From a virus: DNA of 64,000 bases. A model generated the notes under the pieces. The model was not told the origin of the DNA, ran no database searches, and worked only from the letters and a program-made list of their open reading frames with translations. Of the stretch, positions 1-64,000 are shown in pieces. The DNA lies in the IMG/VR virus record IMGVR_UViG_3300027733_000030, positions 64,001-128,000 of that record; one strand, written 5' to 3'. The translations under genes were made by a program, and so were the position numbers. Position 1 is the stretch's first letter, and every line of letters begins with the position of its first letter.

Positions 1-3000
1 TAATAAATGCATTTTGCAGTGTGCCGTCATGGACTGATCTTTTAATTGTCTTATTTGAAAAAATAGAAACCGTAACTAATGCATTAGTGACAAATATACG
101 AGTTGTTGGATTATATTCCGTTCTCGTCCAATGCCACGTTTCTACTGGAATTCGAGTATCTACTGGTGAGGTAGCAACTGTGGTAGGAGGTGCAGTAGTA
201 ACTGGTATAGTAGTAGTAGTAGTAGCAGCAGCTGGAACAGTAGTCGTGGTAGTAGCTGGGGGCACAGTAGTGCGAGGCACGGTTGTGGGAGGTGCGGTTG
301 TGGGAGGTGTAGTGATTGTAGGTGAACCACCAGTTGTTCCACTATCATTATTTGGCTTAACGACTACAGAGCCAAAGGAAGCACTCGTATATGTTCCTGT
401 ATTAGAAACACCCGCTGCTGCTAATATTGCTGATGTTATACCAGCTATATCTTCTGCGGTTAGGGCAGGCGGTTTCTTTGGATCTCCCGAGAAATACCAT
501 ATTCTAGTATCTTTATGGATATCTATATCGCCAGTATATGGAAACACATTATTTGCGCTTGAGCCAACTGTAGCTCTCAATAATCCTAGATCATCGATAG
601 CTGATTGGATGGATATGCAACTGGCGCTAACTGATTCTGATTTTCCAGTAGTTTTAGTCGGATTAGTGGTAACTGTTCTTACTTCTTTTAGTGAGGCATT
701 AAATGTGGCAGTTAGGGTAGTATTTAAAGTTATATTAAATGATAAAGGTTTATCTACGGCTCTTGCGTAATTATATTTAGATATTAAATTAAATGGATAA
801 GATCTAAAAGAATTTAATACATTTAATTCATTATTTAGTCTTCGTGTACCAGAAGTGCTATATTGGCTATCAATAATTGCGTAGGCGCCAAAATTACTTG
901 GTATTGTTAACTTTGGAGAAACTTTATTTGTATATGCGTAACATTTAACATTTGGATCTGTAACCTTGAATAAGTAATATGATGAAGGTATATTTTCATT
1001 GTTAATATTTGTACTCGTATCCACAACTGTAGCATTACTTATTGTAATATCAGGATTTGTTACCTCTATAAATATTTCAATATTGGATGATGATAGAGTT
1101 TGAACTATTTCCCTTTGTGCAGGTGGCAAAAAGTTGGTTAGAGATGATTTATAAAAATCAAACATAGAATTATTATTATTTATAATATTTCTGACATATT
1201 TAGATTCTAAATTATTAATTGATATCTGTGTAAAATATTGTTCTTTTTCATCTTCAAAAAGAGCGTCTTGATCCATAGTCCACGATGAGTCCCACTGTGT
1301 AATGAAATTATATAAAGAACTTCTGATATCTATAGAACGAGTTGCTTGGCTTCTGCAATATAGGGCATAGGATACTATGTTATATAAAAGTTTAAAGGGA
1401 CCCTCAACGATACCAGAATACAACGTAGTTCCACTGGGATCTGCTGCAGTCGGGCCATAGTTTGAATCTGCGACTTGCTCTGGACTATTTACGCTATAAA
1501 TAGAATTGCAATAGGACATTAGCGGAAACGTTGTTGCTACAATATTTCCACGCGATAGTGAATCTCCTGTATTCGGGTATGCCAACACTATACCTGCACT
1601 ATATGCTGATGTAGAACTTGCGCCTAAATTTAAAAATGAGTTTGCTACTGCTGCATTATTGAAGTATTTATATCTTTTAAAAGCGTTCCCCCTATATGAA
1701 TAATTAGATCCATATATTCCATAGTTATCTTTTTCAAAGATACCATCTTGTATTGTCCATCCACCATTTTTAGTATTATCTAATAATACATTAGTATCCA
1801 CATTATCAATATAATTAGATGAAGTTGTTGCTGAACTTAAGCTTAATTGTCTATTTAGAGCTGTGGCATTGCATGTCCCATCACTCATATCAATAATCAG
1901 AGTTCCATTTTTTCTTAGAAATTCTTGAAGTTTAGCGTTTTGATTTGCATTTATTGCTGCTGATGGAGACCACGCTAAAACATCAAAATTATTAAGATCA
2001 TCAATAGAATCTATATTGACCTTCCAATAAGAGGCCAATGTTTTGTCTGTACCTGTTGCGTTGGGATTAACAAATGTATATTTAGCTAAATTAAACGGAG
2101 AGTTTTGTAACCTTGCGAAAACATATGGGTTAACAGTAGAATTATTTTCTTGAGTTGGTGAGCTATATAAAACCCCAACATTTACAGTTTTCTGTACAAT
2201 AGCGCCAGAAGAATCTACTTCTGAACCATAGTTAACTTGATCAAAATTAATATTATTTCTTGTCCTGGCAATCATGCGCCAATTAAAAACTTCAAAACTT
2301 CTATAATCTTTAATTGCTTTTGACGGTACAATTATTTGATAGCCACTCTGTTTATTGACTTCAGAAATTAGAGTACGATATTTATCATCTATTTTTTTAA
2401 TAGAAAAATTATTTTTATCTTTGTAGTTATCATCTATGACAAATGATTCTTCTGGAACTTCATAAAAATAAGGAACAGCATTTACTGTTTCAGTATAATT
2501 TAAAATTAAATTAAATGGATTAGCGTTGTCGTCGCATTCTATTTTGTCATATACTAGTTTTAGATTATTTGGTTTATCTGAATCAAAAAGAACTATAATT
2601 CTATAGGGCCATTGATTACCTTGATAGTTATCCAAAGTTTTAAATGGCTCTAAAAGAATTCTATATTTTTTAGTATTAGTTATCGCATCAATATATTCAT
2701 TGTTATTCCCGTCAATAACTTTTATATTTAGACCAGAAATAGATTCGGCTGGCATATATTGCTTTAAAGATATCAGGGATATATTTGCGGGGCCATTGAT
2801 AAAATATCTACTCATGTACATATAATGAACAAAACCGTCTGCATTGGTTTGAGTAATATCTATTTTTTCTGCATTAGTTGATCTATTTAAAAATATATTT
2901 CCAACAGTAATATCATTACTTGGAAAATCATAACTTCCGTCTATTTTCTTCAAAAAGCCTAGTTCGTCTGCAAAAGCTATGGTTGCTTTTAATCCATCTT

Positions 3001-3178
3001 CATTTGTAATTCTATTTTCCTGTATGCTCCCAGATATATCCACTATAGAAATATTGTTGCGTGGATTCACTTTTAGAGAAGAAAACCATGATATGCCAGC
3101 GGCTTCCGTAGGAACATTCTTGCCAATTTTAACTGACTTCTCATTGCCGTCTGTTGTTAAGTTTTCAAATTTTTTCAT
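1..3178 (-). CDS. Large virion (baseplate/tail-associated) protein, >1059 aa, 3' end outside window; Thr/Pro-rich linker near window edge
   Basis: Missing from the ORF track because it has no stop in the window. ATG at 3178 overlaps the upstream stop (TAATG coupling). My translation begins MKKFENLTTDGNEKSVKIGKNVP, showed no stop down to position 2, and includes TTTIPVTTAPPTTV-type repeats at ~170-330. Confidence 0.8.
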   Translation of the reverse strand, partial: MKKFENLTTDGNEKSVKIGKNVPTEAAGISWFSSLKVNPRNNISIVDISGSIQENRITNEDGLKATIAFADELGFLKKIDGSYDFPSNDITVGNIFLNRSTNAEKIDITQTNADGFVHYMYMSRYFINGPANISLISLKQYMPAESISGLNIKVIDGNNNEYIDAITNTKKYRILLEPFKTLDNYQGNQWPYRIIVLFDSDKPNNLKLVYDKIECDDNANPFNLILNYTETVNAVPYFYEVPEESFVIDDNYKDKNNFSIKKIDDKYRTLISEVNKQSGYQIIVPSKAIKDYRSFEVFNWRMIARTRNNINFDQVNYGSEVDSSGAIVQKTVNVGVLYSSPTQENNSTVNPYVFARLQNSPFNLAKYTFVNPNATGTDKTLASYWKVNIDSIDDLNNFDVLAWSPSAAINANQNAKLQEFLRKNGTLIIDMSDGTCNATALNRQLSLSSATTSSNYIDNVDTNVLLDNTKNGGWTIQDGIFEKDNYGIYGSNYSYRGNAFKRYKYFNNAAVANSFLNLGASSTSAYSAGIVLAYPNTGDSLSRGNIVATTFPLMSYCNSIYSVNSPEQVADSNYGPTAADPSGTTLYSGIVEGPFKLLYNIVSYALYCRSQATRSIDIRSSLYNFITQWDSSWTMDQDALFEDEKEQYFTQISINNLESKYVRNIINNNNSMFDFYKSSLTNFLPPAQREIVQTLSSSNIEIFIEVTNPDITISNATVVDTSTNINNENIPSSYYLFKVTDPNVKCYAYTNKVSPKLTIPSNFGAYAIIDSQYSTSGTRRLNNELNVLNSFRSYPFNLISKYNYARAVDKPLSFNITLNTTLTATFNASLKEVRTVTTNPTKTTGKSESVSASCISIQSAIDDLGLLRATVGSSANNVFPYTGDIDIHKDTRIWYFSGDPKKPPALTAEDIAGITSAILAAAGVSNTGTYTSASFGSVVVKPNNDSGTTGGSPTITTPPTTAPPTTVPRTTVPPATTTTTVPAAATTTTTIPVTTAPPTTVATSPVDTRIPVETWHWTRTEYNPTTRIFVTNALVTVSIFSNKTIKRSVHDGTLQNAFI

Positions 3179-6100
3179 TACTGTTCCTCATAATCTGGAT
3201 GAGAATTCTCTAAGGTTGTTATATATTCCGGAGTTGATCCAAATAGCTTTAATTGATATTGATCAAATTTTCTTAATGGAACCCATTGTTCTGGAATCCA
3301 GTTTGGTGTAGCGTTATTTGTGATAACACTAGAAGAATCTGAATACTTATACACAAAATTAGGGGTCGCAGTTAGATCTGAATTCTGCTGCTTGCTATGA
3401 ATGAAGGAACTAGGTAGGGGCAATCCTTCATTAGCATACTGAACATTATCATATGCCTCGTTCCAATAGACAATATCACCAGATATAGTAACAGCGTCTA
3501 GAGATAAATCTTCCCCATCATTTATTAATAAGTTTCTGACTATAATTGGATCATCAATTTCAATTTTAAGGAACCAGTGACCAGGATTAGTATTGGATTG
3601 AGAGACAATATCATTGTTTATTACAAAAGTGCCGTCAGAATTCGTTGTTATACTATCTGCGGGCGTTCCGTCGAAGAGGTCTAATAAAGTTCTTTCCTTA
3701 ATCCAGTTAAGACCTATTGCGTGTTCAAATGGCTTATTTTTCCAATAAACTCTGCCTACAATCGACACATTAGTTAATCCATCAGCTTGGATGGAGTATC
3801 TCACTGGCGTTGCCTTTACTTGTAAATAAAATTTATTATTAGTATATATTTTAAATGGTATTATTTTTTGATGCCCAGCGGTGGGTGTATCTGTGATCCC
3901 AGAAATTAATATTGAACTTTCATCAGTTATCGCAGGTATAGTGCCAGTGTATCTAACTATAGTTGTAGCAAAACCATTATCGTTTGTTTGGACCTGAGAA
4001 TCTTCAGCCTCAATCTCCGTACCAGAAATATCGAAAGACATATTTGGCTTTAAGTTTCCATTTATATCATAAGATACTATGGATAAATACATCAAATCTT
4101 CTGGTGAATCAGTTATGTGTGCTGGTGACAGATAGGCCTCTATCGATCCATATTCGTACTCGTGAGTATCAATATAGACATAGCCTTCTTCTAAAGGATT
4201 GCTAACCTGATTTATATCAAGATCTATGCTGTTATGGTTATTCATATAATCTGATTCATAGACTATTTCATAGGTAGCTGGCGAATTAGGGGTGACTACA
4301 GTTCCGCCAGATGAATAAAGCCCATCGGCCTTAGTTGCAATGGTTAGGGTCAAGTTGTTTGTAGGAGTCGTTCCACCAAGACTTGTTCCAGGAATGGTTA
4401 TTGTATTGCCTACTTGATAGTTAGAACCACCAGCAACAATGGTGGAAGATGAGTTATCTGCCGTACCTGTCCACGAGGCGTTAGCCGTGTTGCCATCAAA
4501 GTAATCGTTAACTGTTAAACTTCTTTCTATGAGCAGCGCATCTATTTGATGCGAATCTCCACTAGAACCCGTGCCAGTTGAATACACGGTAAAGTTAATA
4601 AAAACGGTATTAGCGGGTATCGTTCCTGTGACTGACAATCGTGTAGAAGTAGCACAAGTGGAAGCCGTACCACTAACTGTAGAAATAAGGGTAAGCGCAC
4701 CAGTGTAAAATTGCATCTGTATACGATATGAGCGTGAGCCCGATTTACGCAGACAACTTATTGAGGCGGTCAGAGTATCCCCAACTCTTGAAGTGTTAAG
4801 ACCATAATACACTCCGTAGGTTGCGGCTGATGAAGCAGTTGAGACTAAAGACCACGATCCTGAGCCACCAGCAATAGTCCCTGCTGTTCGCACATTAGTA
4901 GCATTGTTAGCCTGCCATCCGGTCGTATTTGCCCCAAATGATGGGTTAAGACATAAGTTTGTACGGACGGGGCTAACTGTGATAAATCCGTTGTAAGCGG
5001 TTCCTGACCCAGTTTTGACAATGGTAAATACTGCGCCACTACCAGAGCCATTAGTCCCACTTTGGGTGACTCCAGTGTAGGTTGCTGCCGTTGTAATACT
5101 AGTCCCGGAAGATGTATATGTCGTAGTTCCTTGAGCCAAAGCCGACTTTGGGTTTCCGTTAAATGAACCAAGATAGAATGCGGTGGGACTAGTAACTCCA
5201 GTAACAGTCCCTGTAGTGCTATATGAATTTGGTGTTGTGCCAGCGATAGTAGCAGTATCGCCGACTGAAAAGCCGTGAGACTTAGATGTAATGTAGCTTG
5301 TCCGATTATTAGTTGAAGAATAAACGGCTGAGTTTATATTGGATGTAGTTTGAGGAGGGGTACTGGATAGGTATAGGTTAGCTACATAAGAATCTTTTGT
5401 GCTGGAATAGACATCTTTATCTACATAAAAAGCGTTGTTAACATAATACACAACTTCATACTCTCTACCCTGGACTGATGGAGTAGCCTCTGAGAATGGC
5501 GAAATAACATTAGTTGCTGTACTCAAATTGTTATATAAAGTTTTTCCTGTATACAAATCTTTTACAGATATTTTAGATATATTTTCATATGCCAGATATA
5601 AGGAGTTGCCACTATTGCCAAGAACATTTTCAGTATTATAAAAACTTGCCTTACCTGGTGTAGCTGAATCGGTAAATATTAAATTTCTATATTGAACAGC
5701 TGGTGTAGCTGAATCGCTAGCAACATTTATTATTACAGGTGCGCCAAATCTAGGTATAGAAGTTAATTCAATATTAAAAAACTTTCCATTATGATTTTGG
5801 GTTACTGGATTGGCATAGATATAGTGTTGGTCCTGATCAAGATATAACCAGCCGGTATTTAATCCAGTCAGATATGAACTCTCATTCAAATTAGTTCTCT
5901 TGGCGTTGACATTCACGTATGTTTTTTCACTTGAAGATATTGAGGAGTTTAAGCTCTCTAACAATATTTCCGGATTATCCACATAAGTTTCTATGCTATT
6001 CGGTGTTGTCGTAAATTTAACATAATTGATATTATATATATCTTCTAAATCTAGATTAAAAGAAGTTCTATTTAAATCAATAGTCTGCAAGAATTTATCT

Positions 6101-9100
6101 TGATTATAGAAATAATTTTTTGATTCATTTATTTTATTATAAGTATTATTATTTTCATCAATATAACCAGTAAATACATTTGGTGTTGTAGTGGCAGTAA
6201 AGATATCATTACTAATTTTATCAAATGGATAATGAGTTGTAGGAGTCGCAGCATCGACGATAATATAGTCCGGAGTAGCACGGGGGTTACTTGCGGTTCC
6301 GCCAGATGAATAAAGCCCATCGGCCTTAGTTGCAATGGTTAGCGTCAGGTTGTTCGCGGGGGTCGTACCACCAAGACTTGCGCCAGGAATGGTGATAGTA
6401 TTACCGACCTGGTAGTTGGAACCACCAGCGGTTATTGTGACTGTAATAAACCCACTGTAAGCGGTGCCTGAACCAGTTTTCTGGATAGTAAATACTGCGC
6501 CACTACCAGAGCCATTAGTCGCACTTTGCGTTTTCCCAGTGTAGGTTGCTGCGGCGGTGACGCTAGTCCCGGAAGCCGTAAATGTCGTAGTGCCTTGAGC
6601 CAAAGCTGACTTTGGGTTCCCGTTAAATAATGCAAAATAAAATGTGTTAGTACTGTTGATGCCAGCAATAGTCCTTGTAGTGCTATAGGAACTTGGTGTT
6701 GTGCCAGTTATTGTAATGCTGTCACCAACTGCAAAACCGTGAGGTCTAGACGTCGTGTATTGGGTTGTCCCGTAAATGGTAAAAGCGGCACCTGTTATAG
6801 CATGAGAATAATTAGGATAAAGAAAGTTAACTGTTGCAGATGTTAAGTAGTTCTTAGACCCTATTGCAGTATCATCTGATCTATGAAATGCATACTTAAT
6901 ATTTGGAGATGATGGAACCAAGTATGAGTTTTGAGTATATGGATCTATTGCATATCCGCCATGAGAAGAATATGATCCAGAACGGTAAAGATTTTGTATC
7001 GCTGGAGTAGCTGCATTTATGTATAGATAGTTCAGAGATGAGTCTGGTGGATATATGATCTTATCTAATAAATCATCTTTAAAAGATATAATTTTATTTT
7101 CTTTGCCGGAAGCAGATATATCATTTATAGAGTTTAATACAATATTAGAAGTTAATACATCAGAATTTTTTACTTCTTGCTTAGTCGTATAAACAGTTGA
7201 TCCAATTCGTAGATTTGCATTTACATAGTCGATATTTGGTGATGTTAGCGTGGTAGAGGTATTCGCGCTTGGGTTAGATTTATACGCTATAGGCGAAGTA
7301 TTGAAAGAAGCCCTGTAACCAGCGACTGGCACTGTAATGTACGCCTGTGTTGCCTGATCCCATCTAACGCTATATGTAGTCTTAATGCTGGCTGCGTCAT
7401 AGATGCTAATTGAATTTGATGCTGGGGTAGCCTGTGTATTATAGTACACGTCATTTGTTACTTTATTTCTAAACTCAAGATCAGTTAAAGTTAGTCCATC
7501 TTGATCAAATATCTTTATTAGATTAAACTCTGGACTTGCAGAGTTAGTAGATAAAAATCTATTTCCAACATACATATCATCTCTATCTAGATAGGAGAGA
7601 TTTGTATAGAAAGTACTTGTCGCTGCATAGTTGTCGTGTGGTGGCAATACGATTTCGTACGCCAGTGCTACACCTCTATCATTCGCCCGACCTGCTTCAT
7701 AATCTGAAACTGTTCTAGTATAATTTAAATACCAAGAATAATGGATGTCTACTGGAGAATACACATATGAAGGAGTGCTGCTTAGCTTTGTTCCACCTAT
7801 TTCTATAGATCCAGAAAATGATATCGTTGCTGCTTCAACTGGATCTATTATTAACTTAGCGTCATCAAAATCACCAACACCTGGTTGATAGTATGCAGCT
7901 GGCAGATCTGTATCTGTATCATAAATCGCTGCAATTCTGCTTATACCTTCACCTAGTGTGCCTGCATAATCCCATACTCCATCGCCCCAATTCACATATC
8001 CTAAATTACTTGGATATTTAATATTTAAATTTTCCACTAATTGTTTAAAGGCCGGAAGTGGTTTGCCATCTTCAGAAAAATAATCTGTGGAAGATTCAAT
8101 ATCAGATATTTCTAGAATTTCTGGAGTTGCACCTAGATAATCGGAATCTGGAGTTGCACCATATGCTCTCCATAAATCTAATTCTCGCCTAATAGTTTTC
8201 TTGTACGCGTCCGCGGAAACACCAGGAATATTCTTAGTGACATCTAAAATTCTCTTTTTATAATTAGAGTTTGACTCTAGATTAAGCCTCGGTAGGCTAA
8301 CACGAGCGCCAAATTCATCAAAGTCATTATACATATTTAAAGGATCTTGATTATATATAATTCCATTAATATTTAAAACTGAGAAATTTCTCATTGTAAT
8401 TAATTGACGATCTAACATATTGTAATAGAATACATAGTCTGTTGATCTTGAATTAAAGAAATCTAATAAAGATGAAACTCGACCTAGAGGTATATCGTCA
8501 CCAGTAATTGTATTTATATTAGGAGGCACGTTATATGAGACATGGCACCATGCTAATTCATTGATATCTGCGCTATTAATATACGCATTAATTCCATAAA
8601 GATCAATTTGAGCAGATATATAATCTAAATTTTCGCCTAATAATGCATTTAAGAACGCGCCACCAGTAGACTGCGGTATTGCTAGACTGGGCGTTGCATC
8701 CGCCATTGAATCTTCGAATAAAGCTGTCCAAGATGGAAATCTTTTAAGAATGTTTCTGACAGAATTAGAAATAACTGGTGGGATTGGATCATAAATCCCT
8801 ATTTCTAAATAAAATACTAGACCAAGTAAATTGATATCTATTTCGTCGGCATATATCTCAAGTTCTACTTTTACGTAGGGCTTTGCATTCCTGATAAAAA
8901 TAGCATTAGTCTCTCCACTGAGAGCCGACTTTAGCCATGGCCCATCTTCAGCATCTGATTCATACATCTGAAGGTTAAAAGTTGGAGATATAGTTCCAGG
9001 TATATTAGTAAAAATATGCCTGTAACTTAAAATATCAATCCTAGAAGAAGTGTCTATAAATCTTTGTATGCTTGGAGTTGCTTGTTCATATATCACTTCT

Positions 9101-9342
9101 CCGATATTAGTCATATATATTGTGTCAGCATTAAGTGCAGTGTAGCCATCTAGAGTCGATGGTGAAGTAAGTTCTGTTCCGACATAGGTTTTATCACCTA
9201 TTGTATTTAATCCCAGTGCTGATCTTGTGGAAGAATAGTTCTTATATTGATCGTTGCTATATAAATTTATAGCGTCAGTCGTCCATATATTATCTGATTT
9301 ATTAAAATCAGAACTTTTTAAAAGTAGTAAATATTGCTTCAT
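3178..9342 (-). CDS. Baseplate wedge / tail-fibre attachment protein (2054 aa) with a duplicated cassette and a CBM-like insert
   Basis: Follows baseplate J-like gene. FDEFGARVSLPRLNLESNSNYKKRIL resembles wedge (P2 gpI / T4 gp7-like) segments. Thr/Ser/Asn-rich beta composition; C-terminal Ig-like region (VQTNDNGFAT...TTNSDGTF). Confidence 0.65.
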   Translation of the reverse strand: MKQYLLLLKSSDFNKSDNIWTTDAINLYSNDQYKNYSSTRSALGLNTIGDKTYVGTELTSPSTLDGYTALNADTIYMTNIGEVIYEQATPSIQRFIDTSSRIDILSYRHIFTNIPGTISPTFNLQMYESDAEDGPWLKSALSGETNAIFIRNAKPYVKVELEIYADEIDINLLGLVFYLEIGIYDPIPPVISNSVRNILKRFPSWTALFEDSMADATPSLAIPQSTGGAFLNALLGENLDYISAQIDLYGINAYINSADINELAWCHVSYNVPPNINTITGDDIPLGRVSSLLDFFNSRSTDYVFYYNMLDRQLITMRNFSVLNINGIIYNQDPLNMYNDFDEFGARVSLPRLNLESNSNYKKRILDVTKNIPGVSADAYKKTIRRELDLWRAYGATPDSDYLGATPEILEISDIESSTDYFSEDGKPLPAFKQLVENLNIKYPSNLGYVNWGDGVWDYAGTLGEGISRIAAIYDTDTDLPAAYYQPGVGDFDDAKLIIDPVEAATISFSGSIEIGGTKLSSTPSYVYSPVDIHYSWYLNYTRTVSDYEAGRANDRGVALAYEIVLPPHDNYAATSTFYTNLSYLDRDDMYVGNRFLSTNSASPEFNLIKIFDQDGLTLTDLEFRNKVTNDVYYNTQATPASNSISIYDAASIKTTYSVRWDQATQAYITVPVAGYRASFNTSPIAYKSNPSANTSTTLTSPNIDYVNANLRIGSTVYTTKQEVKNSDVLTSNIVLNSINDISASGKENKIISFKDDLLDKIIYPPDSSLNYLYINAATPAIQNLYRSGSYSSHGGYAIDPYTQNSYLVPSSPNIKYAFHRSDDTAIGSKNYLTSATVNFLYPNYSHAITGAAFTIYGTTQYTTSRPHGFAVGDSITITGTTPSSYSTTRTIAGINSTNTFYFALFNGNPKSALAQGTTTFTASGTSVTAAATYTGKTQSATNGSGSGAVFTIQKTGSGTAYSGFITVTITAGGSNYQVGNTITIPGASLGGTTPANNLTLTIATKADGLYSSGGTASNPRATPDYIIVDAATPTTHYPFDKISNDIFTATTTPNVFTGYIDENNNTYNKINESKNYFYNQDKFLQTIDLNRTSFNLDLEDIYNINYVKFTTTPNSIETYVDNPEILLESLNSSISSSEKTYVNVNAKRTNLNESSYLTGLNTGWLYLDQDQHYIYANPVTQNHNGKFFNIELTSIPRFGAPVIINVASDSATPAVQYRNLIFTDSATPGKASFYNTENVLGNSGNSLYLAYENISKISVKDLYTGKTLYNNLSTATNVISPFSEATPSVQGREYEVVYYVNNAFYVDKDVYSSTKDSYVANLYLSSTPPQTTSNINSAVYSSTNNRTSYITSKSHGFSVGDTATIAGTTPNSYSTTGTVTGVTSPTAFYLGSFNGNPKSALAQGTTTYTSSGTSITTAATYTGVTQSGTNGSGSGAVFTIVKTGSGTAYNGFITVSPVRTNLCLNPSFGANTTGWQANNATNVRTAGTIAGGSGSWSLVSTASSAATYGVYYGLNTSRVGDTLTASISCLRKSGSRSYRIQMQFYTGALTLISTVSGTASTCATSTRLSVTGTIPANTVFINFTVYSTGTGSSGDSHQIDALLIERSLTVNDYFDGNTANASWTGTADNSSSTIVAGGSNYQVGNTITIPGTSLGGTTPTNNLTLTIATKADGLYSSGGTVVTPNSPATYEIVYESDYMNNHNSIDLDINQVSNPLEEGYVYIDTHEYEYGSIEAYLSPAHITDSPEDLMYLSIVSYDINGNLKPNMSFDISGTEIEAEDSQVQTNDNGFATTIVRYTGTIPAITDESSILISGITDTPTAGHQKIIPFKIYTNNKFYLQVKATPVRYSIQADGLTNVSIVGRVYWKNKPFEHAIGLNWIKERTLLDLFDGTPADSITTNSDGTFVINNDIVSQSNTNPGHWFLKIEIDDPIIVRNLLINDGEDLSLDAVTISGDIVYWNEAYDNVQYANEGLPLPSSFIHSKQQNSDLTATPNFVYKYSDSSSVITNNATPNWIPEQWVPLRKFDQYQLKLFGSTPEYITTLENSHPDYEEQ
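4301..5289 (-). repeat. Copy B of the internal duplication, split by an ~180-aa insertion (~4435-4974) resembling a carbohydrate-binding module
   Basis: Copy A reads GFITVTITAGGSNYQVG; copy B reads GFITV-[SPVRTNLCLNPSFGANTTGW...DNSSSTI]-VAGGSNYQVG. The NL.NPSF...GW start and DALLIE end are typical of CBM4/9-like jelly rolls in phage tail proteins. Confidence 0.85.
6298..6753 (-). repeat. Copy A of an ~150-aa internal duplication (HGFAVGD...GNPKSALAQGTTT...KADGLYSSGGT)
   Basis: Aligns at DNA and protein level with 4301-4434 plus 4975-5289, e.g. gttccgccagatgaataaagcccatcggccttagttgcaatggttag is shared exactly. Confidence 0.9.
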
Positions 9343-9354
9343 GCAACAACCTTT

Positions 9355-10524
9355 TTAATAATTAGAGGATCCTATTATAACAGAATATATATTAACATTT
9401 CCAGCTGTAATATATTCTTTTATACTATTAGGTATAAAATCTTTTAATGGGAGTTCTCTTCCATCCGCAGTAAATGTATTAATAGTTACCCCTCTTATAA
9501 GATCAGAAGAAAGTTTTATTTGCTGTTCAATTTGCGATAATGAAATAGTATCACCAATAGTCATTGAATTTAAATACCGCTTAACGAATAAAGATGCTTG
9601 ATTGCGCACTCCATTAATAATAGAATCTGAATTTCCAGATGAAAGAGTCACAGTTGCCGACACACTAACGCTAATCTTTTCAGCAACTCTGACGTTAAAC
9701 CTAACTCCTACTGGCTTAACAGCACTGATTGCACTGAGAATGGCTTGGGGCAGAGCTTTAATGGCAGATGATACTTCTGGGACAACTATGATGTCACAAG
9801 AACCTATACCATAAGAGGCCTCACGTATTCTAACATCCTTAACGCCTTTTACAGAAAGGGCAGCAAAACGTACAGATTCAACTGTTCCTGGAGCCTTAGT
9901 CTTCATAGAGGCAAGGATTCTTCTGCGATAGTTGTCATCAGACTCTGAGGTAATATTTGAATAAATTTCTTTAGGGTTATTCGAATACACTACAACTGTT
10001 GGGGGAGCAATAAAATTGTGCTTAGTAAGTGAATTTTTAGGAGCTACATAAGAGTTATCGGAGAAATTAGGTTCAGCTCTACCGTAAGATCTGGTGGCTC
10101 CAGCCGGAATAGAGACTGTTGATGACAGTTTATAGCTATATTGTTTGCTAGTGAAATTAGATACGTCATTATATAGCAGTGTCCCTGCTGGTATAGTCAC
10201 ACCAGCACTATGGGGTTTATCAATAAAGAATTCGATATTAAAAGATTGTCTTTCTTCTGCTACAAAATTTGTTACAGATTTTCTTGAAACACCATATAGA
10301 TCACCAATTAAGTCAAGATTTCTGCCAGAAGCTGTGCTCAAATTACTTTGAGAAACTGTAAATCTAAAAGCTTCATAAAGATCAGATATTTCAGAACTTA
10401 CTGATTCTGCAAAAGCTCTGGCTATAGATCCTGGATATATGGCTGTAATGCCAGCATTTTTTTCAAGTCCATTCAGTATGGAGACTAGGATTTCTGATTT
10501 ATTTTTAACGCCGTAAACAGCCAT
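9355..10524 (-). CDS. Baseplate J-like wedge protein (T4 gp6 / P2 gpJ family)
   Basis: Characteristic motifs GSIARAFAE, LSTASGRNLDLIG, ESDDNYRRRIL, GTVESVRFAALSVKGV; position next to gp25-like gene. Confidence 0.9.
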   Translation of the reverse strand: MAVYGVKNKSEILVSILNGLEKNAGITAIYPGSIARAFAESVSSEISDLYEAFRFTVSQSNLSTASGRNLDLIGDLYGVSRKSVTNFVAEERQSFNIEFFIDKPHSAGVTIPAGTLLYNDVSNFTSKQYSYKLSSTVSIPAGATRSYGRAEPNFSDNSYVAPKNSLTKHNFIAPPTVVVYSNNPKEIYSNITSESDDNYRRRILASMKTKAPGTVESVRFAALSVKGVKDVRIREASYGIGSCDIIVVPEVSSAIKALPQAILSAISAVKPVGVRFNVRVAEKISVSVSATVTLSSGNSDSIINGVRNQASLFVKRYLNSMTIGDTISLSQIEQQIKLSSDLIRGVTINTFTADGRELPLKDFIPNSIKEYITAGNVNIYSVIIGSSNY

Positions 10525-10905
10525 TTATGCTCCTAAAGTCTGACTAACAGATAAAACTACTGGTTGGTCAATATCCGAAATGATATGAACATCAAAACGA
10601 AGAGTATCTCTACCAGTAGGTACAGCATCTATTTTAATATTCCTACCCTTAAAAATGCCTTCTCTTTGCAATCCTGTTTGAATCAGCCTTTTGCCAAATT
10701 CACCGGTTTCTGGAGACTGGGGCATACCATATAGTAAGGATAAATCAATGCCTAGCATTGGATATACGTAAAAATCTCCTGGTTCAGTCATTAATCTGAT
10801 ATAAGCTTGCTGAACGTCGCTTTGCATGGAGGAGTTTGTAAGCACTATATCTTTATTGCCACCAATTAAAATATCCCCATTTAATGTAAAATATAAATCA
10901 CTCAT
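10525..10905 (-). CDS. Baseplate wedge / sheath-initiator protein (gp25-like)
   Basis: 126 aa; IRLMTEPGDFYVYPMLGIDL matches the gp25/XkdS-like pattern; directly upstream of baseplate J. Confidence 0.8.
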   Translation of the reverse strand: MSDLYFTLNGDILIGGNKDIVLTNSSMQSDVQQAYIRLMTEPGDFYVYPMLGIDLSLLYGMPQSPETGEFGKRLIQTGLQREGIFKGRNIKIDAVPTGRDTLRFDVHIISDIDQPVVLSVSQTLGA

Positions 10906-11554
10906 TCATTTCCCTTAATGCTTTTAGGTGAGATTGATCAAAAGTAAGACCTTCTCTAATGTATTTTATCATTAGATCAATATGTTCTTTTGAATAATTC
11001 GAAGAATATGCTTCTAATAAGCCAATTTGTTCAAAAGTTAAATCAGATAAATTATCTTCTGAGGTATACGTCTGTTGAGGTATTATTTGCTGTTGGTTAA
11101 AACCATAGTCACCAGATATAGTAACGGTCTTTTGCTTTTCCTGATCTTCTAAATCGTTCATGCGGTCTAAATAATATGAAATTCCATTTTGTGCAGAATG
11201 AATGTTCTTATAATTTAATTTTACAAGTGTAGGCTCTGAATAATCAGATGATGAATAATTAAAATTATAGTTGTTCCACCTAAGCCCATCTTCCTTGCAA
11301 TGTAACCTAATTTCATCCCCAAATAATGAAATGCTTTTAGATCTACCGCTTATAACTATTCCAACTCCGGGAGAAGCAAAAATTTCTATATCACCTTGAT
11401 CATTTAATCTAATGAAACTAGCTAGATCGGGATGAGTTAATCCAACTTCTCTATCGGAAAACTCTCTTCTTTTTTGCATTTCTGCTTCAACTGGAAAATT
11501 GGCTTCTTGCCTTTTACCTTTTTTTAAAGCTTCATTATTTAAAATATCCATCAA
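10898..11554 (-). CDS. Baseplate spike-associated protein (putative)
   Basis: 218 aa; short beta-strand repeats (SFIRLNDQGDIEIFASPGVGIVISGRSKSISLFG) as in spike beta-helices; lies between OB-fold spike gene and gp25-like gene. Confidence 0.45.
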   Translation of the reverse strand: MMDILNNEALKKGKRQEANFPVEAEMQKRREFSDREVGLTHPDLASFIRLNDQGDIEIFASPGVGIVISGRSKSISLFGDEIRLHCKEDGLRWNNYNFNYSSSDYSEPTLVKLNYKNIHSAQNGISYYLDRMNDLEDQEKQKTVTISGDYGFNQQQIIPQQTYTSEDNLSDLTFEQIGLLEAYSSNYSKEHIDLMIKYIREGLTFDQSHLKALREMNE

Positions 11555-11919
11555 TGCACCATGAATCTGGGTATACCAGTATTGACTATAGAGTTTCTTA
11601 TATAAAATTTATTGCTAGTAACATCATCAAAATAATTAAGTACATATGGACTAGATTCATTGGTATCTCTAAAGCCCACTAAACAACGTGTTCCTACTGT
11701 TGGAGAAACGGATTGAACGCCTTTAACCATAGGGCACGGCACTGCTTTCAAAACATTACCCATACTATCGGAGTATTGTTCATCTAATATAATATCAGCT
11801 GTACTGTTGACCCTATCATAATTTACAATGATTCCAGGTCTTGTCCTGGATTTTTGCATAGCCGAATTGTCTATTTGATTTTGTATTTTTTTATCAAATT
11901 TTGGATAGTTAACTGGCAT
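11551..11919 (-). CDS. Baseplate spike N-terminal OB-fold protein (gpV/gp5-like)
   Basis: RPGIIVNYDRVNSTADI...VPCP...SPTVGTRCLVGF matches the P..G..V.V.F pattern of spike OB domains; synteny. Confidence 0.65.
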   Translation of the reverse strand: MPVNYPKFDKKIQNQIDNSAMQKSRTRPGIIVNYDRVNSTADIILDEQYSDSMGNVLKAVPCPMVKGVQSVSPTVGTRCLVGFRDTNESSPYVLNYFDDVTSNKFYIRNSIVNTGIPRFMVH

Positions 11920-11940
11920 TGTTTCTCCTATTTTTAATCT

Positions 11941-14100
11941 TTAAAATATTGTTCCAGACATCCACTCTTGTATATGTGGAGCAGATTTAGATGTGGCACC
12001 GTTGTTCGGATTAGCAAAGTATTTTGTTACCCAAGCTTTTAAGTTATCTTCTGTTTTATTAGTATTTCTAGTATAGACCGCTACGGCATCAGACCATTTA
12101 ACTCCTGTAATTGGACCATATGCTGGTCCGCCATCATAGTCTCCCCAAGCAGTTAGCACGTGCTGCATCTCGGGATTAGAACCAAGTTTTTGATCAGCTG
12201 GAAGTGGATACACTGGATCTCTTCCTGTCATTGTTTTGAATGCCATAAAAGCTTGATTAATTGGTATCCACAATCTATCATCAGTTGAATTTCTCGTATT
12301 AGTTTTATATTCTGCAGTAGCCTCATTGGCCTCAGATACACTTATATCTCTAGCAAAACCTTTCCATTGACTAAATGAACTAAGGTTAAAGTATTGCCAT
12401 CCTGATGCAGCCAGTTTCCAACCTTCGATGGGAGTTACAGTTGGCAGGGGGCTGAGGAAAGAATAGTGCCCATATGATAGCAGGTTAAGCTGAAGGAAGC
12501 CAAATGAATAGTCTCCAGATCTACGAATGGTAGGAGTCCAAGAACCAACATTACCTTCTCTTTGTGAAATTGCAGTAAGTACTGCTGCCAATTCTGGATA
12601 AGCTATAGTTCCTGTAAGAAGTTGGAAAATTTCATCAGCGGTTAATTCTCCAGTCCCAGCTGCTTTATAACTTTTTGTAAATTTAGAATCAAGAATATTT
12701 CCTGGAATTGTAACTCCTGCTGGAACATAAAATAATCCTGAAGCTGGATTTCCCGAAGTTGTGGCGGGTGGCGCTATAGGGCCAGTAGTAAAAGCTCCTC
12801 CTGGTCCAGTATAGATTCCAGCTCTTGCTGCACTAAAACTTATATGGATATGATTTCTGTGCTTTGCATCGGGATGGAATTTTATATATTTTAAATTTGG
12901 ATACTTTAATTTTACTGCTGCATCGTCTGCATCGTGGCCTACTCTTACGCCATACTCAGCTGCCAACTCGGGCATGTGCACTATAATATCGGGCATGATA
13001 TGGATAGGTAGTGTGCTTAGTGCCGTCATTAGCACATCCATTGCTTTTCTATATATCTCTACATTTCCAGCATTATCCCATGGGGAGTATTTTTCTCCAT
13101 TTAAGTCACCAGTGAAGTAAATATCGTAAGCCCTACCAAATCCATGATCTGATAAAGATCCATCTTCTTTTGTTCCGGCCTGCATTTCTTCCCGCCATCT
13201 ACCGGTTCCAAAACCACCACCAATTTGTATCTTTGCAGCTAGCGCAATTAGACACTCAATTAGAGCTGGAGATACGTAGGCAAGTTGATTAGGGGCTTTA
13301 ACTATATCAATGGGAACATCTTTTATATTTGTTGCTGGATCTATGTTAGGGAATTCAGATATTCCATCGCCTGCGTAAGATTGTGTAAAGCTATCATTAA
13401 TGTCAAAATAAAATCCACCAGTTAAATTGCTCCAGTCATCGACTACTCCTAAATCTTTTAATACTTTTCCTCTTTCAAGAATCCATACCTTTTCCTCAGC
13501 GGAGACCCTGCTAGTTATAGCAACCATTCTTGCTCCTGCTGTAGGATTACTAGAGTCTGGATTATAGGGCGTGTCACCGTGATCTGCTGGTGAATCTGAA
13601 TTTGCTGGAGAATTAGCAAAAGAATAGTCTTCCATAATAGAATCTGCCGCACCTTGAACAAAACCAGAACCACCTTGTTTTGCAGCTATGCTGTCAGCTA
13701 GAATTCTCGTAAAGGCTGCTCCGCCTGATATTGTAGTAGGCTTTGATGCATCGCCATCAGTGTATGCTGTACTTTCAGGGTTAACAATTGTCACTTTCGC
13801 GGTTGAATTAAATGTTGATTCTGAACCCGCGGTAATTAAAGAATTTAAAGAACTTCCAATAGACTTATTATAAAATGTAGTAGCAAATTTTGGCGATCTA
13901 TATAATATATCTCCAGATATAGCTTCGGATATAGTCCTGCTAGTAAGAGTTTTTCCAGTTACACCGCTTTTGCCAAAAGAAGTATTTTCAACAACAATTT
14001 TTCCATTTGGATATTTTGTACTTTTTGGATAATAGCTATCAAAAATAGCATTTGTTATTGACTGAGAATTTGATATTTGTTCACTATTTATGTCTACCAT
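11941..14100 (-). CDS. Virion-associated peptidoglycan hydrolase: M15/LAS-type Zn peptidase plus lysozyme-like (SLT) domain
   Basis: SDHGFGRAYDI and HRNHIHISF form the H-x6-D / H-x-H LAS zinc motif. AISQREG...GDYSFGFLQLNL is a transglycosylase catalytic Glu plus G-x-x-Q motif. Confidence 0.8.
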   Translation of the reverse strand: MVDINSEQISNSQSITNAIFDSYYPKSTKYPNGKIVVENTSFGKSGVTGKTLTSRTISEAISGDILYRSPKFATTFYNKSIGSSLNSLITAGSESTFNSTAKVTIVNPESTAYTDGDASKPTTISGGAAFTRILADSIAAKQGGSGFVQGAADSIMEDYSFANSPANSDSPADHGDTPYNPDSSNPTAGARMVAITSRVSAEEKVWILERGKVLKDLGVVDDWSNLTGGFYFDINDSFTQSYAGDGISEFPNIDPATNIKDVPIDIVKAPNQLAYVSPALIECLIALAAKIQIGGGFGTGRWREEMQAGTKEDGSLSDHGFGRAYDIYFTGDLNGEKYSPWDNAGNVEIYRKAMDVLMTALSTLPIHIMPDIIVHMPELAAEYGVRVGHDADDAAVKLKYPNLKYIKFHPDAKHRNHIHISFSAARAGIYTGPGGAFTTGPIAPPATTSGNPASGLFYVPAGVTIPGNILDSKFTKSYKAAGTGELTADEIFQLLTGTIAYPELAAVLTAISQREGNVGSWTPTIRRSGDYSFGFLQLNLLSYGHYSFLSPLPTVTPIEGWKLAASGWQYFNLSSFSQWKGFARDISVSEANEATAEYKTNTRNSTDDRLWIPINQAFMAFKTMTGRDPVYPLPADQKLGSNPEMQHVLTAWGDYDGGPAYGPITGVKWSDAVAVYTRNTNKTEDNLKAWVTKYFANPNNGATSKSAPHIQEWMSGTIF

Positions 14101-14101
14101 A

Positions 14102-17100
14102 TTATCCTGGTGTTCCTACTTCTATAGGCATTGCTGCCGATTCACCCGCTGTGATTGTTGATTGAGATTCTTTCTGAAGATCTTTAACATAAACTCTAGC
14201 TAAATTATTAACTACTAATTCCCAGTTTAATGTATATGGGTGACCATTTTCAAAATACTCATCCCAACTGACTTGAGGCCATTCTGAAACTAGATTATAA
14301 ATTTCCTCTAAAATCTTCATGTAAACTAATATATTATATTTATTTATATTTTCTTGAGAAAGACCATATAAGGGATCTTGATCATCAAGATTATCAAAAT
14401 AATTTTCTTTTATAGTAGATTCTATATTGTTATATATTTCATTAAATTTTATTCTAAATGGCGATTGATCATACATATCATCTTGAACCTTAGATAGAAC
14501 TGTGTCTAAAGATCCTATGTTATCTCTGAATAAATTGTTAATATTTACTTTATGCTTACCTATATTTTCTTCAGGAAGATAATAAAATATTGTTCCAATT
14601 GTTCTTGAGAATTGATCCTTTACATAATTAGCGTCAATATTTTGAGATGCGCCTGCCTCGTAATCCTGTTCTAAGACTGCTGTTGTTCCAGTTCTGGTTG
14701 GATTAACTCTTAATACAAATATTTTATCCGTCAAAGCTTTAATCGTAAATAATTTAGCTTTACCACCAGGAGTGGAAACATCTAATAGACTTAAATTATC
14801 ATTTGCATTTATTGGATTAGTTGGAGTATCTGGATACCCAACTTTACCTTCCATGGTATTAATTTCGGAAGTGTTCATTCCATCAAAACGAACCTTAAAA
14901 GTAGCTCCGGATAATACATCTTCAACTTCAATTGTGTCACCGTCAACAAAGTGAATTACTTTACAAAGTATTTTGAATTGTGGTTCAAGTCCGGCTTTTT
15001 CTGGACCAAGTCCAGCTAATTTCAAAATTTTACCATGAACTAGTGCATTCTCATAACTAGTATATCTGACTAAATCTGTGATTTGACTTTCATTCCATCC
15101 AAGACTCTTGAATAAATCATCACTTCTGATGTATGCATTTCCTTCAGGTGTTCTGACTTTAGCTCTAACTCCAAGAATGCCTGGAAGTAGTGCTTTAGAA
15201 TGATATTTTCCTACAACCATTCCTTGATTATATGAAAGACCGGCATCCATTGGTTGACCATTTCTATTCAAATACTGCACATAGCATCCGTGTTGATCTA
15301 GTACCTTATCTCTAACCCAGCTCCAACCCTTCCATGCTAATTGGCCAACTAGTGGTCCTCCTATTGCTGCCCCAACAAGACCTGCAGGAGTAACTGCGCC
15401 CAATAGTGCACCGGCTGCCAATCCTCCCGCTAAGATTGCAAAACCCGGAGCTGCGCCCTGTCCTGTTGCTTGTCCCTGTTTTATTAGTTGATCTTTAACA
15501 TCTGGCATGCTTTGTGCAGTTTGATTAGCCATAACATCTTTAACTAACGCACTTGAGCCATGTGTAAATTGGAATCCACCTAATATTTGAGGAGAGAGCG
15601 CTTGGCCGAGAGCATCCATTGATATATTGCCGCCAACAGATATTCCAGAATTACCAGACTTAATTCTATCTAAATAGATTCTAGTATCGTTTCTAATCGT
15701 TTGAACATTCATCCAAGAATGGATCCAAGATGTCATGAACCATCTTGCGGGATCATTTACGGTAACTAAGGCATTTGGTGTTATGGAAGTAATGTAACCC
15801 AACTCTGCAGTAAAGTGATGTATTACCTGTTCTACTTCAAATATGCCATACATTCTTTCATAAACGTCGGCCAAATATATTAGATCGTGCGGTCTAATAT
15901 CTGAGTTTCCAATGACTATTAATTCTCCACCATATATGTCTTTGATAGATTCCTTAAGATGAGAGAGTGCAACTCTTCTTGCTGATAATTCATCTGGAAC
16001 TCCTTGGACGTTTTTTGCTACTCCTCTAAAAGTTTCCAATGGGTGCATTAGGGGGTGGAGGAATCCTGTAAATCCAGAACCAACCATATTGTCAAAGTAT
16101 ATTCCAGTTTCAACAGTTTTTTCTACTTGTCTTTCAGCGGGAGCGCCCTTATCTAGGGCAACCGTTACTGGGTATTTTCCGTCGGAAACTGCAGTTATTA
16201 CTGTAGCTACATTATTTATATTTTCTTGAATTTGATTAGATAGAATATGTGAGAAAGAACTTATGTAATGCAATCTTTGGAATGGTTCACGCACTTCCAT
16301 GACCGGTTCACCATATTCTCTAGTGAAAGGATTGTCTACAGCCCTAAGAAGTGTTCCTGGTCTGCCTAGCGAATAGTAAATAGAATCATTAAGTGCCTTA
16401 TTTAAAATGTTAGCTTGTTTTTTAAAATTACCTGCTTCAGAAAGCGCATATCCCATTTGTTGCATGGACAATTTAAACATTGACAAAAGACCAGTAAGTC
16501 CGTCAGATATAGCAGTAAAGATGGGTCCAATATTCGTATTCCAGAAATCATTGATTCCATCAACAACCTCACCAACAATATTAGTAGCACTATTGCCTTC
16601 ACCTCTAGTTGAAACTAATAGTTGTCTAAATTTATCTTGCTTACCTGGCTTAGCATAATCATTATATGGGTCGATAAATGCTCTAAATATTTTATCTACT
16701 GGTTTAAAACTCCATTGATCTTTTCCAGTTTTCTTTCTATCTGGCTTTAGAACTAACCAAGCTCTGGCATATGGATCTTCCCACATTCTCTGACGGAAAA
16801 TTCCAACCATTAAAAGGAATAATTGTTTTGGTGTTTTAATTTTTTTAACTAGTTCAGCTGTAAGAGTTGGACTTTCTGAATCGGAAGATAGACTGAACAT
16901 CAATGTATTGCTAAGTTTTGTGTTTTTTTCACTTAGGAAATTGTCATGGATTGCCCCTAGAGATTTAACGACAACCGCATTAAAGTAATCTATTAATCCA
17001 CCTTGATCAATACTTGCATCAATATAATTCTGCCTGGCAAATTCAATCGCTGCCTTATAGCTTTCATCACTAAAGGTGTCGGCGCTTGATGAATTAGTTT

Positions 17101-20100
17101 CATCGTTTACTGTATTAAGATTGGATGTAAAATCTGAACCTAAAAGTACTGCAAATTCATCTACTGCGCCTACTGTGCCACCTATAGAATTATTGAAGTG
17201 AGCTATGGGTGTATAGCCTGCATAATTAGATCCAGTAAGTATATTCTTATAAAAATCTGGAAATTCATTTTCGTTATCTGGATCTAAACTAAATGTGTCA
17301 AAAAATATTTTTTTAACACTCTCATACGTATGATAACCAAACCTAAATTGATCCCAAATATCTTCTGCCATTCTTAATGTTCTTCCATCGCCAGCAATGA
17401 CTGATACTGACGCATCAAAATTTTCGTCATAGTATGATCTAGCTTCAACACTAATTAAATCTAAAGGAGAATATACTTCAGCAAATGAAACTCTTCCAGA
17501 GCCTGTAGAGTTATCTGGCCCTGTTGTAGTTAATTCATCATCTAGTATTTGATAAAGATTATCTCTTCCCAGGGAACTGTAATCTGCATCTATTACAGCT
17601 TGAAAATATGTTTTTTGATCTCCCTCATTTATGACATTAAGCGGATTGCCGCCATATTGCAAGCCTTCAACGTTAGAAACTAATGAAGTGTCAATAGGAC
17701 TAAACCGAGTTAGCGAATTATTAAACGCATTAGAAATAGCACTTGTCCCAAAACCAAAATCTACGACAGGCGCGCTGGGGTCGATGAATGCTGACCCTGT
17801 TGCATAATTTGTAGAGCCTTCTTTTGGTTTGAACGATCCAAACCCAATGACTTGCCCCATTTCAGAGTCAATAATTTCACCAGTTTGATTTTTTAAGGAA
17901 AAGTTAACTGCTGGAGCAATAGATGAAGACACTACGCCAACTGGAGTTTCATCTGGCACAAAAGCCATATAGCATTCTTGCATAATTGGATAGGGTCTGA
18001 ATCCAGAATTTCTCCAGTTATTCATGTTTTTTATTCCATCATCTGTACCAGTAGCAGCAGAGACATCCATGTTTTCTTCATTAGAATTTCGTGTGATTAT
18101 ACTCAAGTAATAAGCTGCGTCCGGTGACACTACTGCGCTAGACAATTGGGACTGTTCATCATTGGTACTAATTGTTTTTTCATTACCCCATAAGAAATAT
18201 GCTGGACGACAAACTACTGCCCTTTTATTGTTTGGATTATAAACTAAAACTTTTCTAGACTTATAGTCTTTTACTGTTCCGTATAAATCTTCAAAGCCAT
18301 AATTAGATTTAAATTGACTAATAGTGTCTTCATCTGCTCCAATTTTACTTGTTTCACTTTGTGAGACTGGATGATATGGCCATTTCATAGCTATATAAAA
18401 TTGTTCATCTTCAGCTGTTGCCGGGGAGCCCCATTCTTGGTAGGTTAATTCTCCGTAGTTACCCTTTTGATATTCAAAAGAAAAATTATCATCAACATTA
18501 TTTGCAGCTATATTTCCTTCAGCGTTCCTTGACCCTAGCCCACTCATTCTAGGTAAGGGCATTTTAATTACTTTATAGTCTGGCATAAGGTTTAGCGCAT
18601 CAAAATTAAGCTGTGCTAGATTTAATGGACTATCAAGATTGATAGTATCGTCAGATGGAATAAGTGTTAATTTTGATTGTTCAAAGAAAATATACTCTAA
18701 ACTTTGAAGTTTTAATAAATTATTATAATAATCCTTATTACCTTCAGTGATGTGATCACCATCGCTATCATTCATAAACTGCTTAATATCTACAGCAATA
18801 TCTATAAAAGATGAATTAATAAGTTGATCTGAAGGAAGATCTTCATTAGCGGTAAAATATGGAAAACTGAATCTTGGGGGTAAATTCCCCAGTTGTTGAT
18901 GTTTACTCTCTTGATTAGGTCGACTGTCTTGCGTCCCACCGTTGGGGACTCCATATGGCAAGTGGAGGCCGACATTAACATAACCTTTAGAAACTGGTAA
19001 TTTAGCTAATATTTTAGTAGGAGCCGCTGGATCATAATACGTTGAAGATGGTTGCGCATAAAAGTTAATTACTTTTCCTACTACACTGGATGTCGGTGCG
19101 TATATACCACTTGAGGTTAACATGGATTGTGACATATCTTGAAATGTTTGACTTGGTTCAGAAGCTTGAAAGAATGCCGCGTAGTCAGCTAAAGGATTAG
19201 TATCTTTATTGATTTTATCTAAGATAGAAATTAAATCTTGATCAGGATTTTTCATTTGTGGTGCAATAATACCTAATTCTTCTGCTTTTTCTTGCCCAGG
19301 AAAACCAGTAGTAATTGGCACTACGCCAGATGTATATAGCCAATGTGGCTTACCGTAAAAAACTGTTGATCTATCCTCAAATGGTCTAACTGCAACGATA
19401 TAGTTTGGCAATAGTCTTGCGCACATTTCAAATAAATCCCAAACAGTTCTCATATAAGTTTGAGCTCTAAATGAAACCTCATCAAAACCGGGTAGGTCAT
19501 CATCTGAATTAGGCGATATAATTCCTAACGTTCTAAATAAATTTGTGCCACCTCTACCACGTATAACGCCAAGCAGTCCTGCACCTGCTACCGCCCCAAC
19601 ACCCATGCCGCCTAAAGCAGCGGCTCCAGCGGTTATTCCTCCGGCAAATAGGCCCTTAACTAATCCAGCTCTTCCATCTGAATTGACAAGTTGATTATCT
19701 TGCGTTAAGAAATCTAATGTATTATTACCACCGGTGTCCGATAACCCATAGTTCTCCATTTGACTAGATTCAATTAATTTATTCCAACTACTATCAGTTA
19801 ATCTACCCAGGTAACCATCCGTCCTGTCGTTATAGCTATCTTCTTTGACCAGAGAAGATGCTGTGGACCAACCGTCATCCAAGTCCCCCCCAAGGAATTG
19901 AGCTATACCTGTCCCGTTGCCTGGATAAATATTTCTTTTGAATATTTCAAGATCAACTTGGGCACAGAAATTGGAGAATAATTGACCAACCGCAGAGAGA
20001 GAATTTCCTCTATAATTTAGACTGAAACCTTCAGTTATGCCAACTGCTTTATTCATGAAACTATTATTGCTACCCGCAATACTAAATGCTCCAGTAATAC

Positions 20101-23100
20101 TATCTCTAATAGCATCATTCTTAGCTTGCTCACCAGTAGTTAATGGCTCATAAAGAATATTTCCAAAATGTCTAATACCAAATCTATTTTCTGAAAATAC
20201 TGTACCCCTTGTTGCGTGTGCTAAAGCTTCTCGAGTTCTGGATGCACCCATAGATAGAAGTCTAACCATTAAGTCTCTGGGTTCAGACATGTACATTCCA
20301 GTATCTACGCCGCCATCAATTTTTCCACTATCGCCTTTTTTATTTGTTGAATTCATTACAGCACCTAATTCAATTGCATCAGATTGAGCTGTAATTGTAA
20401 CTATTTCACCTTGTTCAATATTTGTAATAACTCCATTAAATATTGTTTGCAGTGAATTTGGATTAGAGCCATATCCTGATCTTAGGTGAACTCTTACTCC
20501 CGGCTTTAGTCTTATATTAGCAATGTCGACAATATATTCGTTCCTCATATGGCCAAGAATATTTCTTGACATATTTAATGTTCTATCAATAATAGAGCTT
20601 ATTCCCTCAGTCAAGGATAATGAATCATTGGAGTTATCGTCTAGATTAGGATTAAATATTTTACTTGATTCATTTTTTGTCAGCTTGCTATAAAGATTTG
20701 AAACTCTAAATATTAATGTATCGCCCAATAGATCTTCTGAGCTTACTACTGAAAAATCTATGATTGATTGTAATCCGTAAAAATTATCAAATAATTTAAC
20801 ACCGGCAAACATTCCACCTTCATCTATTAACCATAACATATAGGTTGGGAATGCTCTAATCATTCTTCCTGATATATCTCTATATGATGAATCAACCATC
20901 ATAGTTTCCCAATGTGACTGCATGTCTCCATTGTATGAATTCTGGTATTCAGAAATAGCTTTTGCACCTGGGACTCCAGTGTTAACTGTTGTATTTCCAG
21001 TTTCAGGAGTTTGAACATCTTTTAAGTAATTAGTCTGAAGTTTTATAACACCTGAATTTGTTCCATCATTTTCATTGTTAACTTTTTTGATATTATCTCC
21101 TCCAGCAGTGAGATAGAATCTTCCATTGGATCTGACTTGGTATCCAAAATGCGTACCTGCTGCGGTTTGTAAAATAGATGGTATTTTACCTTCCATAACA
21201 TCTTTTGGATCGGATGCGGGTATTGCAAAAATTTGTTTATGAAAATCAACTTCATCAGGATCAAAGCTAACGTATTCTTCATTTGGTAGACTGAAAGCTC
21301 CAGTTATAGCAGCTTCTATGGATGTTGCATTAGATGCACTATTGGGGGATAAATCACCTTGTTGAAAAGGAGCTGCAATAACATCTTCGAAATAGGGATT
21401 TATTTCACTAGTTTCTTCTGCAAAAGTGATAAAGTCTGTTAGTAATTGCACATTTGCAGAATTACTGAACTCGGTATCTCCAGTAACTACGTTTCTAAAT
21501 ATATGTATAAATCTAGATAATCCAATTTGATTTGCAATTATATAATCTTTTATTTGATTAACAATTTCTTCAGTGGTTGTTTCATCTGCAGAATTATTAT
21601 ATAAAGTAATAAATTCTAAAATTTTTGCAGTGATACCAAGTACATCATAACCTTCTCCGCCAACTCCACCGGCTCCGTTTGAATGCGTATCAAAATTATA
21701 ATCTTGAATCTTCTGATGCTGGGTACTAAAACTATTAACAACGTCTTTATCAAACATTTCAAAACTTCTAAAATAAAAATCTGGATCTAGATGCCCTACA
21801 ACATCGCCACCAGAATTTTTCACACTCAAAGGAAAATCTGGATAAGAATTAAACGTTCCCCAGAATTGTTTAATTCTTAAAAATGGATTCTTTTTAGTAC
21901 TAAATTGATCTATTAGTTCTTTCTGTTGCGTGCTGCTAAGTTCTTCACGTTTTTGCTGAAATATATCAAAGTCTATTAAACTTAATTGAACATCATACGC
22001 GTGCGGGTAATTGGGTATTGTGCTAACACTGTAATTTAGTGGGAGGACATATTTAATACCGCACAAGGCAGTAATGATATTTTTAATACCCAAAAAACCA
22101 ATGACTCCAGTGGCGTGTTCTAATCTAGCTAATCCAGAAATATGATCAAATACATTTTTTAGTTTGATTAATTCTTTTTCGCCAATAACAGTCATTGATA
22201 TATTGATATTGCTATCTCTACCACCAATATGTTGATACGTTGGTTCATCTTGCATCTGAATTTGAAGTTTAGCAAGACTATTTCCCATGGAAACAGTTAC
22301 TCCATTAACTATAACGGATTGTGGATCTAAGTCGACTTGTATCATGGGCACTTCCCATTCTTTAAATTGGAACGCCCCAGCTCTTTCTCGGGCAGCCTCC
22401 ATTAAAGATTGAATTGGTCCACTCTTAAAGAACCTTTCATACAAGGTTGCACTAAATGCTTGTGCTAACTCTTTTCGAACCTTTGCATCAACAGCTGCTC
22501 TTGTATCATCTGTTATTTCATCTGCGGGGATTCCAATTTTATCTAATTTCTCTTTAGTCATTCCTTCTCTTAAATAGTCTAAATAAGATGAAGGATTTTC
22601 TGAAATTCTTTCCAAAGAAGTTCTTACAGCATTTAGTGATGTTTTTTCTAAGTATTTACCCTGAAAAATATAAGTAGCTTCTTCTGGATACAATAAAGAA
22701 TATGAATTATAACCATTCTTCAACCACTCTTGTTGTGCTGAAGTAACATTCTTGTTTTCTGCAATGAATGAGGCCACAAAATAGGCATAGGCTTGCTCTG
22801 CCATATTGTCAGAATTAATACCTGCCGTCAATATATTTACTGAGTCTTTGACAATATCTTTTGTTGCTTTGGAGAATGAACTTGAAAGTGATATGTCTTG
22901 GACTTCTTGTAGAGATACTCCATATGAAGTGCTTTGATTGATATCTATGCCTATACTAGACAATAAAGATTCCCATGTACCTTGGCCTAAATCTGTGTAC
23001 ATCTTTTCTTGTTTAGTTCTAAATGAAGATGTATCTGGTAAAAATATTTTTGTTTGGGTTTCCGCTGGGGCAAATAGGGATATATTATTTCCATTACGCC

Positions 23101-25090
23101 ATTCTGATATTACATTTATATTAATTGCACTATCAAATGCTCCAGATTGAGGAATCGTAGGAGTAGGCTCTGGTTGGGCATTGGGGTCTACAATCCCTAT
23201 TCCAAAACCAAAATCTATTCCTGTTTTTACAGTATTGTCTGCTTCTTTTACATCAGATTTTTTTAGTAAAAATTCTTCGTTGACATAATCATGCAGATGC
23301 CCTGCCGCTTTACCCATATATTGACGATACTTACCCCAGTGTATTGCTTGATTAAAATCTTTAATCATTGGAAGAAATGGTTGATGATTAAAATTCAAAA
23401 GTTCAAGATCAACCGCTAGGGCGAATGGATAATTAGGAATAGTGGAAACGGTCATGCTAGAAAGTGCTACTGCAGTTATTCCATGAACAACATTTAAGTA
23501 ATGATTCTTAATAGGAAGAAACGGAGAATATTTAAATGCTGCGACTAGTCCTCTCAGTGAAGAAAGAAATTTATCTATTTTTATTTCTGAATCTCCACCA
23601 TTTTTAAAGTCAATTTTAAATGTATCATTTAAATCTATTTGAGAAGCATTGTCTATTGACAATCCCCAAATTTCTTCATAGTTTGGAAAGAATAATCTCA
23701 TCCTAACACTAGTCTCTTTATAGCCAGAATTAAATTTTGGACTATTCTTTTGTCTAATTGCTGCTCCAGTAAGACTGCCAGTCTTGAAAGATGAATTAAC
23801 ATCTATTGATATAGGTGGAACATAAAAATTAGATGCACCTAATCTTAAGTGAAATATATCTGGAACGTTGGGAGCAATATTTGCTCTAAATGGAGAAGTC
23901 TCAAGAACATTTTTAATACGTTGTGATGTATTTGTAAATTTGTAAGCCATTTCAAAAATGGCTTTACCTTCTCTAGTTATACCAAAAGCTTTTTCTAGTG
24001 ACCTGGCAAAATCTTCAGGATTATTTAAAGTATCTTCTTCTCCGCCACCTTTGCCATTGTTAGAATAATCTCCAACTACTGCTAGTGCATCAACTAGGAA
24101 CGTTGTTAAGCTTGGAAAATAATAGGCAATTGACGCAAAAGCTAAAGGATCTTTTTTTAATTGCTGTACAGCTTCAGTCAATGAGATTAACCATGGCAGA
24201 TCTACTTCTGGGTTGATTACATTATCCGCAGAAGCTTTTAGGGTATCTTTACTTCTTAACCTTTTCTTAGCAAATTCAGATATTTCGTAAGCGTATGACG
24301 CTAAATTTAAAAGTCCTATGTCTTCCATTTTGCTAAATAGCATTGAGGAATTCGTGTCACTTAAATCTTTTATTGATTCACTAATTTTAGAAAATACTCG
24401 AAAATAAGATGTAGATGTATTAGTAGAATCTCTATTTCCAAAACCCGCACTCAATAATGCATCCCTGGGGTCATCTATATTAGGGCGAGCTTTAGATACA
24501 AAATTAAGAAAATCTAAATAGACTTGATCTTCCGGATTACTATCTTCTAACTTTTTTTCATCTTCAGAAGATTTAATCTGTTCAATGTTAGCTATTTCAG
24601 CTAGAACTGTATCATCAATATTTCTTCCATTTGCAGTAGTATTCCATAGCTGTAATCTGGCTAGTACCTTGCCCGCTAAAAGCTTTGTAATATTAGGGTA
24701 ATAACCTGTATAAGCGTACGTTGTAATAAAGTGATAAATTACATCGCTTTCGCTCTGCAGATATGGGTTAGCAATGTTGGTCGCATTTTGAACATAAGTA
24801 TTATACTCATCTATAATAATTGCTGTCTGTGAAGGAATTCCAACTATAAAAGTAGAAACAGCTATCCTATAGGCAACTAGCGCGTAGCTATCGCTTTCGC
24901 CATACTCAAGAAGATCTTTACCCTTATATTCATATTGGGCCAAACCACCTGGTGAACCATCATTAAAAAATCGAAATAATTCATCAGGACTAGTGCTTGG
25001 GTTGGATAATAATTGCGTTACCTGTTCATATAGGGCGGGATGTTCAACAACGTACTTTAGTACATTTTTAGATATTGTATTAATAGCCAT
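14102..25090 (-). CDS. Giant baseplate-hub-like virion protein (3662 aa) with degenerate RlpA/DPBB-like region, Gly-rich hydrophobic segments and C-terminal SNase-like nuclease domain
   Basis: Hub-type segments (RLKPGVRVHLRSGYGSNPNSLQTIFNGVITNI; IYGGELIVIGNSDIRPHD...FEVEQVIHHF). SNase motifs VIHFVDGDT, VRFDGMNTSE, KDQFSRTIG. Position downstream of tape-measure region. Confidence 0.7.
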   Translation of the reverse strand: MAINTISKNVLKYVVEHPALYEQVTQLLSNPSTSPDELFRFFNDGSPGGLAQYEYKGKDLLEYGESDSYALVAYRIAVSTFIVGIPSQTAIIIDEYNTYVQNATNIANPYLQSESDVIYHFITTYAYTGYYPNITKLLAGKVLARLQLWNTTANGRNIDDTVLAEIANIEQIKSSEDEKKLEDSNPEDQVYLDFLNFVSKARPNIDDPRDALLSAGFGNRDSTNTSTSYFRVFSKISESIKDLSDTNSSMLFSKMEDIGLLNLASYAYEISEFAKKRLRSKDTLKASADNVINPEVDLPWLISLTEAVQQLKKDPLAFASIAYYFPSLTTFLVDALAVVGDYSNNGKGGGEEDTLNNPEDFARSLEKAFGITREGKAIFEMAYKFTNTSQRIKNVLETSPFRANIAPNVPDIFHLRLGASNFYVPPISIDVNSSFKTGSLTGAAIRQKNSPKFNSGYKETSVRMRLFFPNYEEIWGLSIDNASQIDLNDTFKIDFKNGGDSEIKIDKFLSSLRGLVAAFKYSPFLPIKNHYLNVVHGITAVALSSMTVSTIPNYPFALAVDLELLNFNHQPFLPMIKDFNQAIHWGKYRQYMGKAAGHLHDYVNEEFLLKKSDVKEADNTVKTGIDFGFGIGIVDPNAQPEPTPTIPQSGAFDSAININVISEWRNGNNISLFAPAETQTKIFLPDTSSFRTKQEKMYTDLGQGTWESLLSSIGIDINQSTSYGVSLQEVQDISLSSSFSKATKDIVKDSVNILTAGINSDNMAEQAYAYFVASFIAENKNVTSAQQEWLKNGYNSYSLLYPEEATYIFQGKYLEKTSLNAVRTSLERISENPSSYLDYLREGMTKEKLDKIGIPADEITDDTRAAVDAKVRKELAQAFSATLYERFFKSGPIQSLMEAARERAGAFQFKEWEVPMIQVDLDPQSVIVNGVTVSMGNSLAKLQIQMQDEPTYQHIGGRDSNINISMTVIGEKELIKLKNVFDHISGLARLEHATGVIGFLGIKNIITALCGIKYVLPLNYSVSTIPNYPHAYDVQLSLIDFDIFQQKREELSSTQQKELIDQFSTKKNPFLRIKQFWGTFNSYPDFPLSVKNSGGDVVGHLDPDFYFRSFEMFDKDVVNSFSTQHQKIQDYNFDTHSNGAGGVGGEGYDVLGITAKILEFITLYNNSADETTTEEIVNQIKDYIIANQIGLSRFIHIFRNVVTGDTEFSNSANVQLLTDFITFAEETSEINPYFEDVIAAPFQQGDLSPNSASNATSIEAAITGAFSLPNEEYVSFDPDEVDFHKQIFAIPASDPKDVMEGKIPSILQTAAGTHFGYQVRSNGRFYLTAGGDNIKKVNNENDGTNSGVIKLQTNYLKDVQTPETGNTTVNTGVPGAKAISEYQNSYNGDMQSHWETMMVDSSYRDISGRMIRAFPTYMLWLIDEGGMFAGVKLFDNFYGLQSIIDFSVVSSEDLLGDTLIFRVSNLYSKLTKNESSKIFNPNLDDNSNDSLSLTEGISSIIDRTLNMSRNILGHMRNEYIVDIANIRLKPGVRVHLRSGYGSNPNSLQTIFNGVITNIEQGEIVTITAQSDAIELGAVMNSTNKKGDSGKIDGGVDTGMYMSEPRDLMVRLLSMGASRTREALAHATRGTVFSENRFGIRHFGNILYEPLTTGEQAKNDAIRDSITGAFSIAGSNNSFMNKAVGITEGFSLNYRGNSLSAVGQLFSNFCAQVDLEIFKRNIYPGNGTGIAQFLGGDLDDGWSTASSLVKEDSYNDRTDGYLGRLTDSSWNKLIESSQMENYGLSDTGGNNTLDFLTQDNQLVNSDGRAGLVKGLFAGGITAGAAALGGMGVGAVAGAGLLGVIRGRGGTNLFRTLGIISPNSDDDLPGFDEVSFRAQTYMRTVWDLFEMCARLLPNYIVAVRPFEDRSTVFYGKPHWLYTSGVVPITTGFPGQEKAEELGIIAPQMKNPDQDLISILDKINKDTNPLADYAAFFQASEPSQTFQDMSQSMLTSSGIYAPTSSVVGKVINFYAQPSSTYYDPAAPTKILAKLPVSKGYVNVGLHLPYGVPNGGTQDSRPNQESKHQQLGNLPPRFSFPYFTANEDLPSDQLINSSFIDIAVDIKQFMNDSDGDHITEGNKDYYNNLLKLQSLEYIFFEQSKLTLIPSDDTINLDSPLNLAQLNFDALNLMPDYKVIKMPLPRMSGLGSRNAEGNIAANNVDDNFSFEYQKGNYGELTYQEWGSPATAEDEQFYIAMKWPYHPVSQSETSKIGADEDTISQFKSNYGFEDLYGTVKDYKSRKVLVYNPNNKRAVVCRPAYFLWGNEKTISTNDEQSQLSSAVVSPDAAYYLSIITRNSNEENMDVSAATGTDDGIKNMNNWRNSGFRPYPIMQECYMAFVPDETPVGVVSSSIAPAVNFSLKNQTGEIIDSEMGQVIGFGSFKPKEGSTNYATGSAFIDPSAPVVDFGFGTSAISNAFNNSLTRFSPIDTSLVSNVEGLQYGGNPLNVINEGDQKTYFQAVIDADYSSLGRDNLYQILDDELTTTGPDNSTGSGRVSFAEVYSPLDLISVEARSYYDENFDASVSVIAGDGRTLRMAEDIWDQFRFGYHTYESVKKIFFDTFSLDPDNENEFPDFYKNILTGSNYAGYTPIAHFNNSIGGTVGAVDEFAVLLGSDFTSNLNTVNDETNSSSADTFSDESYKAAIEFARQNYIDASIDQGGLIDYFNAVVVKSLGAIHDNFLSEKNTKLSNTLMFSLSSDSESPTLTAELVKKIKTPKQLFLLMVGIFRQRMWEDPYARAWLVLKPDRKKTGKDQWSFKPVDKIFRAFIDPYNDYAKPGKQDKFRQLLVSTRGEGNSATNIVGEVVDGINDFWNTNIGPIFTAISDGLTGLLSMFKLSMQQMGYALSEAGNFKKQANILNKALNDSIYYSLGRPGTLLRAVDNPFTREYGEPVMEVREPFQRLHYISSFSHILSNQIQENINNVATVITAVSDGKYPVTVALDKGAPAERQVEKTVETGIYFDNMVGSGFTGFLHPLMHPLETFRGVAKNVQGVPDELSARRVALSHLKESIKDIYGGELIVIGNSDIRPHDLIYLADVYERMYGIFEVEQVIHHFTAELGYITSITPNALVTVNDPARWFMTSWIHSWMNVQTIRNDTRIYLDRIKSGNSGISVGGNISMDALGQALSPQILGGFQFTHGSSALVKDVMANQTAQSMPDVKDQLIKQGQATGQGAAPGFAILAGGLAAGALLGAVTPAGLVGAAIGGPLVGQLAWKGWSWVRDKVLDQHGCYVQYLNRNGQPMDAGLSYNQGMVVGKYHSKALLPGILGVRAKVRTPEGNAYIRSDDLFKSLGWNESQITDLVRYTSYENALVHGKILKLAGLGPEKAGLEPQFKILCKVIHFVDGDTIEVEDVLSGATFKVRFDGMNTSEINTMEGKVGYPDTPTNPINANDNLSLLDVSTPGGKAKLFTIKALTDKIFVLRVNPTRTGTTAVLEQDYEAGASQNIDANYVKDQFSRTIGTIFYYLPEENIGKHKVNINNLFRDNIGSLDTVLSKVQDDMYDQSPFRIKFNEIYNNIESTIKENYFDNLDDQDPLYGLSQENINKYNILVYMKILEEIYNLVSEWPQVSWDEYFENGHPYTLNWELVVNNLARVYVKDLQKESQSTITAGESAAMPIEVGTPG

Positions 25091-25098
25091 ATATTATC

Positions 25099-25542
25099 CT
25101 ATTTAAACATCATATTATTTTTAACGATATTATTAATTTTATTGCTGGAAGATCCAGTTGCTGAACTAGAAGTGTAATTATCCATTATACTATATTTTTT
25201 ATCAATGGGAGGCATATTAAAATTAAACCTATGATTATTATGAGATATTTGATTTTTATTATATCTGGCTTTTTGAAGTGACTTATTATCATATCCCCTG
25301 CCATTCATTTGTAGGACAGTTGAGGAACTATGCTGTAGTCCTTCGTAGGAACCTTTTAGTTTGTCTGAATTGGATTGTCTAATATTATTCTTAGACTCAC
25401 CAACAGCTTTTGTCGGAGATGATTTACTGGAGGAAATTTTAGCAGAGTAGTTATCCGCATTTTCTTTTCTGTGGGAAGTGTCCCTGGGGCGACTAGCTGC
25501 GTCACTGAGCCTTTTATTCTGATCGCCTGCACCAAAAATCAT
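25099..25542 (-). CDS. Hypothetical protein, basic, Ser/Asn-rich, probably disordered (147 aa)
   Basis: Fills the gap between two large genes with short spacers and an upstream AGG; few hydrophobic residues. Confidence 0.6.
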   Translation of the reverse strand: MIFGAGDQNKRLSDAASRPRDTSHRKENADNYSAKISSSKSSPTKAVGESKNNIRQSNSDKLKGSYEGLQHSSSTVLQMNGRGYDNKSLQKARYNKNQISHNNHRFNFNMPPIDKKYSIMDNYTSSSATGSSSNKINNIVKNNMMFK

Positions 25543-25554
25543 AAATACCTAACC

Positions 25555-28500
25555 TTAATAGTTGGCTGCCATTTCTTTGTATGGATCATGAGCCACATCG
25601 GGGATTCTATTATACATAGTAGTACTCATATTGCCATTAACCAACCCTCCGGCAGCAGCATTAAATCTTCTTACGGTGTCTTGATCTCCATATAGGTTTA
25701 CTTTATAGCTAACCCCTGAATCATAACCGGGACCACTAAAGGTTCCTATTTGTGGTACTCTATTTGGGTAACCACTCTCGTATGCCGAACCGCCAGGAAG
25801 TAAAGGGGGACCAGTCATATCATCATGTGTTCTATCTCTAATCGCTGTATAGGCTAAGCTGCCTGCTATTAAAGCTCCAATTGCTAAGGTACCTTTTCTA
25901 ATAGTCGGATTTTTAAAGAGATCTTTAAGATCTCCCATTTTTTCCCCTATTCTCTTATATACAGCCTTATTCTTTACGAGTCCATCATCTAATTCACGAA
26001 CAGACCTAATCATATCATCCGTTAGACCATGATCATCTCCGAATTCTCGTATAGCATCTTCCATGTTGGCAATGGTGCCGTTTTTCATTTCCGTATCTAT
26101 AAATCCACTATCTTCTAATTCTCTCTTCTTCATTTGAGCTCTTATTACGGCAGCTTGGTGGTTTGCATCTTTTCTGACCATTTCATCAGCAATTTGTTCA
26201 GACTCATTTGTTAAAGCCCTAAGAGTATCAGTATGTTCGTGGCTTGCAGCTATTACATCAAACATATTTTTTGATCCATTATCCACTCTTTTTTGAGCTT
26301 CATTAATAGCTTTTAATCTTTTTTCAGCTTCTTGAGTAAGTTCTTCCATAGTAGTTTTATTGCCCAAGCTACCTTGAACTTCATTAGCATAGTCTTGATG
26401 AAAACCTTCATAAAATTTTGCTCTTCTATAATCTCTTACTCGTTGAATCTGTGATGCTGTTTGTTGAGCTTCATCTGACATTGTTGAATCGTATGCTGAA
26501 CTTAAGTGCCTAAGGCCACCGATATCTACCCTGGAACCTACTCCGCGGGTTTGTTTATCTATAGAGTTTACAAGATCTGCCATGTTAACATTTTCAAGTT
26601 TTGATGCTTGACCAATGTCACGTAATACTTTTTCTCCAACACTATCCAACATAGCTGCGTGGTTATGTTTTTCGAGTTCAGTCATCTCCTTAAGATGATT
26701 ATTTGTAACATTAAAAATTTGTTCTAAAGAATCTTTATGAGTTTCAAGAATTTTTCGCGCAACTGATTCAGCTTCAGCGGATGTTGAAGTTGAAGCTAGA
26801 ATGTCATCTGCGCCAATACGAGATATTGAAGCCCTTCTTACTGAATCTAAATACGCTTCATATCTAGTTCCTACGTCATGTATTTTTGAAATAGATGAAT
26901 ATTTATGATCGGCGCCTAGACCAATTTTTTCTATTAAAGCTTTTTTTATTTTATCTTCATCATTAGTAGCAGAAAGGGCTTTTAGTTCTTCTATAAGTTT
27001 ATCTAAATCAACTGTTGTTGCGTGTTGATTCCTTTGTGCGTCTTGCATGCCTGTAATCATATTATCTAGAATTAATTTAGTATCACTACCTTTAACTCTT
27101 TCCCTTAATAAGAATTCATCTATACCTAAAAGATTTTCTTGATCCCCCCCCACTGCTCTAGAATAACCAATCATTTTGCCAAGGTTAGCCATACTTTTTT
27201 CTCCAAAAATATCAAGAGTAATACCTTTGTCCCCAGCGCCAGCAAGTCCCAGTTCTCCTAATGCTTTTTGAATGCCTTGATCTTTATAAAATATAGCATC
27301 TGTTTTAGATAACATTTCCCCAACTGCCCCATGCAGTTTTCTTGTTCCAGCAAAGTTTACAGAAAGGTCAATTGCTGTTTCCTGTGATAGCATTCCTATT
27401 TTATAATTTTGAAGCATGTAGTCTTGGACTTTTTTATCTGCGCCCTTTAAAAAAGCTTCATATTGATTTAATGATGAACCTACGGCCATAGATCTGTTCA
27501 CATATAGACCAAGTATATCTCCACCCTCTATTGCCTTTTTCATACCGACTTGTTCAAATGCAGATGCAAAAGCTGCCCTTAATGTAGGATCTTTTTCAAA
27601 TCCGTTAACTTCCATTAAATGCATCATGTGTTCAAATTGACTTAATTGTCTTTGTTTTCCTTCAACAAAATAAGTGCCTGCTTTAGCAGTTTCTAATTGC
27701 TTTAAAACTGCTGGATTAACGTTATTCTGCTTCATTACATCCAACAGGTCACTTCCCATATCAAAAGCGCCAGATTTAGTAAATGCTTTGAATACACCAT
27801 TCCTTGTATATGCTGGTTCTACACCTATATCCGCAACTGTTAAAGCCGAAGATCCATATTTAGCTATTCTTGCTTGCATATCTGGAGTTAGTCTTTGAAG
27901 TTTTGTTTTTCCGGTCTGTTCAAGTCTTTGATATACATCATAAATTCCTTGTTCAAAATAATCTGCAGAAAGTGGTTTTTCAACTACTTTTCCTTTTTTG
28001 ATTTCTGTATGTGTTTTATCTAATACTTCTTGCAAATAAGTATATGTTCTTCTTTTTTGGGCATTAAGTGATGTGTCGGCTGCTAGTTCGTCTAGCGCAT
28101 TTCTAAAATGTCTTACTGCAAATACATCTTCTCCGCCACCAAACAAACCTCTAATAGTTTCTTGATCCATATTCATTCGAGCAAAAATTAATTCTTCAGG
28201 ACCTGATGGTTGACGGAAAATTGAAAATCCTAAACGATTCATTCCCGCATTATCTTGATACGTCAATAGCTTAGGTAGACCTTTGTCGTCTAAGTCAAAT
28301 CCACCAAGTGCATGTCTATAAGGTCCAATGGCATCAGCCGAAAACATCATCTTGTGGCCACTAACTCTGAATTTTAGGATATCATGATCGATATCTCCTA
28401 CTCCAGCCATAGATATTCTGTCATAACCTCTGCCTTTATTGAGTAACATTTTTCCTTCTTTTGTTCCCAAAACTCCAGCTTCACTGTCAATAGCAAACCG

Positions 28501-30372
28501 GTGAGTTTCTGGCAAAACAGATTGAACAAAATTGCCCTTTGTTCGGAATGCTTCAGTTGCAAAGAATGTATGAAGCATATTCATCATTGTTGGATTTTGA
28601 TTAGGACTGACTCCGCTTTGCATCATTTCTATAATTGCATTAGCAAATTCCCTATTTCTAGCTGCAGACCCGCGTGCGTAAGAGGGAAGATGTTCTATAT
28701 TTCTTTCTGCAGCTTGTTCTAACATAGCTTTTACCCTTTTGGGAACTGTACCACTATTAATGGCCCCCTCAAATTCTTGCAGTACAGTTTGAGATCTTTT
28801 TTCCATAGCTTCTATTGTATTAACATCAGCAAAAACTTCTGGGTGGAATGCTGCTGAAACCGGATCCGCATAAACAGCTTCTCTACCAGCGCCCATACCG
28901 CTTAAGTTAAGAATATTAGTTTTACCCGCAAAACCTAATTCGCCCTTAAATCCCATTTTACTAACAATCATTGAATATTTATTTAATTCTTTACCTTCAA
29001 ATTCTGTAACATTAAAAGCAGTTTTGATATCCCCGTACTCCAAGGCGTGACCTCGGCCAGTAACCTGTTCTAATCCACCCTTACTGCCAGCCCTTTTTAC
29101 TTGTCTCTCAATATTTCTTACTTGTTTTAATTCTATTGATAATGCTTCTTTTGCTTCCGCTGTTAAAGTTTTATCTGTTTTTAATTGTTTTTCTATTTGA
29201 TTTGCCCTCACGCCCATAGTTTTTACATAATTATTTAAATATTTGGCATTCAATAAGTCAGACCCGTCATACGCATACTCAATATTATCAAACATGTCTT
29301 TAACAATTTTTTTTCTAGTAGCGTCACCATTGACAAAATGTTTGTCTAGATGTTTCATTAATTGATCACTAGCAAATCTATTGCCAACTTTTCCTGTTGC
29401 ATCATAAGAAAAATTACCCGATTTAATTACCCTCATGAGTTCAACTCTATCGGTTTTATTTAAATTCTTCATTACATTGCCAATAAAATCTTCTGGATCA
29501 GCTTTAGCGTAATATGATCGTAAAGCTTTGGCTTTCGTTGTTTTGCCGCCAAAATCATAAGCTCCACCTAATTCTTTGTGAGCCATTTTTTTCAAAAGTT
29601 CATATTGAGGATCAAGAACTAGCATGGATTGACCAAATTCTGGAGAAGTTTTTTTTATAAAGCTTGCTAAATCGCCTCCTGCTAAAGAAATTTCTCTTTC
29701 AGATGCTAAAGATCTGAATCTTTTTCCAATCTTCATTAATTTATCTGCTAGTTTTGTAGAATCAGCTCCTGCCATTATTTTTCCAAATGTTTCCGGATCT
29801 AACATATCGTGTCCAGTAACTGATAATAATAAATTAGATTGATAACTACTCAGCATTTTGTTTCCAACTCGCATATTGATAACTCGTGCACCTTCGTCAT
29901 CCATGATGGTAATTCCATGCAGGGCGCCACGTTCTCTTAGCGTTTTAATTCTATTAGCAATAGCTTTAGTGCCGCCCTTTTCTGCATGCATTGTGAGAAG
30001 ATCTACTTGCATATCTTTTATCATACTCACGTCAATGCCTGCATTCTGCAGGGTTTGGATTTCGCCAGCGTTAAAACCTTTAGATCTATTTCTAATGTCT
30101 TGCATGATTTGAGCCATACCACTAACCTTATTTCCTAATTTAGGCGTAGTTAATGGATTGACCTGAGTAACGTGCAGAGCTGCTGCAGCGTTAAATGCTC
30201 TTTCAACGCTAGTAAAATTTTCACCAGTGGCGGTTAAAACATATTTAACTTTATCACCATCTGGTTCTATTTTTATGACACCACCCATTCCATAGGTAGT
30301 TCTCATTAATGCTGATCTTCCAGCTGCCATTCTTTCTGGCAGCGTCTGATACATTTTATTAATATTTACCAT
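25555..30372 (-). CDS. Large virion protein (1605 aa); candidate single-chain two-barrel (DPBB) RNA polymerase
   Basis: The CDS itself is clear and its start overlaps the tape-measure stop. Function is inferred from MMFS...P....LGGFDLDD (28282-28305), FRQP (28207-28218) and IVSKMGFKG (28942-28968). Confidence refers to the RNAP call. Confidence 0.5.
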   Translation of the reverse strand: MVNINKMYQTLPERMAAGRSALMRTTYGMGGVIKIEPDGDKVKYVLTATGENFTSVERAFNAAAALHVTQVNPLTTPKLGNKVSGMAQIMQDIRNRSKGFNAGEIQTLQNAGIDVSMIKDMQVDLLTMHAEKGGTKAIANRIKTLRERGALHGITIMDDEGARVINMRVGNKMLSSYQSNLLLSVTGHDMLDPETFGKIMAGADSTKLADKLMKIGKRFRSLASEREISLAGGDLASFIKKTSPEFGQSMLVLDPQYELLKKMAHKELGGAYDFGGKTTKAKALRSYYAKADPEDFIGNVMKNLNKTDRVELMRVIKSGNFSYDATGKVGNRFASDQLMKHLDKHFVNGDATRKKIVKDMFDNIEYAYDGSDLLNAKYLNNYVKTMGVRANQIEKQLKTDKTLTAEAKEALSIELKQVRNIERQVKRAGSKGGLEQVTGRGHALEYGDIKTAFNVTEFEGKELNKYSMIVSKMGFKGELGFAGKTNILNLSGMGAGREAVYADPVSAAFHPEVFADVNTIEAMEKRSQTVLQEFEGAINSGTVPKRVKAMLEQAAERNIEHLPSYARGSAARNREFANAIIEMMQSGVSPNQNPTMMNMLHTFFATEAFRTKGNFVQSVLPETHRFAIDSEAGVLGTKEGKMLLNKGRGYDRISMAGVGDIDHDILKFRVSGHKMMFSADAIGPYRHALGGFDLDDKGLPKLLTYQDNAGMNRLGFSIFRQPSGPEELIFARMNMDQETIRGLFGGGEDVFAVRHFRNALDELAADTSLNAQKRRTYTYLQEVLDKTHTEIKKGKVVEKPLSADYFEQGIYDVYQRLEQTGKTKLQRLTPDMQARIAKYGSSALTVADIGVEPAYTRNGVFKAFTKSGAFDMGSDLLDVMKQNNVNPAVLKQLETAKAGTYFVEGKQRQLSQFEHMMHLMEVNGFEKDPTLRAAFASAFEQVGMKKAIEGGDILGLYVNRSMAVGSSLNQYEAFLKGADKKVQDYMLQNYKIGMLSQETAIDLSVNFAGTRKLHGAVGEMLSKTDAIFYKDQGIQKALGELGLAGAGDKGITLDIFGEKSMANLGKMIGYSRAVGGDQENLLGIDEFLLRERVKGSDTKLILDNMITGMQDAQRNQHATTVDLDKLIEELKALSATNDEDKIKKALIEKIGLGADHKYSSISKIHDVGTRYEAYLDSVRRASISRIGADDILASTSTSAEAESVARKILETHKDSLEQIFNVTNNHLKEMTELEKHNHAAMLDSVGEKVLRDIGQASKLENVNMADLVNSIDKQTRGVGSRVDIGGLRHLSSAYDSTMSDEAQQTASQIQRVRDYRRAKFYEGFHQDYANEVQGSLGNKTTMEELTQEAEKRLKAINEAQKRVDNGSKNMFDVIAASHEHTDTLRALTNESEQIADEMVRKDANHQAAVIRAQMKKRELEDSGFIDTEMKNGTIANMEDAIREFGDDHGLTDDMIRSVRELDDGLVKNKAVYKRIGEKMGDLKDLFKNPTIRKGTLAIGALIAGSLAYTAIRDRTHDDMTGPPLLPGGSAYESGYPNRVPQIGTFSGPGYDSGVSYKVNLYGDQDTVRRFNAAAGGLVNGNMSTTMYNRIPDVAHDPYKEMAANY

Positions 30373-33300
30373 TATCTAATCCCTGCTGAAACATCAATAC
30401 TTTGTGAACCAAAAGGATTTATGACTGGAGTAACACTTCCAGAAAATCCAGAACCATTCATTAATCCACGTAACTTATATAGCGTGTCTTGTCTGTCTCC
30501 ACTTTTTCCAAATTGAGGAAAGCTTGGATTAGCTAAATTAGCTTCACGGATCTGTTGAGGATAGTAACCCATCTGAGACATTTCTAGACCCATTGATTCT
30601 CCCGTTTTAATTTTAACTTGATCCATATTTGTATTTGGATGCCAACCTTCCCACGATAAATCGGGAAGTTCATGGCGGGTAAAGTATTCGCCTAAATCTG
30701 GTTTTTTCTCAACATCCATGCCCCAGGATGCCTCATAAATTCTTCTTTCAAGTCGCCCAGCAGTTGAGAGTATTTTACCTCTTTCTGCTTCTGGAGCATT
30801 AATCATTGCTTTAAAGTGTTCCCTTTTTCTTTTAGGTATAGATAGAGATAGTGTATCTAAATCTTTTCCGTAAAGATCAGCTCCATACATTGTTCTTTTT
30901 GCAGCCATATTATATTGCATTGCTGCTTTTCCGTCACCAGAAGCTTTAGCCATAGTCTCTAATCTTTTACTCTTTACATAACTTAAAATGTCAGAATATT
31001 CATCAAGAGCCAATTCTTTTTTTCTCTTCATTGGGATGAATCTGTCACCAGTTACAAGTTCTGATGTTTTTCCGTATGCAGACGCTGCTAGTCCAGTAGT
31101 TACTCCAACTGCTGTTCCCAGTAATTTAGCTTTTGCCGTTCTTCCGAATAAAGATCCAGCTACACCTAATGCGCTGGCTGCGGCTATTGGATTTCTTTGT
31201 GTAGACTTATTGATCATTGGCTTAATATAACTTTCAAATGGTCTTTGCCATTCTGGGAATGTTGCGCCATAAACATTTTTTCTTTCCCAGTCTTCAGTAG
31301 CCGTTCTTTTTCCAATAGCCTTACTTAATACAAAGTTATCTGAGTGAGCTAAATATTCTCCCATTCTTCCTGCACCAAATTTCAATGGATGTTGCCCCAT
31401 TGCTTCAGCAGATGATCCTTTATATTTATAATCTGTAAATTCATTTTTAGTTGTCATACTTTGAACTTGAGATCTTATGTCTGCTACTTGATTTCTTTCA
31501 GCTGGACCCAAATTCATTTTGTCCATTTTTTTGTCTAATATTTTATACTGTTGCGAATACGGTGCAACATCACCTAATATTTTTAGTTGATCTAACATCC
31601 CATATTGCCCAGTGGAGTCTGGATGAAGTCTATTGAATCTTTCATAGCCTACTCCTGGTAATCTTAATTCACCTTCTTGTACTTTCGTAAAAGGATCCCC
31701 TCTAGTGAAATCTGTAAAATATTCAGATCCAGGAAGAAAAGGATACTTTTCACCCATAGTATTTTTAATTGGGTTTAAATAGTCAATGTTAGTTCTTTCT
31801 TTCGGAATAAATCGCCTAACAATTTCCGAAAATTCAAAGTTGCCAACTCCCTCTTTATTTCCCAGTGGTGCATCTCCTAGTCCACCAAGATTAAGATCCC
31901 AGAATGCCCTAGTTGTTCCGTACGCTTTGGATGCTGACTGCAGAACGGATCTTTGTGGTTGGAAATCTGCTTGTCCAAACCCTAATTTCTTTCTTGCATT
32001 AGCGAATGCAAATCCATAAATACCTGCCATTTCCTGCATTCTAAATCCAGCTTCTCCAGCTTGAAAAGAAGTAGCACTAGGCTCCAATGGAGCTCCCGCA
32101 GCGACTATTCTTGGAGGCATGACTTTAGACATCTTTGGTGGTCCATAAGATAAATTAGCATATTGCGAGTTAACATCTTTAATTGAAGATCTAACCATGG
32201 CCCCAGCTGCACCAGTACTTCCTGCCCTACTAGCTAGCATGGAGTTAGTGGAATATACGCCTGCAGCGCCCCCAATCGCACCAGGTGTAGGTGCACCACC
32301 CCCTGTCATTTCAAAGCCACCAGGAGCTCCTCCGCGCGCGCTTGTGCCCATGCCAGCAGTGAATCCCACTCCATTTACATAACTAGGAGTTTGTGCGTAT
32401 GCTGAGGCATCGTATGCGCCCGACTGTCCAGCTCTGACATAATTAGATAGCCCTTGTGCTGTTTCATTCTCATGCATTAATACTTGCGGTTTTAGGACTT
32501 TTCCAATAGTCATATTTGCCAGTGGCACTAGTGGGCCAAATGGACCAGAGAAATATTCTCCAGTAACAGGATACGGCCTATCATCATGGTGTTTACGTTC
32601 AAATCTATACGGATCTAAAGGTCTTAGCGGTGAAATATCATTGTAGAACAAAAACTTTTCTGCCGGACTACCGTAAGTATCACTTGTAAACATGGCTCCT
32701 GCTTGAAGTTTACGGTACCATGAAGGCCTATAGTATTGAATCTTTCCACCTTTAAATGGAGTATTACCAAGTGGCCACCATCTACCCTGTCTGATTGGAA
32801 CTTCGCCTTCAGTTAATTGCTTTTTCTTATCCTCATAACTCATTCCACCTGGAGCTATTCCAGCAGATAGCGATTGAAGTTCGACTGCACCTTTTGCAAC
32901 CTGCCCAAGAACTAATGGAGAATATATTCTTTCTCCTCTTTCGTCTTTACCCTTGGTCATTCCGCCTAATGTTCTGTCTACCGTTAGGGCAGTGACTCCT
33001 GCTGCGTATAGTGGCAATACTCGTTTTCCGACCATACCTCTGGCAAATAGATCTAAGGGTCCTTTAAAGTCTGAAACATTTAATTGACCACCCAAAGTAC
33101 CAAAGTATCTATTTAATCTTTCAACACCTTGTGAGATAGGAACGCTTCCTAAGGAATAGCTTTGTGGATCAGAATATGTTGTTAGACCTACCGCACTTTT
33201 TATTGCTCCCATTGGATCTCTGCCAAAGACAGTCCCAAATGTGGGTACTACTGTAACGCTTTGTCCGGAACCCAACGCATCAACAGCTAGGTCATCAACA

Positions 33301-36300
33301 ACATGCCCGGCTGTTCCAAAAGCTTTTTTGCCCGCTGAGAATAATGGAGAGAATTTTTTACGAATACCACTACTAATTTGATTTATTTCACCCTTAGAGA
33401 AAGGATCAAAGGTTTTTTTTAAGCTTGCGTTTTTGCTAGAAATGCTAAACATTTCTGCTGCGCCTGCTCGAGCATTTTGTATGTTAGTAGCTGAGTGTTG
33501 GAATGTTTTAAACGCACTAATGTTAAACATGCTTGAAAGTGCTGCAGCTTGTGCCTCAACTCTTTGAGATGCGCTAATTACTCCACTCTTGACTAGTTTA
33601 TCAACAGCTGTCTGCATTTCGATAAAAATATCTGCAGAGCTTCCTCCGCCTAATTGCATCTGATTAGTCTGTGAAACATATCTGAATATTTCATTTTTTA
33701 ATTCGTCTAATCTAGTTGTAATCGTCGGAGACTTTTCAGCCATTTGAGACATTGAATTAAGATTAGTCTCTTGCATTAAACGTTGGATTCTTGATGAAGA
33801 TGTGCTTAAGAAAGTTGGATCTATTCCTTTTGCCCTTAATTGTTGAGCGGTTAAGTTTTGTGCTGCTAATAAATCTTCTGCAAATTTAGTTGCTTCCGTA
33901 CCAGATTGAATTGCACTAACTTTTCTTCCACCAAATGTAAACAAATCAGGTCTACTAGTTTCAAGTTCTTTAACTACTTCGCTAGGAGTTCCATATTGAA
34001 AAGCCTGTTTACGTAAAGATTGATACCCTCTTAAAATATCTGCTTCGGCAAAATCATCTACCGCATTCCCCAAATTATCAAATACACCAAGTTCACCGTT
34101 CTTGCCAGTAGATAATTTTAATATTTTTTCTTTTCCGCCAGAATTATATTTAACATCTTCACCAGATAATAGTCGAGACATAACACCATTGTTATTTAAA
34201 TCTGTTGAACGACCTTTAAATCTAGAAGCTAAATTAAACATAGAGTTTGGCTGCTCTGAGTCAATACTCATTTTTCTTTTAAAGCGTATTGCTCTTTCTC
34301 CGCCAAGAATTCTGTCTAAGAATTTTGAACCACTTGAATCTCTAATTTCATTAATAGTTTCGCCCTGCATGTTTGCTGCGTAGCGAGTATGTCTAGTTAA
34401 TAAGTCTGTAGTATTAGTTGGAATAGCTCTATAGGTTCCATTCATTACTGAACTATGCACTGCGTCAGATAAATTATCTGTCTGGAAAGACATTAACTTA
34501 CCCTTGGTTCCCTTAGTCTTGAACCACATATGGAAGTCTGCCTTACTCTGAGCTCCTTCCGGCATGAATGGCTGCACTGTTCTAGACGATACGTACTGCA
34601 GTGGTGATCGATTTGCCATCTCTGCAAATGATCTATAGCCAAATAAATCAGCTGGGTTGAATCCCAATATTGGAATTTTGAATTCTGATGCAAAGAAGTT
34701 TGCTGTTTTAGAGAAGGTTGACTTAACGGAGGTAAAGTCTAATATTTGACCCGATCTACTTTTGTATACTCCGTCAAGTTTACTGAATCCAATAGATTTA
34801 GATACTGGGTCGTTAATAGCCATTCGTGAAGCTAAGTCATGAATGACTTTCTGTTCCTCTGGTCTCATATGCGAGAATCGACCAGATTGACGAGCTTCGT
34901 CAATTGTTAAGGATTTTAATCCAAATAAGTTGTATCCACCACCAATGACACCAGAGGTCATTTGTCGGTTTTTAATTAAGAAACCTCTTAAATCAGTAAA
35001 TGCGTTAGGATCAAAACCACGATTCTTTAGTGCGCCAGTAACTACATCATTAGATACTTGGCGTCCGGCGTCGTCCGTTAATTTAATGCCTAGGGTCTGG
35101 GCTGTTTTTCTTTGTAGGAATTCTGTTTTAGCTGCGGTTTGTGGGCCAGTAAAATCATGATAAGACGCCTTCATAGGCTTCAGAATTCCACCACTAACTG
35201 TAGTTAAATCATCTCTATAAAATTTATTCCAATTTTTTTGGACCTTATTATTTAGACCTTTTTGAAATTCTTTAGAAGAGAATATATCTCTAGCATCTTC
35301 TACGGAAGCTCGAAGAGCATCTGGTTTAATTGCATCTTCAAAAGTTTTTCCACCAGAAATTCCACGATATCTTTTAATTATTTTTGCAAAGAAATCGTCA
35401 CTTAGATTCGCTGCGTCTGCGCCATCTTCATATATTCTAGTTTTACCAATTGTTATAATATTGGTACTATCCATATTTGCTTTTGGCATTCTGACTTTCA
35501 AATAGTCAGTAAATTGTTTGGCTTCCTTACCTTCTAACCCTCGTGAAATTAATTGATTTTCTAAAAGATCTTTAAAGGCATCGCGTTGATGACCATAGCC
35601 AAATTGAGATCTAGTAACAGCTCCATCACCAGGTCCTCCGCCACCCATGATTCTAACTCCTGTTGCAAGGTTTGATAGCCTACTGGAGTGCTGCGACTGG
35701 ATCCTCTCCATTGCCCCTTTAAGGGACTGTGCAGCGTCTGGAGTTCCACCCATAGCCTTTAATACGTTAGCGTGTGCTATTGAATTTTCTAGGGCATCAT
35801 AGCCTTGACCTAAAAGTGTAAATTCAGATTTACCTGCCTTAAAAGCTTCGGTCAATCCTCTAGTTCCAGGCATAAGGTCAAATACACTTTTTCCAGTGTT
35901 ATTCTTAAAAAGAGCTTTGAATCCCGCATTTTTGATTTGCGACCTAGATGCCCCTTGAGCAACAGCAGCTTCTTTGGCTTGTGTTACTCCATGTCTTAGA
36001 CTATAAAGGTTTTGTACAAAACCTTGTTGATTATCATAGGCTCTTGTAGCGGAACTTAAGGCTCCAGATGTTTGTGCCGAAGTCCTAAGGAATTTATTTG
36101 TTAGCGTTGCAAAGTCATGCCCTACGTCTGCTAAAGTTTCAGTTATATCAACAAAGCCTTTACTTAATTTTTTGTTGAATGGAGTGAGATTGCGCATATC
36201 ATTCATTGAATAGCGAAGACTATTTAATGAACTACTACTAGCAGATCCGGCAGCGCCTACAGCTTCAAATGGGGCAATCATTGTTGCCATCATAGTTAAA

Positions 36301-36992
36301 GATGATTTAGTAAAATCACTAATAACGTCTGCTGGGTTATACCATTTTACTTTTCTTTTTCCTTCTTCGCGATTACCAAAAATTGGATCAACAATTGCTT
36401 TTTGTGCACCGTACATTGCTGGAAGTTCATACGGCATTCTACGACCTGCGCGCACTAATCTTTGTTGCAATTCGTCCTTATAGGCCCATACTGCTGTAGG
36501 CTCACTTAAGAAGCCAGATCCTGCAAGATTTTTTTCTTCCTTAGTTAAATATTGGTAGCCAAATCTTTCGCTAATTTTTCCATCGTAACCAGTACTTAGT
36601 TTGCCAGATTTATCAAAAGCTACTAATTTGCCATATAAATCTTCACCACTATCAACAAACCTACTAACACCTTGGAGCTCGTCTAAATGACGACGAATTT
36701 GAGTTGCACTTTCCACTATTCGAGTTGCTAGTGGGTGACCTGCTTCTGAGGAAGTTTGCAGGAATTTTCCTAGTTTTAATCCGCCTTCTCTAGTTAACTT
36801 GGAGGCGACTGTAGCTGCCACCATAACTGTAGCAGTCGAGGCAAGAAACCTCATAATTGGGTGACCGTTTAGGGCGCGACTGACCATGCCGGAGTTTGGG
36901 GCTACGCCGTCAGATTCCCCTTCACCTACAGGAATATCTCTAGATGTTACGCCGTATCCTAAGTTTTGTATTGGTCCTGGATCGCGTATCAA
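30372..36992 (-). CDS. Tape measure protein (probable), 2206 aa
   Basis: First large gene after the tail chaperones. Ala/Gly/Lys-rich helical composition; hydrophobic amphipathic stretches (FLASTATVMVAATVA; AASALGVAGSLFG...LLGTAVGVTTGLAASA). TTG start with TAAGGAG RBS. Confidence 0.7.
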   Translation of the reverse strand: MIRDPGPIQNLGYGVTSRDIPVGEGESDGVAPNSGMVSRALNGHPIMRFLASTATVMVAATVASKLTREGGLKLGKFLQTSSEAGHPLATRIVESATQIRRHLDELQGVSRFVDSGEDLYGKLVAFDKSGKLSTGYDGKISERFGYQYLTKEEKNLAGSGFLSEPTAVWAYKDELQQRLVRAGRRMPYELPAMYGAQKAIVDPIFGNREEGKRKVKWYNPADVISDFTKSSLTMMATMIAPFEAVGAAGSASSSSLNSLRYSMNDMRNLTPFNKKLSKGFVDITETLADVGHDFATLTNKFLRTSAQTSGALSSATRAYDNQQGFVQNLYSLRHGVTQAKEAAVAQGASRSQIKNAGFKALFKNNTGKSVFDLMPGTRGLTEAFKAGKSEFTLLGQGYDALENSIAHANVLKAMGGTPDAAQSLKGAMERIQSQHSSRLSNLATGVRIMGGGGPGDGAVTRSQFGYGHQRDAFKDLLENQLISRGLEGKEAKQFTDYLKVRMPKANMDSTNIITIGKTRIYEDGADAANLSDDFFAKIIKRYRGISGGKTFEDAIKPDALRASVEDARDIFSSKEFQKGLNNKVQKNWNKFYRDDLTTVSGGILKPMKASYHDFTGPQTAAKTEFLQRKTAQTLGIKLTDDAGRQVSNDVVTGALKNRGFDPNAFTDLRGFLIKNRQMTSGVIGGGYNLFGLKSLTIDEARQSGRFSHMRPEEQKVIHDLASRMAINDPVSKSIGFSKLDGVYKSRSGQILDFTSVKSTFSKTANFFASEFKIPILGFNPADLFGYRSFAEMANRSPLQYVSSRTVQPFMPEGAQSKADFHMWFKTKGTKGKLMSFQTDNLSDAVHSSVMNGTYRAIPTNTTDLLTRHTRYAANMQGETINEIRDSSGSKFLDRILGGERAIRFKRKMSIDSEQPNSMFNLASRFKGRSTDLNNNGVMSRLLSGEDVKYNSGGKEKILKLSTGKNGELGVFDNLGNAVDDFAEADILRGYQSLRKQAFQYGTPSEVVKELETSRPDLFTFGGRKVSAIQSGTEATKFAEDLLAAQNLTAQQLRAKGIDPTFLSTSSSRIQRLMQETNLNSMSQMAEKSPTITTRLDELKNEIFRYVSQTNQMQLGGGSSADIFIEMQTAVDKLVKSGVISASQRVEAQAAALSSMFNISAFKTFQHSATNIQNARAGAAEMFSISSKNASLKKTFDPFSKGEINQISSGIRKKFSPLFSAGKKAFGTAGHVVDDLAVDALGSGQSVTVVPTFGTVFGRDPMGAIKSAVGLTTYSDPQSYSLGSVPISQGVERLNRYFGTLGGQLNVSDFKGPLDLFARGMVGKRVLPLYAAGVTALTVDRTLGGMTKGKDERGERIYSPLVLGQVAKGAVELQSLSAGIAPGGMSYEDKKKQLTEGEVPIRQGRWWPLGNTPFKGGKIQYYRPSWYRKLQAGAMFTSDTYGSPAEKFLFYNDISPLRPLDPYRFERKHHDDRPYPVTGEYFSGPFGPLVPLANMTIGKVLKPQVLMHENETAQGLSNYVRAGQSGAYDASAYAQTPSYVNGVGFTAGMGTSARGGAPGGFEMTGGGAPTPGAIGGAAGVYSTNSMLASRAGSTGAAGAMVRSSIKDVNSQYANLSYGPPKMSKVMPPRIVAAGAPLEPSATSFQAGEAGFRMQEMAGIYGFAFANARKKLGFGQADFQPQRSVLQSASKAYGTTRAFWDLNLGGLGDAPLGNKEGVGNFEFSEIVRRFIPKERTNIDYLNPIKNTMGEKYPFLPGSEYFTDFTRGDPFTKVQEGELRLPGVGYERFNRLHPDSTGQYGMLDQLKILGDVAPYSQQYKILDKKMDKMNLGPAERNQVADIRSQVQSMTTKNEFTDYKYKGSSAEAMGQHPLKFGAGRMGEYLAHSDNFVLSKAIGKRTATEDWERKNVYGATFPEWQRPFESYIKPMINKSTQRNPIAAASALGVAGSLFGRTAKAKLLGTAVGVTTGLAASAYGKTSELVTGDRFIPMKRKKELALDEYSDILSYVKSKRLETMAKASGDGKAAMQYNMAAKRTMYGADLYGKDLDTLSLSIPKRKREHFKAMINAPEAERGKILSTAGRLERRIYEASWGMDVEKKPDLGEYFTRHELPDLSWEGWHPNTNMDQVKIKTGESMGLEMSQMGYYPQQIREANLANPSFPQFGKSGDRQDTLYKLRGLMNGSGFSGSVTPVINPFGSQSIDVSAGIR

Positions 36993-37009
36993 TCTAACTC
37001 CTTAGATTA

Positions 37010-37633
37010 TTATCCCCATAGTTTTTGAGCAATGGGGTCTTCATATGTAGATGCTCCTGGCATCTTAGACAGATTGTGTCTTGCTGCATGCATTTTTTGC
37101 TTTTCTAATTCTTCTTCAGGATCTATTAATTGAAGAGTTAAACTAGTAGATTCAATGCCGTTAATGCCTTGCTTGATTTCTATTATTTTTTCAGCTAGAG
37201 CAACTCTTTCCGCCAACTGGGAGAAAGTCATTTCATCTAATTGCTCTGGACTGTATGCACTTATAGTAGCGAGAACAAAGGCTTTCATTAAATTTTTAAC
37301 TTCTGTAGCTTCTTCTCTTTTTTCTTGAAGAATTCTTTTAGCTAATTTTGCAGAAGTTATTCCAGATATATCTAATACCTCCTGAGCTAAAGAAGAAACA
37401 TTCCCAGGAGGTATTAGAGCAATATTAAAATCTTCAGGATAGACAATGCTAAATTCTAAGACTAGATCTTCAACATCAGCTGAAGAAAAATCTTCTAGAT
37501 CTTTATAATAAAGAATTTGACCATATTCTTTAAATGTTAGTTCTCTAAAAACTACATCTTTATTTTTAATGTTAACAGAATAAATATTTCCATATTTATT
37601 TTTAAGATCAAAAATTAATTGGCTGTCCAACAT
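37010..37633 (-). CDS. Tail assembly chaperone, paralogue 2
   Basis: LKNKYGNIYSVNIKNKDVVFRELTFKEY...EVLDISG parallels the upstream gene; immediately precedes the tape measure. Confidence 0.65.
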   Translation of the reverse strand: MLDSQLIFDLKNKYGNIYSVNIKNKDVVFRELTFKEYGQILYYKDLEDFSSADVEDLVLEFSIVYPEDFNIALIPPGNVSSLAQEVLDISGITSAKLAKRILQEKREEATEVKNLMKAFVLATISAYSPEQLDEMTFSQLAERVALAEKIIEIKQGINGIESTSLTLQLIDPEEELEKQKMHAARHNLSKMPGASTYEDPIAQKLWG

Positions 37634-37637
37634 TTAA

Positions 37638-38180
37638 TTAGAGTTGTCTAACCTCAAGGGCTACAAAGCCTGAAGCTTCTAGCACTTCTTGAGCAATGAG
37701 CGATGGCATTCCAGCCATAACTCCAGATGCTGACTGTTTGTCATATTTAGGATAGAGTACGCATAGTTCAGTGATGGCTTCTTCATTCCACATATTTGCT
37801 TCAGCCGAAGTTAATTGTCCACCTTGGACCAATTGTTCCATTTTTTTAACAATCTGCTTATATTCAACTCTATTTAATACACGCCAAACGATATGCTTGT
37901 CATAGGAAATAGAAGTCACATAAACATCTCCATAGTGCTCTTTCCACTTTTTAATCATTCCAGCGTTAGGGCCACCGTCCCAGATCTCTACATCATCGTC
38001 AAGATCTTCAATAGCTTTTGATTCTTCCAAATCAATGTCAAATTCATCAGCTGCTTCTTGAGCTCTTACGTCTACCGCATCTACATCATCAGAATATGCT
38101 AGCGTTACCGCTTCATCAAAACCCAAATTCTGGATATCTTCTGGAGTATCTGCTATTACTACTTTTCTTTCGTTTGCCAT
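37638..38180 (-). CDS. Tail assembly chaperone, paralogue 1
   Basis: WKEHYGDVYVTSISYDKHIVWRVLNRVEY...EVLEASGF; acidic N-terminus; lies between tube genes and tape measure; strong TAAGGAG RBS. Confidence 0.65.
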   Translation of the reverse strand: MANERKVVIADTPEDIQNLGFDEAVTLAYSDDVDAVDVRAQEAADEFDIDLEESKAIEDLDDDVEIWDGGPNAGMIKKWKEHYGDVYVTSISYDKHIVWRVLNRVEYKQIVKKMEQLVQGGQLTSAEANMWNEEAITELCVLYPKYDKQSASGVMAGMPSLIAQEVLEASGFVALEVRQL

Positions 38181-38211
38181 ATTAATGTTTCTCCTTAGTA
38201 TGTATCAGTAC

Positions 38212-38240
38212 ATAATATCATAAAATTACTTTTTTTTCAA
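38212..38240 (-). promoter_or_regulatory. Sigma70/SigA-type promoter TTGAAA-N17-TATTAT with extended -10 TG
   Basis: Minus strand reads TTGAAA AAAAAGTAATTTTATGA TATTAT with exactly 17 nt spacer, in the 76-nt gap upstream of the chaperone gene. Confidence 0.7.
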
Positions 38241-38255
38241 TTGTTAATCACTAGA

Positions 38256-39227
38256 CTAAAAGCTCCAACTTGTATTCGGATCACGTAGTACTTGATCAAA
38301 AGTGCGTGAATCTGGATTAGCATTAGATGGTGCGTCAGAATCTGAAGTATTATTGGCGGACATACCTTTCATGAAACCCAGATCTGCTTCTGTAAAATAA
38401 TAATCTCTAGCTATGAATTGATAACTCTCAGCGACTGGTTGACCACCTGGACTATAGTTAGTTGACATATTCATTAAGTTGACTTGCTGAAGAATTATTT
38501 TCATAGGACTGACCCTATTGTCTACTCTAATACTTCTTTGATTAACATCAAAAGACATTTGATTATTTAAATAACTAGAAGTACTTGAATCTTCCGATGT
38601 ATTAGCACTGAAAGGGCTTAAAGCAGTTTCCTCTAATCCATAGAGAATTACGAAGTTAAATGGTGGATGGGCACTAAAGATACTCTTAGTATCAGCTGCT
38701 GAATCAGCTTTTGCTGGGTCCGAAGTAATCCTATCTAATTGACTGTAGGACCAATATTTTTCTATATTTTTTTCATCTTCTGATGAAAGTTGCGAATCTA
38801 ATCTTGAAATAATTGAATCTTTAGGAGTTCTGACATCTTTATTCATAACCCTAGACTTTGCAGCCTTTTCTAGCATTTCTGTCATTCTACGTGGATATCT
38901 AGTAAAAATAGTTATTTCACCACTAATTATTCTTGTACCTAACATCACCGTATCATAATTATATGACCAAAATCCGTATACCGGTTGCTTCTCTTGTCTT
39001 ACTGAGTAAGCAAATGAAGCTATATCTAATTCATCTTCCGGACCGAAAAGACCATCGATGTATACCTTTACATCTTCGCCACTAAAATAATAGTCATAAT
39101 AATTATTAAAAGTTTTATCATTATCGGGCGCGCTTCCTGCCCAAACTCTATCTATTTGATCAGATAGAGGATCATATTGCTTATCAAATTTCCAAAATTT
39201 TTTATTATCTAACCTTGGCTCTGGCAT
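38256..39227 (-). CDS. Tail tube-like protein, paralogue 3 (minor; tube initiator-like)
   Basis: YFSGEDVK...SFAYSVRQEKQPVYGF...GTRIISGEITIFT...HPPFNFVI...ESYQFIARD follows the tube fold pattern shared with the two upstream genes. Confidence 0.7.
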   Translation of the reverse strand: MPEPRLDNKKFWKFDKQYDPLSDQIDRVWAGSAPDNDKTFNNYYDYYFSGEDVKVYIDGLFGPEDELDIASFAYSVRQEKQPVYGFWSYNYDTVMLGTRIISGEITIFTRYPRRMTEMLEKAAKSRVMNKDVRTPKDSIISRLDSQLSSEDEKNIEKYWSYSQLDRITSDPAKADSAADTKSIFSAHPPFNFVILYGLEETALSPFSANTSEDSSTSSYLNNQMSFDVNQRSIRVDNRVSPMKIILQQVNLMNMSTNYSPGGQPVAESYQFIARDYYFTEADLGFMKGMSANNTSDSDAPSNANPDSRTFDQVLRDPNTSWSF

Positions 39228-39233
39228 TATTAC

Positions 39234-39971
39234 CTACTGTCTAACAATATGTTCTATCATATTTTGATTATAAAATTCTGCTAGTTTGTCAGTGGCTTCA
39301 TCGCCAAAGATATTTCTAGATATTTGTACATCTCGCTGAACTACTTCTGGACTTCTGGTTGAATCTGTTTCGGATCCAATATCCATTTTAACCATTGGTT
39401 GAATACCACGAGCCATATAAGTATACGTCTGCTCTGTGATTAAGTCATCAATAGATATTGTTTGACCTTCATCTACAATAGTAATACCAAATATTTTCAT
39501 TTTGGCAGATTGTCCATACTCATTGAAGAATGAAATAACAATATCAAAAGGAGGCAACATGTCTGCTAATGGAGCAAAAAAACCATTTCTTCTTCCTAGT
39601 AGTTCTCTATATTTTTTAATTTTATAAAATGCATATTCGTTAAATACAGTAAAGATTAAACTTCCAGCTATTGTTCTTCCGCCCTTAATAAAACCCCTGG
39701 CATTAACATGGCCAAGAGTTCTAACGGGTGAATTTTCCCTATGTATTGAATATGATAACGTCTGTAGTTCTCCTAATTCAATTATATCGCCTTCATTGGT
39801 AATTCTTCCATCTTCACCTATAACAGGAATGATCATAGTTGCTACTGCATCCGCTCCTGAAAATGATATATTTTGAAGAGAGGCATTTGGATCATATGTT
39901 CCGCGAGGACCTTGATCTTCTGTCGGTTCAATAATTGCTTTTGGTTTACCAGTATAAATTTGAGTAGTCAT
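39234..39971 (-). CDS. Tail tube-like protein, paralogue 2
   Basis: SFSGADAVA...LQTLSYSIHRENSPVRTLG...GGRTIAGSLIFTVF...LPPFDIVI...EQTYTYMARG. Confidence 0.8.
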   Translation of the reverse strand: MTTQIYTGKPKAIIEPTEDQGPRGTYDPNASLQNISFSGADAVATMIIPVIGEDGRITNEGDIIELGELQTLSYSIHRENSPVRTLGHVNARGFIKGGRTIAGSLIFTVFNEYAFYKIKKYRELLGRRNGFFAPLADMLPPFDIVISFFNEYGQSAKMKIFGITIVDEGQTISIDDLITEQTYTYMARGIQPMVKMDIGSETDSTRSPEVVQRDVQISRNIFGDEATDKLAEFYNQNMIEHIVRQ

Positions 39972-39985
39972 TATTCCCTGTCCTT

Positions 39986-40023
39986 AAAATGAAATGTGCA
40001 CGGAGGAAGATCCCCCGTGCACA
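39986..40023 (-). terminator. Rho-independent terminator after the major tube gene
   Basis: Minus strand TGTGCACGGGGGA-TCT-TCCTCCGTGCACA (13-bp stem including a G-U pair) followed by TTTCATTTT. Confidence 0.8.
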
Positions 40024-40047
40024 CCTGTCAACCTAGAGTATTTATTA

Positions 40048-40725
40048 TCAGGGTCTGATAATATCTGACTTAAGAGCATTTGACTGAATAAAGTCAAGAG
40101 CATCGGCGTCAGCGTTGTCAATAAGACCGTCTGTTTTGATTGTGTACATAGGACCGAGTTCACGAGCAACATAAGTCATCGTTTCTTCAATGACGATGTC
40201 ATCCATCGAGGCGCCTGAACCTTCATTCAAAAGTTCAACACCGTAGATTGATCTAACGGCAGCTTGGCCATACTCATTCACAAATGTGATAGTAATATCA
40301 AAGGGAGGAATCTGGTCAGCGTAGTAAGGAACTTTCTTTACAACACTGAGAGCCTGATCATTGACATCAGCTATTCCGCGATACTTGTAAGCTGTATCGC
40401 CAGGAAGCGCATTATGACTTCTTGTGTAGAAGACCTGTGTTGGGTCACCATTTGCACGGTTCTTGTCCAACATTGTATACAATGCGGGGCGATCAAAAAC
40501 TGTGAAAATCAATGAGCCTGCAATACCTCTTTTTCCTCTTGAGAATGAACGAGGATTAGGTGAACCCATTGTGTAAATGGGAGCTTTTTCTCTAGTGACA
40601 GAGAAAGTAATGCCCGAAAGAGCACCAATTTCAATTCCACCAAAAGTGGCTACAATGTCTGCACCTGAGAAGGTGGTGTAGGTATTTAGGTATTTATTTA
40701 CTGATGTATAATCTTCAGTTGCCAT
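40048..40725 (-). CDS. Major tail tube protein (probable)
   Basis: Directly follows sheath. TFSGADIVA...LSGITFSVTREKAPIYTMG...GKRGIAGSLIFTVF...IPPFDITI...EETMTYVARE. Codon usage resembles capsid and sheath; followed by a terminator. Confidence 0.85.
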   Translation of the reverse strand: MATEDYTSVNKYLNTYTTFSGADIVATFGGIEIGALSGITFSVTREKAPIYTMGSPNPRSFSRGKRGIAGSLIFTVFDRPALYTMLDKNRANGDPTQVFYTRSHNALPGDTAYKYRGIADVNDQALSVVKKVPYYADQIPPFDITITFVNEYGQAAVRSIYGVELLNEGSGASMDDIVIEETMTYVARELGPMYTIKTDGLIDNADADALDFIQSNALKSDIIRP

Positions 40726-40750
40726 TTTGAATTACCCTCCAATCGGTATA

Positions 40751-42022
40751 TTATAAATTAATGGCTACCTGGACTTCGATTGTTTTAAGTTCGAAGGCAG
40801 GTGTTAAAATGAGGTCAACAATCGCTTTATTCTGATTGGGAACATACGAAACTGTAAAATCGCTTCCCAATAAAGCACCCATGAGCTGCATTCCTCTTAA
40901 ACCGGAAGTAATTGCTGTTTCCATCGCATTGCGAACTTGAATGTTCGATGGCTCACCAATAAACTTCTGGCAAACTTGTCTAATGACAAGAGAAGCTTCG
41001 TCAACAATTCTCTTTGTTGACAAACGCGTGTAGTCTGATGTTGTCTGACCGAATGTCAAACCTTCACCAAAAACTGCTACTTTATTAAAGTTAAGAACAA
41101 CAGTATTGACACCCTTTGTGCTCAAAGCTTGCTGCTGAGTTCTTGTTGGGGCATAGCGAAGAGCTTCGACATTATAAAGTGGCTTATTGACCACTGAACT
41201 ATACGAAGGAAGTCTACTCAACGAAGCTGCCAAGAAGGCTGCGCCATTTGAATAGCCAAAATCTGTTGTTCCCGACTTATAGTTAACTGGCTTAATTTCA
41301 GTAGCAACGATAGAAATATATGGTCCGACTGACTTCCAGGCATCGCCTGCATCTCTGTCTGGCAATCCAGTCAAGGACAACTTAGTTGCCGTTTGGCTCG
41401 GAGTCATTCTTTCATAGGTGGCAGTTCCGCCAAGAGTTGTACTGGCCAAGAAGGGCTTAACGCCCATAATTCCCAGACAAGGGTTAGTATTCTCTGAGAT
41501 TGTCTTAACTGCAACGCCAACTTTGTAGGCCCAGTTTGTTGCATAGGCGCTATTGTTATCTGCATGGAAGCCATATTCTCTGTCATCACTGGGTGTGGCA
41601 GCGTTTGCATTCCAGTCATTGGCTTCTGAGCCACGACCCCAAGGGATAATCATGTCTGGGACTGCTGATTCTGCTGCGACAAAGGCTGCATCAAAAACAG
41701 ATCCACCAAAGGTTGCACTTGTTACTGTGCACAGTGTGTGATTAAATACTGTATCACTTGGGAGCGGGACAATGAAAATTCTTTCAGCGCCAGCAGTGAC
41801 CAGTTCGAGGAATGAGCGGTGTGCGTCTGATCCGCTACCGAATGCGGTAATTGCGTCAGCTTCGTTTGACACTCTAACTACGTCAAGGTCGGGAACTCCA
41901 CCAGTGCCGTCAGCGGTGCTGCGCTTCGCAATAGTTACAATTCTTGGACCAACAGGTGCGTCTTGTCTCGACACACTGTAAAAACGATCTCTTATTAAGG
42001 TTGTTACTCCAGGTATAGCCAT
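40751..42022 (-). CDS. Tail sheath protein
   Basis: MAIPGVTTLIRD start; C-terminal sheath domain (QQQALSTKGVNTV...DYTRLSTKRIVDE...FIGEP...PAFELKTIEVQV). Confidence 0.92.
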   Translation of the reverse strand: MAIPGVTTLIRDRFYSVSRQDAPVGPRIVTIAKRSTADGTGGVPDLDVVRVSNEADAITAFGSGSDAHRSFLELVTAGAERIFIVPLPSDTVFNHTLCTVTSATFGGSVFDAAFVAAESAVPDMIIPWGRGSEANDWNANAATPSDDREYGFHADNNSAYATNWAYKVGVAVKTISENTNPCLGIMGVKPFLASTTLGGTATYERMTPSQTATKLSLTGLPDRDAGDAWKSVGPYISIVATEIKPVNYKSGTTDFGYSNGAAFLAASLSRLPSYSSVVNKPLYNVEALRYAPTRTQQQALSTKGVNTVVLNFNKVAVFGEGLTFGQTTSDYTRLSTKRIVDEASLVIRQVCQKFIGEPSNIQVRNAMETAITSGLRGMQLMGALLGSDFTVSYVPNQNKAIVDLILTPAFELKTIEVQVAINL

Positions 42023-42066
42023 ATTATTTTTAGACCTCCGATTAGGAATCTTTTAGAATCTTCATT

Positions 42067-42074
42067 TATAGTAA
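42067..42074 (-). promoter_or_regulatory. Candidate late-promoter motif TTACTATA upstream of sheath
   Basis: The TACTAT core recurs in the intergenic gaps upstream of sheath, the 257-aa gene, protease and portal. Confidence 0.45.
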
Positions 42075-42135
42075 CAGGTAAGTTATAAAAACAACTTCAC
42101 AAACATTTTATCTGAAGATAAATATATAGGTTTGA

Positions 42136-43032
42136 CTAGTAATTTGGGGTAGCGGATTGTTGCAAGTCAACTATATTTATGGTCACATCTTCATAATTTG
42201 GTGTAGCCAAAGATTCGACAATACCTTTCTCATATGCCATCCAAGTTCTGACATCCACAGCAACCTTCTGAATTCTATCATTCTTAATTGCAAAGGTTTT
42301 TTCAGTAGTCAACATATATGTAACGGTTCTTTTATGAAGGTCTTTACCATCCCTATTTATCTCAGAGTCAGATAACCTTCTAGAATAAATCAATTCTGAA
42401 ACACCAGCTGCTTTAAAGATTGGAGTGTACTCCAACATAAAGTCTTCAAATGCCTCTATGACCTGATCAGATAAGACTGATGCATCAAGATCATCTCTAG
42501 TTGTTGTAATGTTGTTATTCTGAAATGTCCCCACTTTTGTAAGAACTGAAAATGAAACTACATTTTGAAATTTTTGTCCATAAATAGTCACTGTATTAGC
42601 TAATACATTTTGTCTCATTCTAGGCTTAGGTTCTGTAGTATGAGTTTTTCTTAGTTCCAAAGAATATACTATGATTGCTGGAAATTCCTGTAATGCAGCT
42701 AGGCCAGAACTTGATGAAGCTGGGGCGGAAGATATCTCACTCACTTGACTACTGGCAGCCATAGTATCTGAATATGTAGTACTAGTTTCTCTATTGACGC
42801 CGCTTGGAAGTATCGGTATTGTTGGATAACTTTCTTCCCACACCTTTTTAACAAGACCTATAAATTCAAGATAACTTAAATTACCAGAGTATATTTCCTC
42901 TACGCCATTTTCATCTAATCTTCGATAACCTGGCGATTGCAATACCGTATCTTTTAATTGGCTAGCCCAAATTGGTTCAGTAAATCTGCTTTTTCTTCCG
43001 TGTGAAGGAAATCCTCTATTCATATATGTCAT
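42136..43032 (-). CDS. Tail terminator / tail completion protein (probable)
   Basis: QNVVSFSV...FEDFMLEYTPIFKAAGVSELIYSRRLSD...RTVTYMLTTEK fits the terminator fold and position upstream of sheath. Start moved from 43068 to ATG 43032, which has a CAGGAG RBS and abuts the upstream stop. Confidence 0.55.
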   Translation of the reverse strand: MTYMNRGFPSHGRKSRFTEPIWASQLKDTVLQSPGYRRLDENGVEEIYSGNLSYLEFIGLVKKVWEESYPTIPILPSGVNRETSTTYSDTMAASSQVSEISSAPASSSSGLAALQEFPAIIVYSLELRKTHTTEPKPRMRQNVLANTVTIYGQKFQNVVSFSVLTKVGTFQNNNITTTRDDLDASVLSDQVIEAFEDFMLEYTPIFKAAGVSELIYSRRLSDSEINRDGKDLHKRTVTYMLTTEKTFAIKNDRIQKVAVDVRTWMAYEKGIVESLATPNYEDVTINIVDLQQSATPNY

Positions 43033-43033
43033 A

Positions 43034-44653
43034 TTAAGCTCCTGGTCCTGTTGATAGGGCAAAGTCAATCTTTTTGAGTCCTAGAGCGGAAAGGACTTCT
43101 ATATAGAATATTAAACTTCCAACAACAGAACTACTTACTTCTATATTAAAAGAATAATTAACTATAATTTTATCACTCTTTAAAGATTCCAATAAAGATC
43201 TTACATCGTCTACAACTTTATCATAACCCAGTTGACCTATAGCCTTATATGCGTACCCTCTGATTCTGCTAACCAATAAGGCTACAAGTCTCATTTGCGC
43301 TGCTTTATGCAGAGTAGATTCTGGATGAGAAAGAGTATATTCATTGGTTATATATACTTCAAAAGGAGTGGATCTTCTAGTTTTTTTACCCCTATAAATA
43401 CTGTTAACGCCTATATCGTCTAAACGTTGATATTCAGATTGAGATAAATCAGCTCCATATAAAGACATTGCACCTGGTATTCTAGTCCTAATTAGCCCCA
43501 TATTTAATGGTTTGGATGCTAGCATTCCTGCAACTGATGCAGCTATTGATGAGACATAAGATGTTTTAATTTGGTCATGTTGATATACGGCTTCGCCATA
43601 TACTGGAATAACAAATCTTCCATTATCTGAAGAAATTTGACCAGTCATATTTATTGTAGTTAATTTATCAGTTAAAATAGAATTAGATTCCAATAATTCA
43701 ATATCAGAAGATATAAGTCCGCCACTCCTTGATCCTATTACTCCAATTTGTACATAACCAGTAGTATTATGAAAATCTGCACAATAATTAGCTAATTGAC
43801 TTATAAAATCAACTCCACCTGTTTTAATGATAGATGTTTCCAGCGGAACGATAATATCAACAAAATCTAAGTCTTGAATTATAGAATATGTTTCTTCTAA
43901 TCTTTCATAATATTTCTCATAGAAAGTATACTGACTGGGTGTGGCAGAGTTTCTATCAAATAGAGTATTAGATATAACTCTATCTGAATATCTATCTACA
44001 TACTCAGACATGGGGGCTGTTGCGCAGATCATAATATCTCTAGCTCCAGCAGCGTATGCATCGAATACACCTCTTAGCAGGGGGCTAGAAAGGTCTGCTC
44101 CAAGAAGATCAATTGCACTTTGTATTGATCTAATGTTAATAGGATTATTAAATTCTATTCCATTTGCGTGACCAATTAATAAAATTGTACTTGTATTATT
44201 AGCATTTAGTTGCTGATAGTTTGCTTTATAATTAATAACGGTACTTTTATTAGGTGAAATAACTATCGGAGTTAAAGTGGAAGTTTCACCTTGGACTTGG
44301 AATTTTGCACTTATGCTTAAGTTCCCTGTAGAGTTAGTTGTTTGAGCTATAACAGAATAAATTCCCTCGTATAATTTATCTGGAATTTGATAATAAAAAG
44401 TAAATTCTTTAGAATTATTTTTCTCAATATATGTAGAGCCTGTCGGAACTTCTTCTTGAATTAAATAAGAATAAGGGCCATCAATTATCGGACCACTGCC
44501 GTATTCTCCTCTAATGACAGAAAAATATATATCTACGGGCGTTATATTCTCAGTTGGATCATATATATTTCCTTCTGAAATAAATATAAATTTGAATTGT
44601 ACCGACTGACCTCTGCTAACTATTAACATATTATTTCTCTCTAGTTGCGCCAA
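43034..44653 (-). CDS. Sheath-like protein with N-terminal Ig-like domain
   Basis: C-terminal two thirds parallel sheath (SAIDLLG..SPLLRGVFDAYAAGARDI; YQRLDDIGVNSI; QMRLVALL..RIRG). N-terminus RGQSVQFKFIF...YDP...FYYQIP...EGIYSV resembles BppU-like Ig folds. Confidence 0.65.
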   Translation of the reverse strand: MAQLERNNMLIVSRGQSVQFKFIFISEGNIYDPTENITPVDIYFSVIRGEYGSGPIIDGPYSYLIQEEVPTGSTYIEKNNSKEFTFYYQIPDKLYEGIYSVIAQTTNSTGNLSISAKFQVQGETSTLTPIVISPNKSTVINYKANYQQLNANNTSTILLIGHANGIEFNNPINIRSIQSAIDLLGADLSSPLLRGVFDAYAAGARDIMICATAPMSEYVDRYSDRVISNTLFDRNSATPSQYTFYEKYYERLEETYSIIQDLDFVDIIVPLETSIIKTGGVDFISQLANYCADFHNTTGYVQIGVIGSRSGGLISSDIELLESNSILTDKLTTINMTGQISSDNGRFVIPVYGEAVYQHDQIKTSYVSSIAASVAGMLASKPLNMGLIRTRIPGAMSLYGADLSQSEYQRLDDIGVNSIYRGKKTRRSTPFEVYITNEYTLSHPESTLHKAAQMRLVALLVSRIRGYAYKAIGQLGYDKVVDDVRSLLESLKSDKIIVNYSFNIEVSSSVVGSLIFYIEVLSALGLKKIDFALSTGPGA

Positions 44654-45002
44654 CTATCCAATAATTAATTTTACCATGTCTGCCTCTTACTGCAGTTAGC
44701 GCATCAATCTTGAACATTGTATAGTTTCTTGTTGCTTTGGCGGAATAATTTTCATATATCCTATCACCCTCTTTGGGGTAAACAGTGTCTTCGAAGTAAT
44801 ATACTGCGTCATACCCAGTTAAAAGACCTTCGCTGTGCTCTTGTGTTGAGTTAAAATTAGTAGTACCTGATTGCCCAACTTGTCTAGTTGTGACTAATTC
44901 AAATTGGTTATAATGATTACCGTTTGGCAGAATTCTTTGAATATGGACATTATGTCCCCATTCCCTAAGAATCTTTTTAAATGTTTTTTTTACATCAATC
45001 AC
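44631..45002 (-). CDS. Head closure / stopper protein (probable)
   Basis: 123 aa; ILREWGHNVHIQRI...YYFEDTVYPKEGDRIYE...RGRHGKINYW is an SPP1 gp16-like beta-barrel pattern; neck synteny. Confidence 0.55.
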   Translation of the reverse strand: MIDVKKTFKKILREWGHNVHIQRILPNGNHYNQFELVTTRQVGQSGTTNFNSTQEHSEGLLTGYDAVYYFEDTVYPKEGDRIYENYSAKATRNYTMFKIDALTAVRGRHGKINYWIVGATREK

Positions 45003-45897
45003 GGCTTCTAAAACCTCTATTTGGCATTGGGTCTTGTTTAGCGGGGATAGTTCTTACTGCGCCATAAAGTTCTCTGTCTGTAAGATATGCAACTTTTCCG
45101 CCATCTACTTGTGGCATTTTACCACCAGAATAAACAGGACCAACAGTTGGAAGGCCTTTCATCTGGAATCCCATTGGACTAACTTTTGCAGATAGCATTT
45201 CTTTTCTAAGTGCTGTGGCAATTTGGCACCATGTAGTCGCATTATCTCTTGTTACTTTATTTCTTGGTATGGACTTGTTCGTCAGGTTAAAATCTCCAAG
45301 TCTTATGGATATTTCATCATCACCACCATAACCATATGTTCTACTTAACTCGCATGCGGTAGCAGCTTTGATATATTCGTATACAATAAATGCTAAATTA
45401 GTACCATCATCTGTGTCTATGAGACTATACAGACCTTTAACTTCATTTGAGAAATTGTGTGCGATTTCGCCTATTTCTAGCATTGTTGCGTCAGGAAAGT
45501 AAGAAAGTAATTGCTCAGGATCGATGTAAAGAGGTAATATATCTGGCGCAAAAGTGATCGTTTCATCATTTTTGAGAGTTATTGTTGGCTGATATTCTTC
45601 TACCGTAGAACTAACATACAATCTCTGTTCTACTACTACGGTATTAGAGTTTGCCAATAGTCCAGTGAATTTGACTGTATATGTATCAGCTATAGTTGGA
45701 GTATAATCAAAATAAAATATTGAACTAGATATTTGACTAGAAGTATCTGTAACAACAGTTATATTGGATGAATTCTTTATTATTACTTGTGGATTTGTTA
45801 CAGGAGATAATTCTATCTCATTTCCATTAGCGTCAATATCTTTAAATTTTACAGTTATTCTAACTGTATCGCTGACTACAACTCTATCTGTTGACAT
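44995..45897 (-). CDS. Head-tail adaptor with N-terminal Ig-like domain (probable)
   Basis: Ig-like N-terminus (FYFDYTPTIADTYTVKFTG); helical C-terminus (EYIKAATACEL...SIRLGDFNL...WCQIATAL) typical of gp15/gp6-type adaptors. Confidence 0.55.
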   Translation of the reverse strand: MSTDRVVVSDTVRITVKFKDIDANGNEIELSPVTNPQVIIKNSSNITVVTDTSSQISSSIFYFDYTPTIADTYTVKFTGLLANSNTVVVEQRLYVSSTVEEYQPTITLKNDETITFAPDILPLYIDPEQLLSYFPDATMLEIGEIAHNFSNEVKGLYSLIDTDDGTNLAFIVYEYIKAATACELSRTYGYGGDDEISIRLGDFNLTNKSIPRNKVTRDNATTWCQIATALRKEMLSAKVSPMGFQMKGLPTVGPVYSGGKMPQVDGGKVAYLTDRELYGAVRTIPAKQDPMPNRGFRSRD

Positions 45898-45912
45898 CTT
45901 TTACCTCTTAGT

Positions 45913-46365
45913 TTAAGCGTTAGACATAATAGTAACGTCGATTGTCCCTGCCGAGTTATCCTCTAGAATAATAGTTTCTGCGCTGGAAATGACATAGGCT
46001 TCATTCTTATTTATCGATATTGCTATATATCCAGAGCTATACGTATCTTCGCTATTTAAACTTGAAATGGCATACGCGTTTGCGTTTATTGTACTTATTT
46101 CTGAGGATCCGTAACCGTCAAACATTGCAAAAGTCATATAGGATGACGTCTCAGTGTTTTCTATTACTCCGCTTGGAGTAATAACGGAATGACTATCAAC
46201 AAAAACTAATGTGCTATTTACGGACGGTGGCGATATAACAATAACGCCTAATATGTTTAGGCCACCAAAATTAGTAGTTAATCCAAAAGACTGAGGAGAA
46301 ACTACATATACACCACTGTAATTGAAATGATCTTGATTATAGGTTATATCCCCATTGTAGAGCAT
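45913..46365 (-). CDS. Hypothetical virion protein (150 aa)
   Basis: Intact ORF with RBS in the neck region; LYNGDITYNQDHFNY start, Ser/Ile-rich beta composition. Confidence 0.6.
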   Translation of the reverse strand: MLYNGDITYNQDHFNYSGVYVVSPQSFGLTTNFGGLNILGVIVISPPSVNSTLVFVDSHSVITPSGVIENTETSSYMTFAMFDGYGSSEISTINANAYAISSLNSEDTYSSGYIAISINKNEAYVISSAETIILEDNSAGTIDVTIMSNA

Positions 46366-46378
46366 CTAAATCCTTTTA

Positions 46379-48508
46379 TCAGAATGTTCCACAATCGAAT
46401 GTTATACCATCTATAGAGCCACCGGTAATCGAAACATTATTTGAGTTTTGAGTAGCAATTGTTCCCAAACCTAGAGTTGTTCTTGAGGCAGAAGCATCTA
46501 CATCGTCAACCAATGATCTACCAAATGAAGTAAATGTTGCTAAAGCTGCGGTACCAGACCCCGTAAAATATGGAAGCCTGTCTGCAGCAGAAGTCAAGCC
46601 TGCTATAGCGGCAAGTTCTGCGTCATAGGCTTGAACATCTGAGCCGATGGCTAGACCAAGGCTCGTGCGGGCGCCCGATGCACTAGTTGCTCCAGTTCCG
46701 CCATTAGCTAAGGCAATTGTGCTGCCATTCCAAGTGCCAGCTGTAATGGTTCCTACAGTAACTATGCTGTCATCGCCAGAATAGGTTCCACCAGCCACTG
46801 TAGCGAGTGTAGCGTTGTATGCCTGAACATCAGATCCAATTGCCAGGCCTAGATTAGTTCTGGCACCTGAAGCTGATGTTGCACCAGTGCCACCATTAGC
46901 CAAGGCAATAGCCGTACCATTCCAAACGCCAGTTGCAATTGTTCCAACTGAAGTAAGGCTTGAGGCAGTTACTCCTGAGCCAAGAGTAGAACCAGAAAGT
47001 ACAGAAGTCCCTGCAATCAACAATGACTTGCCAGTCAGAAGATTAAGATTTTCTGAAGACGTCCATGCGTCGGTTGCGTCAACCCAGTTAAAAGTCTTGT
47101 CTGTATCACCCTTAAGAGTGATGCCACCACCATCGGCACCTGCGTCTGTCGGGGAGGCGCTTGAGCCAAGTTCGATGTTCTTATCATCAACAGTTACAGT
47201 AGTTGAATTGATTGTAGTGGTTGTGCCGTTGACTGTTAGATCGCCGGAAAGGACAAGGGAGGTACCAGTGGCAGCTCCGATGTTTGGCGTTACAAGCGTT
47301 GGCGTGTTAGCAAAAACGAGTGCGCCAGAACCAGTTTCATCTGAAATCACTGAAATAAGTTCCGATGAAGAAGTAGCTGCAAAAGCTGAAAGCTTATTGG
47401 CAGTAAGAGCTACAGTACCAGTTCCATCCGGAAGGGTGATTGTGCGATCTGCGGTTGGATCACCAGCGGACAATGTCGTTTCAAACGCATCATCTGTAGT
47501 TCCTTCAAAGATTATTGTTCCAGCTGCATTGAGGTTAAGTCCATTAAACGATGGACTAGCAGAGGTTGCGACGCTCTGACCAATTGCAATTGTCGGAGTT
47601 CCACCTTCTGTTGCTGTATCATTTGAAAGTGTTACGCCAGTACCAGCAACAAGTGATGTTACATAGTTTCCTGAAGTATTAGTTCCAAGCGCAATTTCTA
47701 TAGTTGTCGAACTTGCTGCGGTTAAACGACCCTGGGCGTCAACCGTGAAAGTTCCGACCGATGAAGCACCGCCGTATGAGCCAGCTGTTACTGCAGTGTT
47801 GTCAAGGTTTAAGGTAAGCGTATCAGTTGCAGAGGCCACCGATGTTAGGCCTGTGCCACCAACTATAGTGAAGGTATCTCCACCCGAAATTGTTAAAGCT
47901 GCGCCACTGTCTGCCGCTGCTGTAAATGAAGTTGAAATAGAAGCTGTTCCAGCTGCTGTCAAGCGACCCTGAGCATCAACTGTAAAGGTTGGAATTGCGG
48001 TGCCTGAACCATACGAACCAGCTGATACTGCGGTATTGTCAAGATTAACCGTTATAGTATCTGTTGCGGTAGCTGCTGAACTAAGGCCAACTCCACCAGA
48101 AATCGTAAATGTATCGGAAGAAGCAATTGACACTGTGCCAGTATCGCCAGCAGCCGTAAATGAGCTCGATGCTGACGAAACAGCACCGTCTACATATGCT
48201 GTTGTTGCTACTGATGTTGAGTTGTTGCCAGCTGACTTTGTTGTTGCAGTTGCAGAAGCACCAAGGGCTAATGTTCCGGAAAATGTTTTATTTCCAGTAA
48301 TGGTTTGAGTTCCGGACAAGCCTACATAGGCGCCAGGGCCAGCAATAGCTTGAATTGTGGTTGCAGTTCCGCCTGCTCCACCTGATCCCTTACCGTAGTA
48401 AAGGACATCATCAGCTTCATTATATGCCAGCTCTGCGTTTTCAAGGCTTGAGGGTGCGCCAGCAGCGCCGCCAGATGCTCTTCTTTTGATTCTGATTGTA
48501 TTAGCCAT
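46379..48508 (-). CDS. Head/collar fibre protein with internal repeats
   Basis: [10 protein letters not shown]...[14 protein letters not shown] is a common fibre N-terminal (Mtd-N-like) motif; Gly/Ala/Thr-rich repeats. Start moved from 48559 to ATG 48508, 2 nt after the upstream stop. Confidence 0.75.
46622..46952 (-). repeat. Two ~45-aa repeats ([38 protein letters not shown])
   Basis: Direct alignment of the two copies in the translation. Confidence 0.85.
47700..48170 (-). repeat. Two tandem ~78-aa repeats (SFTAA.D...TFTI.GG.GL...NLDNTAV.AGSYG....[13 protein letters not shown])
   Basis: Direct alignment of the two copies in the translation. Confidence 0.85.
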
Positions 48509-48510
48509 GA

Positions 48511-48849
48511 TTAGAAATTTCCTCCATCGGTAAGATTTTCTTCGGGGTGATTCACCCACACTGAACCATTGTAACGCAAAACGTTACCTGAGTTCACTGT
48601 GGTAATAGTAACGTCAGTCAATCCATTTAGAACTGATTGAGTAGTAATTGTATTTTCTGCAGATATTATTCTATCTTTAACTGTTAAATGACTGCCTGCT
48701 GGATTCAATCCTAAGACTGTTTGTATGGCTTCAATGGCGTCATTTGCATTAGCGTGCTGCTGATGGTGGGGTACTGTTACTGAACTAAGTGCATCAGACG
48801 ATGTAGGATTGATTAATACGTCCAATGCTGCGGGATACTGGGTGGTCAT
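48511..48849 (-). CDS. Small virion protein, fibre N-terminal-like (112 aa)
   Basis: [10 protein letters not shown]...[20 protein letters not shown] is a motif common at fibre N-termini; adjacent to the fibre gene. Confidence 0.55.
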
Positions 48850-48858
48850 AAAAATCCT

Positions 48859-49269
48859 TTATAAGCTAAATATTTTATATTGTTCGTTACTCCAATTAAT
48901 TGTGATGGAGATAGGACTAGTACTAGCAGATACTGGAAGTCCAGTAGCTGTATCTATGTAGGCTAAAAGTCTTGATGTAGATCTAACTCCAGTATCTTTA
49001 TATAAAACTAGATAGGCAAAACCGCTAGTCCCGTAATCTTCTATTGTAATATTATCTGCGTCAAAGATACCAGAAGCTGTTGTTTTTCCGGTCAGTAAAC
49101 TAGTTGTCGCTACAACTGAAGCTTCACTAATGCTTGACAAAAACTCATGTGTACTTAAATTTACTGTATAAGTATTTTTAACTAAAGCAATTTTTATAGT
49201 ATTATCAGTTAAGTCAAATAAACCTTCCAATAAACCTTCTTTGGCCTTTGCATATAGTGCATTAGCCAT
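48859..49269 (-). CDS. Conserved small virion protein (136 aa)
   Basis: MANALYAKAKEGLL...DTIKIALV...FDADNITI...LLAYID pattern is familiar from minor virion proteins; function unknown. Confidence 0.55.
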   Translation of the reverse strand: MANALYAKAKEGLLEGLFDLTDNTIKIALVKNTYTVNLSTHEFLSSISEASVVATTSLLTGKTTASGIFDADNITIEDYGTSGFAYLVLYKDTGVRSTSRLLAYIDTATGLPVSASTSPISITINWSNEQYKIFSL

Positions 49270-50042
49270 CAGATGCCTACTTCTGAAGAAACGATAACTC
49301 TATATTTATATCCAGTCTCAAAATAAGTTTTACTATCCGTATAATAAGAGGGTGTCGCATCAGTTGATGGGAAGTCTATGTAAACATCTGGCTTCCATGA
49401 ATGCATCGAGACTCGTGCTGGAAGTGTTTCCCATCTTATTGGTGTTTTCTGTATTTTCTTACGCTGTGCTTTAAAATACTTACTAGTTAAGAAGTTTGAT
49501 GCTGGACGAGAGCTGAATGAAATAGTAGTTCTTCCATTGTTTTCATCATTTCCTATGTAGAAATCACCATTATTTGGACTAACAGATTCTATATAGAAAT
49601 TAGGATTTTTAGCTAAGATTTGATAGCCGGTTTCAATATCAGCTCTAATAGATTTATCCTCTACTAAAACCTCATTTAAAACAGTAGCTTTACTTTCTTG
49701 TAAAGTAGAAGGTGTTGCAGACTCTGTCTGACTCGTAAAACTGACTCTCTCTTCAGGAACAGTCATTCCTGAAGAATCTAATAAGCTTTGAACGCGGAGA
49801 ACATAGTTGGCATTGGGAGCTAAAATTACATCCCAGTATAAAGTTAAAGTTCTACTAATCTGATTGTAATCAGTAATAGTATTAATATCCCTAAATGGCG
49901 AACTTACCTGAACAGGTGTAGCTGCGTCAGTATAAACTAAAAAATTTGCATTAACTAAGGACGCTATTTTAATAGTCCTACCGAATTTAATGTTAACAGT
50001 ATTAACGCTTACTGTAGCGTTATCAATGAGATATAAGGCCAC
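49269..50042 (-). CDS. Virion protein with Ig-like domains (257 aa)
   Basis: VNIKFGRTIKIASLVNANF...LTLYWDVILAPNANYVLRV is an SbsA/Big-like Ig pattern; FYIESVSPNNG starts a second domain; directly after capsid terminator. Confidence 0.55.
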   Translation of the reverse strand: MALYLIDNATVSVNTVNIKFGRTIKIASLVNANFLVYTDAATPVQVSSPFRDINTITDYNQISRTLTLYWDVILAPNANYVLRVQSLLDSSGMTVPEERVSFTSQTESATPSTLQESKATVLNEVLVEDKSIRADIETGYQILAKNPNFYIESVSPNNGDFYIGNDENNGRTTISFSSRPASNFLTSKYFKAQRKKIQKTPIRWETLPARVSMHSWKPDVYIDFPSTDATPSYYTDSKTYFETGYKYRVIVSSEVGI

Positions 50043-50072
50043 TCAACACACTCCAAATTTAAAACCTAATGT

Positions 50073-50080
50073 AATAGTAA
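50073..50080 (-). promoter_or_regulatory. Candidate late-promoter motif TTACTATT
   Basis: Same TACTAT core, just downstream of the capsid terminator and ~30 nt upstream of the next start. Confidence 0.4.
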
Positions 50081-50091
50081 TAAATTAATTC

Positions 50092-50137
50092 AATAAAAAG
50101 CAGAGGGGGCAGTAGATTTCTCCACCGCCCCCAAGCT
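50092..50137 (-). terminator. Rho-independent terminator after the major capsid gene
   Basis: Minus strand GGGGGCGGTGGA-GAAA-TCTACTGCCCCC (GNRA loop), then TCTGCTTTTTATT. Confidence 0.88.
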
Positions 50138-50176
50138 TCAGGGTAATTTGTAACTATAACGACCCTAAGGTTTTTA

Positions 50177-51235
50177 TCAGGCTGTTTCGTTAGTAACCAT
50201 GACTTCGTAGTTACGGCTGAGTCTGACGTTCTTAGCAACAGTGATACCTTCACCGTCGCCCAGCATGATGATGTCATAACGCTCTTTCATCTTGAGCTGG
50301 CGAATATCGCGGCCCGGATCGTCGAACTGATCGGTGCTCATCTCGTCCTTGACGAGAATTGTTCCGACTTCATTGCGGTCGATGAGGAAGAGGTCTGACT
50401 TAGCTGCTGTTGCGCCACTCTTAGCTGTGAAGCTAACGAAAGGAGAAACAATAACGTTCAGTCCCATAGGAGCAGTCTGATTCAACGAACCCTCTGGAGA
50501 CTGAGGACGATAGCCCCAGCTTGTTCCAACGCCCGATGCTGAACCGCCGTGATGGAAGATGGCATCCTTGAGGAAGACCGACCACATGAGGGGGTGCAAG
50601 ATAAAGTCTGTTGGAATATGGTTTTCAGCCATGAGGACTGCAGCCATGTCAATGATGTCGTCCCACTTGACTGTCTTATTGGCAGAGCCATTAATGTCAA
50701 GACCGGTTGTGTCATCGTAGCCAGCGTCGTCGTTATCAAAAACGATTGTAGCTGCATCTTTGAATCGGCTCAGAGCAATTTGCTCCTTAAGGCGAGCCAT
50801 AGCACGGCCAGCTGCGCGAACATGCAGACCAACAATGTCCCAAAGTGAATCAGCGATTACTTCTTCCGTGAAAGAAAGCTTAACGCCCTTCTTCGAGACT
50901 TTGCCCTCTACCTGCTTTGCGAAAGCGAGTGCTTGTTCTGGATACTCTTGTCCTTCTGGGATCTCAGCAGCTTGAATAGCATTGACGGCCGGGAATTCCA
51001 ATGAACGTCCCTTGCCGAGACGAACAGTGGAAAGCAATGGAGTCACTAAAAGCTGTGGCTCTGCTGCTTCTCTGAGCGTACGTGAGAGAACTTTCGGGAA
51101 AAGTGCTGCTGCGTCTGACGATGCAAAAGCTTCCTTAATTGTTACTCTGTTGTCTGCGTCGATATACCCGTCCTCGGTCATTGCTGTCTCCCAAGCTGGG
51201 AGACCCGAGAGGAGCTCTTGGATTGTCTTAGTCAT
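50177..51235 (-). CDS. Major capsid protein (HK97 fold)
   Basis: 352 aa; AAEIPEGQEYPE (E-loop), KKGVKLSFTEEVIADSLWDIVGLHVRAAGRAMARLKEQ (spine helix), MKERYDI; followed by a strong terminator. Confidence 0.93.
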   Translation of the reverse strand: MTKTIQELLSGLPAWETAMTEDGYIDADNRVTIKEAFASSDAAALFPKVLSRTLREAAEPQLLVTPLLSTVRLGKGRSLEFPAVNAIQAAEIPEGQEYPEQALAFAKQVEGKVSKKGVKLSFTEEVIADSLWDIVGLHVRAAGRAMARLKEQIALSRFKDAATIVFDNDDAGYDDTTGLDINGSANKTVKWDDIIDMAAVLMAENHIPTDFILHPLMWSVFLKDAIFHHGGSASGVGTSWGYRPQSPEGSLNQTAPMGLNVIVSPFVSFTAKSGATAAKSDLFLIDRNEVGTILVKDEMSTDQFDDPGRDIRQLKMKERYDIIMLGDGEGITVAKNVRLSRNYEVMVTNETA

Positions 51236-51273
51236 CTTAGGAATATTCCTCCTGTGTTATTGTTTCTTATTTA

Positions 51274-52050
51274 TTAGAGTGTCAGGTTGACGCGGAATGC
51301 ACCAATGACATTAGTTACATCTAGATTCGAACGAATACCGAGCTTACCATTATTAGGACCAGCCTTGGTAAGTTCATAAACGGTCTTCAACGCACCCGGA
51401 TCTGATGGAAGCTGCATGTAGCTGAGGAGGCCGTCATCAAAGTTTGTAGCAAACTTCTCGACTTCGACAACCTTACCTACTTGCAAGTAGCTGTATGCGG
51501 AGCTGCCACTGAAGAAATCGGTAGCTGCAGCCAATACTGGACGTCCCATTACATCGGAACGAACTACTGAACCAACTGTCACGTCATTGTTAATACCGCT
51601 GACCATTGGATACTCTACATAACCGTGTGTGATAAATCCAGCACCTTGCGAGGTACCCTTATCAAAAGGTCTGTAAAGATCATATTGTGCGCAGCCGATA
51701 GGAATCGAACGAGCAGGCACAGTAACTGTGTCAGTTGCTCCGGACGAGTAAGCGGGTGTTGCACCAGCTGTGGGGTCCCACGCTGTGTTGCTCATATTGT
51801 CGCCCCATGACTTGCTTGAGCTTGTACCGTTAGCGGGAACAACTCGGGCATCGCCATTTGAGTCGGCTACGACCGAAAGGATGGTTCCCTTCGGAATGAC
51901 AATTTCGAAGCGATTATCTTCTGTGTCATAATACCATGTGGGCAGACCGGGGTGTGGCAACAAGTATGCTGCGGGAGCTATGCCCTCAGAAACAACGAAG
52001 CGACCTGAACCGGTCTTACTATGTACTTTGCGAAACTTTGCTAAACTCAT
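51274..52050 (-). CDS. Capsid decoration / cement protein (probable)
   Basis: Between scaffold and MCP; VVIPKGTILS-type and VTVGSVVRSDVMGRPV...QVGKVVEV beta-tulip-like motifs; codon usage like MCP. Confidence 0.65.
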   Translation of the reverse strand: MSLAKFRKVHSKTGSGRFVVSEGIAPAAYLLPHPGLPTWYYDTEDNRFEIVIPKGTILSVVADSNGDARVVPANGTSSSKSWGDNMSNTAWDPTAGATPAYSSGATDTVTVPARSIPIGCAQYDLYRPFDKGTSQGAGFITHGYVEYPMVSGINNDVTVGSVVRSDVMGRPVLAAATDFFSGSSAYSYLQVGKVVEVEKFATNFDDGLLSYMQLPSDPGALKTVYELTKAGPNNGKLGIRSNLDVTNVIGAFRVNLTL

Positions 52051-52068
52051 TTTTTATCTCCTTAAATA

Positions 52069-54126
52069 TTAAAGTTTACGTCTACCCATAAGGGCATCAA
52101 CTAGAACTTGCTCAAAAGACTCTTTCGGATCTGAAGCCTTAACGGGTTCTTCTTCCATGTCTATAGTAAGCACGTTATCTTCTTTTACCGAAACTTCGGC
52201 TTCTGAAGTAATTGTGGGCATGTTTAACATCTCGCCAATTCTTTTACCAAGCTTGCTTGGTGTCTTGGCAAGATCTCTCAGGCTATCGGCCAAAGAAGAT
52301 GCTGTTCTTGTAGCATACTCTTCAATTAGTTTTTCACGATCATCTGATAGTTCAAAACCAAGTCCGATCTTAGTATCGACAACTCTTTCGACCAATGTTC
52401 TATGTAATGCGCTCTTGAGTTTCTTATTTTCTTCTTCAAGGGATTGAATTCTAGCTTTTTCATTTACATCCTGCTCAGAGACTGCATTTGTGTCAGTGAG
52501 GTCTGCTCCTGTTATTTCTTTCCCTTGATCTTCTTCGGCTTCAGATGAATTAGCTGAATCAACTTCTTGATTACCTAGTTCTTCTGCCTTTTCAAGCAAA
52601 GCCTTAGATCCGTTTTCTCTCCACTCTGATTCTTCAGAAGACATTGCTTCCATCTTGAGTGAAGATCTGAGCTGCCAAGCCCACTTCTTATGCATATCAT
52701 CACGTTCTGCCAAGAAATTAGCAATTCCTTGTTCATTAGCTTCATTCGCAGCTGCGAAAGCCAACAGGACTGATTCATTAACCATATTATTCTTAGTTAA
52801 GAGATCTGCTGCTAATCCAAGAGCTTCCGTTGTAGAAGAATCATCCTTGAAGGATGCGTCCATAACAATCTGAGCAAGCGTGATTGGTGTTCCTTGAAGC
52901 TTTCTTACATTTTCTGCAATTGAGTCTATTGCTCCCAGTGCATCTTCGTAGATACTCGAGAATAAAATGTGGAACTCTGTAAAATCTTCGCCTTCGACAT
53001 TCCAATGAGCTCTATGAGCTGCAAAGTAAAATGTGAAAGTGTCAGCCAAAACTTTTTGAAGACCGGCAATAGTGCTAGCAGAATCTGCCTCAGTAACAAT
53101 AACTTCTGATTCGACTGTTTCTACTGATTCAATCGTCTCTTCTGATTCAACTGCCTCTTCTGATACTTCTGATTCCTTAGCTACTGACATTGTAGAAAGA
53201 TCATCACTTAATTCTTGGACTGCAGCGAGGATATCATCGCTGTTAGTGTCTTGATCCATATTGGAATTCTCCTGACAATTATCGATATTTTTATTCTGAT
53301 CAGATAGTAATGAACTATCATTGTATTTGTAATTTTCGTTCTCCTGTATGGATAGGGCTGTCAAAAATGCTCCCTTTAACTGGAGATAGATCGGCTTAGA
53401 TTCTTTCTTTTTCATATCTGAGAGAATTGATCTATTTTCTTGAATTGAAAAGATATCTTCATTGTCCATACTTAGTATGAATGCGTTGCTTCGAGCAATC
53501 CAATTTTCCGAATCAGAAAGTTCTGTTTTGCCGTCAATTGCCCTTAGAGCTCTAACGCCTGACTTTTGATCTGCGGGTTGATTTACGAATGAGTACTCTT
53601 TAAAACTAATGTCTTGCATATCCACATAGGCGAGTTTGCCCTTATAGACTTTGCCTCTTTTGTATTTCACAACTTTGGGTCTACCTGATGCGTCCTCTGT
53701 CGCCAAATCTTCTCCTGAGACACTGCAAACTGCCTTGCCAGCCCTTCCGCCGACAGAACCAGTCAAGTATCTCTTATCGAGAACTTTTTGCGCAGCTACG
53801 GGATCAGTGATTGCTATCTGCAGGCGGACGAAAGAAGAACCATCTTCTTCTTTATCCATTTTTGCAGCCATAACCCTGCCAATAGCTTCTGTGTTTAAAT
53901 CATGATTCAGGATAATTGGCTTTGGATATGGATCTACCCATGATTGAAGTGCTTTTTCTAATTCTACTGCGGAATAATTATTATAGTTAGAAGTGAGACC
54001 CTCGTGGATTGCAGCGACTTCTATTATTAAACCGTTCTTTGAATTAAATGACTCTGAAAAATTGATATCCGACTTAGAAAAGTCAGGAAGTTCTAATGTA
54101 AAATTTTCTATAAAGTCAAATGACAT
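52069..54126 (-). CDS. Prohead protease - acidic linker - Dps domain - coiled-coil scaffold fusion
   Basis: HK97-type protease motifs PIILNHD, IGRV, LTGSVG, EYSFVNQPAD; C-terminal coiled coil (RIQSLEEENKKLKSAL). Start moved from 54135 to ATG 54126 (AGGTG RBS). Confidence 0.85.
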   Translation of the reverse strand: MSFDFIENFTLELPDFSKSDINFSESFNSKNGLIIEVAAIHEGLTSNYNNYSAVELEKALQSWVDPYPKPIILNHDLNTEAIGRVMAAKMDKEEDGSSFVRLQIAITDPVAAQKVLDKRYLTGSVGGRAGKAVCSVSGEDLATEDASGRPKVVKYKRGKVYKGKLAYVDMQDISFKEYSFVNQPADQKSGVRALRAIDGKTELSDSENWIARSNAFILSMDNEDIFSIQENRSILSDMKKKESKPIYLQLKGAFLTALSIQENENYKYNDSSLLSDQNKNIDNCQENSNMDQDTNSDDILAAVQELSDDLSTMSVAKESEVSEEAVESEETIESVETVESEVIVTEADSASTIAGLQKVLADTFTFYFAAHRAHWNVEGEDFTEFHILFSSIYEDALGAIDSIAENVRKLQGTPITLAQIVMDASFKDDSSTTEALGLAADLLTKNNMVNESVLLAFAAANEANEQGIANFLAERDDMHKKWAWQLRSSLKMEAMSSEESEWRENGSKALLEKAEELGNQEVDSANSSEAEEDQGKEITGADLTDTNAVSEQDVNEKARIQSLEEENKKLKSALHRTLVERVVDTKIGLGFELSDDREKLIEEYATRTASSLADSLRDLAKTPSKLGKRIGEMLNMPTITSEAEVSVKEDNVLTIDMEEEPVKASDPKESFEQVLVDALMGRRKL
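52654..53075 (-). other. dps: Dps (DNA-binding mini-ferritin) domain embedded in frame in the protease/scaffold gene
   Basis: LQKVLADTFTFYFAAHRAHWNVEGEDFTEFHILF..IYE....IDSIAENVRKLQGTP...IANFLAERDDMHKKWAWQLRS is the full Dps four-helix signature. Confidence 0.9.
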
Positions 54127-54159
54127 GTAAATCACCTATTGATGTATAATTCTTTTTTA

Positions 54160-54167
54160 TATAGTAA
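54160..54167 (-). promoter_or_regulatory. Candidate late-promoter motif TTACTATA upstream of protease
   Basis: TTATA-N9-TTACTATA, the same spacing as upstream of the sheath gene. Confidence 0.45.
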
Positions 54168-54206
54168 GTTTATTTTTATAACATTAAACAAATTTATATG
54201 AATATA

Positions 54207-54986
54207 TCAGACTTTAGCATAGTTGTCTGATAAAGATTCGTATCTATCATCTCCATTTTGGAGAAATGATTGATAAAATACTTCTGACATAATATGTGGA
54301 GCGTAAATATACGATGCACAGTATAGCTTAAAATTTTCTTGTTTACAAGCTAATGACCAGCCTACATCTTCGCCTTGTTGATGAACATTATAGGATATAT
54401 TATTATATACATCTTTACTCATCATTTTTGCAGCCATGATTACATCTGATTGAAAATATTTTCCAAGTTCATATTTTTCTTTTCTATAAGCTTTTGATGG
54501 ATCATCTTGTCTCCAGTCCATAACACTTGGATACAATGTTCCAATCGGTGTCATAAACATAAGGGGATTGACTGCATCTGCTCCAGATTTAATATGAGCT
54601 ATTAATAACTCTATTGTATTTGGATTTGTCAATAAAATATCTGAATCTAAACTAAAGTAATAATCAGGCTGGACATCGCGTACTGTCTGTAACAATGAAT
54701 TTCTTAAAGAAACCATATTAACATATTTAGATATGTTCCACTGTCTTCCATTATTTGAATGTTCGAAATGAGGAATATCTTCTCTTACTTTAATTTCAAA
54801 GTAAGGTATATTTTTATCGAATCTTTTCCAAGCTTCTAATGAAGCTATTGTTTCTTTATCATCTGGAGAGACTTCAAAAACAAAACCAATTTCCTTGAAA
54901 TTAACTGACTGATTTATTAGGCAGCGTATCCAATGTGGAAGAATCCAAGATCTTTTGTACATTGGAGTTCCAATCAAAAGTTTCAT
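54207..54986 (-). CDS. Glycosyltransferase, GT-A fold (GT2-like)
   Basis: MKLLIGTPMYKR start, LRNSLL, YYFSLDSDILL (DxD motif), GEDVGWS (ED motif), YAPHI. Confidence 0.85.
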   Translation of the reverse strand: MKLLIGTPMYKRSWILPHWIRCLINQSVNFKEIGFVFEVSPDDKETIASLEAWKRFDKNIPYFEIKVREDIPHFEHSNNGRQWNISKYVNMVSLRNSLLQTVRDVQPDYYFSLDSDILLTNPNTIELLIAHIKSGADAVNPLMFMTPIGTLYPSVMDWRQDDPSKAYRKEKYELGKYFQSDVIMAAKMMSKDVYNNISYNVHQQGEDVGWSLACKQENFKLYCASYIYAPHIMSEVFYQSFLQNGDDRYESLSDNYAKV

Positions 54987-54989
54987 GAA

Positions 54990-55277
54990 TTATTTTTTTT
55001 CTTCCTCTGATACTACGGTAGTAGTTTCTTTCACTTTCATGACTGGCTTGTCTTGCACGGGCGCGGGAGCAGGTGTGGGCGAAGAATCTTCTTGAGTAGA
55101 TAAAGTTTCTTCAAGTTCGGTGATTCTATCAATTAACTGAGTAATAATATCAAAAATTACTTCAAGGGCTAGTCTAGTTTGGCCATTATCTACAACTTTT
55201 CCTAGACCTTTGACAGCGTCTTCCGTTCCTAGATATTCTGATATTTTGTCATTCTTTATTGTCATTTTCTTCGACAT
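54990..55277 (-). CDS. Hypothetical protein (95 aa; short coiled coil, Pro-rich tail)
   Basis: Intact ORF between portal and GT; overlaps portal 3' end by 29 nt (alternative start MTIKND). Confidence 0.6.
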   Translation of the reverse strand: MSKKMTIKNDKISEYLGTEDAVKGLGKVVDNGQTRLALEVIFDIITQLIDRITELEETLSTQEDSSPTPAPAPVQDKPVMKVKETTTVVSEEEKK

Positions 55278-56910
55278 TTATTTCATCCTTTTCATCATTT
55301 GTATAAACTATAGTATACTCTGATTCAAGCGCATTTTCAACTAGTGTCAACCAGGCATTATCTGATCTTCTAATATTTGCCGATGTATTTCTTCCCTGTT
55401 GATTGGTTGGGCGTATTACATTACCCGCACCTTTTCTTTTATTAGGAAGATTTCTTTGGCCCTTTTGCGCAGGGTCTTGTTTGTCCGCGTTCATGGTAGC
55501 GTCTTTAGACTTCAACGAGGCATTTAATTCCGTCTGCCTTTTACTCATATCTATCTGAATCTGTGCTTGAATAGCGGCATAAAAGTCTTTCGGATCATGC
55601 TCAGCATCCATGCCTAATTCCATTCTTGCTTCAGACAATCCGATTAAATTACTTGCAAACTTTTGAATAGTATGAGTTTCTTTTTTGACTTGAGTATCGA
55701 CATCTATTTCGTTAAACTTAAAGTAACAACGATCTGAAACGCCACTTTCAAGTGGATTAGTCATAGGATCAAATCCACCTTCAAGTAGAAGTTCATTGAA
55801 TAAATGAACTCTTACCATTTCAGAGAAAAGCTTTTGATATTGTTTAACCTTATCATAAAGAGCTGTATCTAATCTATCTGTCATGGATCTATTTCCACCA
55901 CCCATTGACATGCCCAAATGATGAGGTGCCACACCCAGGCCAACAGAAACTCTTTCCTTGAAGTGATCGAGATATTTGGAGGCGTCGAGTGCTGTATTTG
56001 CAGCACCAATAACTTCTATGTTATGACGGAAAGGTAGAATTAATCCACCTTCTGCTCTAAGATTTTCTAATTCTTCCCCAGCTGTACTTATCTCATGGGG
56101 TTCTGCTGGTTGATCTGCGGTTCCTATCGTATATTTATATAATGGGAATAATTCTCTATGCACTAGGTTTTGAATGTCTTCTTCTATTTGTCGAAGAGCG
56201 ACAATATCATCCAAAGCTGATTCTATAAATGGTGTCCCAAATGCCCTACCAGTTTTCTTGTCGATATAGACATGAATGACTTTATCTGCCGTCCATACAG
56301 GATCACGATCCGTCGGCATATAGGTAAGCGGATCTGTACGCTGTTGATACTTCTGGGGTCTGTTGTGTTTATCTCTTAGAATTCTTACTTGTTCAGTAGG
56401 TATTAGGTAATATCCAACAACGGGTTGATCTGTATTAACCCCCTCCAAAGGAGTTGGGAAATACTCAGATATATCACCACGAGCTTTAACTATAAAGGCA
56501 TTTCCATATTTAAAAAGATGATCTGTAACTTCTATTAAAAAATCTAAGAAAGGACGTTTCATAGCCATTTCCATAAAATCTATTCTTTGATATAAGTAGG
56601 AAATTGCTTCCGGATTCTCACCTACAATTTTCCAATTTTCTTTCCAGAATAATTCCTTATATTTATTTAAGGCCTGCTTTACGTAGGAATCAGTATCAGC
56701 TGCCTGCATGATCCTATAGAAATCATATGGAGAGGGTTCAAATGTAGATCTTTTACTGAAAAAATAGGTATTACCTTGAAAGCCAAGAGCTAACGATGCG
56801 ACTTTCATCGATCTACTAACTGATCTAATCTCTTCGCCATCTAATGCCTTGGCTGTAAAATTATTATTTTTATCAACTTGCCTAAACGGCAAATAGTCAA
56901 AGACTGCCAT
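55249..56910 (-). CDS. Portal protein
   Basis: DHLFKYGNAFIVK, YYLIPTEQVRI, KVIHVY...AFGTPFIESAL, KERVSVGLGVAPHHLG are portal motifs; upstream of protease and MCP. Start moved from 56922 to ATG 56910 (GGAG RBS). Confidence 0.9.
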   Translation of the reverse strand: MAVFDYLPFRQVDKNNNFTAKALDGEEIRSVSRSMKVASLALGFQGNTYFFSKRSTFEPSPYDFYRIMQAADTDSYVKQALNKYKELFWKENWKIVGENPEAISYLYQRIDFMEMAMKRPFLDFLIEVTDHLFKYGNAFIVKARGDISEYFPTPLEGVNTDQPVVGYYLIPTEQVRILRDKHNRPQKYQQRTDPLTYMPTDRDPVWTADKVIHVYIDKKTGRAFGTPFIESALDDIVALRQIEEDIQNLVHRELFPLYKYTIGTADQPAEPHEISTAGEELENLRAEGGLILPFRHNIEVIGAANTALDASKYLDHFKERVSVGLGVAPHHLGMSMGGGNRSMTDRLDTALYDKVKQYQKLFSEMVRVHLFNELLLEGGFDPMTNPLESGVSDRCYFKFNEIDVDTQVKKETHTIQKFASNLIGLSEARMELGMDAEHDPKDFYAAIQAQIQIDMSKRQTELNASLKSKDATMNADKQDPAQKGQRNLPNKRKGAGNVIRPTNQQGRNTSANIRRSDNAWLTLVENALESEYTIVYTNDEKDEINVEENDNKE

Positions 56911-56938
56911 GTATCTCTCCAATACGAAAACTATATAT

Positions 56939-56946
56939 AATAGTAG
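56939..56946 (-). promoter_or_regulatory. Candidate late-promoter motif CTACTATT upstream of portal
   Basis: TACTAT core ~30 nt upstream of the portal start. Confidence 0.4.
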
Positions 56947-56973
56947 CTAAAGTGGTGTTTTTTTATAAGTTAA

Positions 56974-57183
56974 TCAGTTAGTGTCAAGATTAGCTTTATC
57001 AAAAGCGTTTTTCATAATGATATTTTTAACAGCTTCAATCCAAAAAATTGTCTCTGCTTCATTAAAATCGCTTCTGTACTGGAGATTTGCGTTTGAAATT
57101 TTAATTTCAATTGCGAATTCCTTGGCTTCTACTGGATCAGTTGCTTGAATTTCTTCAATTATTTCAGTTGTTTCTTCTGACAT
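56974..57183 (-). CDS. Small acidic hypothetical protein
   Basis: ORF with GAGG RBS before ATG 57183 (MSEETTEI...). Confidence 0.65.
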   Translation of the reverse strand: MSEETTEIIEEIQATDPVEAKEFAIEIKISNANLQYRSDFNEAETIFWIEAVKNIIMKNAFDKANLDTN

Positions 57184-57193
57184 TTTATTTACC

Positions 57194-57385
57194 TCACTCA
57201 AAGTTGTCTGTTTTTGTTTGTTTAATTGTTTTTTCTGTTTTAGCTGGTTGCATTGTAGCGATTAGATTGGCAATCTTGATGTTCAACTGTTTAATTGTAG
57301 CTTCTTTTACCACTAAATCAGTTGTTAATTGACCAATTTTTTCGCTGAATGTTTGAACCAAGATATTAATATCTAGATCGTCCAT
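57194..57385 (-). CDS. Small coiled-coil hypothetical protein
   Basis: GAAAGGTG RBS before ATG 57385; heptad pattern FSEKIGQLTTDLVVKEATIKQLNIKIANL. Confidence 0.65.
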   Translation of the reverse strand: MDDLDINILVQTFSEKIGQLTTDLVVKEATIKQLNIKIANLIATMQPAKTEKTIKQTKTDNFE

Positions 57386-57415
57386 ATTCACCTTTCGTCA
57401 AAATCCTAAACAACT

Positions 57416-57424
57416 ATTATATCA
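57416..57424 (-). promoter_or_regulatory. Extended -10 promoter (TG-A-TATAAT)
   Basis: Perfect TGnTATAAT overlapping the TGA stop of the upstream gene, ~30 nt before the 57385 start; no good -35. Confidence 0.55.
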
Positions 57425-58564
57425 CATAGGATATGAATCTGGGAGAGTGTTAATATATACTTCTTGATTTTTAATTCTTTTAGAGTATATACGATACATA
57501 TCCATTATCCAGTGTTGAACAAAATCTGGAACTACCGGGTCTTCCCAATCCTTAATAAGTAGTGTTGGATCATTCTTGATATACTTTTCAACTGTTTGTG
57601 CGGGTATCTCAAGTAGGGCATCTCTTACTTCTAAGGGCATCTGTATCGCCCTGAGGACTCTGTCGCTAATCACTGCTATTGGTTCTCTATTTCCAAATTC
57701 AGAATAAGCTAAACCCCACTCTATTATAAGTCTAAAAAGCTCTTCTAAGGTAGACCCTATGCATTGTGGGTGTATGGCCCATAGACTTTTTGAATCTTCT
57801 TTTGAAAATTGATCTATGTAATCTCTATCTATTTCATCGTATGTAATAATTGCATGTGGCGCTAAATCTAAAACTGTTTCATGTCTAGTTACAATCTTAA
57901 ATTTACCTAAGGGATTATCATCTAGTCTTTGTATTCCATGATTAGAAATTGTTTTAGACATAAAATCCATTGTTCCATGAGTTATGTCTTCAAAACTTTT
58001 AATCATATAATTATTATTAGAGCAAACATCACCATAAAAACTTTCACTATATGTTGGAACTGCTCTCCATAGCAAAAAACCTCTATATTTTCTTTCGCAT
58101 GGATTTTTTAATTCGATGTCCCAATTAAGTCTATTTTGATTCCATGAATATAAAAATTCTGCTGAAAGTTTGGGTTCTTCAACTGGAGGTCTCCAACAAT
58201 TCATATCTTTGTTCCAAACCCAATTATTGTACGGTTGTTTTTCTTGATCCTTATTATCCAGTAAATGATTTACAGAAGAATATGATATTGTTAAAATATC
58301 TGAATTTTCCCCTATAGCATGAGCTTCAATGCTAGCTTGAGTATTGAGAAATGTGATTAATTGTTTTAAAGTATAAATTTTAATATCAAAAAAGTTAATT
58401 GATTCTTTTTTTAGATTAGAAATCTTAAAATTACTATCAACTTGAGATATAGTTATTCCATCGCGCGTTTCAAGAATAATTCGATCAGAAGAAGTAATGT
58501 AATCTCCCGCAATATCGTAAATGCTAATTCCTTGATTTTCTTTTAAAAAACTAATATATTTCAT
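57422..58564 (-). CDS. Tail-fibre-associated hypothetical protein, paralogue B (380 aa)
   Basis: Colinear with 58568-59671; contains WVWNKDMNCWRPPVEEP...WNQNRLNWDI, a Trp-rich motif seen in small fibre-associated phage proteins. Confidence 0.6.
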   Translation of the reverse strand: MKYISFLKENQGISIYDIAGDYITSSDRIILETRDGITISQVDSNFKISNLKKESINFFDIKIYTLKQLITFLNTQASIEAHAIGENSDILTISYSSVNHLLDNKDQEKQPYNNWVWNKDMNCWRPPVEEPKLSAEFLYSWNQNRLNWDIELKNPCERKYRGFLLWRAVPTYSESFYGDVCSNNNYMIKSFEDITHGTMDFMSKTISNHGIQRLDDNPLGKFKIVTRHETVLDLAPHAIITYDEIDRDYIDQFSKEDSKSLWAIHPQCIGSTLEELFRLIIEWGLAYSEFGNREPIAVISDRVLRAIQMPLEVRDALLEIPAQTVEKYIKNDPTLLIKDWEDPVVPDFVQHWIMDMYRIYSKRIKNQEVYINTLPDSYPM

Positions 58565-58567
58565 GAG

Positions 58568-59671
58568 TTACACCTTAATATGGAGTTCCTGATCTTTTTC
58601 TCTTCTTGGAAATTTTTTATATTTATCCATAATCCAATACTTAAAACCCTCTGGACATTCAGGGTCTAAATGATCTTCTTCCAGAATTGTTGAATCACTA
58701 AATATAAATTTAGATAAAGTTTGTGGAGTTAATGACATTATCTCATCAATAATTTCTTGAGGAATTTCCAATGCCATAACAACCTCATGAGATAGCAAAG
58801 CTGCTGGTTCTCTGTTTTGTAATTCTAGATAAGCCCAGTTCCATTCTAAGATTATTCTAAATAATTCATGAATTGTTCGAGCTTCAATATGAGGATGCTT
58901 CTTCCACGTTAGATGTCCACCATTTTCTACATACTCAGGAATCGATTCATGATACATGACAAATGCATGAGGACATAGGTCTAACATAGTAATTAATCTT
59001 CCGTGATACTTGCCTGACTCAGCGATAGCTTTTCCATATTCAATTTGTTCTTTCATGAAATTATCACTATTATTTAGTTCCTGCATGCTCTGCATCATAA
59101 AATTATTGGCTGAACAAACTTCTGCATACATCTCTCCATTTACTTTTGGCGTTGCATTCCATAGTGCAAATGATCTAATCATTCTATTATCCGGATATCC
59201 TGACAATGCTATATCCCAATCTAATCTATTCTGATTCCATGTTAAATTAAAATCTGGAGACAGAGCTGGCTTTTCTTTTGGCGGAGCCCAATGCCCTTTA
59301 TCTTGATTCCATACCCATTGTTCATGGGGCATAATTTCTGGATCGGTATGTCCATTCAACTCATCAAACGGGGGGGCCGTACTAATATTAAATACATCTC
59401 TAGTTCCATTCATGACTTGAAGTGGATAATCAGAGTTACTGTTTACAAATTCTCTTAATTCTTCAATTGAATGAATTTTAATATTAAAAAAATTAATTGA
59501 TTCTTCTGTCAAATTTGAAAAATCAAAATCATCATTAACTTTAGAAATAGATAATTGACCAAAATAAGAATCAAGTAAAAAAAATGTCTTATCACTAGAC
59601 GGAAAAAAAATGCCTAAAGTTTCATATATATTTATATTATTTTTATATTGAGAAAACGTTACATATTTCAT
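58568..59671 (-). CDS. Tail-fibre-associated hypothetical protein, paralogue A (367 aa)
   Basis: WVWNQDKGHWAPPKEKP...WNQNRLDWDI; ELFRIILEW..AY.E..NREP.A shared with paralogue B. Confidence 0.6.
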   Translation of the reverse strand: MKYVTFSQYKNNINIYETLGIFFPSSDKTFFLLDSYFGQLSISKVNDDFDFSNLTEESINFFNIKIHSIEELREFVNSNSDYPLQVMNGTRDVFNISTAPPFDELNGHTDPEIMPHEQWVWNQDKGHWAPPKEKPALSPDFNLTWNQNRLDWDIALSGYPDNRMIRSFALWNATPKVNGEMYAEVCSANNFMMQSMQELNNSDNFMKEQIEYGKAIAESGKYHGRLITMLDLCPHAFVMYHESIPEYVENGGHLTWKKHPHIEARTIHELFRIILEWNWAYLELQNREPAALLSHEVVMALEIPQEIIDEIMSLTPQTLSKFIFSDSTILEEDHLDPECPEGFKYWIMDKYKKFPRREKDQELHIKV

Positions 59672-59676
59672 TTTTT

Positions 59677-61809
59677 TTAATCATCCAGTGTTTCATAGGT
59701 TATATATACTTGCACTTCTGTTACTGTAGCATAGTATAATCCATCGCCTGAATAATAAGCGGAATCTATATCGAAAGCTATGTTATATGGTGGATCATTA
59801 ATAACATCTGGAGTTATTGTAGTCGATTGATATGCTGTCCTACTGCCTAGATTCCCATAGTAAACTCCGTCAACAACTATATTAGATAATGCGGGGGTAG
59901 CGGTAGGGCCAACTCTAATGGAGAACTGATATAGTTTTGCATTTCTATAACCAGTGGGTAATGACGGAGTGAAGTTTGCCGAGAATGATTCTGTCACTCT
60001 GGATGATACTTTACTGGATGTTGTGACAACATAAGATGCTTGACCGGTTGCTACAGACAACGGAACATCAGCCCCATAATCACCATCTATTCTTGTGAAG
60101 TAGTTATCTGCTGCTGATGTATAGTCACTAGTTCCGCCAAAAACGCTAACACTATTTCCAGCCGTAGTACTCACTATTAAAGTACCTCCAGAAGAACTAG
60201 TACAGTTACCTGGTGTTGTTCCTGTTGGAGCTAAATAAACTGTTCTTCCAGAAGCGGAATATACTAAGTAATTTTGGTTAAATGCACTATTACTACTTCC
60301 CGAAATCCTAACTTCATCGGCAAACTGTAGTATACATCTGGTGGCGGAGTCTAATGTCAGGACAACATATGCCGATTGTGTTGTATCTCTTGATAAAGAA
60401 GTAACTCCATATCTTAAACTGGAAATTGATGTAGATACTGATGGTCTTCCAGCCTCAATTGCATGATTGGAGTTTAAGTAATATAGGTTTGTGGCAAAAC
60501 CAGCAGTTCGTTGAAAAAAAGTTATTGGTTGATAATTGGTACTAGTTCCGTATTCTGTATGATAAGGATAAGAGAACCATATTGAACCTTGATTTCCGTC
60601 CGAACCCATGGAAGAGGTGTATCCTGAAGCGTTAGAACTCGATGTTGTACTACTGGCTGATATCCAGCCGGTATTATGGGAAGTCCATGTTTTCCCTCTT
60701 ATTGCGCCAGACCAATCACTCCAGTCCCCATACTCTACGATAGTTTCGTAATAAACCCTTGCCCTAAATCGGTATTCTCTTGATTGAATAACAGAAAAAT
60801 TTTGTCCATAATAACTTGTACTAGTTCCGGTAACAACTTCAGTTCCAAAGAATGAAGTTGTACCTAGCCAGGTAATACCGCCCCTAGCTCTATATTGCCA
60901 TTCCCACTGAATTTTTGCATTACCGTTATTATATGCATTAATATCAGTAAGTATGGCTAAATTGGTATCTGAAGTATAATCAGCAATCTTAAAGGGCACT
61001 TGCGCCTTGTGGAATGGATAAGTAGCAGTTCCGCTAGAAAAAGAACTATAAGTACTATAAGAGTTTATCGGAGACGCATAATACGTTGCTGCCGTACAGT
61101 AATAGGTTACATTTGGTGTCAAACCAGTAAATTGAACAGTTCTAGAAGCAGTTGTATCATCTAAGGGGAGAATGCTGCTATTAACTGTTTGGACAGGCGT
61201 AGTTCCGCCATAGATGTATAAGTCAAATTTGATATACGCAGTAACTCCGTTAGTTGAATAGTTGGCGCTAGAGCTAGATGAAAATGATATTTTTGTGGAA
61301 CTAATTGTCCCTGTGTTGGTTGGTGTTGTTGGCGTTGTCTTTGAGTATGATATTGTTGAGGCATCTAGTGTCAGTACTGTGCTAAATTCAACAAACTGGC
61401 CCGCTAAGTCATAGAATGCAATATAGGCTGAAAAATTATACGAAGTTCCTGGGCTCAAAGTAGAAAAGGTAAATGTTTGATTTATTGCACTAGTCGTCGG
61501 TGAAGCTGGGCTACTCTGAAAGTTTCCTGAATCATTTGTCCGATAGGCAAAGACTCTTTTATTTTCGGAACTTGACGTTTGTACTCTTACTGTTACGGAG
61601 GTTGGAGTTGCACTAACAAAACTAAAAGTTGGATTGGTATTAGTTATTCTTGAATAAAAAGTTGACCAATCATTTGCTCCCGCACCAGTTTTAATTTCTC
61701 CTTTATTAACACTTGCCCAATCGTTACCTCCTGGTCCTGTTTTAATTTGTGGATTAGTTACAGTTGTCCAGTCATTTGCCCCAGCTCCTGTTTTAATTTG
61801 TATAGTCAT
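59677..61809 (-). CDS. Tail fibre / receptor-binding protein with FN3 domains (710 aa)
   Basis: FN3 signatures TFSTLSPGTSYNFSAY, FTGLTPNVTYYCTA, REYRFRARVY...GDWSDWS; Ser/Thr/Tyr-rich. Confidence 0.7.
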   Translation of the reverse strand: MTIQIKTGAGANDWTTVTNPQIKTGPGGNDWASVNKGEIKTGAGANDWSTFYSRITNTNPTFSFVSATPTSVTVRVQTSSSENKRVFAYRTNDSGNFQSSPASPTTSAINQTFTFSTLSPGTSYNFSAYIAFYDLAGQFVEFSTVLTLDASTISYSKTTPTTPTNTGTISSTKISFSSSSSANYSTNGVTAYIKFDLYIYGGTTPVQTVNSSILPLDDTTASRTVQFTGLTPNVTYYCTAATYYASPINSYSTYSSFSSGTATYPFHKAQVPFKIADYTSDTNLAILTDINAYNNGNAKIQWEWQYRARGGITWLGTTSFFGTEVVTGTSTSYYGQNFSVIQSREYRFRARVYYETIVEYGDWSDWSGAIRGKTWTSHNTGWISASSTTSSSNASGYTSSMGSDGNQGSIWFSYPYHTEYGTSTNYQPITFFQRTAGFATNLYYLNSNHAIEAGRPSVSTSISSLRYGVTSLSRDTTQSAYVVLTLDSATRCILQFADEVRISGSSNSAFNQNYLVYSASGRTVYLAPTGTTPGNCTSSSGGTLIVSTTAGNSVSVFGGTSDYTSAADNYFTRIDGDYGADVPLSVATGQASYVVTTSSKVSSRVTESFSANFTPSLPTGYRNAKLYQFSIRVGPTATPALSNIVVDGVYYGNLGSRTAYQSTTITPDVINDPPYNIAFDIDSAYYSGDGLYYATVTEVQVYITYETLDD
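61663..61800 (-). repeat. Three 17-aa N-terminal repeats (Q/E)IKTG.G.NDW, 51-nt period
   Basis: QIKTGAGANDWTTVTNP / QIKTGPGGNDWASVNKG / EIKTGAGANDWSTF. Confidence 0.9.
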
Positions 61810-61818
61810 AATAAAATC

Positions 61819-63432
61819 CTAAGAAAGATATATATCTCCAATAGCGCCATCAGTTGGCCTTCCACTACCATATTTGATATTTCTTAAAATCATAGTATTT
61901 AAAGCTCCACCATTAGTTGTCACGCCAGCACTAAAACCATTAATACTTGATGTAACAACTCCACCACTAAACCAAGCTACTCCAGTTGGAGAAATAAATG
62001 ATAAAGTTGCCCCAGACCCTGCATATATACTACCGCCATATCCTCCTGGATCCCCGATGCTCCAGCCACCTATTGATCCAGATGACGCAGTTATTACTCC
62101 AGTAAAAGATGCTATGCCATCTGAACCTATTGAAACAGTATTGGTTCCTAACGCATTATATGCTTTTATTCCTGTTGAATTTATTTGCAGTCTTGCTCCA
62201 GAAGATCCAGTTTGAACATTTACAACACCTAGATTAATTGTTCCAGTAGTAATGACTCCACCACTAATTGCAGTTACATTAGAGTTTACTTGTCCCCCAG
62301 TAATTAAACTTGTTGCTGCAGTACCGCCAATAGTTAGAGTAGTTCCATTCCAACTCAATTGATCCTTTAAGGAAAATTGACCAACGTTGTCAACATAGAA
62401 CGCTGTGTTCGCATTATTGAAAGTTCCTGTTCCAATATACATTTTTGTAGAACTTATAGTTAGTCCTGCAATTGATCCACCAGTAATCGCATCACCATTA
62501 TCAAATGTCCCAGGGGTTGATCCATCTGCAAACTGCAGGGTACCTCTTATTGTTAATGATGTGCCATTCCATAAAACATAGTTAGTTGCATTTCCAGTTC
62601 TAAACTGACCATTAGAGTACCAGTAGTTGTATGTTGGGTCACCAATAGTCATGCCACCGTTACCACCGTTGATAGCTCCATTAATCTTTAATTGATTAGG
62701 GGCAGTTCCCACTGTAATGCTATCTGCGGATAAAGTCGCTGTTACGGAAACATCTGATCCAATTGATATACTATCATTGTCGTAAGTAATTCCATTTGGT
62801 CCGCCCAAACTAAAATGACCATCTCCTCTAATCTGCCAACCTTGTGTACCTGAAGTGTCCAGGTAAGTGGTTGATTGAATAATGGAGTTCGCTCCATTAA
62901 GATTGATGGTATGAGACCCAATTGTTCCGGCAGTTATTTTTGAGGCGGTTAAAGATCCAATATATTGATTGTCGATTAAGGGAGTGTGTGGGTCAGTTTG
63001 GACCAATGAAGTCCACGGTCCTACGTTTCCAGTTGTGTCGATAGTTCTTGCTCTACCCCAAAAAGGCGCAAGCCCGCCACCATCTTCTTCTAACTGGAGA
63101 TTACTTACTCTGACAGTAAATACGTTGGCGTCAGCAAAACCAGTTAATGGGCCATCTTCATCAGACATATTGGAATTTTCATATAATTCATATTCATATT
63201 TTCTTACGTCTAGATCTTGACTATAATCAAAAACAAACATAACATTTTCTAAACCAGCATAGAGTTTAAGATTAGTTAGTGCAGAGGGTGTTGTTGCGTC
63301 GGTTGGTACTTGAAATCTAATAGTGTCTGAATAATCAGAAAGAACATTTAAATCAGAGTTCTTAGCCCTGACGGTAAGAACGTATTCTTTTCCAGGTTTT
63401 AAATTTTCTATTTTCTTTTTTATAATAGCCAT
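61819..63432 (-). CDS. Tail tip / central-fibre-like protein with FN3 domains
   Basis: ENLKPGKEYVLTVRA, RARTIDTTGNVGPWT (FN3), GSLTASKITAGTI and ASSGSIGGWSI repeats typical of tail-tip fibre shafts. Start moved from 63447 to ATG 63432, next to the upstream stop. Confidence 0.7.
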   Translation of the reverse strand: MAIIKKKIENLKPGKEYVLTVRAKNSDLNVLSDYSDTIRFQVPTDATTPSALTNLKLYAGLENVMFVFDYSQDLDVRKYEYELYENSNMSDEDGPLTGFADANVFTVRVSNLQLEEDGGGLAPFWGRARTIDTTGNVGPWTSLVQTDPHTPLIDNQYIGSLTASKITAGTIGSHTINLNGANSIIQSTTYLDTSGTQGWQIRGDGHFSLGGPNGITYDNDSISIGSDVSVTATLSADSITVGTAPNQLKINGAINGGNGGMTIGDPTYNYWYSNGQFRTGNATNYVLWNGTSLTIRGTLQFADGSTPGTFDNGDAITGGSIAGLTISSTKMYIGTGTFNNANTAFYVDNVGQFSLKDQLSWNGTTLTIGGTAATSLITGGQVNSNVTAISGGVITTGTINLGVVNVQTGSSGARLQINSTGIKAYNALGTNTVSIGSDGIASFTGVITASSGSIGGWSIGDPGGYGGSIYAGSGATLSFISPTGVAWFSGGVVTSSINGFSAGVTTNGGALNTMILRNIKYGSGRPTDGAIGDIYLS

Positions 63433-63433
63433 G

Positions 63434-64000
63434 TTATCTGATTCCACCTATGGATACAAAAACTGCTTGATCACTAATTTGTTCTTTATTAATACTTAAG
63501 TATAAATTATAACTAAAAGAATAAGAAGATATTTTAATATTATTTCCAGAAGATATAATATTTTTATCGGTAATTGTTTGAAGTTCTAAATTATAATCTC
63601 TATAATTTAAATCATTATTTTCGTATAAAATAACATTTTCTTGCAATGTTGTATTGTAACAATCCACTACTATCCAGTCAAGTTCTAGGGCCATATTTGG
63701 AAACTCTACATTTTGCAGACCAGTTAATTTAAGTTTAAACTTTCCATAATCAGGTCCTTTATTGCCATATATTTGTATGCTTGGTCCTGTAAAAGTTAAA
63801 TACAATTTTGAACCTGGATTTGAGGAAAGACCATTATTCCAATCGAGATTTGGATTTATAAAAGAAAAGTTATAGGATGACTCCGATCCAGCAACAACGT
63901 CATAATCAGTTATATCTACTTCAGTAAATAATGAATTGAACTGAGCTTGCTCTGCTGATGTGACCTGGTAATCTTCAGAGCTCAATAATTTAACATATCG
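63434..64000 (-). CDS. Virion protein with galactose-binding-like jelly-roll domain; 5' end probably outside the window
   Basis: LTFTGPSIQIYGNKGPDYGKF...VDCY...ILYENNDL...SSGNNIKISSYSF matches a common jelly-roll pattern. The frame stays open from the track's TTG (63985) to 64000 (RYVKLL...). Confidence 0.65.
   Translation of the reverse strand, partial: RYVKLLSSEDYQVTSAEQAQFNSLFTEVDITDYDVVAGSESSYNFSFINPNLDWNNGLSSNPGSKLYLTFTGPSIQIYGNKGPDYGKFKLKLTGLQNVEFPNMALELDWIVVDCYNTTLQENVILYENNDLNYRDYNLELQTITDKNIISSGNNIKISSYSFSYNLYLSINKEQISDQAVFVSIGGIR

What the first reader, a model, noticed from the sequence alone, without database searches (positions are those of the whole stretch)
28180..29070. Candidate virion-packaged two-barrel RNA polymerase with a circularly permuted catalytic barrel, coupled to the tape measure gene
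Seen in sequence: the 1605-aa protein contains KFRVSGHKMMFSADAIGPYRHALGGFDLDDKGLPKL (D693/D695/D696), then GFSIFRQPSGPEELIFARM (R720) ~25 aa later, and QVTGRG...GDIKTAF...MIVSKMGFKGE (K472/K476) ~220 aa earlier. Established: the catalytic double-psi barrel of E. coli beta' reads VLLNRAPTLH...[29 protein letters not shown] (R425; D460/462/464); QDE-1-type enzymes use GGDYDGD; the second barrel supplies two lysines; crAss-like phages and N4 package and inject virion RNAPs. Inference: the hydrophobic strand, helix and GGxDxD loop align in register, but the RxP strand comes after the Asp loop instead of before it. That suggests a circular permutation of the pseudo-symmetric barrel, with a non-canonical DxDD triad. 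Its start overlaps the tape-measure stop (TAATG at 30370-30374), suggesting co-assembly and co-ejection. It could be an unusual virion RNAP for pre-early transcription or a repurposed inactive relic.
Basis: partly seen in the sequence, partly recalled or inferred. Interest (0 to 1): 0.92.

Follow-up and report, generated by a model that had tools for sequence, protein, structure and literature searches.

The report
Tail-gene RNA polymerase with rewired active site
A 1605-residue protein encoded among the tail genes of an uncultured roughly 200-kb contractile-tailed phage has the predicted fold of a single-chain "two-barrel" RNA polymerase, but its metal loop reads DxDD and its Arg-x-Pro loop follows that loop instead of preceding it, so the phage probably carries its own unusual transcription enzyme in the virion.

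Summary
The motifs sit at the stated residues of the 1605-aa ORF (25555-30372, minus strand). GGFDLDDK, RQP and E727 are invariant in 116 homologues. Every one of 231 family members that spans the site keeps DxDD followed by RxP.

An AlphaFold model of residues 340-1120 (pLDDT 84.5) has QDE-1 and plant RDR2 as its only extended PDB matches (Z 8.7 with 367 residues aligned; Z 7.1). A stand-alone ~800-aa paralogue from a related phage carries the same GGxDLDD...RNP signature. It matches RDR2, QDE-1, P23-45-type gp64/gp62 and gp96 more clearly (Z 12.4, 11.4, 9.5, 6.7; next unrelated chain 5.3). The two families align colinearly (hhalign E 3e-4).

The two-barrel polymerase reading is therefore well supported. 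A tail-delivered virion RNAP paired with a non-virion paralogue is the best model, and it parallels Thermus phage P23-45 gp96/gp64. Packaging and activity are inferred, not shown.

The "circular permutation" is not supported as stated. The predicted element order fits an extra hairpin after the Asp-loop strand that carries the RxP loop, not a permuted barrel. K450, not K472, is the conserved partner of K476.

This scan has flagged the same family on other DNA. I found no paper describing it. I rate it a new variant of a known kind.

The parts
25555..30372 (-). Whole gene, 1605 aa (P0001): candidate tail-module two-barrel RNA polymerase
   Evidence: ORF list and translation. 116 homologues by word search. 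216 representatives at 50% identity by exhaustive HMMER.
29353..30372 (-). N-terminal region, residues 1-340. Moderately conserved and absent from some family members (1329-aa forms start at residue 292).
   Evidence: Conservation profile; BLASTP of short forms.
28933..29283 (-). Barrel B (DPBB-B) region, residues 364-480: D369-G370, a helical hairpin insertion (376-430), Q436, R440, K450, K476
   Evidence: Conservation. DSSP of the model. hhalign pairs these columns with the DG / QxR / IKG / K-x-E motifs of the paralogue family. In the paralogue model this region is matched by isolated DPBB domains. The residue roles are inferred by analogy with QDE-1 Q736, R738, K743 and K767 (PMC9508822).
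28549..28932 (-). Helical connector between the two barrels, residues 481-608 (the position of the clamp connector in other single-chain RNAPs)
   Evidence: DSSP helices 165-270 of the model. The comparison with connector elements described in PMC10770324 is inference.
28168..28548 (-). Catalytic barrel A region, residues 609-735
   Evidence: DSSP order strand-helix-strand-strand-helix-loop-strand-strand-loop-strand. Conserved P621, R625, E631, F668, R669.
28282..28308 (-). Metal-loop candidate L689-G-G-F-D693-L-D695-D696-K697 (DxDD in place of the canonical DxDxD)
   Evidence: Invariant in 116/116 (K697 in 114/116). DxDD is kept in all 231 members that span the site.
28192..28215 (-). R720-Q721-P722-S-G-P-E-E727: an Arg-x-Pro loop 24 residues after the last Asp, at the end of the second strand of a hairpin
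   Evidence: R, P and E in 116/116, Q in 115/116. The same spacing and motif (RNP...E) occur in the paralogue family. There is no conserved basic-x-Pro between R625 and D693.
27523..28080 (-). Variable insertion, residues 765-950. Natural split forms break the gene at about residue 764.
   Evidence: Low conservation and many gaps. 748-aa and 772-aa gene pair in L013.
27442..27516 (-). 25-residue helix 953-977 with invariant G955, N959 and R960: bridge-helix candidate
   Evidence: DSSP H614-638; conservation. The analogy to QDE-1 bridge-helix residues N1087/R1091 is inference.
27367..27381 (-). E998-T-A-I-D1002: trigger-loop-like acidic motif (E-x-x-[IV]-D, also in the paralogue as E601...D605)
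   Evidence: Conservation. The functional assignment is inference.
25903..27075 (-). C-terminal region, residues 1100-1490, outside the polymerase core
   Evidence: Lies beyond the modelled range, so its structure was not predicted here. Weak language-model leads (0.81-0.83) to tape-measure clusters.
25837..25896 (-). Single hydrophobic segment, residues 1493-1512 (candidate membrane or anchor helix)
   Evidence: Kyte-Doolittle scan.
25558..25836 (-). Conserved C-terminal domain, residues 1513-1605 (GPPLLPGGSAYE...SYKVNLYG...)
   Evidence: Conservation. 53% identity to the C-terminus of the split-form second gene. Also retained in 2028-2104-aa relatives.
30372..36992 (-). Upstream 2206-aa ORF (P0141) in the tape-measure position. 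Its stop overlaps the start of P0001.
   Evidence: ORF list. TAATG junction. No Pfam, PHROG or NCBIfam hit. Weak feature leads to TMP clusters. Synteny conserved.
25099..25542 (-). Downstream 147-aa ORF, conserved in synteny (147-151 aa in relatives), function unknown
   Evidence: No family hit.

Best explanation
P0001 is a single-chain two-barrel (double-psi beta-barrel) RNA polymerase encoded in the tail operon.

Its core, residues ~364-1005, carries these elements in order:
- Barrel B, with D369, Q436, R440, K450 and K476, to hold the RNA 3' end and the NTP phosphates.
- A helical connector.
- Barrel A, with a DxDD metal loop (D693, D695, D696).
- An Arg-x-Pro loop (R720-Q-P722), brought back next to the Asp loop by a beta-hairpin that follows the Asp-loop strand.
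- A long helix with N959/R960 (bridge-helix candidate) and an acidic E998/D1002 motif.

The C-terminal third adds one hydrophobic segment and a conserved 90-aa end domain.

Most likely the protein is made late, is built into the tail with the giant upstream protein, and is ejected at infection. It would then transcribe the first genes to enter the cell, including one or two stand-alone ~800-aa paralogous polymerases that take over early transcription. This is the P23-45 gp96/gp64 scheme.

Shown here: the fold match, the conservation, the gene context, and the paralogue in a related genome. Inferred: catalysis, DNA template use, virion packaging, ejection, and spatial adjacency of RQP and the Asp loop. 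My odds are about 0.9 for a two-barrel polymerase homologue, about 0.7 for an active polymerase, and about 0.6 for virion delivery.
For: Fold of P0001:
- The AF2 model of residues 340-1120 has pLDDT 84.5 and pTM 0.84.
- QDE-1 is the top Foldseek hit and the only Z>=8 hit among 48,161 PDB representatives (Z 8.2, 356 aligned).
- On a second look the top seven chains are all cellular RdRPs: QDE-1 Z 8.7 with 367 aligned, RDR2 Z 7.1 with 332 aligned.

Link to the paralogue family:
- The BFVD top hit (E 6.7e-9, prob 1.0) is UniRef A0A6J5M9G6, which is P0246, a member of the stand-alone paralogue family.
- hhalign of the two families gives E 3e-4 over 342 colinear columns, running from the DG motif to RxP..E.
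- P0388 and P0361 hit both P0001 and P0142 by BLASTP.

Fold of the paralogue:
- The core model has pLDDT 85.
- It matches maize RDR2 at Z 12.4, QDE-1 at 11.4, gp64-type nvRNAP at 9.5 / 9.3, P23-45 gp96 at 6.7 and phi14:2 gp66 at 4.7. The next unrelated chain scores 5.3.
- Nearly all of the Foldseek top 50 are RdRPs, bacterial beta' or gp64.
- Isolated DPBB domains align to its barrel B.

Conservation: catalytic-type residues are invariant.

Context:
- The gene lies on the minus strand between sheath/tube genes and baseplate J.
- It has a 1-nt overlap with the upstream giant ORF, and synteny is kept in distant relatives.
- The paralogue lies on the same contig in relative G001, among small ORFs in another relative.

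Precedent: P23-45 gp96/gp64 (PMC10770324).
Against: - No sequence-profile method links the protein to any RNAP family: Pfam, PHROGs, NCBIfam, PDB sequence search, and hhalign against gp96/gp64 all gave nothing.
- Z 8.7 for P0001 itself is only just above the tool's stated background of 7-8. The strong scores belong to the paralogue.
- The metal loop is DxDD, not DxDxD. The canonical Pro-gate position is empty, so chemistry could differ or be lost.
- No virion proteome exists, and no cultured relative was found.
- The window's own record is a 126-kb fragment. I could not see the paralogue in it.
Confidence: 0.62

Rival explanations
1. It is an active two-barrel polymerase but is not packaged. 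It is expressed late with the tail genes and works inside the cell (for example in late transcription), or its position in the tail operon has no bearing on delivery.
For: Packaging is inferred from gene position only. Compact ~830-aa versions of the same core exist without the C-terminal extension (P0367). The stand-alone paralogue shows that this enzyme type also works as a free protein.
Against: The gene sits between the tape-measure-position ORF and the hub/baseplate genes, is translationally coupled to the former, and keeps this synteny in distant relatives. It has a conserved C-terminal hydrophobic segment and end domain that a soluble transcriptase would not need. A separate non-structural paralogue already exists.
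Confidence: 0.15
2. It is a polymerase of another specificity: an RNA-dependent RNA polymerase, a primase-like enzyme, or a DNA polymerase in the manner of PolD. The changed metal loop and moved RxP loop would reflect a changed substrate.
For: The best structural matches are cellular RdRPs, and QDE-1 uses both DNA and RNA templates. DxDD and the relocated Pro-gate are unique, and the Pro-gate Arg normally reads the ribose 2'-OH.
Against: An invariant Arg-x-Pro is kept, which fits ribonucleotide selection. The host is a dsDNA phage. The closest phage precedents (gp96, gp64) are DNA-dependent RNAPs. No exonuclease or PolD-type accessory domain was found.
Confidence: 0.1
3. It is a structural or ejection protein of the tail whose polymerase-derived core is an inactive relic.
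For: The non-canonical DxDD, the empty canonical Pro-gate position, the large insertions and the long C-terminal extension are all consistent with a relic. There are weak tape-measure-like feature leads.
Against: Relics lose catalytic residues. Here every acidic and basic active-site-type position is invariant across sequences down to ~22% identity. The same set is kept in the independent stand-alone paralogue family.
Confidence: 0.08
4. One reading: the catalytic barrel is a circular permutant of the canonical double-psi barrel.
For: RxP follows rather than precedes the Asp loop in two paralogous families. The local text FRQPS resembles the canonical strand-RxP element. In P23-45 gp96 and gp64 the motif precedes DxDGD by 38 residues.
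Against: In both models only one strand lies between the Asp-loop strand and RxP, and helices follow the next strand. A permutant would need a full strand-strand-helix-strand half there. The helices are separated by 2 and 4 strands, not 3 and 3. The paralogue has only a short helix-and-loop stretch (model residues 250-265) between its first long strand and the hairpin before the Asp loop, so a strand is missing upstream rather than a half-barrel moved.
Confidence: 0.12

Closest known systems
Thermus phage P23-45 gp96 (virion RNAP fused to the N-terminus of the tape measure protein) with gp64 (non-virion RNAP); Chaban et al. 2024, PMC10770324
   Same: A single-chain two-barrel RNAP encoded in the tail module, paired with a compact stand-alone paralogue elsewhere in the genome. 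There are transmembrane and extension regions C-terminal to the polymerase core. The paralogue model matches gp64/gp62 at Z 9.3-9.5 and gp96 at Z 6.5-6.7.
   Different: - It is a separate gene downstream of the tape-measure-position ORF, not its N-terminal domain.
- The phage is contractile-tailed and ~200 kb, not a siphovirus.
- It has DxDD, not DFDGD/DYDGD.
- RxP lies 24 residues after the Asp loop, whereas gp96 and gp64 have it 38 residues before.
- No profile similarity was detected.
Cellular RNA-dependent RNA polymerases QDE-1 / RDR2 (Pfam PF05183)
   Same: These are the best structural matches for both models. The motifs DG, Q-x-R, K-G and a second Lys in barrel B occur in the same order. 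The paralogue reads VDG...QFR...GEIKG.
   Different: - No Pfam RdRP hit.
- The metal loop is DxDD rather than DxDGD.
- The Pro-gate R-x-P lies upstream in QDE-1 (R962-S-P964 before D1007) but downstream here.
- This is a phage tail-module protein with a C-terminal anchor.
crAss-like phage phi14:2 gp66 virion RNAP (PDB 6VR4)
   Same: A virion-delivered single-chain two-barrel RNAP. There are weak structural matches (Z 4.6-4.7 to the paralogue; BFVD crAss-like proteins at E 0.003-0.16 for P0001).
   Different: The match is much weaker than to RDR2, QDE-1 or gp64. gp66 is a head or cargo protein of a podovirus-like phage, not a tail-operon gene.
Multisubunit RNAP beta' / Rpb1 catalytic barrel (NADFDGD, Pro-gate R-x-P)
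   Same: The hairpin-helix-acidic loop-strand arrangement. Many bacterial beta' chains appear in the Foldseek list of the paralogue. An Arg-x-Pro element is present.
   Different: It is a single chain. The third Asp is shifted by one residue (DxDD). The Arg-x-Pro loop comes after the acidic loop.

Membership tests
Two-barrel (double-psi beta-barrel) RNA polymerase superfamily | Catalytic core built from two beta-barrels whose overall fold matches solved two-barrel polymerases | tested here: met
   P0001 model: QDE-1 Z 8.7 with 367 aligned, RDR2 Z 7.1. Homologous paralogue model: RDR2 12.4, QDE-1 11.4, gp64-type 9.5, gp96 6.7, against 5.3 for the next unrelated chain.
Two-barrel (double-psi beta-barrel) RNA polymerase superfamily | Barrel B is a double-psi barrel with two conserved basic residues that hold the product and NTP | tested here: met
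   K450 in 111/116 and K476 in 114/116, plus Q436 and R440. Isolated DPBB domains (VCP N-domain, designed DPBB_sym, Fwd subunit D) align to the equivalent region of the paralogue at Z ~4.
Two-barrel (double-psi beta-barrel) RNA polymerase superfamily | Metal-binding DxDxD (NADFDGD-type) loop in barrel A | tested here: not met
   The loop reads D-L-D-D. The third Asp is one position earlier and there is no fifth-position Asp. It is invariant as DxDD in 231 members.
Two-barrel (double-psi beta-barrel) RNA polymerase superfamily | Pro-gate R-x-P loop 35-45 residues upstream of the Asp loop (third to fourth strand of barrel A) | tested here: not met
   There is no conserved basic-x-Pro between R625 and D693, and that stretch is variable and gappy. 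An invariant R-Q-P lies 24 residues downstream instead. The canonical order was verified in gp96 and gp64 and is described for QDE-1, Pol II and E. coli.
Two-barrel (double-psi beta-barrel) RNA polymerase superfamily | Canonical six-strand double-psi topology of barrel A | tested here: inconclusive
   The element order from DSSP departs from beta-beta-alpha-beta x2. No coordinates were available to draw the topology.
Two-barrel (double-psi beta-barrel) RNA polymerase superfamily | Bridge helix and trigger loop after barrel A | tested here: inconclusive
   There is a 25-residue helix with invariant N959/R960, and E998/D1002 beyond it. The QDE-1 alignment extends to chain residue 1148. No residue-level superposition was possible.
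Two-barrel (double-psi beta-barrel) RNA polymerase superfamily | Template-dependent NTP polymerisation | not testable with these tools
   Needs a biochemical assay.
Cellular RdRP (QDE-1/RDR, Pfam PF05183) | Match to the Pfam RdRP profile | tested here: not met
   No hit for P0001, P0142 or any of 52 paralogue-family members at E<=1.
P23-45-type tape-measure-fused virion RNAP | Polymerase domain is part of the tape measure polypeptide | tested here: not met
   It is a separate ORF with its own ATG that overlaps the stop of the upstream 2206-aa ORF. No member among the 150 best representatives listed (of 216 with E<=1e-3) exceeds ~2100 aa, so no fused form was seen.
P23-45-type tape-measure-fused virion RNAP | Paired stand-alone non-virion paralogue in the same genome | tested here: met
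   Met in the related IMG/VR record G001: P0001 homologue at ~70-75 kb and P0142 at 131.4-133.8 kb. It could not be checked in the window's own 126-kb fragment. First-stage notes report two such ORFs beyond the window.
P23-45-type tape-measure-fused virion RNAP | Protein present in virions and active early after infection | not testable with these tools
   No cultured relative was found in the phage collection.
Phage tape measure protein (for the upstream 2206-aa ORF) | Match to a TMP family profile | tested here: not met
   No Pfam, PHROG or NCBIfam hit. Only feature-space leads of 0.82-0.84 to TMP clusters. Its position after the sheath, tube-like and two small ORFs fits.

The most novel reading that the evidence does not exclude
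A whole clade of ~200-kb contractile-tailed phages (at least 216 clusters at 50% identity) transcribes with two-barrel RNA polymerases whose universal catalytic barrel has been rewired. The metal loop is DxDD, and the ribose-sensing Arg-x-Pro strand has moved from before to after the Asp loop. This would be the first topological variant of the RNAP catalytic barrel. One paralogue would be mounted in the tail and injected to start infection independently of the host polymerase.
Probability: 0.45. Interest if true: 0.88.

Novelty: new variant of a known kind. Interest (0 to 1): 0.78.

Why it matters
The NADFDGD-type DxDxD loop and the upstream Pro-gate R-x-P are treated as near-universal signatures of two-barrel polymerases, from bacteria to eukaryotic RdRPs. 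Here a large natural family keeps the fold but respells the metal loop and supplies the Arg-x-Pro from a different strand. It offers a natural test of which active-site features are really required, and of how a double-psi barrel can be rebuilt.

It would also make tail-delivered RNA polymerases a recurrent strategy. So far this has been shown only for the Thermus phage P23-45 group. Here it would extend to abundant uncultured large myoviruses, with a virion/non-virion paralogue pair. It also shows that profile-based annotation misses these enzymes entirely.

Tried and rejected
No signal from sequence-based methods:
- Pfam, PHROGs, NCBIfam and PADLOC scans of P0001, P0142 and neighbours gave no relevant hit.
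- phmmer and profile search against PDB sequences gave only noise.
- hhalign of the family against P23-45 gp96 (1-1200) and gp64 as single sequences gave nothing.
- tblastn against 50,697 phage records found no match for P0001 or P0142.

Structure searches that gave little:
- The ESM Atlas shape search with the 781-residue model returned only low-TM histidine-kinase rows, which I treat as noise.
- Language-model feature searches gave scores of only 0.81-0.84, which I treat as leads.

Looking for the paralogue:
- tblastn of the core and of P0142 against the window's own 126-kb record found no paralogue, because the record is a fragment.
- A weak 44-residue hit at G000 10048-10179 lies in no ORF of at least 150 aa. 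I dismissed it as chance.

Tool failures:
- The genome search could not reach the ENA record behind L015.
- The first exhaustive profile search failed because the profile exceeded 1,200 positions. I repeated it with a shorter alignment.
- Structure prediction was briefly unavailable.

Ideas rejected or left open:
- I considered that R652 in RISMAGVGDI might be a degenerate canonical Pro-gate. It is not conserved.
- I considered that K428-M-P in P0142 might be the canonical Pro-gate. It is not conserved in that family.
- I did not use complex prediction, because no binding claim is made.
Full report
**What is in the sequence.** The window is the structural module of a large tailed phage, all on the minus strand. 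In order it encodes:
- portal (55249-56922);
- a protease/scaffold-like ORF;
- major capsid protein (50177-51235);
- a fibre-like protein;
- tail sheath (40751-42022);
- three tandem paralogues (38256-40725);
- two small ORFs;
- a 2206-aa ORF (30372-36992);
- the 1605-aa ORF of the finding (25555-30372);
- a 147-aa ORF;
- a 3662-aa ORF;
- further ORFs, including a baseplate-J protein (9355-10524).

The held record is a 126-kb virus fragment. A 60%-identical IMG/VR relative of 134 kb is rated 63% complete, so the genome is about 200 kb.

The TAATG stop/start overlap is real and is conserved in relatives.

**Conservation.** A word-based search found 116 homologues, almost all from metagenomes, on contigs up to 209 kb. 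An exhaustive HMMER search with a 906-position profile found 216 representatives at 50% identity with E<=1e-3, of which 199 had E<=1e-10.

The following are invariant or nearly so in the 116-sequence alignment:
- L689-G-G-F-D-L-D-D-K697;
- R720-Q-P722 and E727;
- G955 and N959;
- D369-G370, Q436, R440, K450, K476, D503, R625, E631, R669, R960 and D1002.

The conserved pair is K450 and K476.

Every one of 231 family sequences that spans the site has DxDD followed 21-32 residues later by RxP. The indels sit at the tip of the intervening hairpin. There is no conserved basic-x-Pro upstream between R625 and D693, and that stretch is variable in sequence and length.

**Fold of P0001.** No sequence method recognises the protein.

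An AlphaFold2 model of residues 340-1120, built with 88 aligned sequences, is confident (pLDDT 84.5, pTM 0.84).
- Foldseek's best PDB hits are QDE-1 chains, at weak E-values.
- The Foldseek-independent search of 48,161 representatives gives QDE-1 as the only chain with Z>=8 (Z 8.2, 356 residues aligned).
- In the second look the first seven chains are all cellular RdRPs. QDE-1 scores Z 8.7 with 367 aligned (model 19-748 against chain 700-1148). Arabidopsis RDR2 scores Z 7.1 with 332 aligned.
- Against predicted viral structures, the best hits (E 7e-9 to 3e-7, probability 1.0) are uncharacterised proteins of uncultured Caudovirales. Weak hits to crAss-like phage proteins follow, one of them annotated 'putative RNA polymerase'.

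**The paralogue.** First-stage notes on the same genome mention two ~800-aa ORFs with a similar signature beyond the window. They are outside the held fragment.

At the syntenic distance in relative G001 I found an 808-aa ORF, P0142. It carries:
- VDGATF;
- QFR...GEIKGN;
- K259/E261;
- GGPDLDD;
- RNP 24 residues later, then E;
- E601...D605.

Its family has 119 homologues with the same invariant set. One member, P0246, is UniRef A0A6J5M9G6, which is the top BFVD hit of the P0001 model.

Three results link the two families:
- Profile-profile alignment is colinear over 342 columns, from the DG motif to RxP..E (E 3e-4).
- P0142 alone aligns without gaps over the 61 columns around the Asp loop (E 0.0016).
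- The intermediate sequences P0388 and P0361 hit both proteins by BLASTP.

A model of the paralogue core (residues 170-650; pLDDT 85) gives a clean answer:

| PDB match | Z |
|---|---|
| maize RDR2 | 12.4 |
| Arabidopsis RDR2 | 11.8 |
| QDE-1 | 11.4 |
| gp64-type non-virion RNAP of the P23-45 group | 9.5 and 9.3 |
| P23-45 gp96 | 6.5-6.7 |
| phi14:2 gp66 | 4.6-4.7 |
| next unrelated chain | 5.3 |

The Foldseek top 50 is almost entirely RdRPs, bacterial beta' chains and gp64. A series of isolated double-psi barrels (VCP N-domains, designed DPBB_sym proteins, formylmethanofuran dehydrogenase subunit D) aligns to its first 105 residues, which is barrel B.

Together these results make the two-barrel polymerase assignment strong for the superfamily. 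For P0001 it holds through homology plus its own best matches.

**Residue mapping (inference).** In QDE-1, barrel 1 contributes Q736, R738, K743 and K767. Barrel 2 contributes the Pro-gate R962-S-P964 and D1007/D1009/D1011. The bridge helix contributes N1087/R1091, and the trigger loop D1116 (PMC9508822).

P0001 offers Q436, R440, K450 and K476 in the same order and with similar spacing. It then has D693/D695/D696, a 25-residue helix with N959/R960, and E998/D1002. D369-G370 corresponds to the DG motif at the start of barrel B.

**The Asp loop and the RxP loop.** Two departures from every described member are real and family-wide.

- *First departure.* The metal loop is DxDD: the third Asp is one residue earlier.
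- *Second departure.* The Arg-x-Pro element follows the Asp loop. In QDE-1, Pol II and E. coli beta' it precedes the loop. I verified the canonical order in P23-45 gp96 (RNP, 38 residues before DFDGD) and gp64 (RRP, 38 residues before DYDGD).

In both AlphaFold models the element order around the loop is:

strand - helix - strand - strand - helix - DxDD - long strand - long strand - RxP - strand.

The two long strands are joined by a 5-residue turn. If they form a regular hairpin, its register puts the Arg opposite the second residue after the last Asp, that is, beside the metal loop.

The order is not that of a circular permutant. A permuted barrel would place a whole strand-strand-helix-strand half after the Asp-loop strand, and would keep three strands between the helices on each side. 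Here the counts are two and four. In the paralogue, only a short helix-and-loop stretch (model residues 250-265) separates the first long strand from the hairpin before the Asp loop. That leaves no room for the canonical third strand.

The simplest reading is that the strand carrying the Pro-gate has been replaced by a strand that follows the Asp-loop strand. Whether it fills the same slot in the barrel remains open.

**Architecture beyond the core.**
- Residues 765-950 are a variable insertion.
- Natural split forms cut the gene at about residue 764, giving a 748-aa gene and, after a 100-nt gap, a 772-aa gene. The second gene carries the bridge-helix-like motif and the conserved C-terminus.
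- Other natural forms are ~985 aa (residues 1-976), 1329 aa (residues 292-1605) and compact 832 aa (core only).
- The C-terminal third has one hydrophobic segment (1493-1512) and a conserved 90-aa end domain.
- Feature-space searches give only weak leads to tape-measure clusters for this region and for the upstream 2206-aa ORF.
- No fused form of upstream ORF plus polymerase was seen among the 150 best representatives listed.

**Mechanism proposed.** The protein would be made late, mounted in the tail with the upstream giant protein through its C-terminal part, and ejected at infection. It would transcribe the leading end of the genome, including the stand-alone paralogue(s). In one relative the paralogue lies among many small ORFs near recA, as early genes do.

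This is the scheme shown experimentally for P23-45 gp96 and gp64 (PMC10770324). Nothing here shows packaging or activity.

**Literature and earlier scan notes.** Four full-text searches found the P23-45 work and the general two-barrel literature. None found a description of a DxDD loop or a downstream Pro-gate in an RNAP.

This scan has already flagged members of the same family on several other genomes, with follow-up verdicts much like mine. Those are AI notes and are not independent evidence.

**Verdict.**
- The two-barrel polymerase reading is supported.
- The circular permutation is not supported as stated. The underlying anomaly, RxP after DxDD, is real and is conserved in two paralogous families.
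- Virion delivery is plausible but untested.

I rate it a new variant of a known kind, of high interest to RNA polymerase and phage biologists.

Noticed in passing
window 38256-40725 (-): Three tandem paralogous ORFs (323, 245 and 225 aa) directly downstream of the tail sheath gene all hit phrog_9206, which is labelled 'major head protein' (E down to 1.5e-51). By position they look more like tail-tube paralogues, so the PHROG label may be misleading.
   Followed up: no
window 52069-54135 (-): The 688-aa ORF between portal and capsid has an internal segment (residues 351-494) that matches phrog_3636 'DNA binding protein' (E 2e-23). A first-stage note calls this a Dps ferroxidase domain inside a protease-scaffold protein.
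   Followed up: no
window 3178-9342 (-): A 2054-aa ORF after the baseplate-J gene has a sub-threshold hit to tail sheath Gp18 domain I (PF22639, E 1e-5, residues 964-985).
   Followed up: no
L013 12248-12350 (relative, JGI contig of 213.5 kb): In the split form of the polymerase gene, the two halves are separated by about 100 nt with no obvious ORF. I did not test whether this is a plain intergenic gap, a remnant of a mobile element, or a recoding site.
   Followed up: partly
P0142-family members P0244-P0258 (1100-1400 aa): Longer members of the stand-alone paralogue family carry extra regions with weak hits to SLOG-type domains (DNA_processg_A, YAcAr; E ~0.003-0.005 in 11-12 of 52 members). 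One member has a NADAR domain (E 6e-24).
   Followed up: no
window 14102-25090 (-): A 3662-aa ORF two genes downstream of the polymerase has no Pfam hit. Relatives have 3523-3788 aa at the same position. A first-stage note reads it as a giant hub or spike protein.
   Followed up: no
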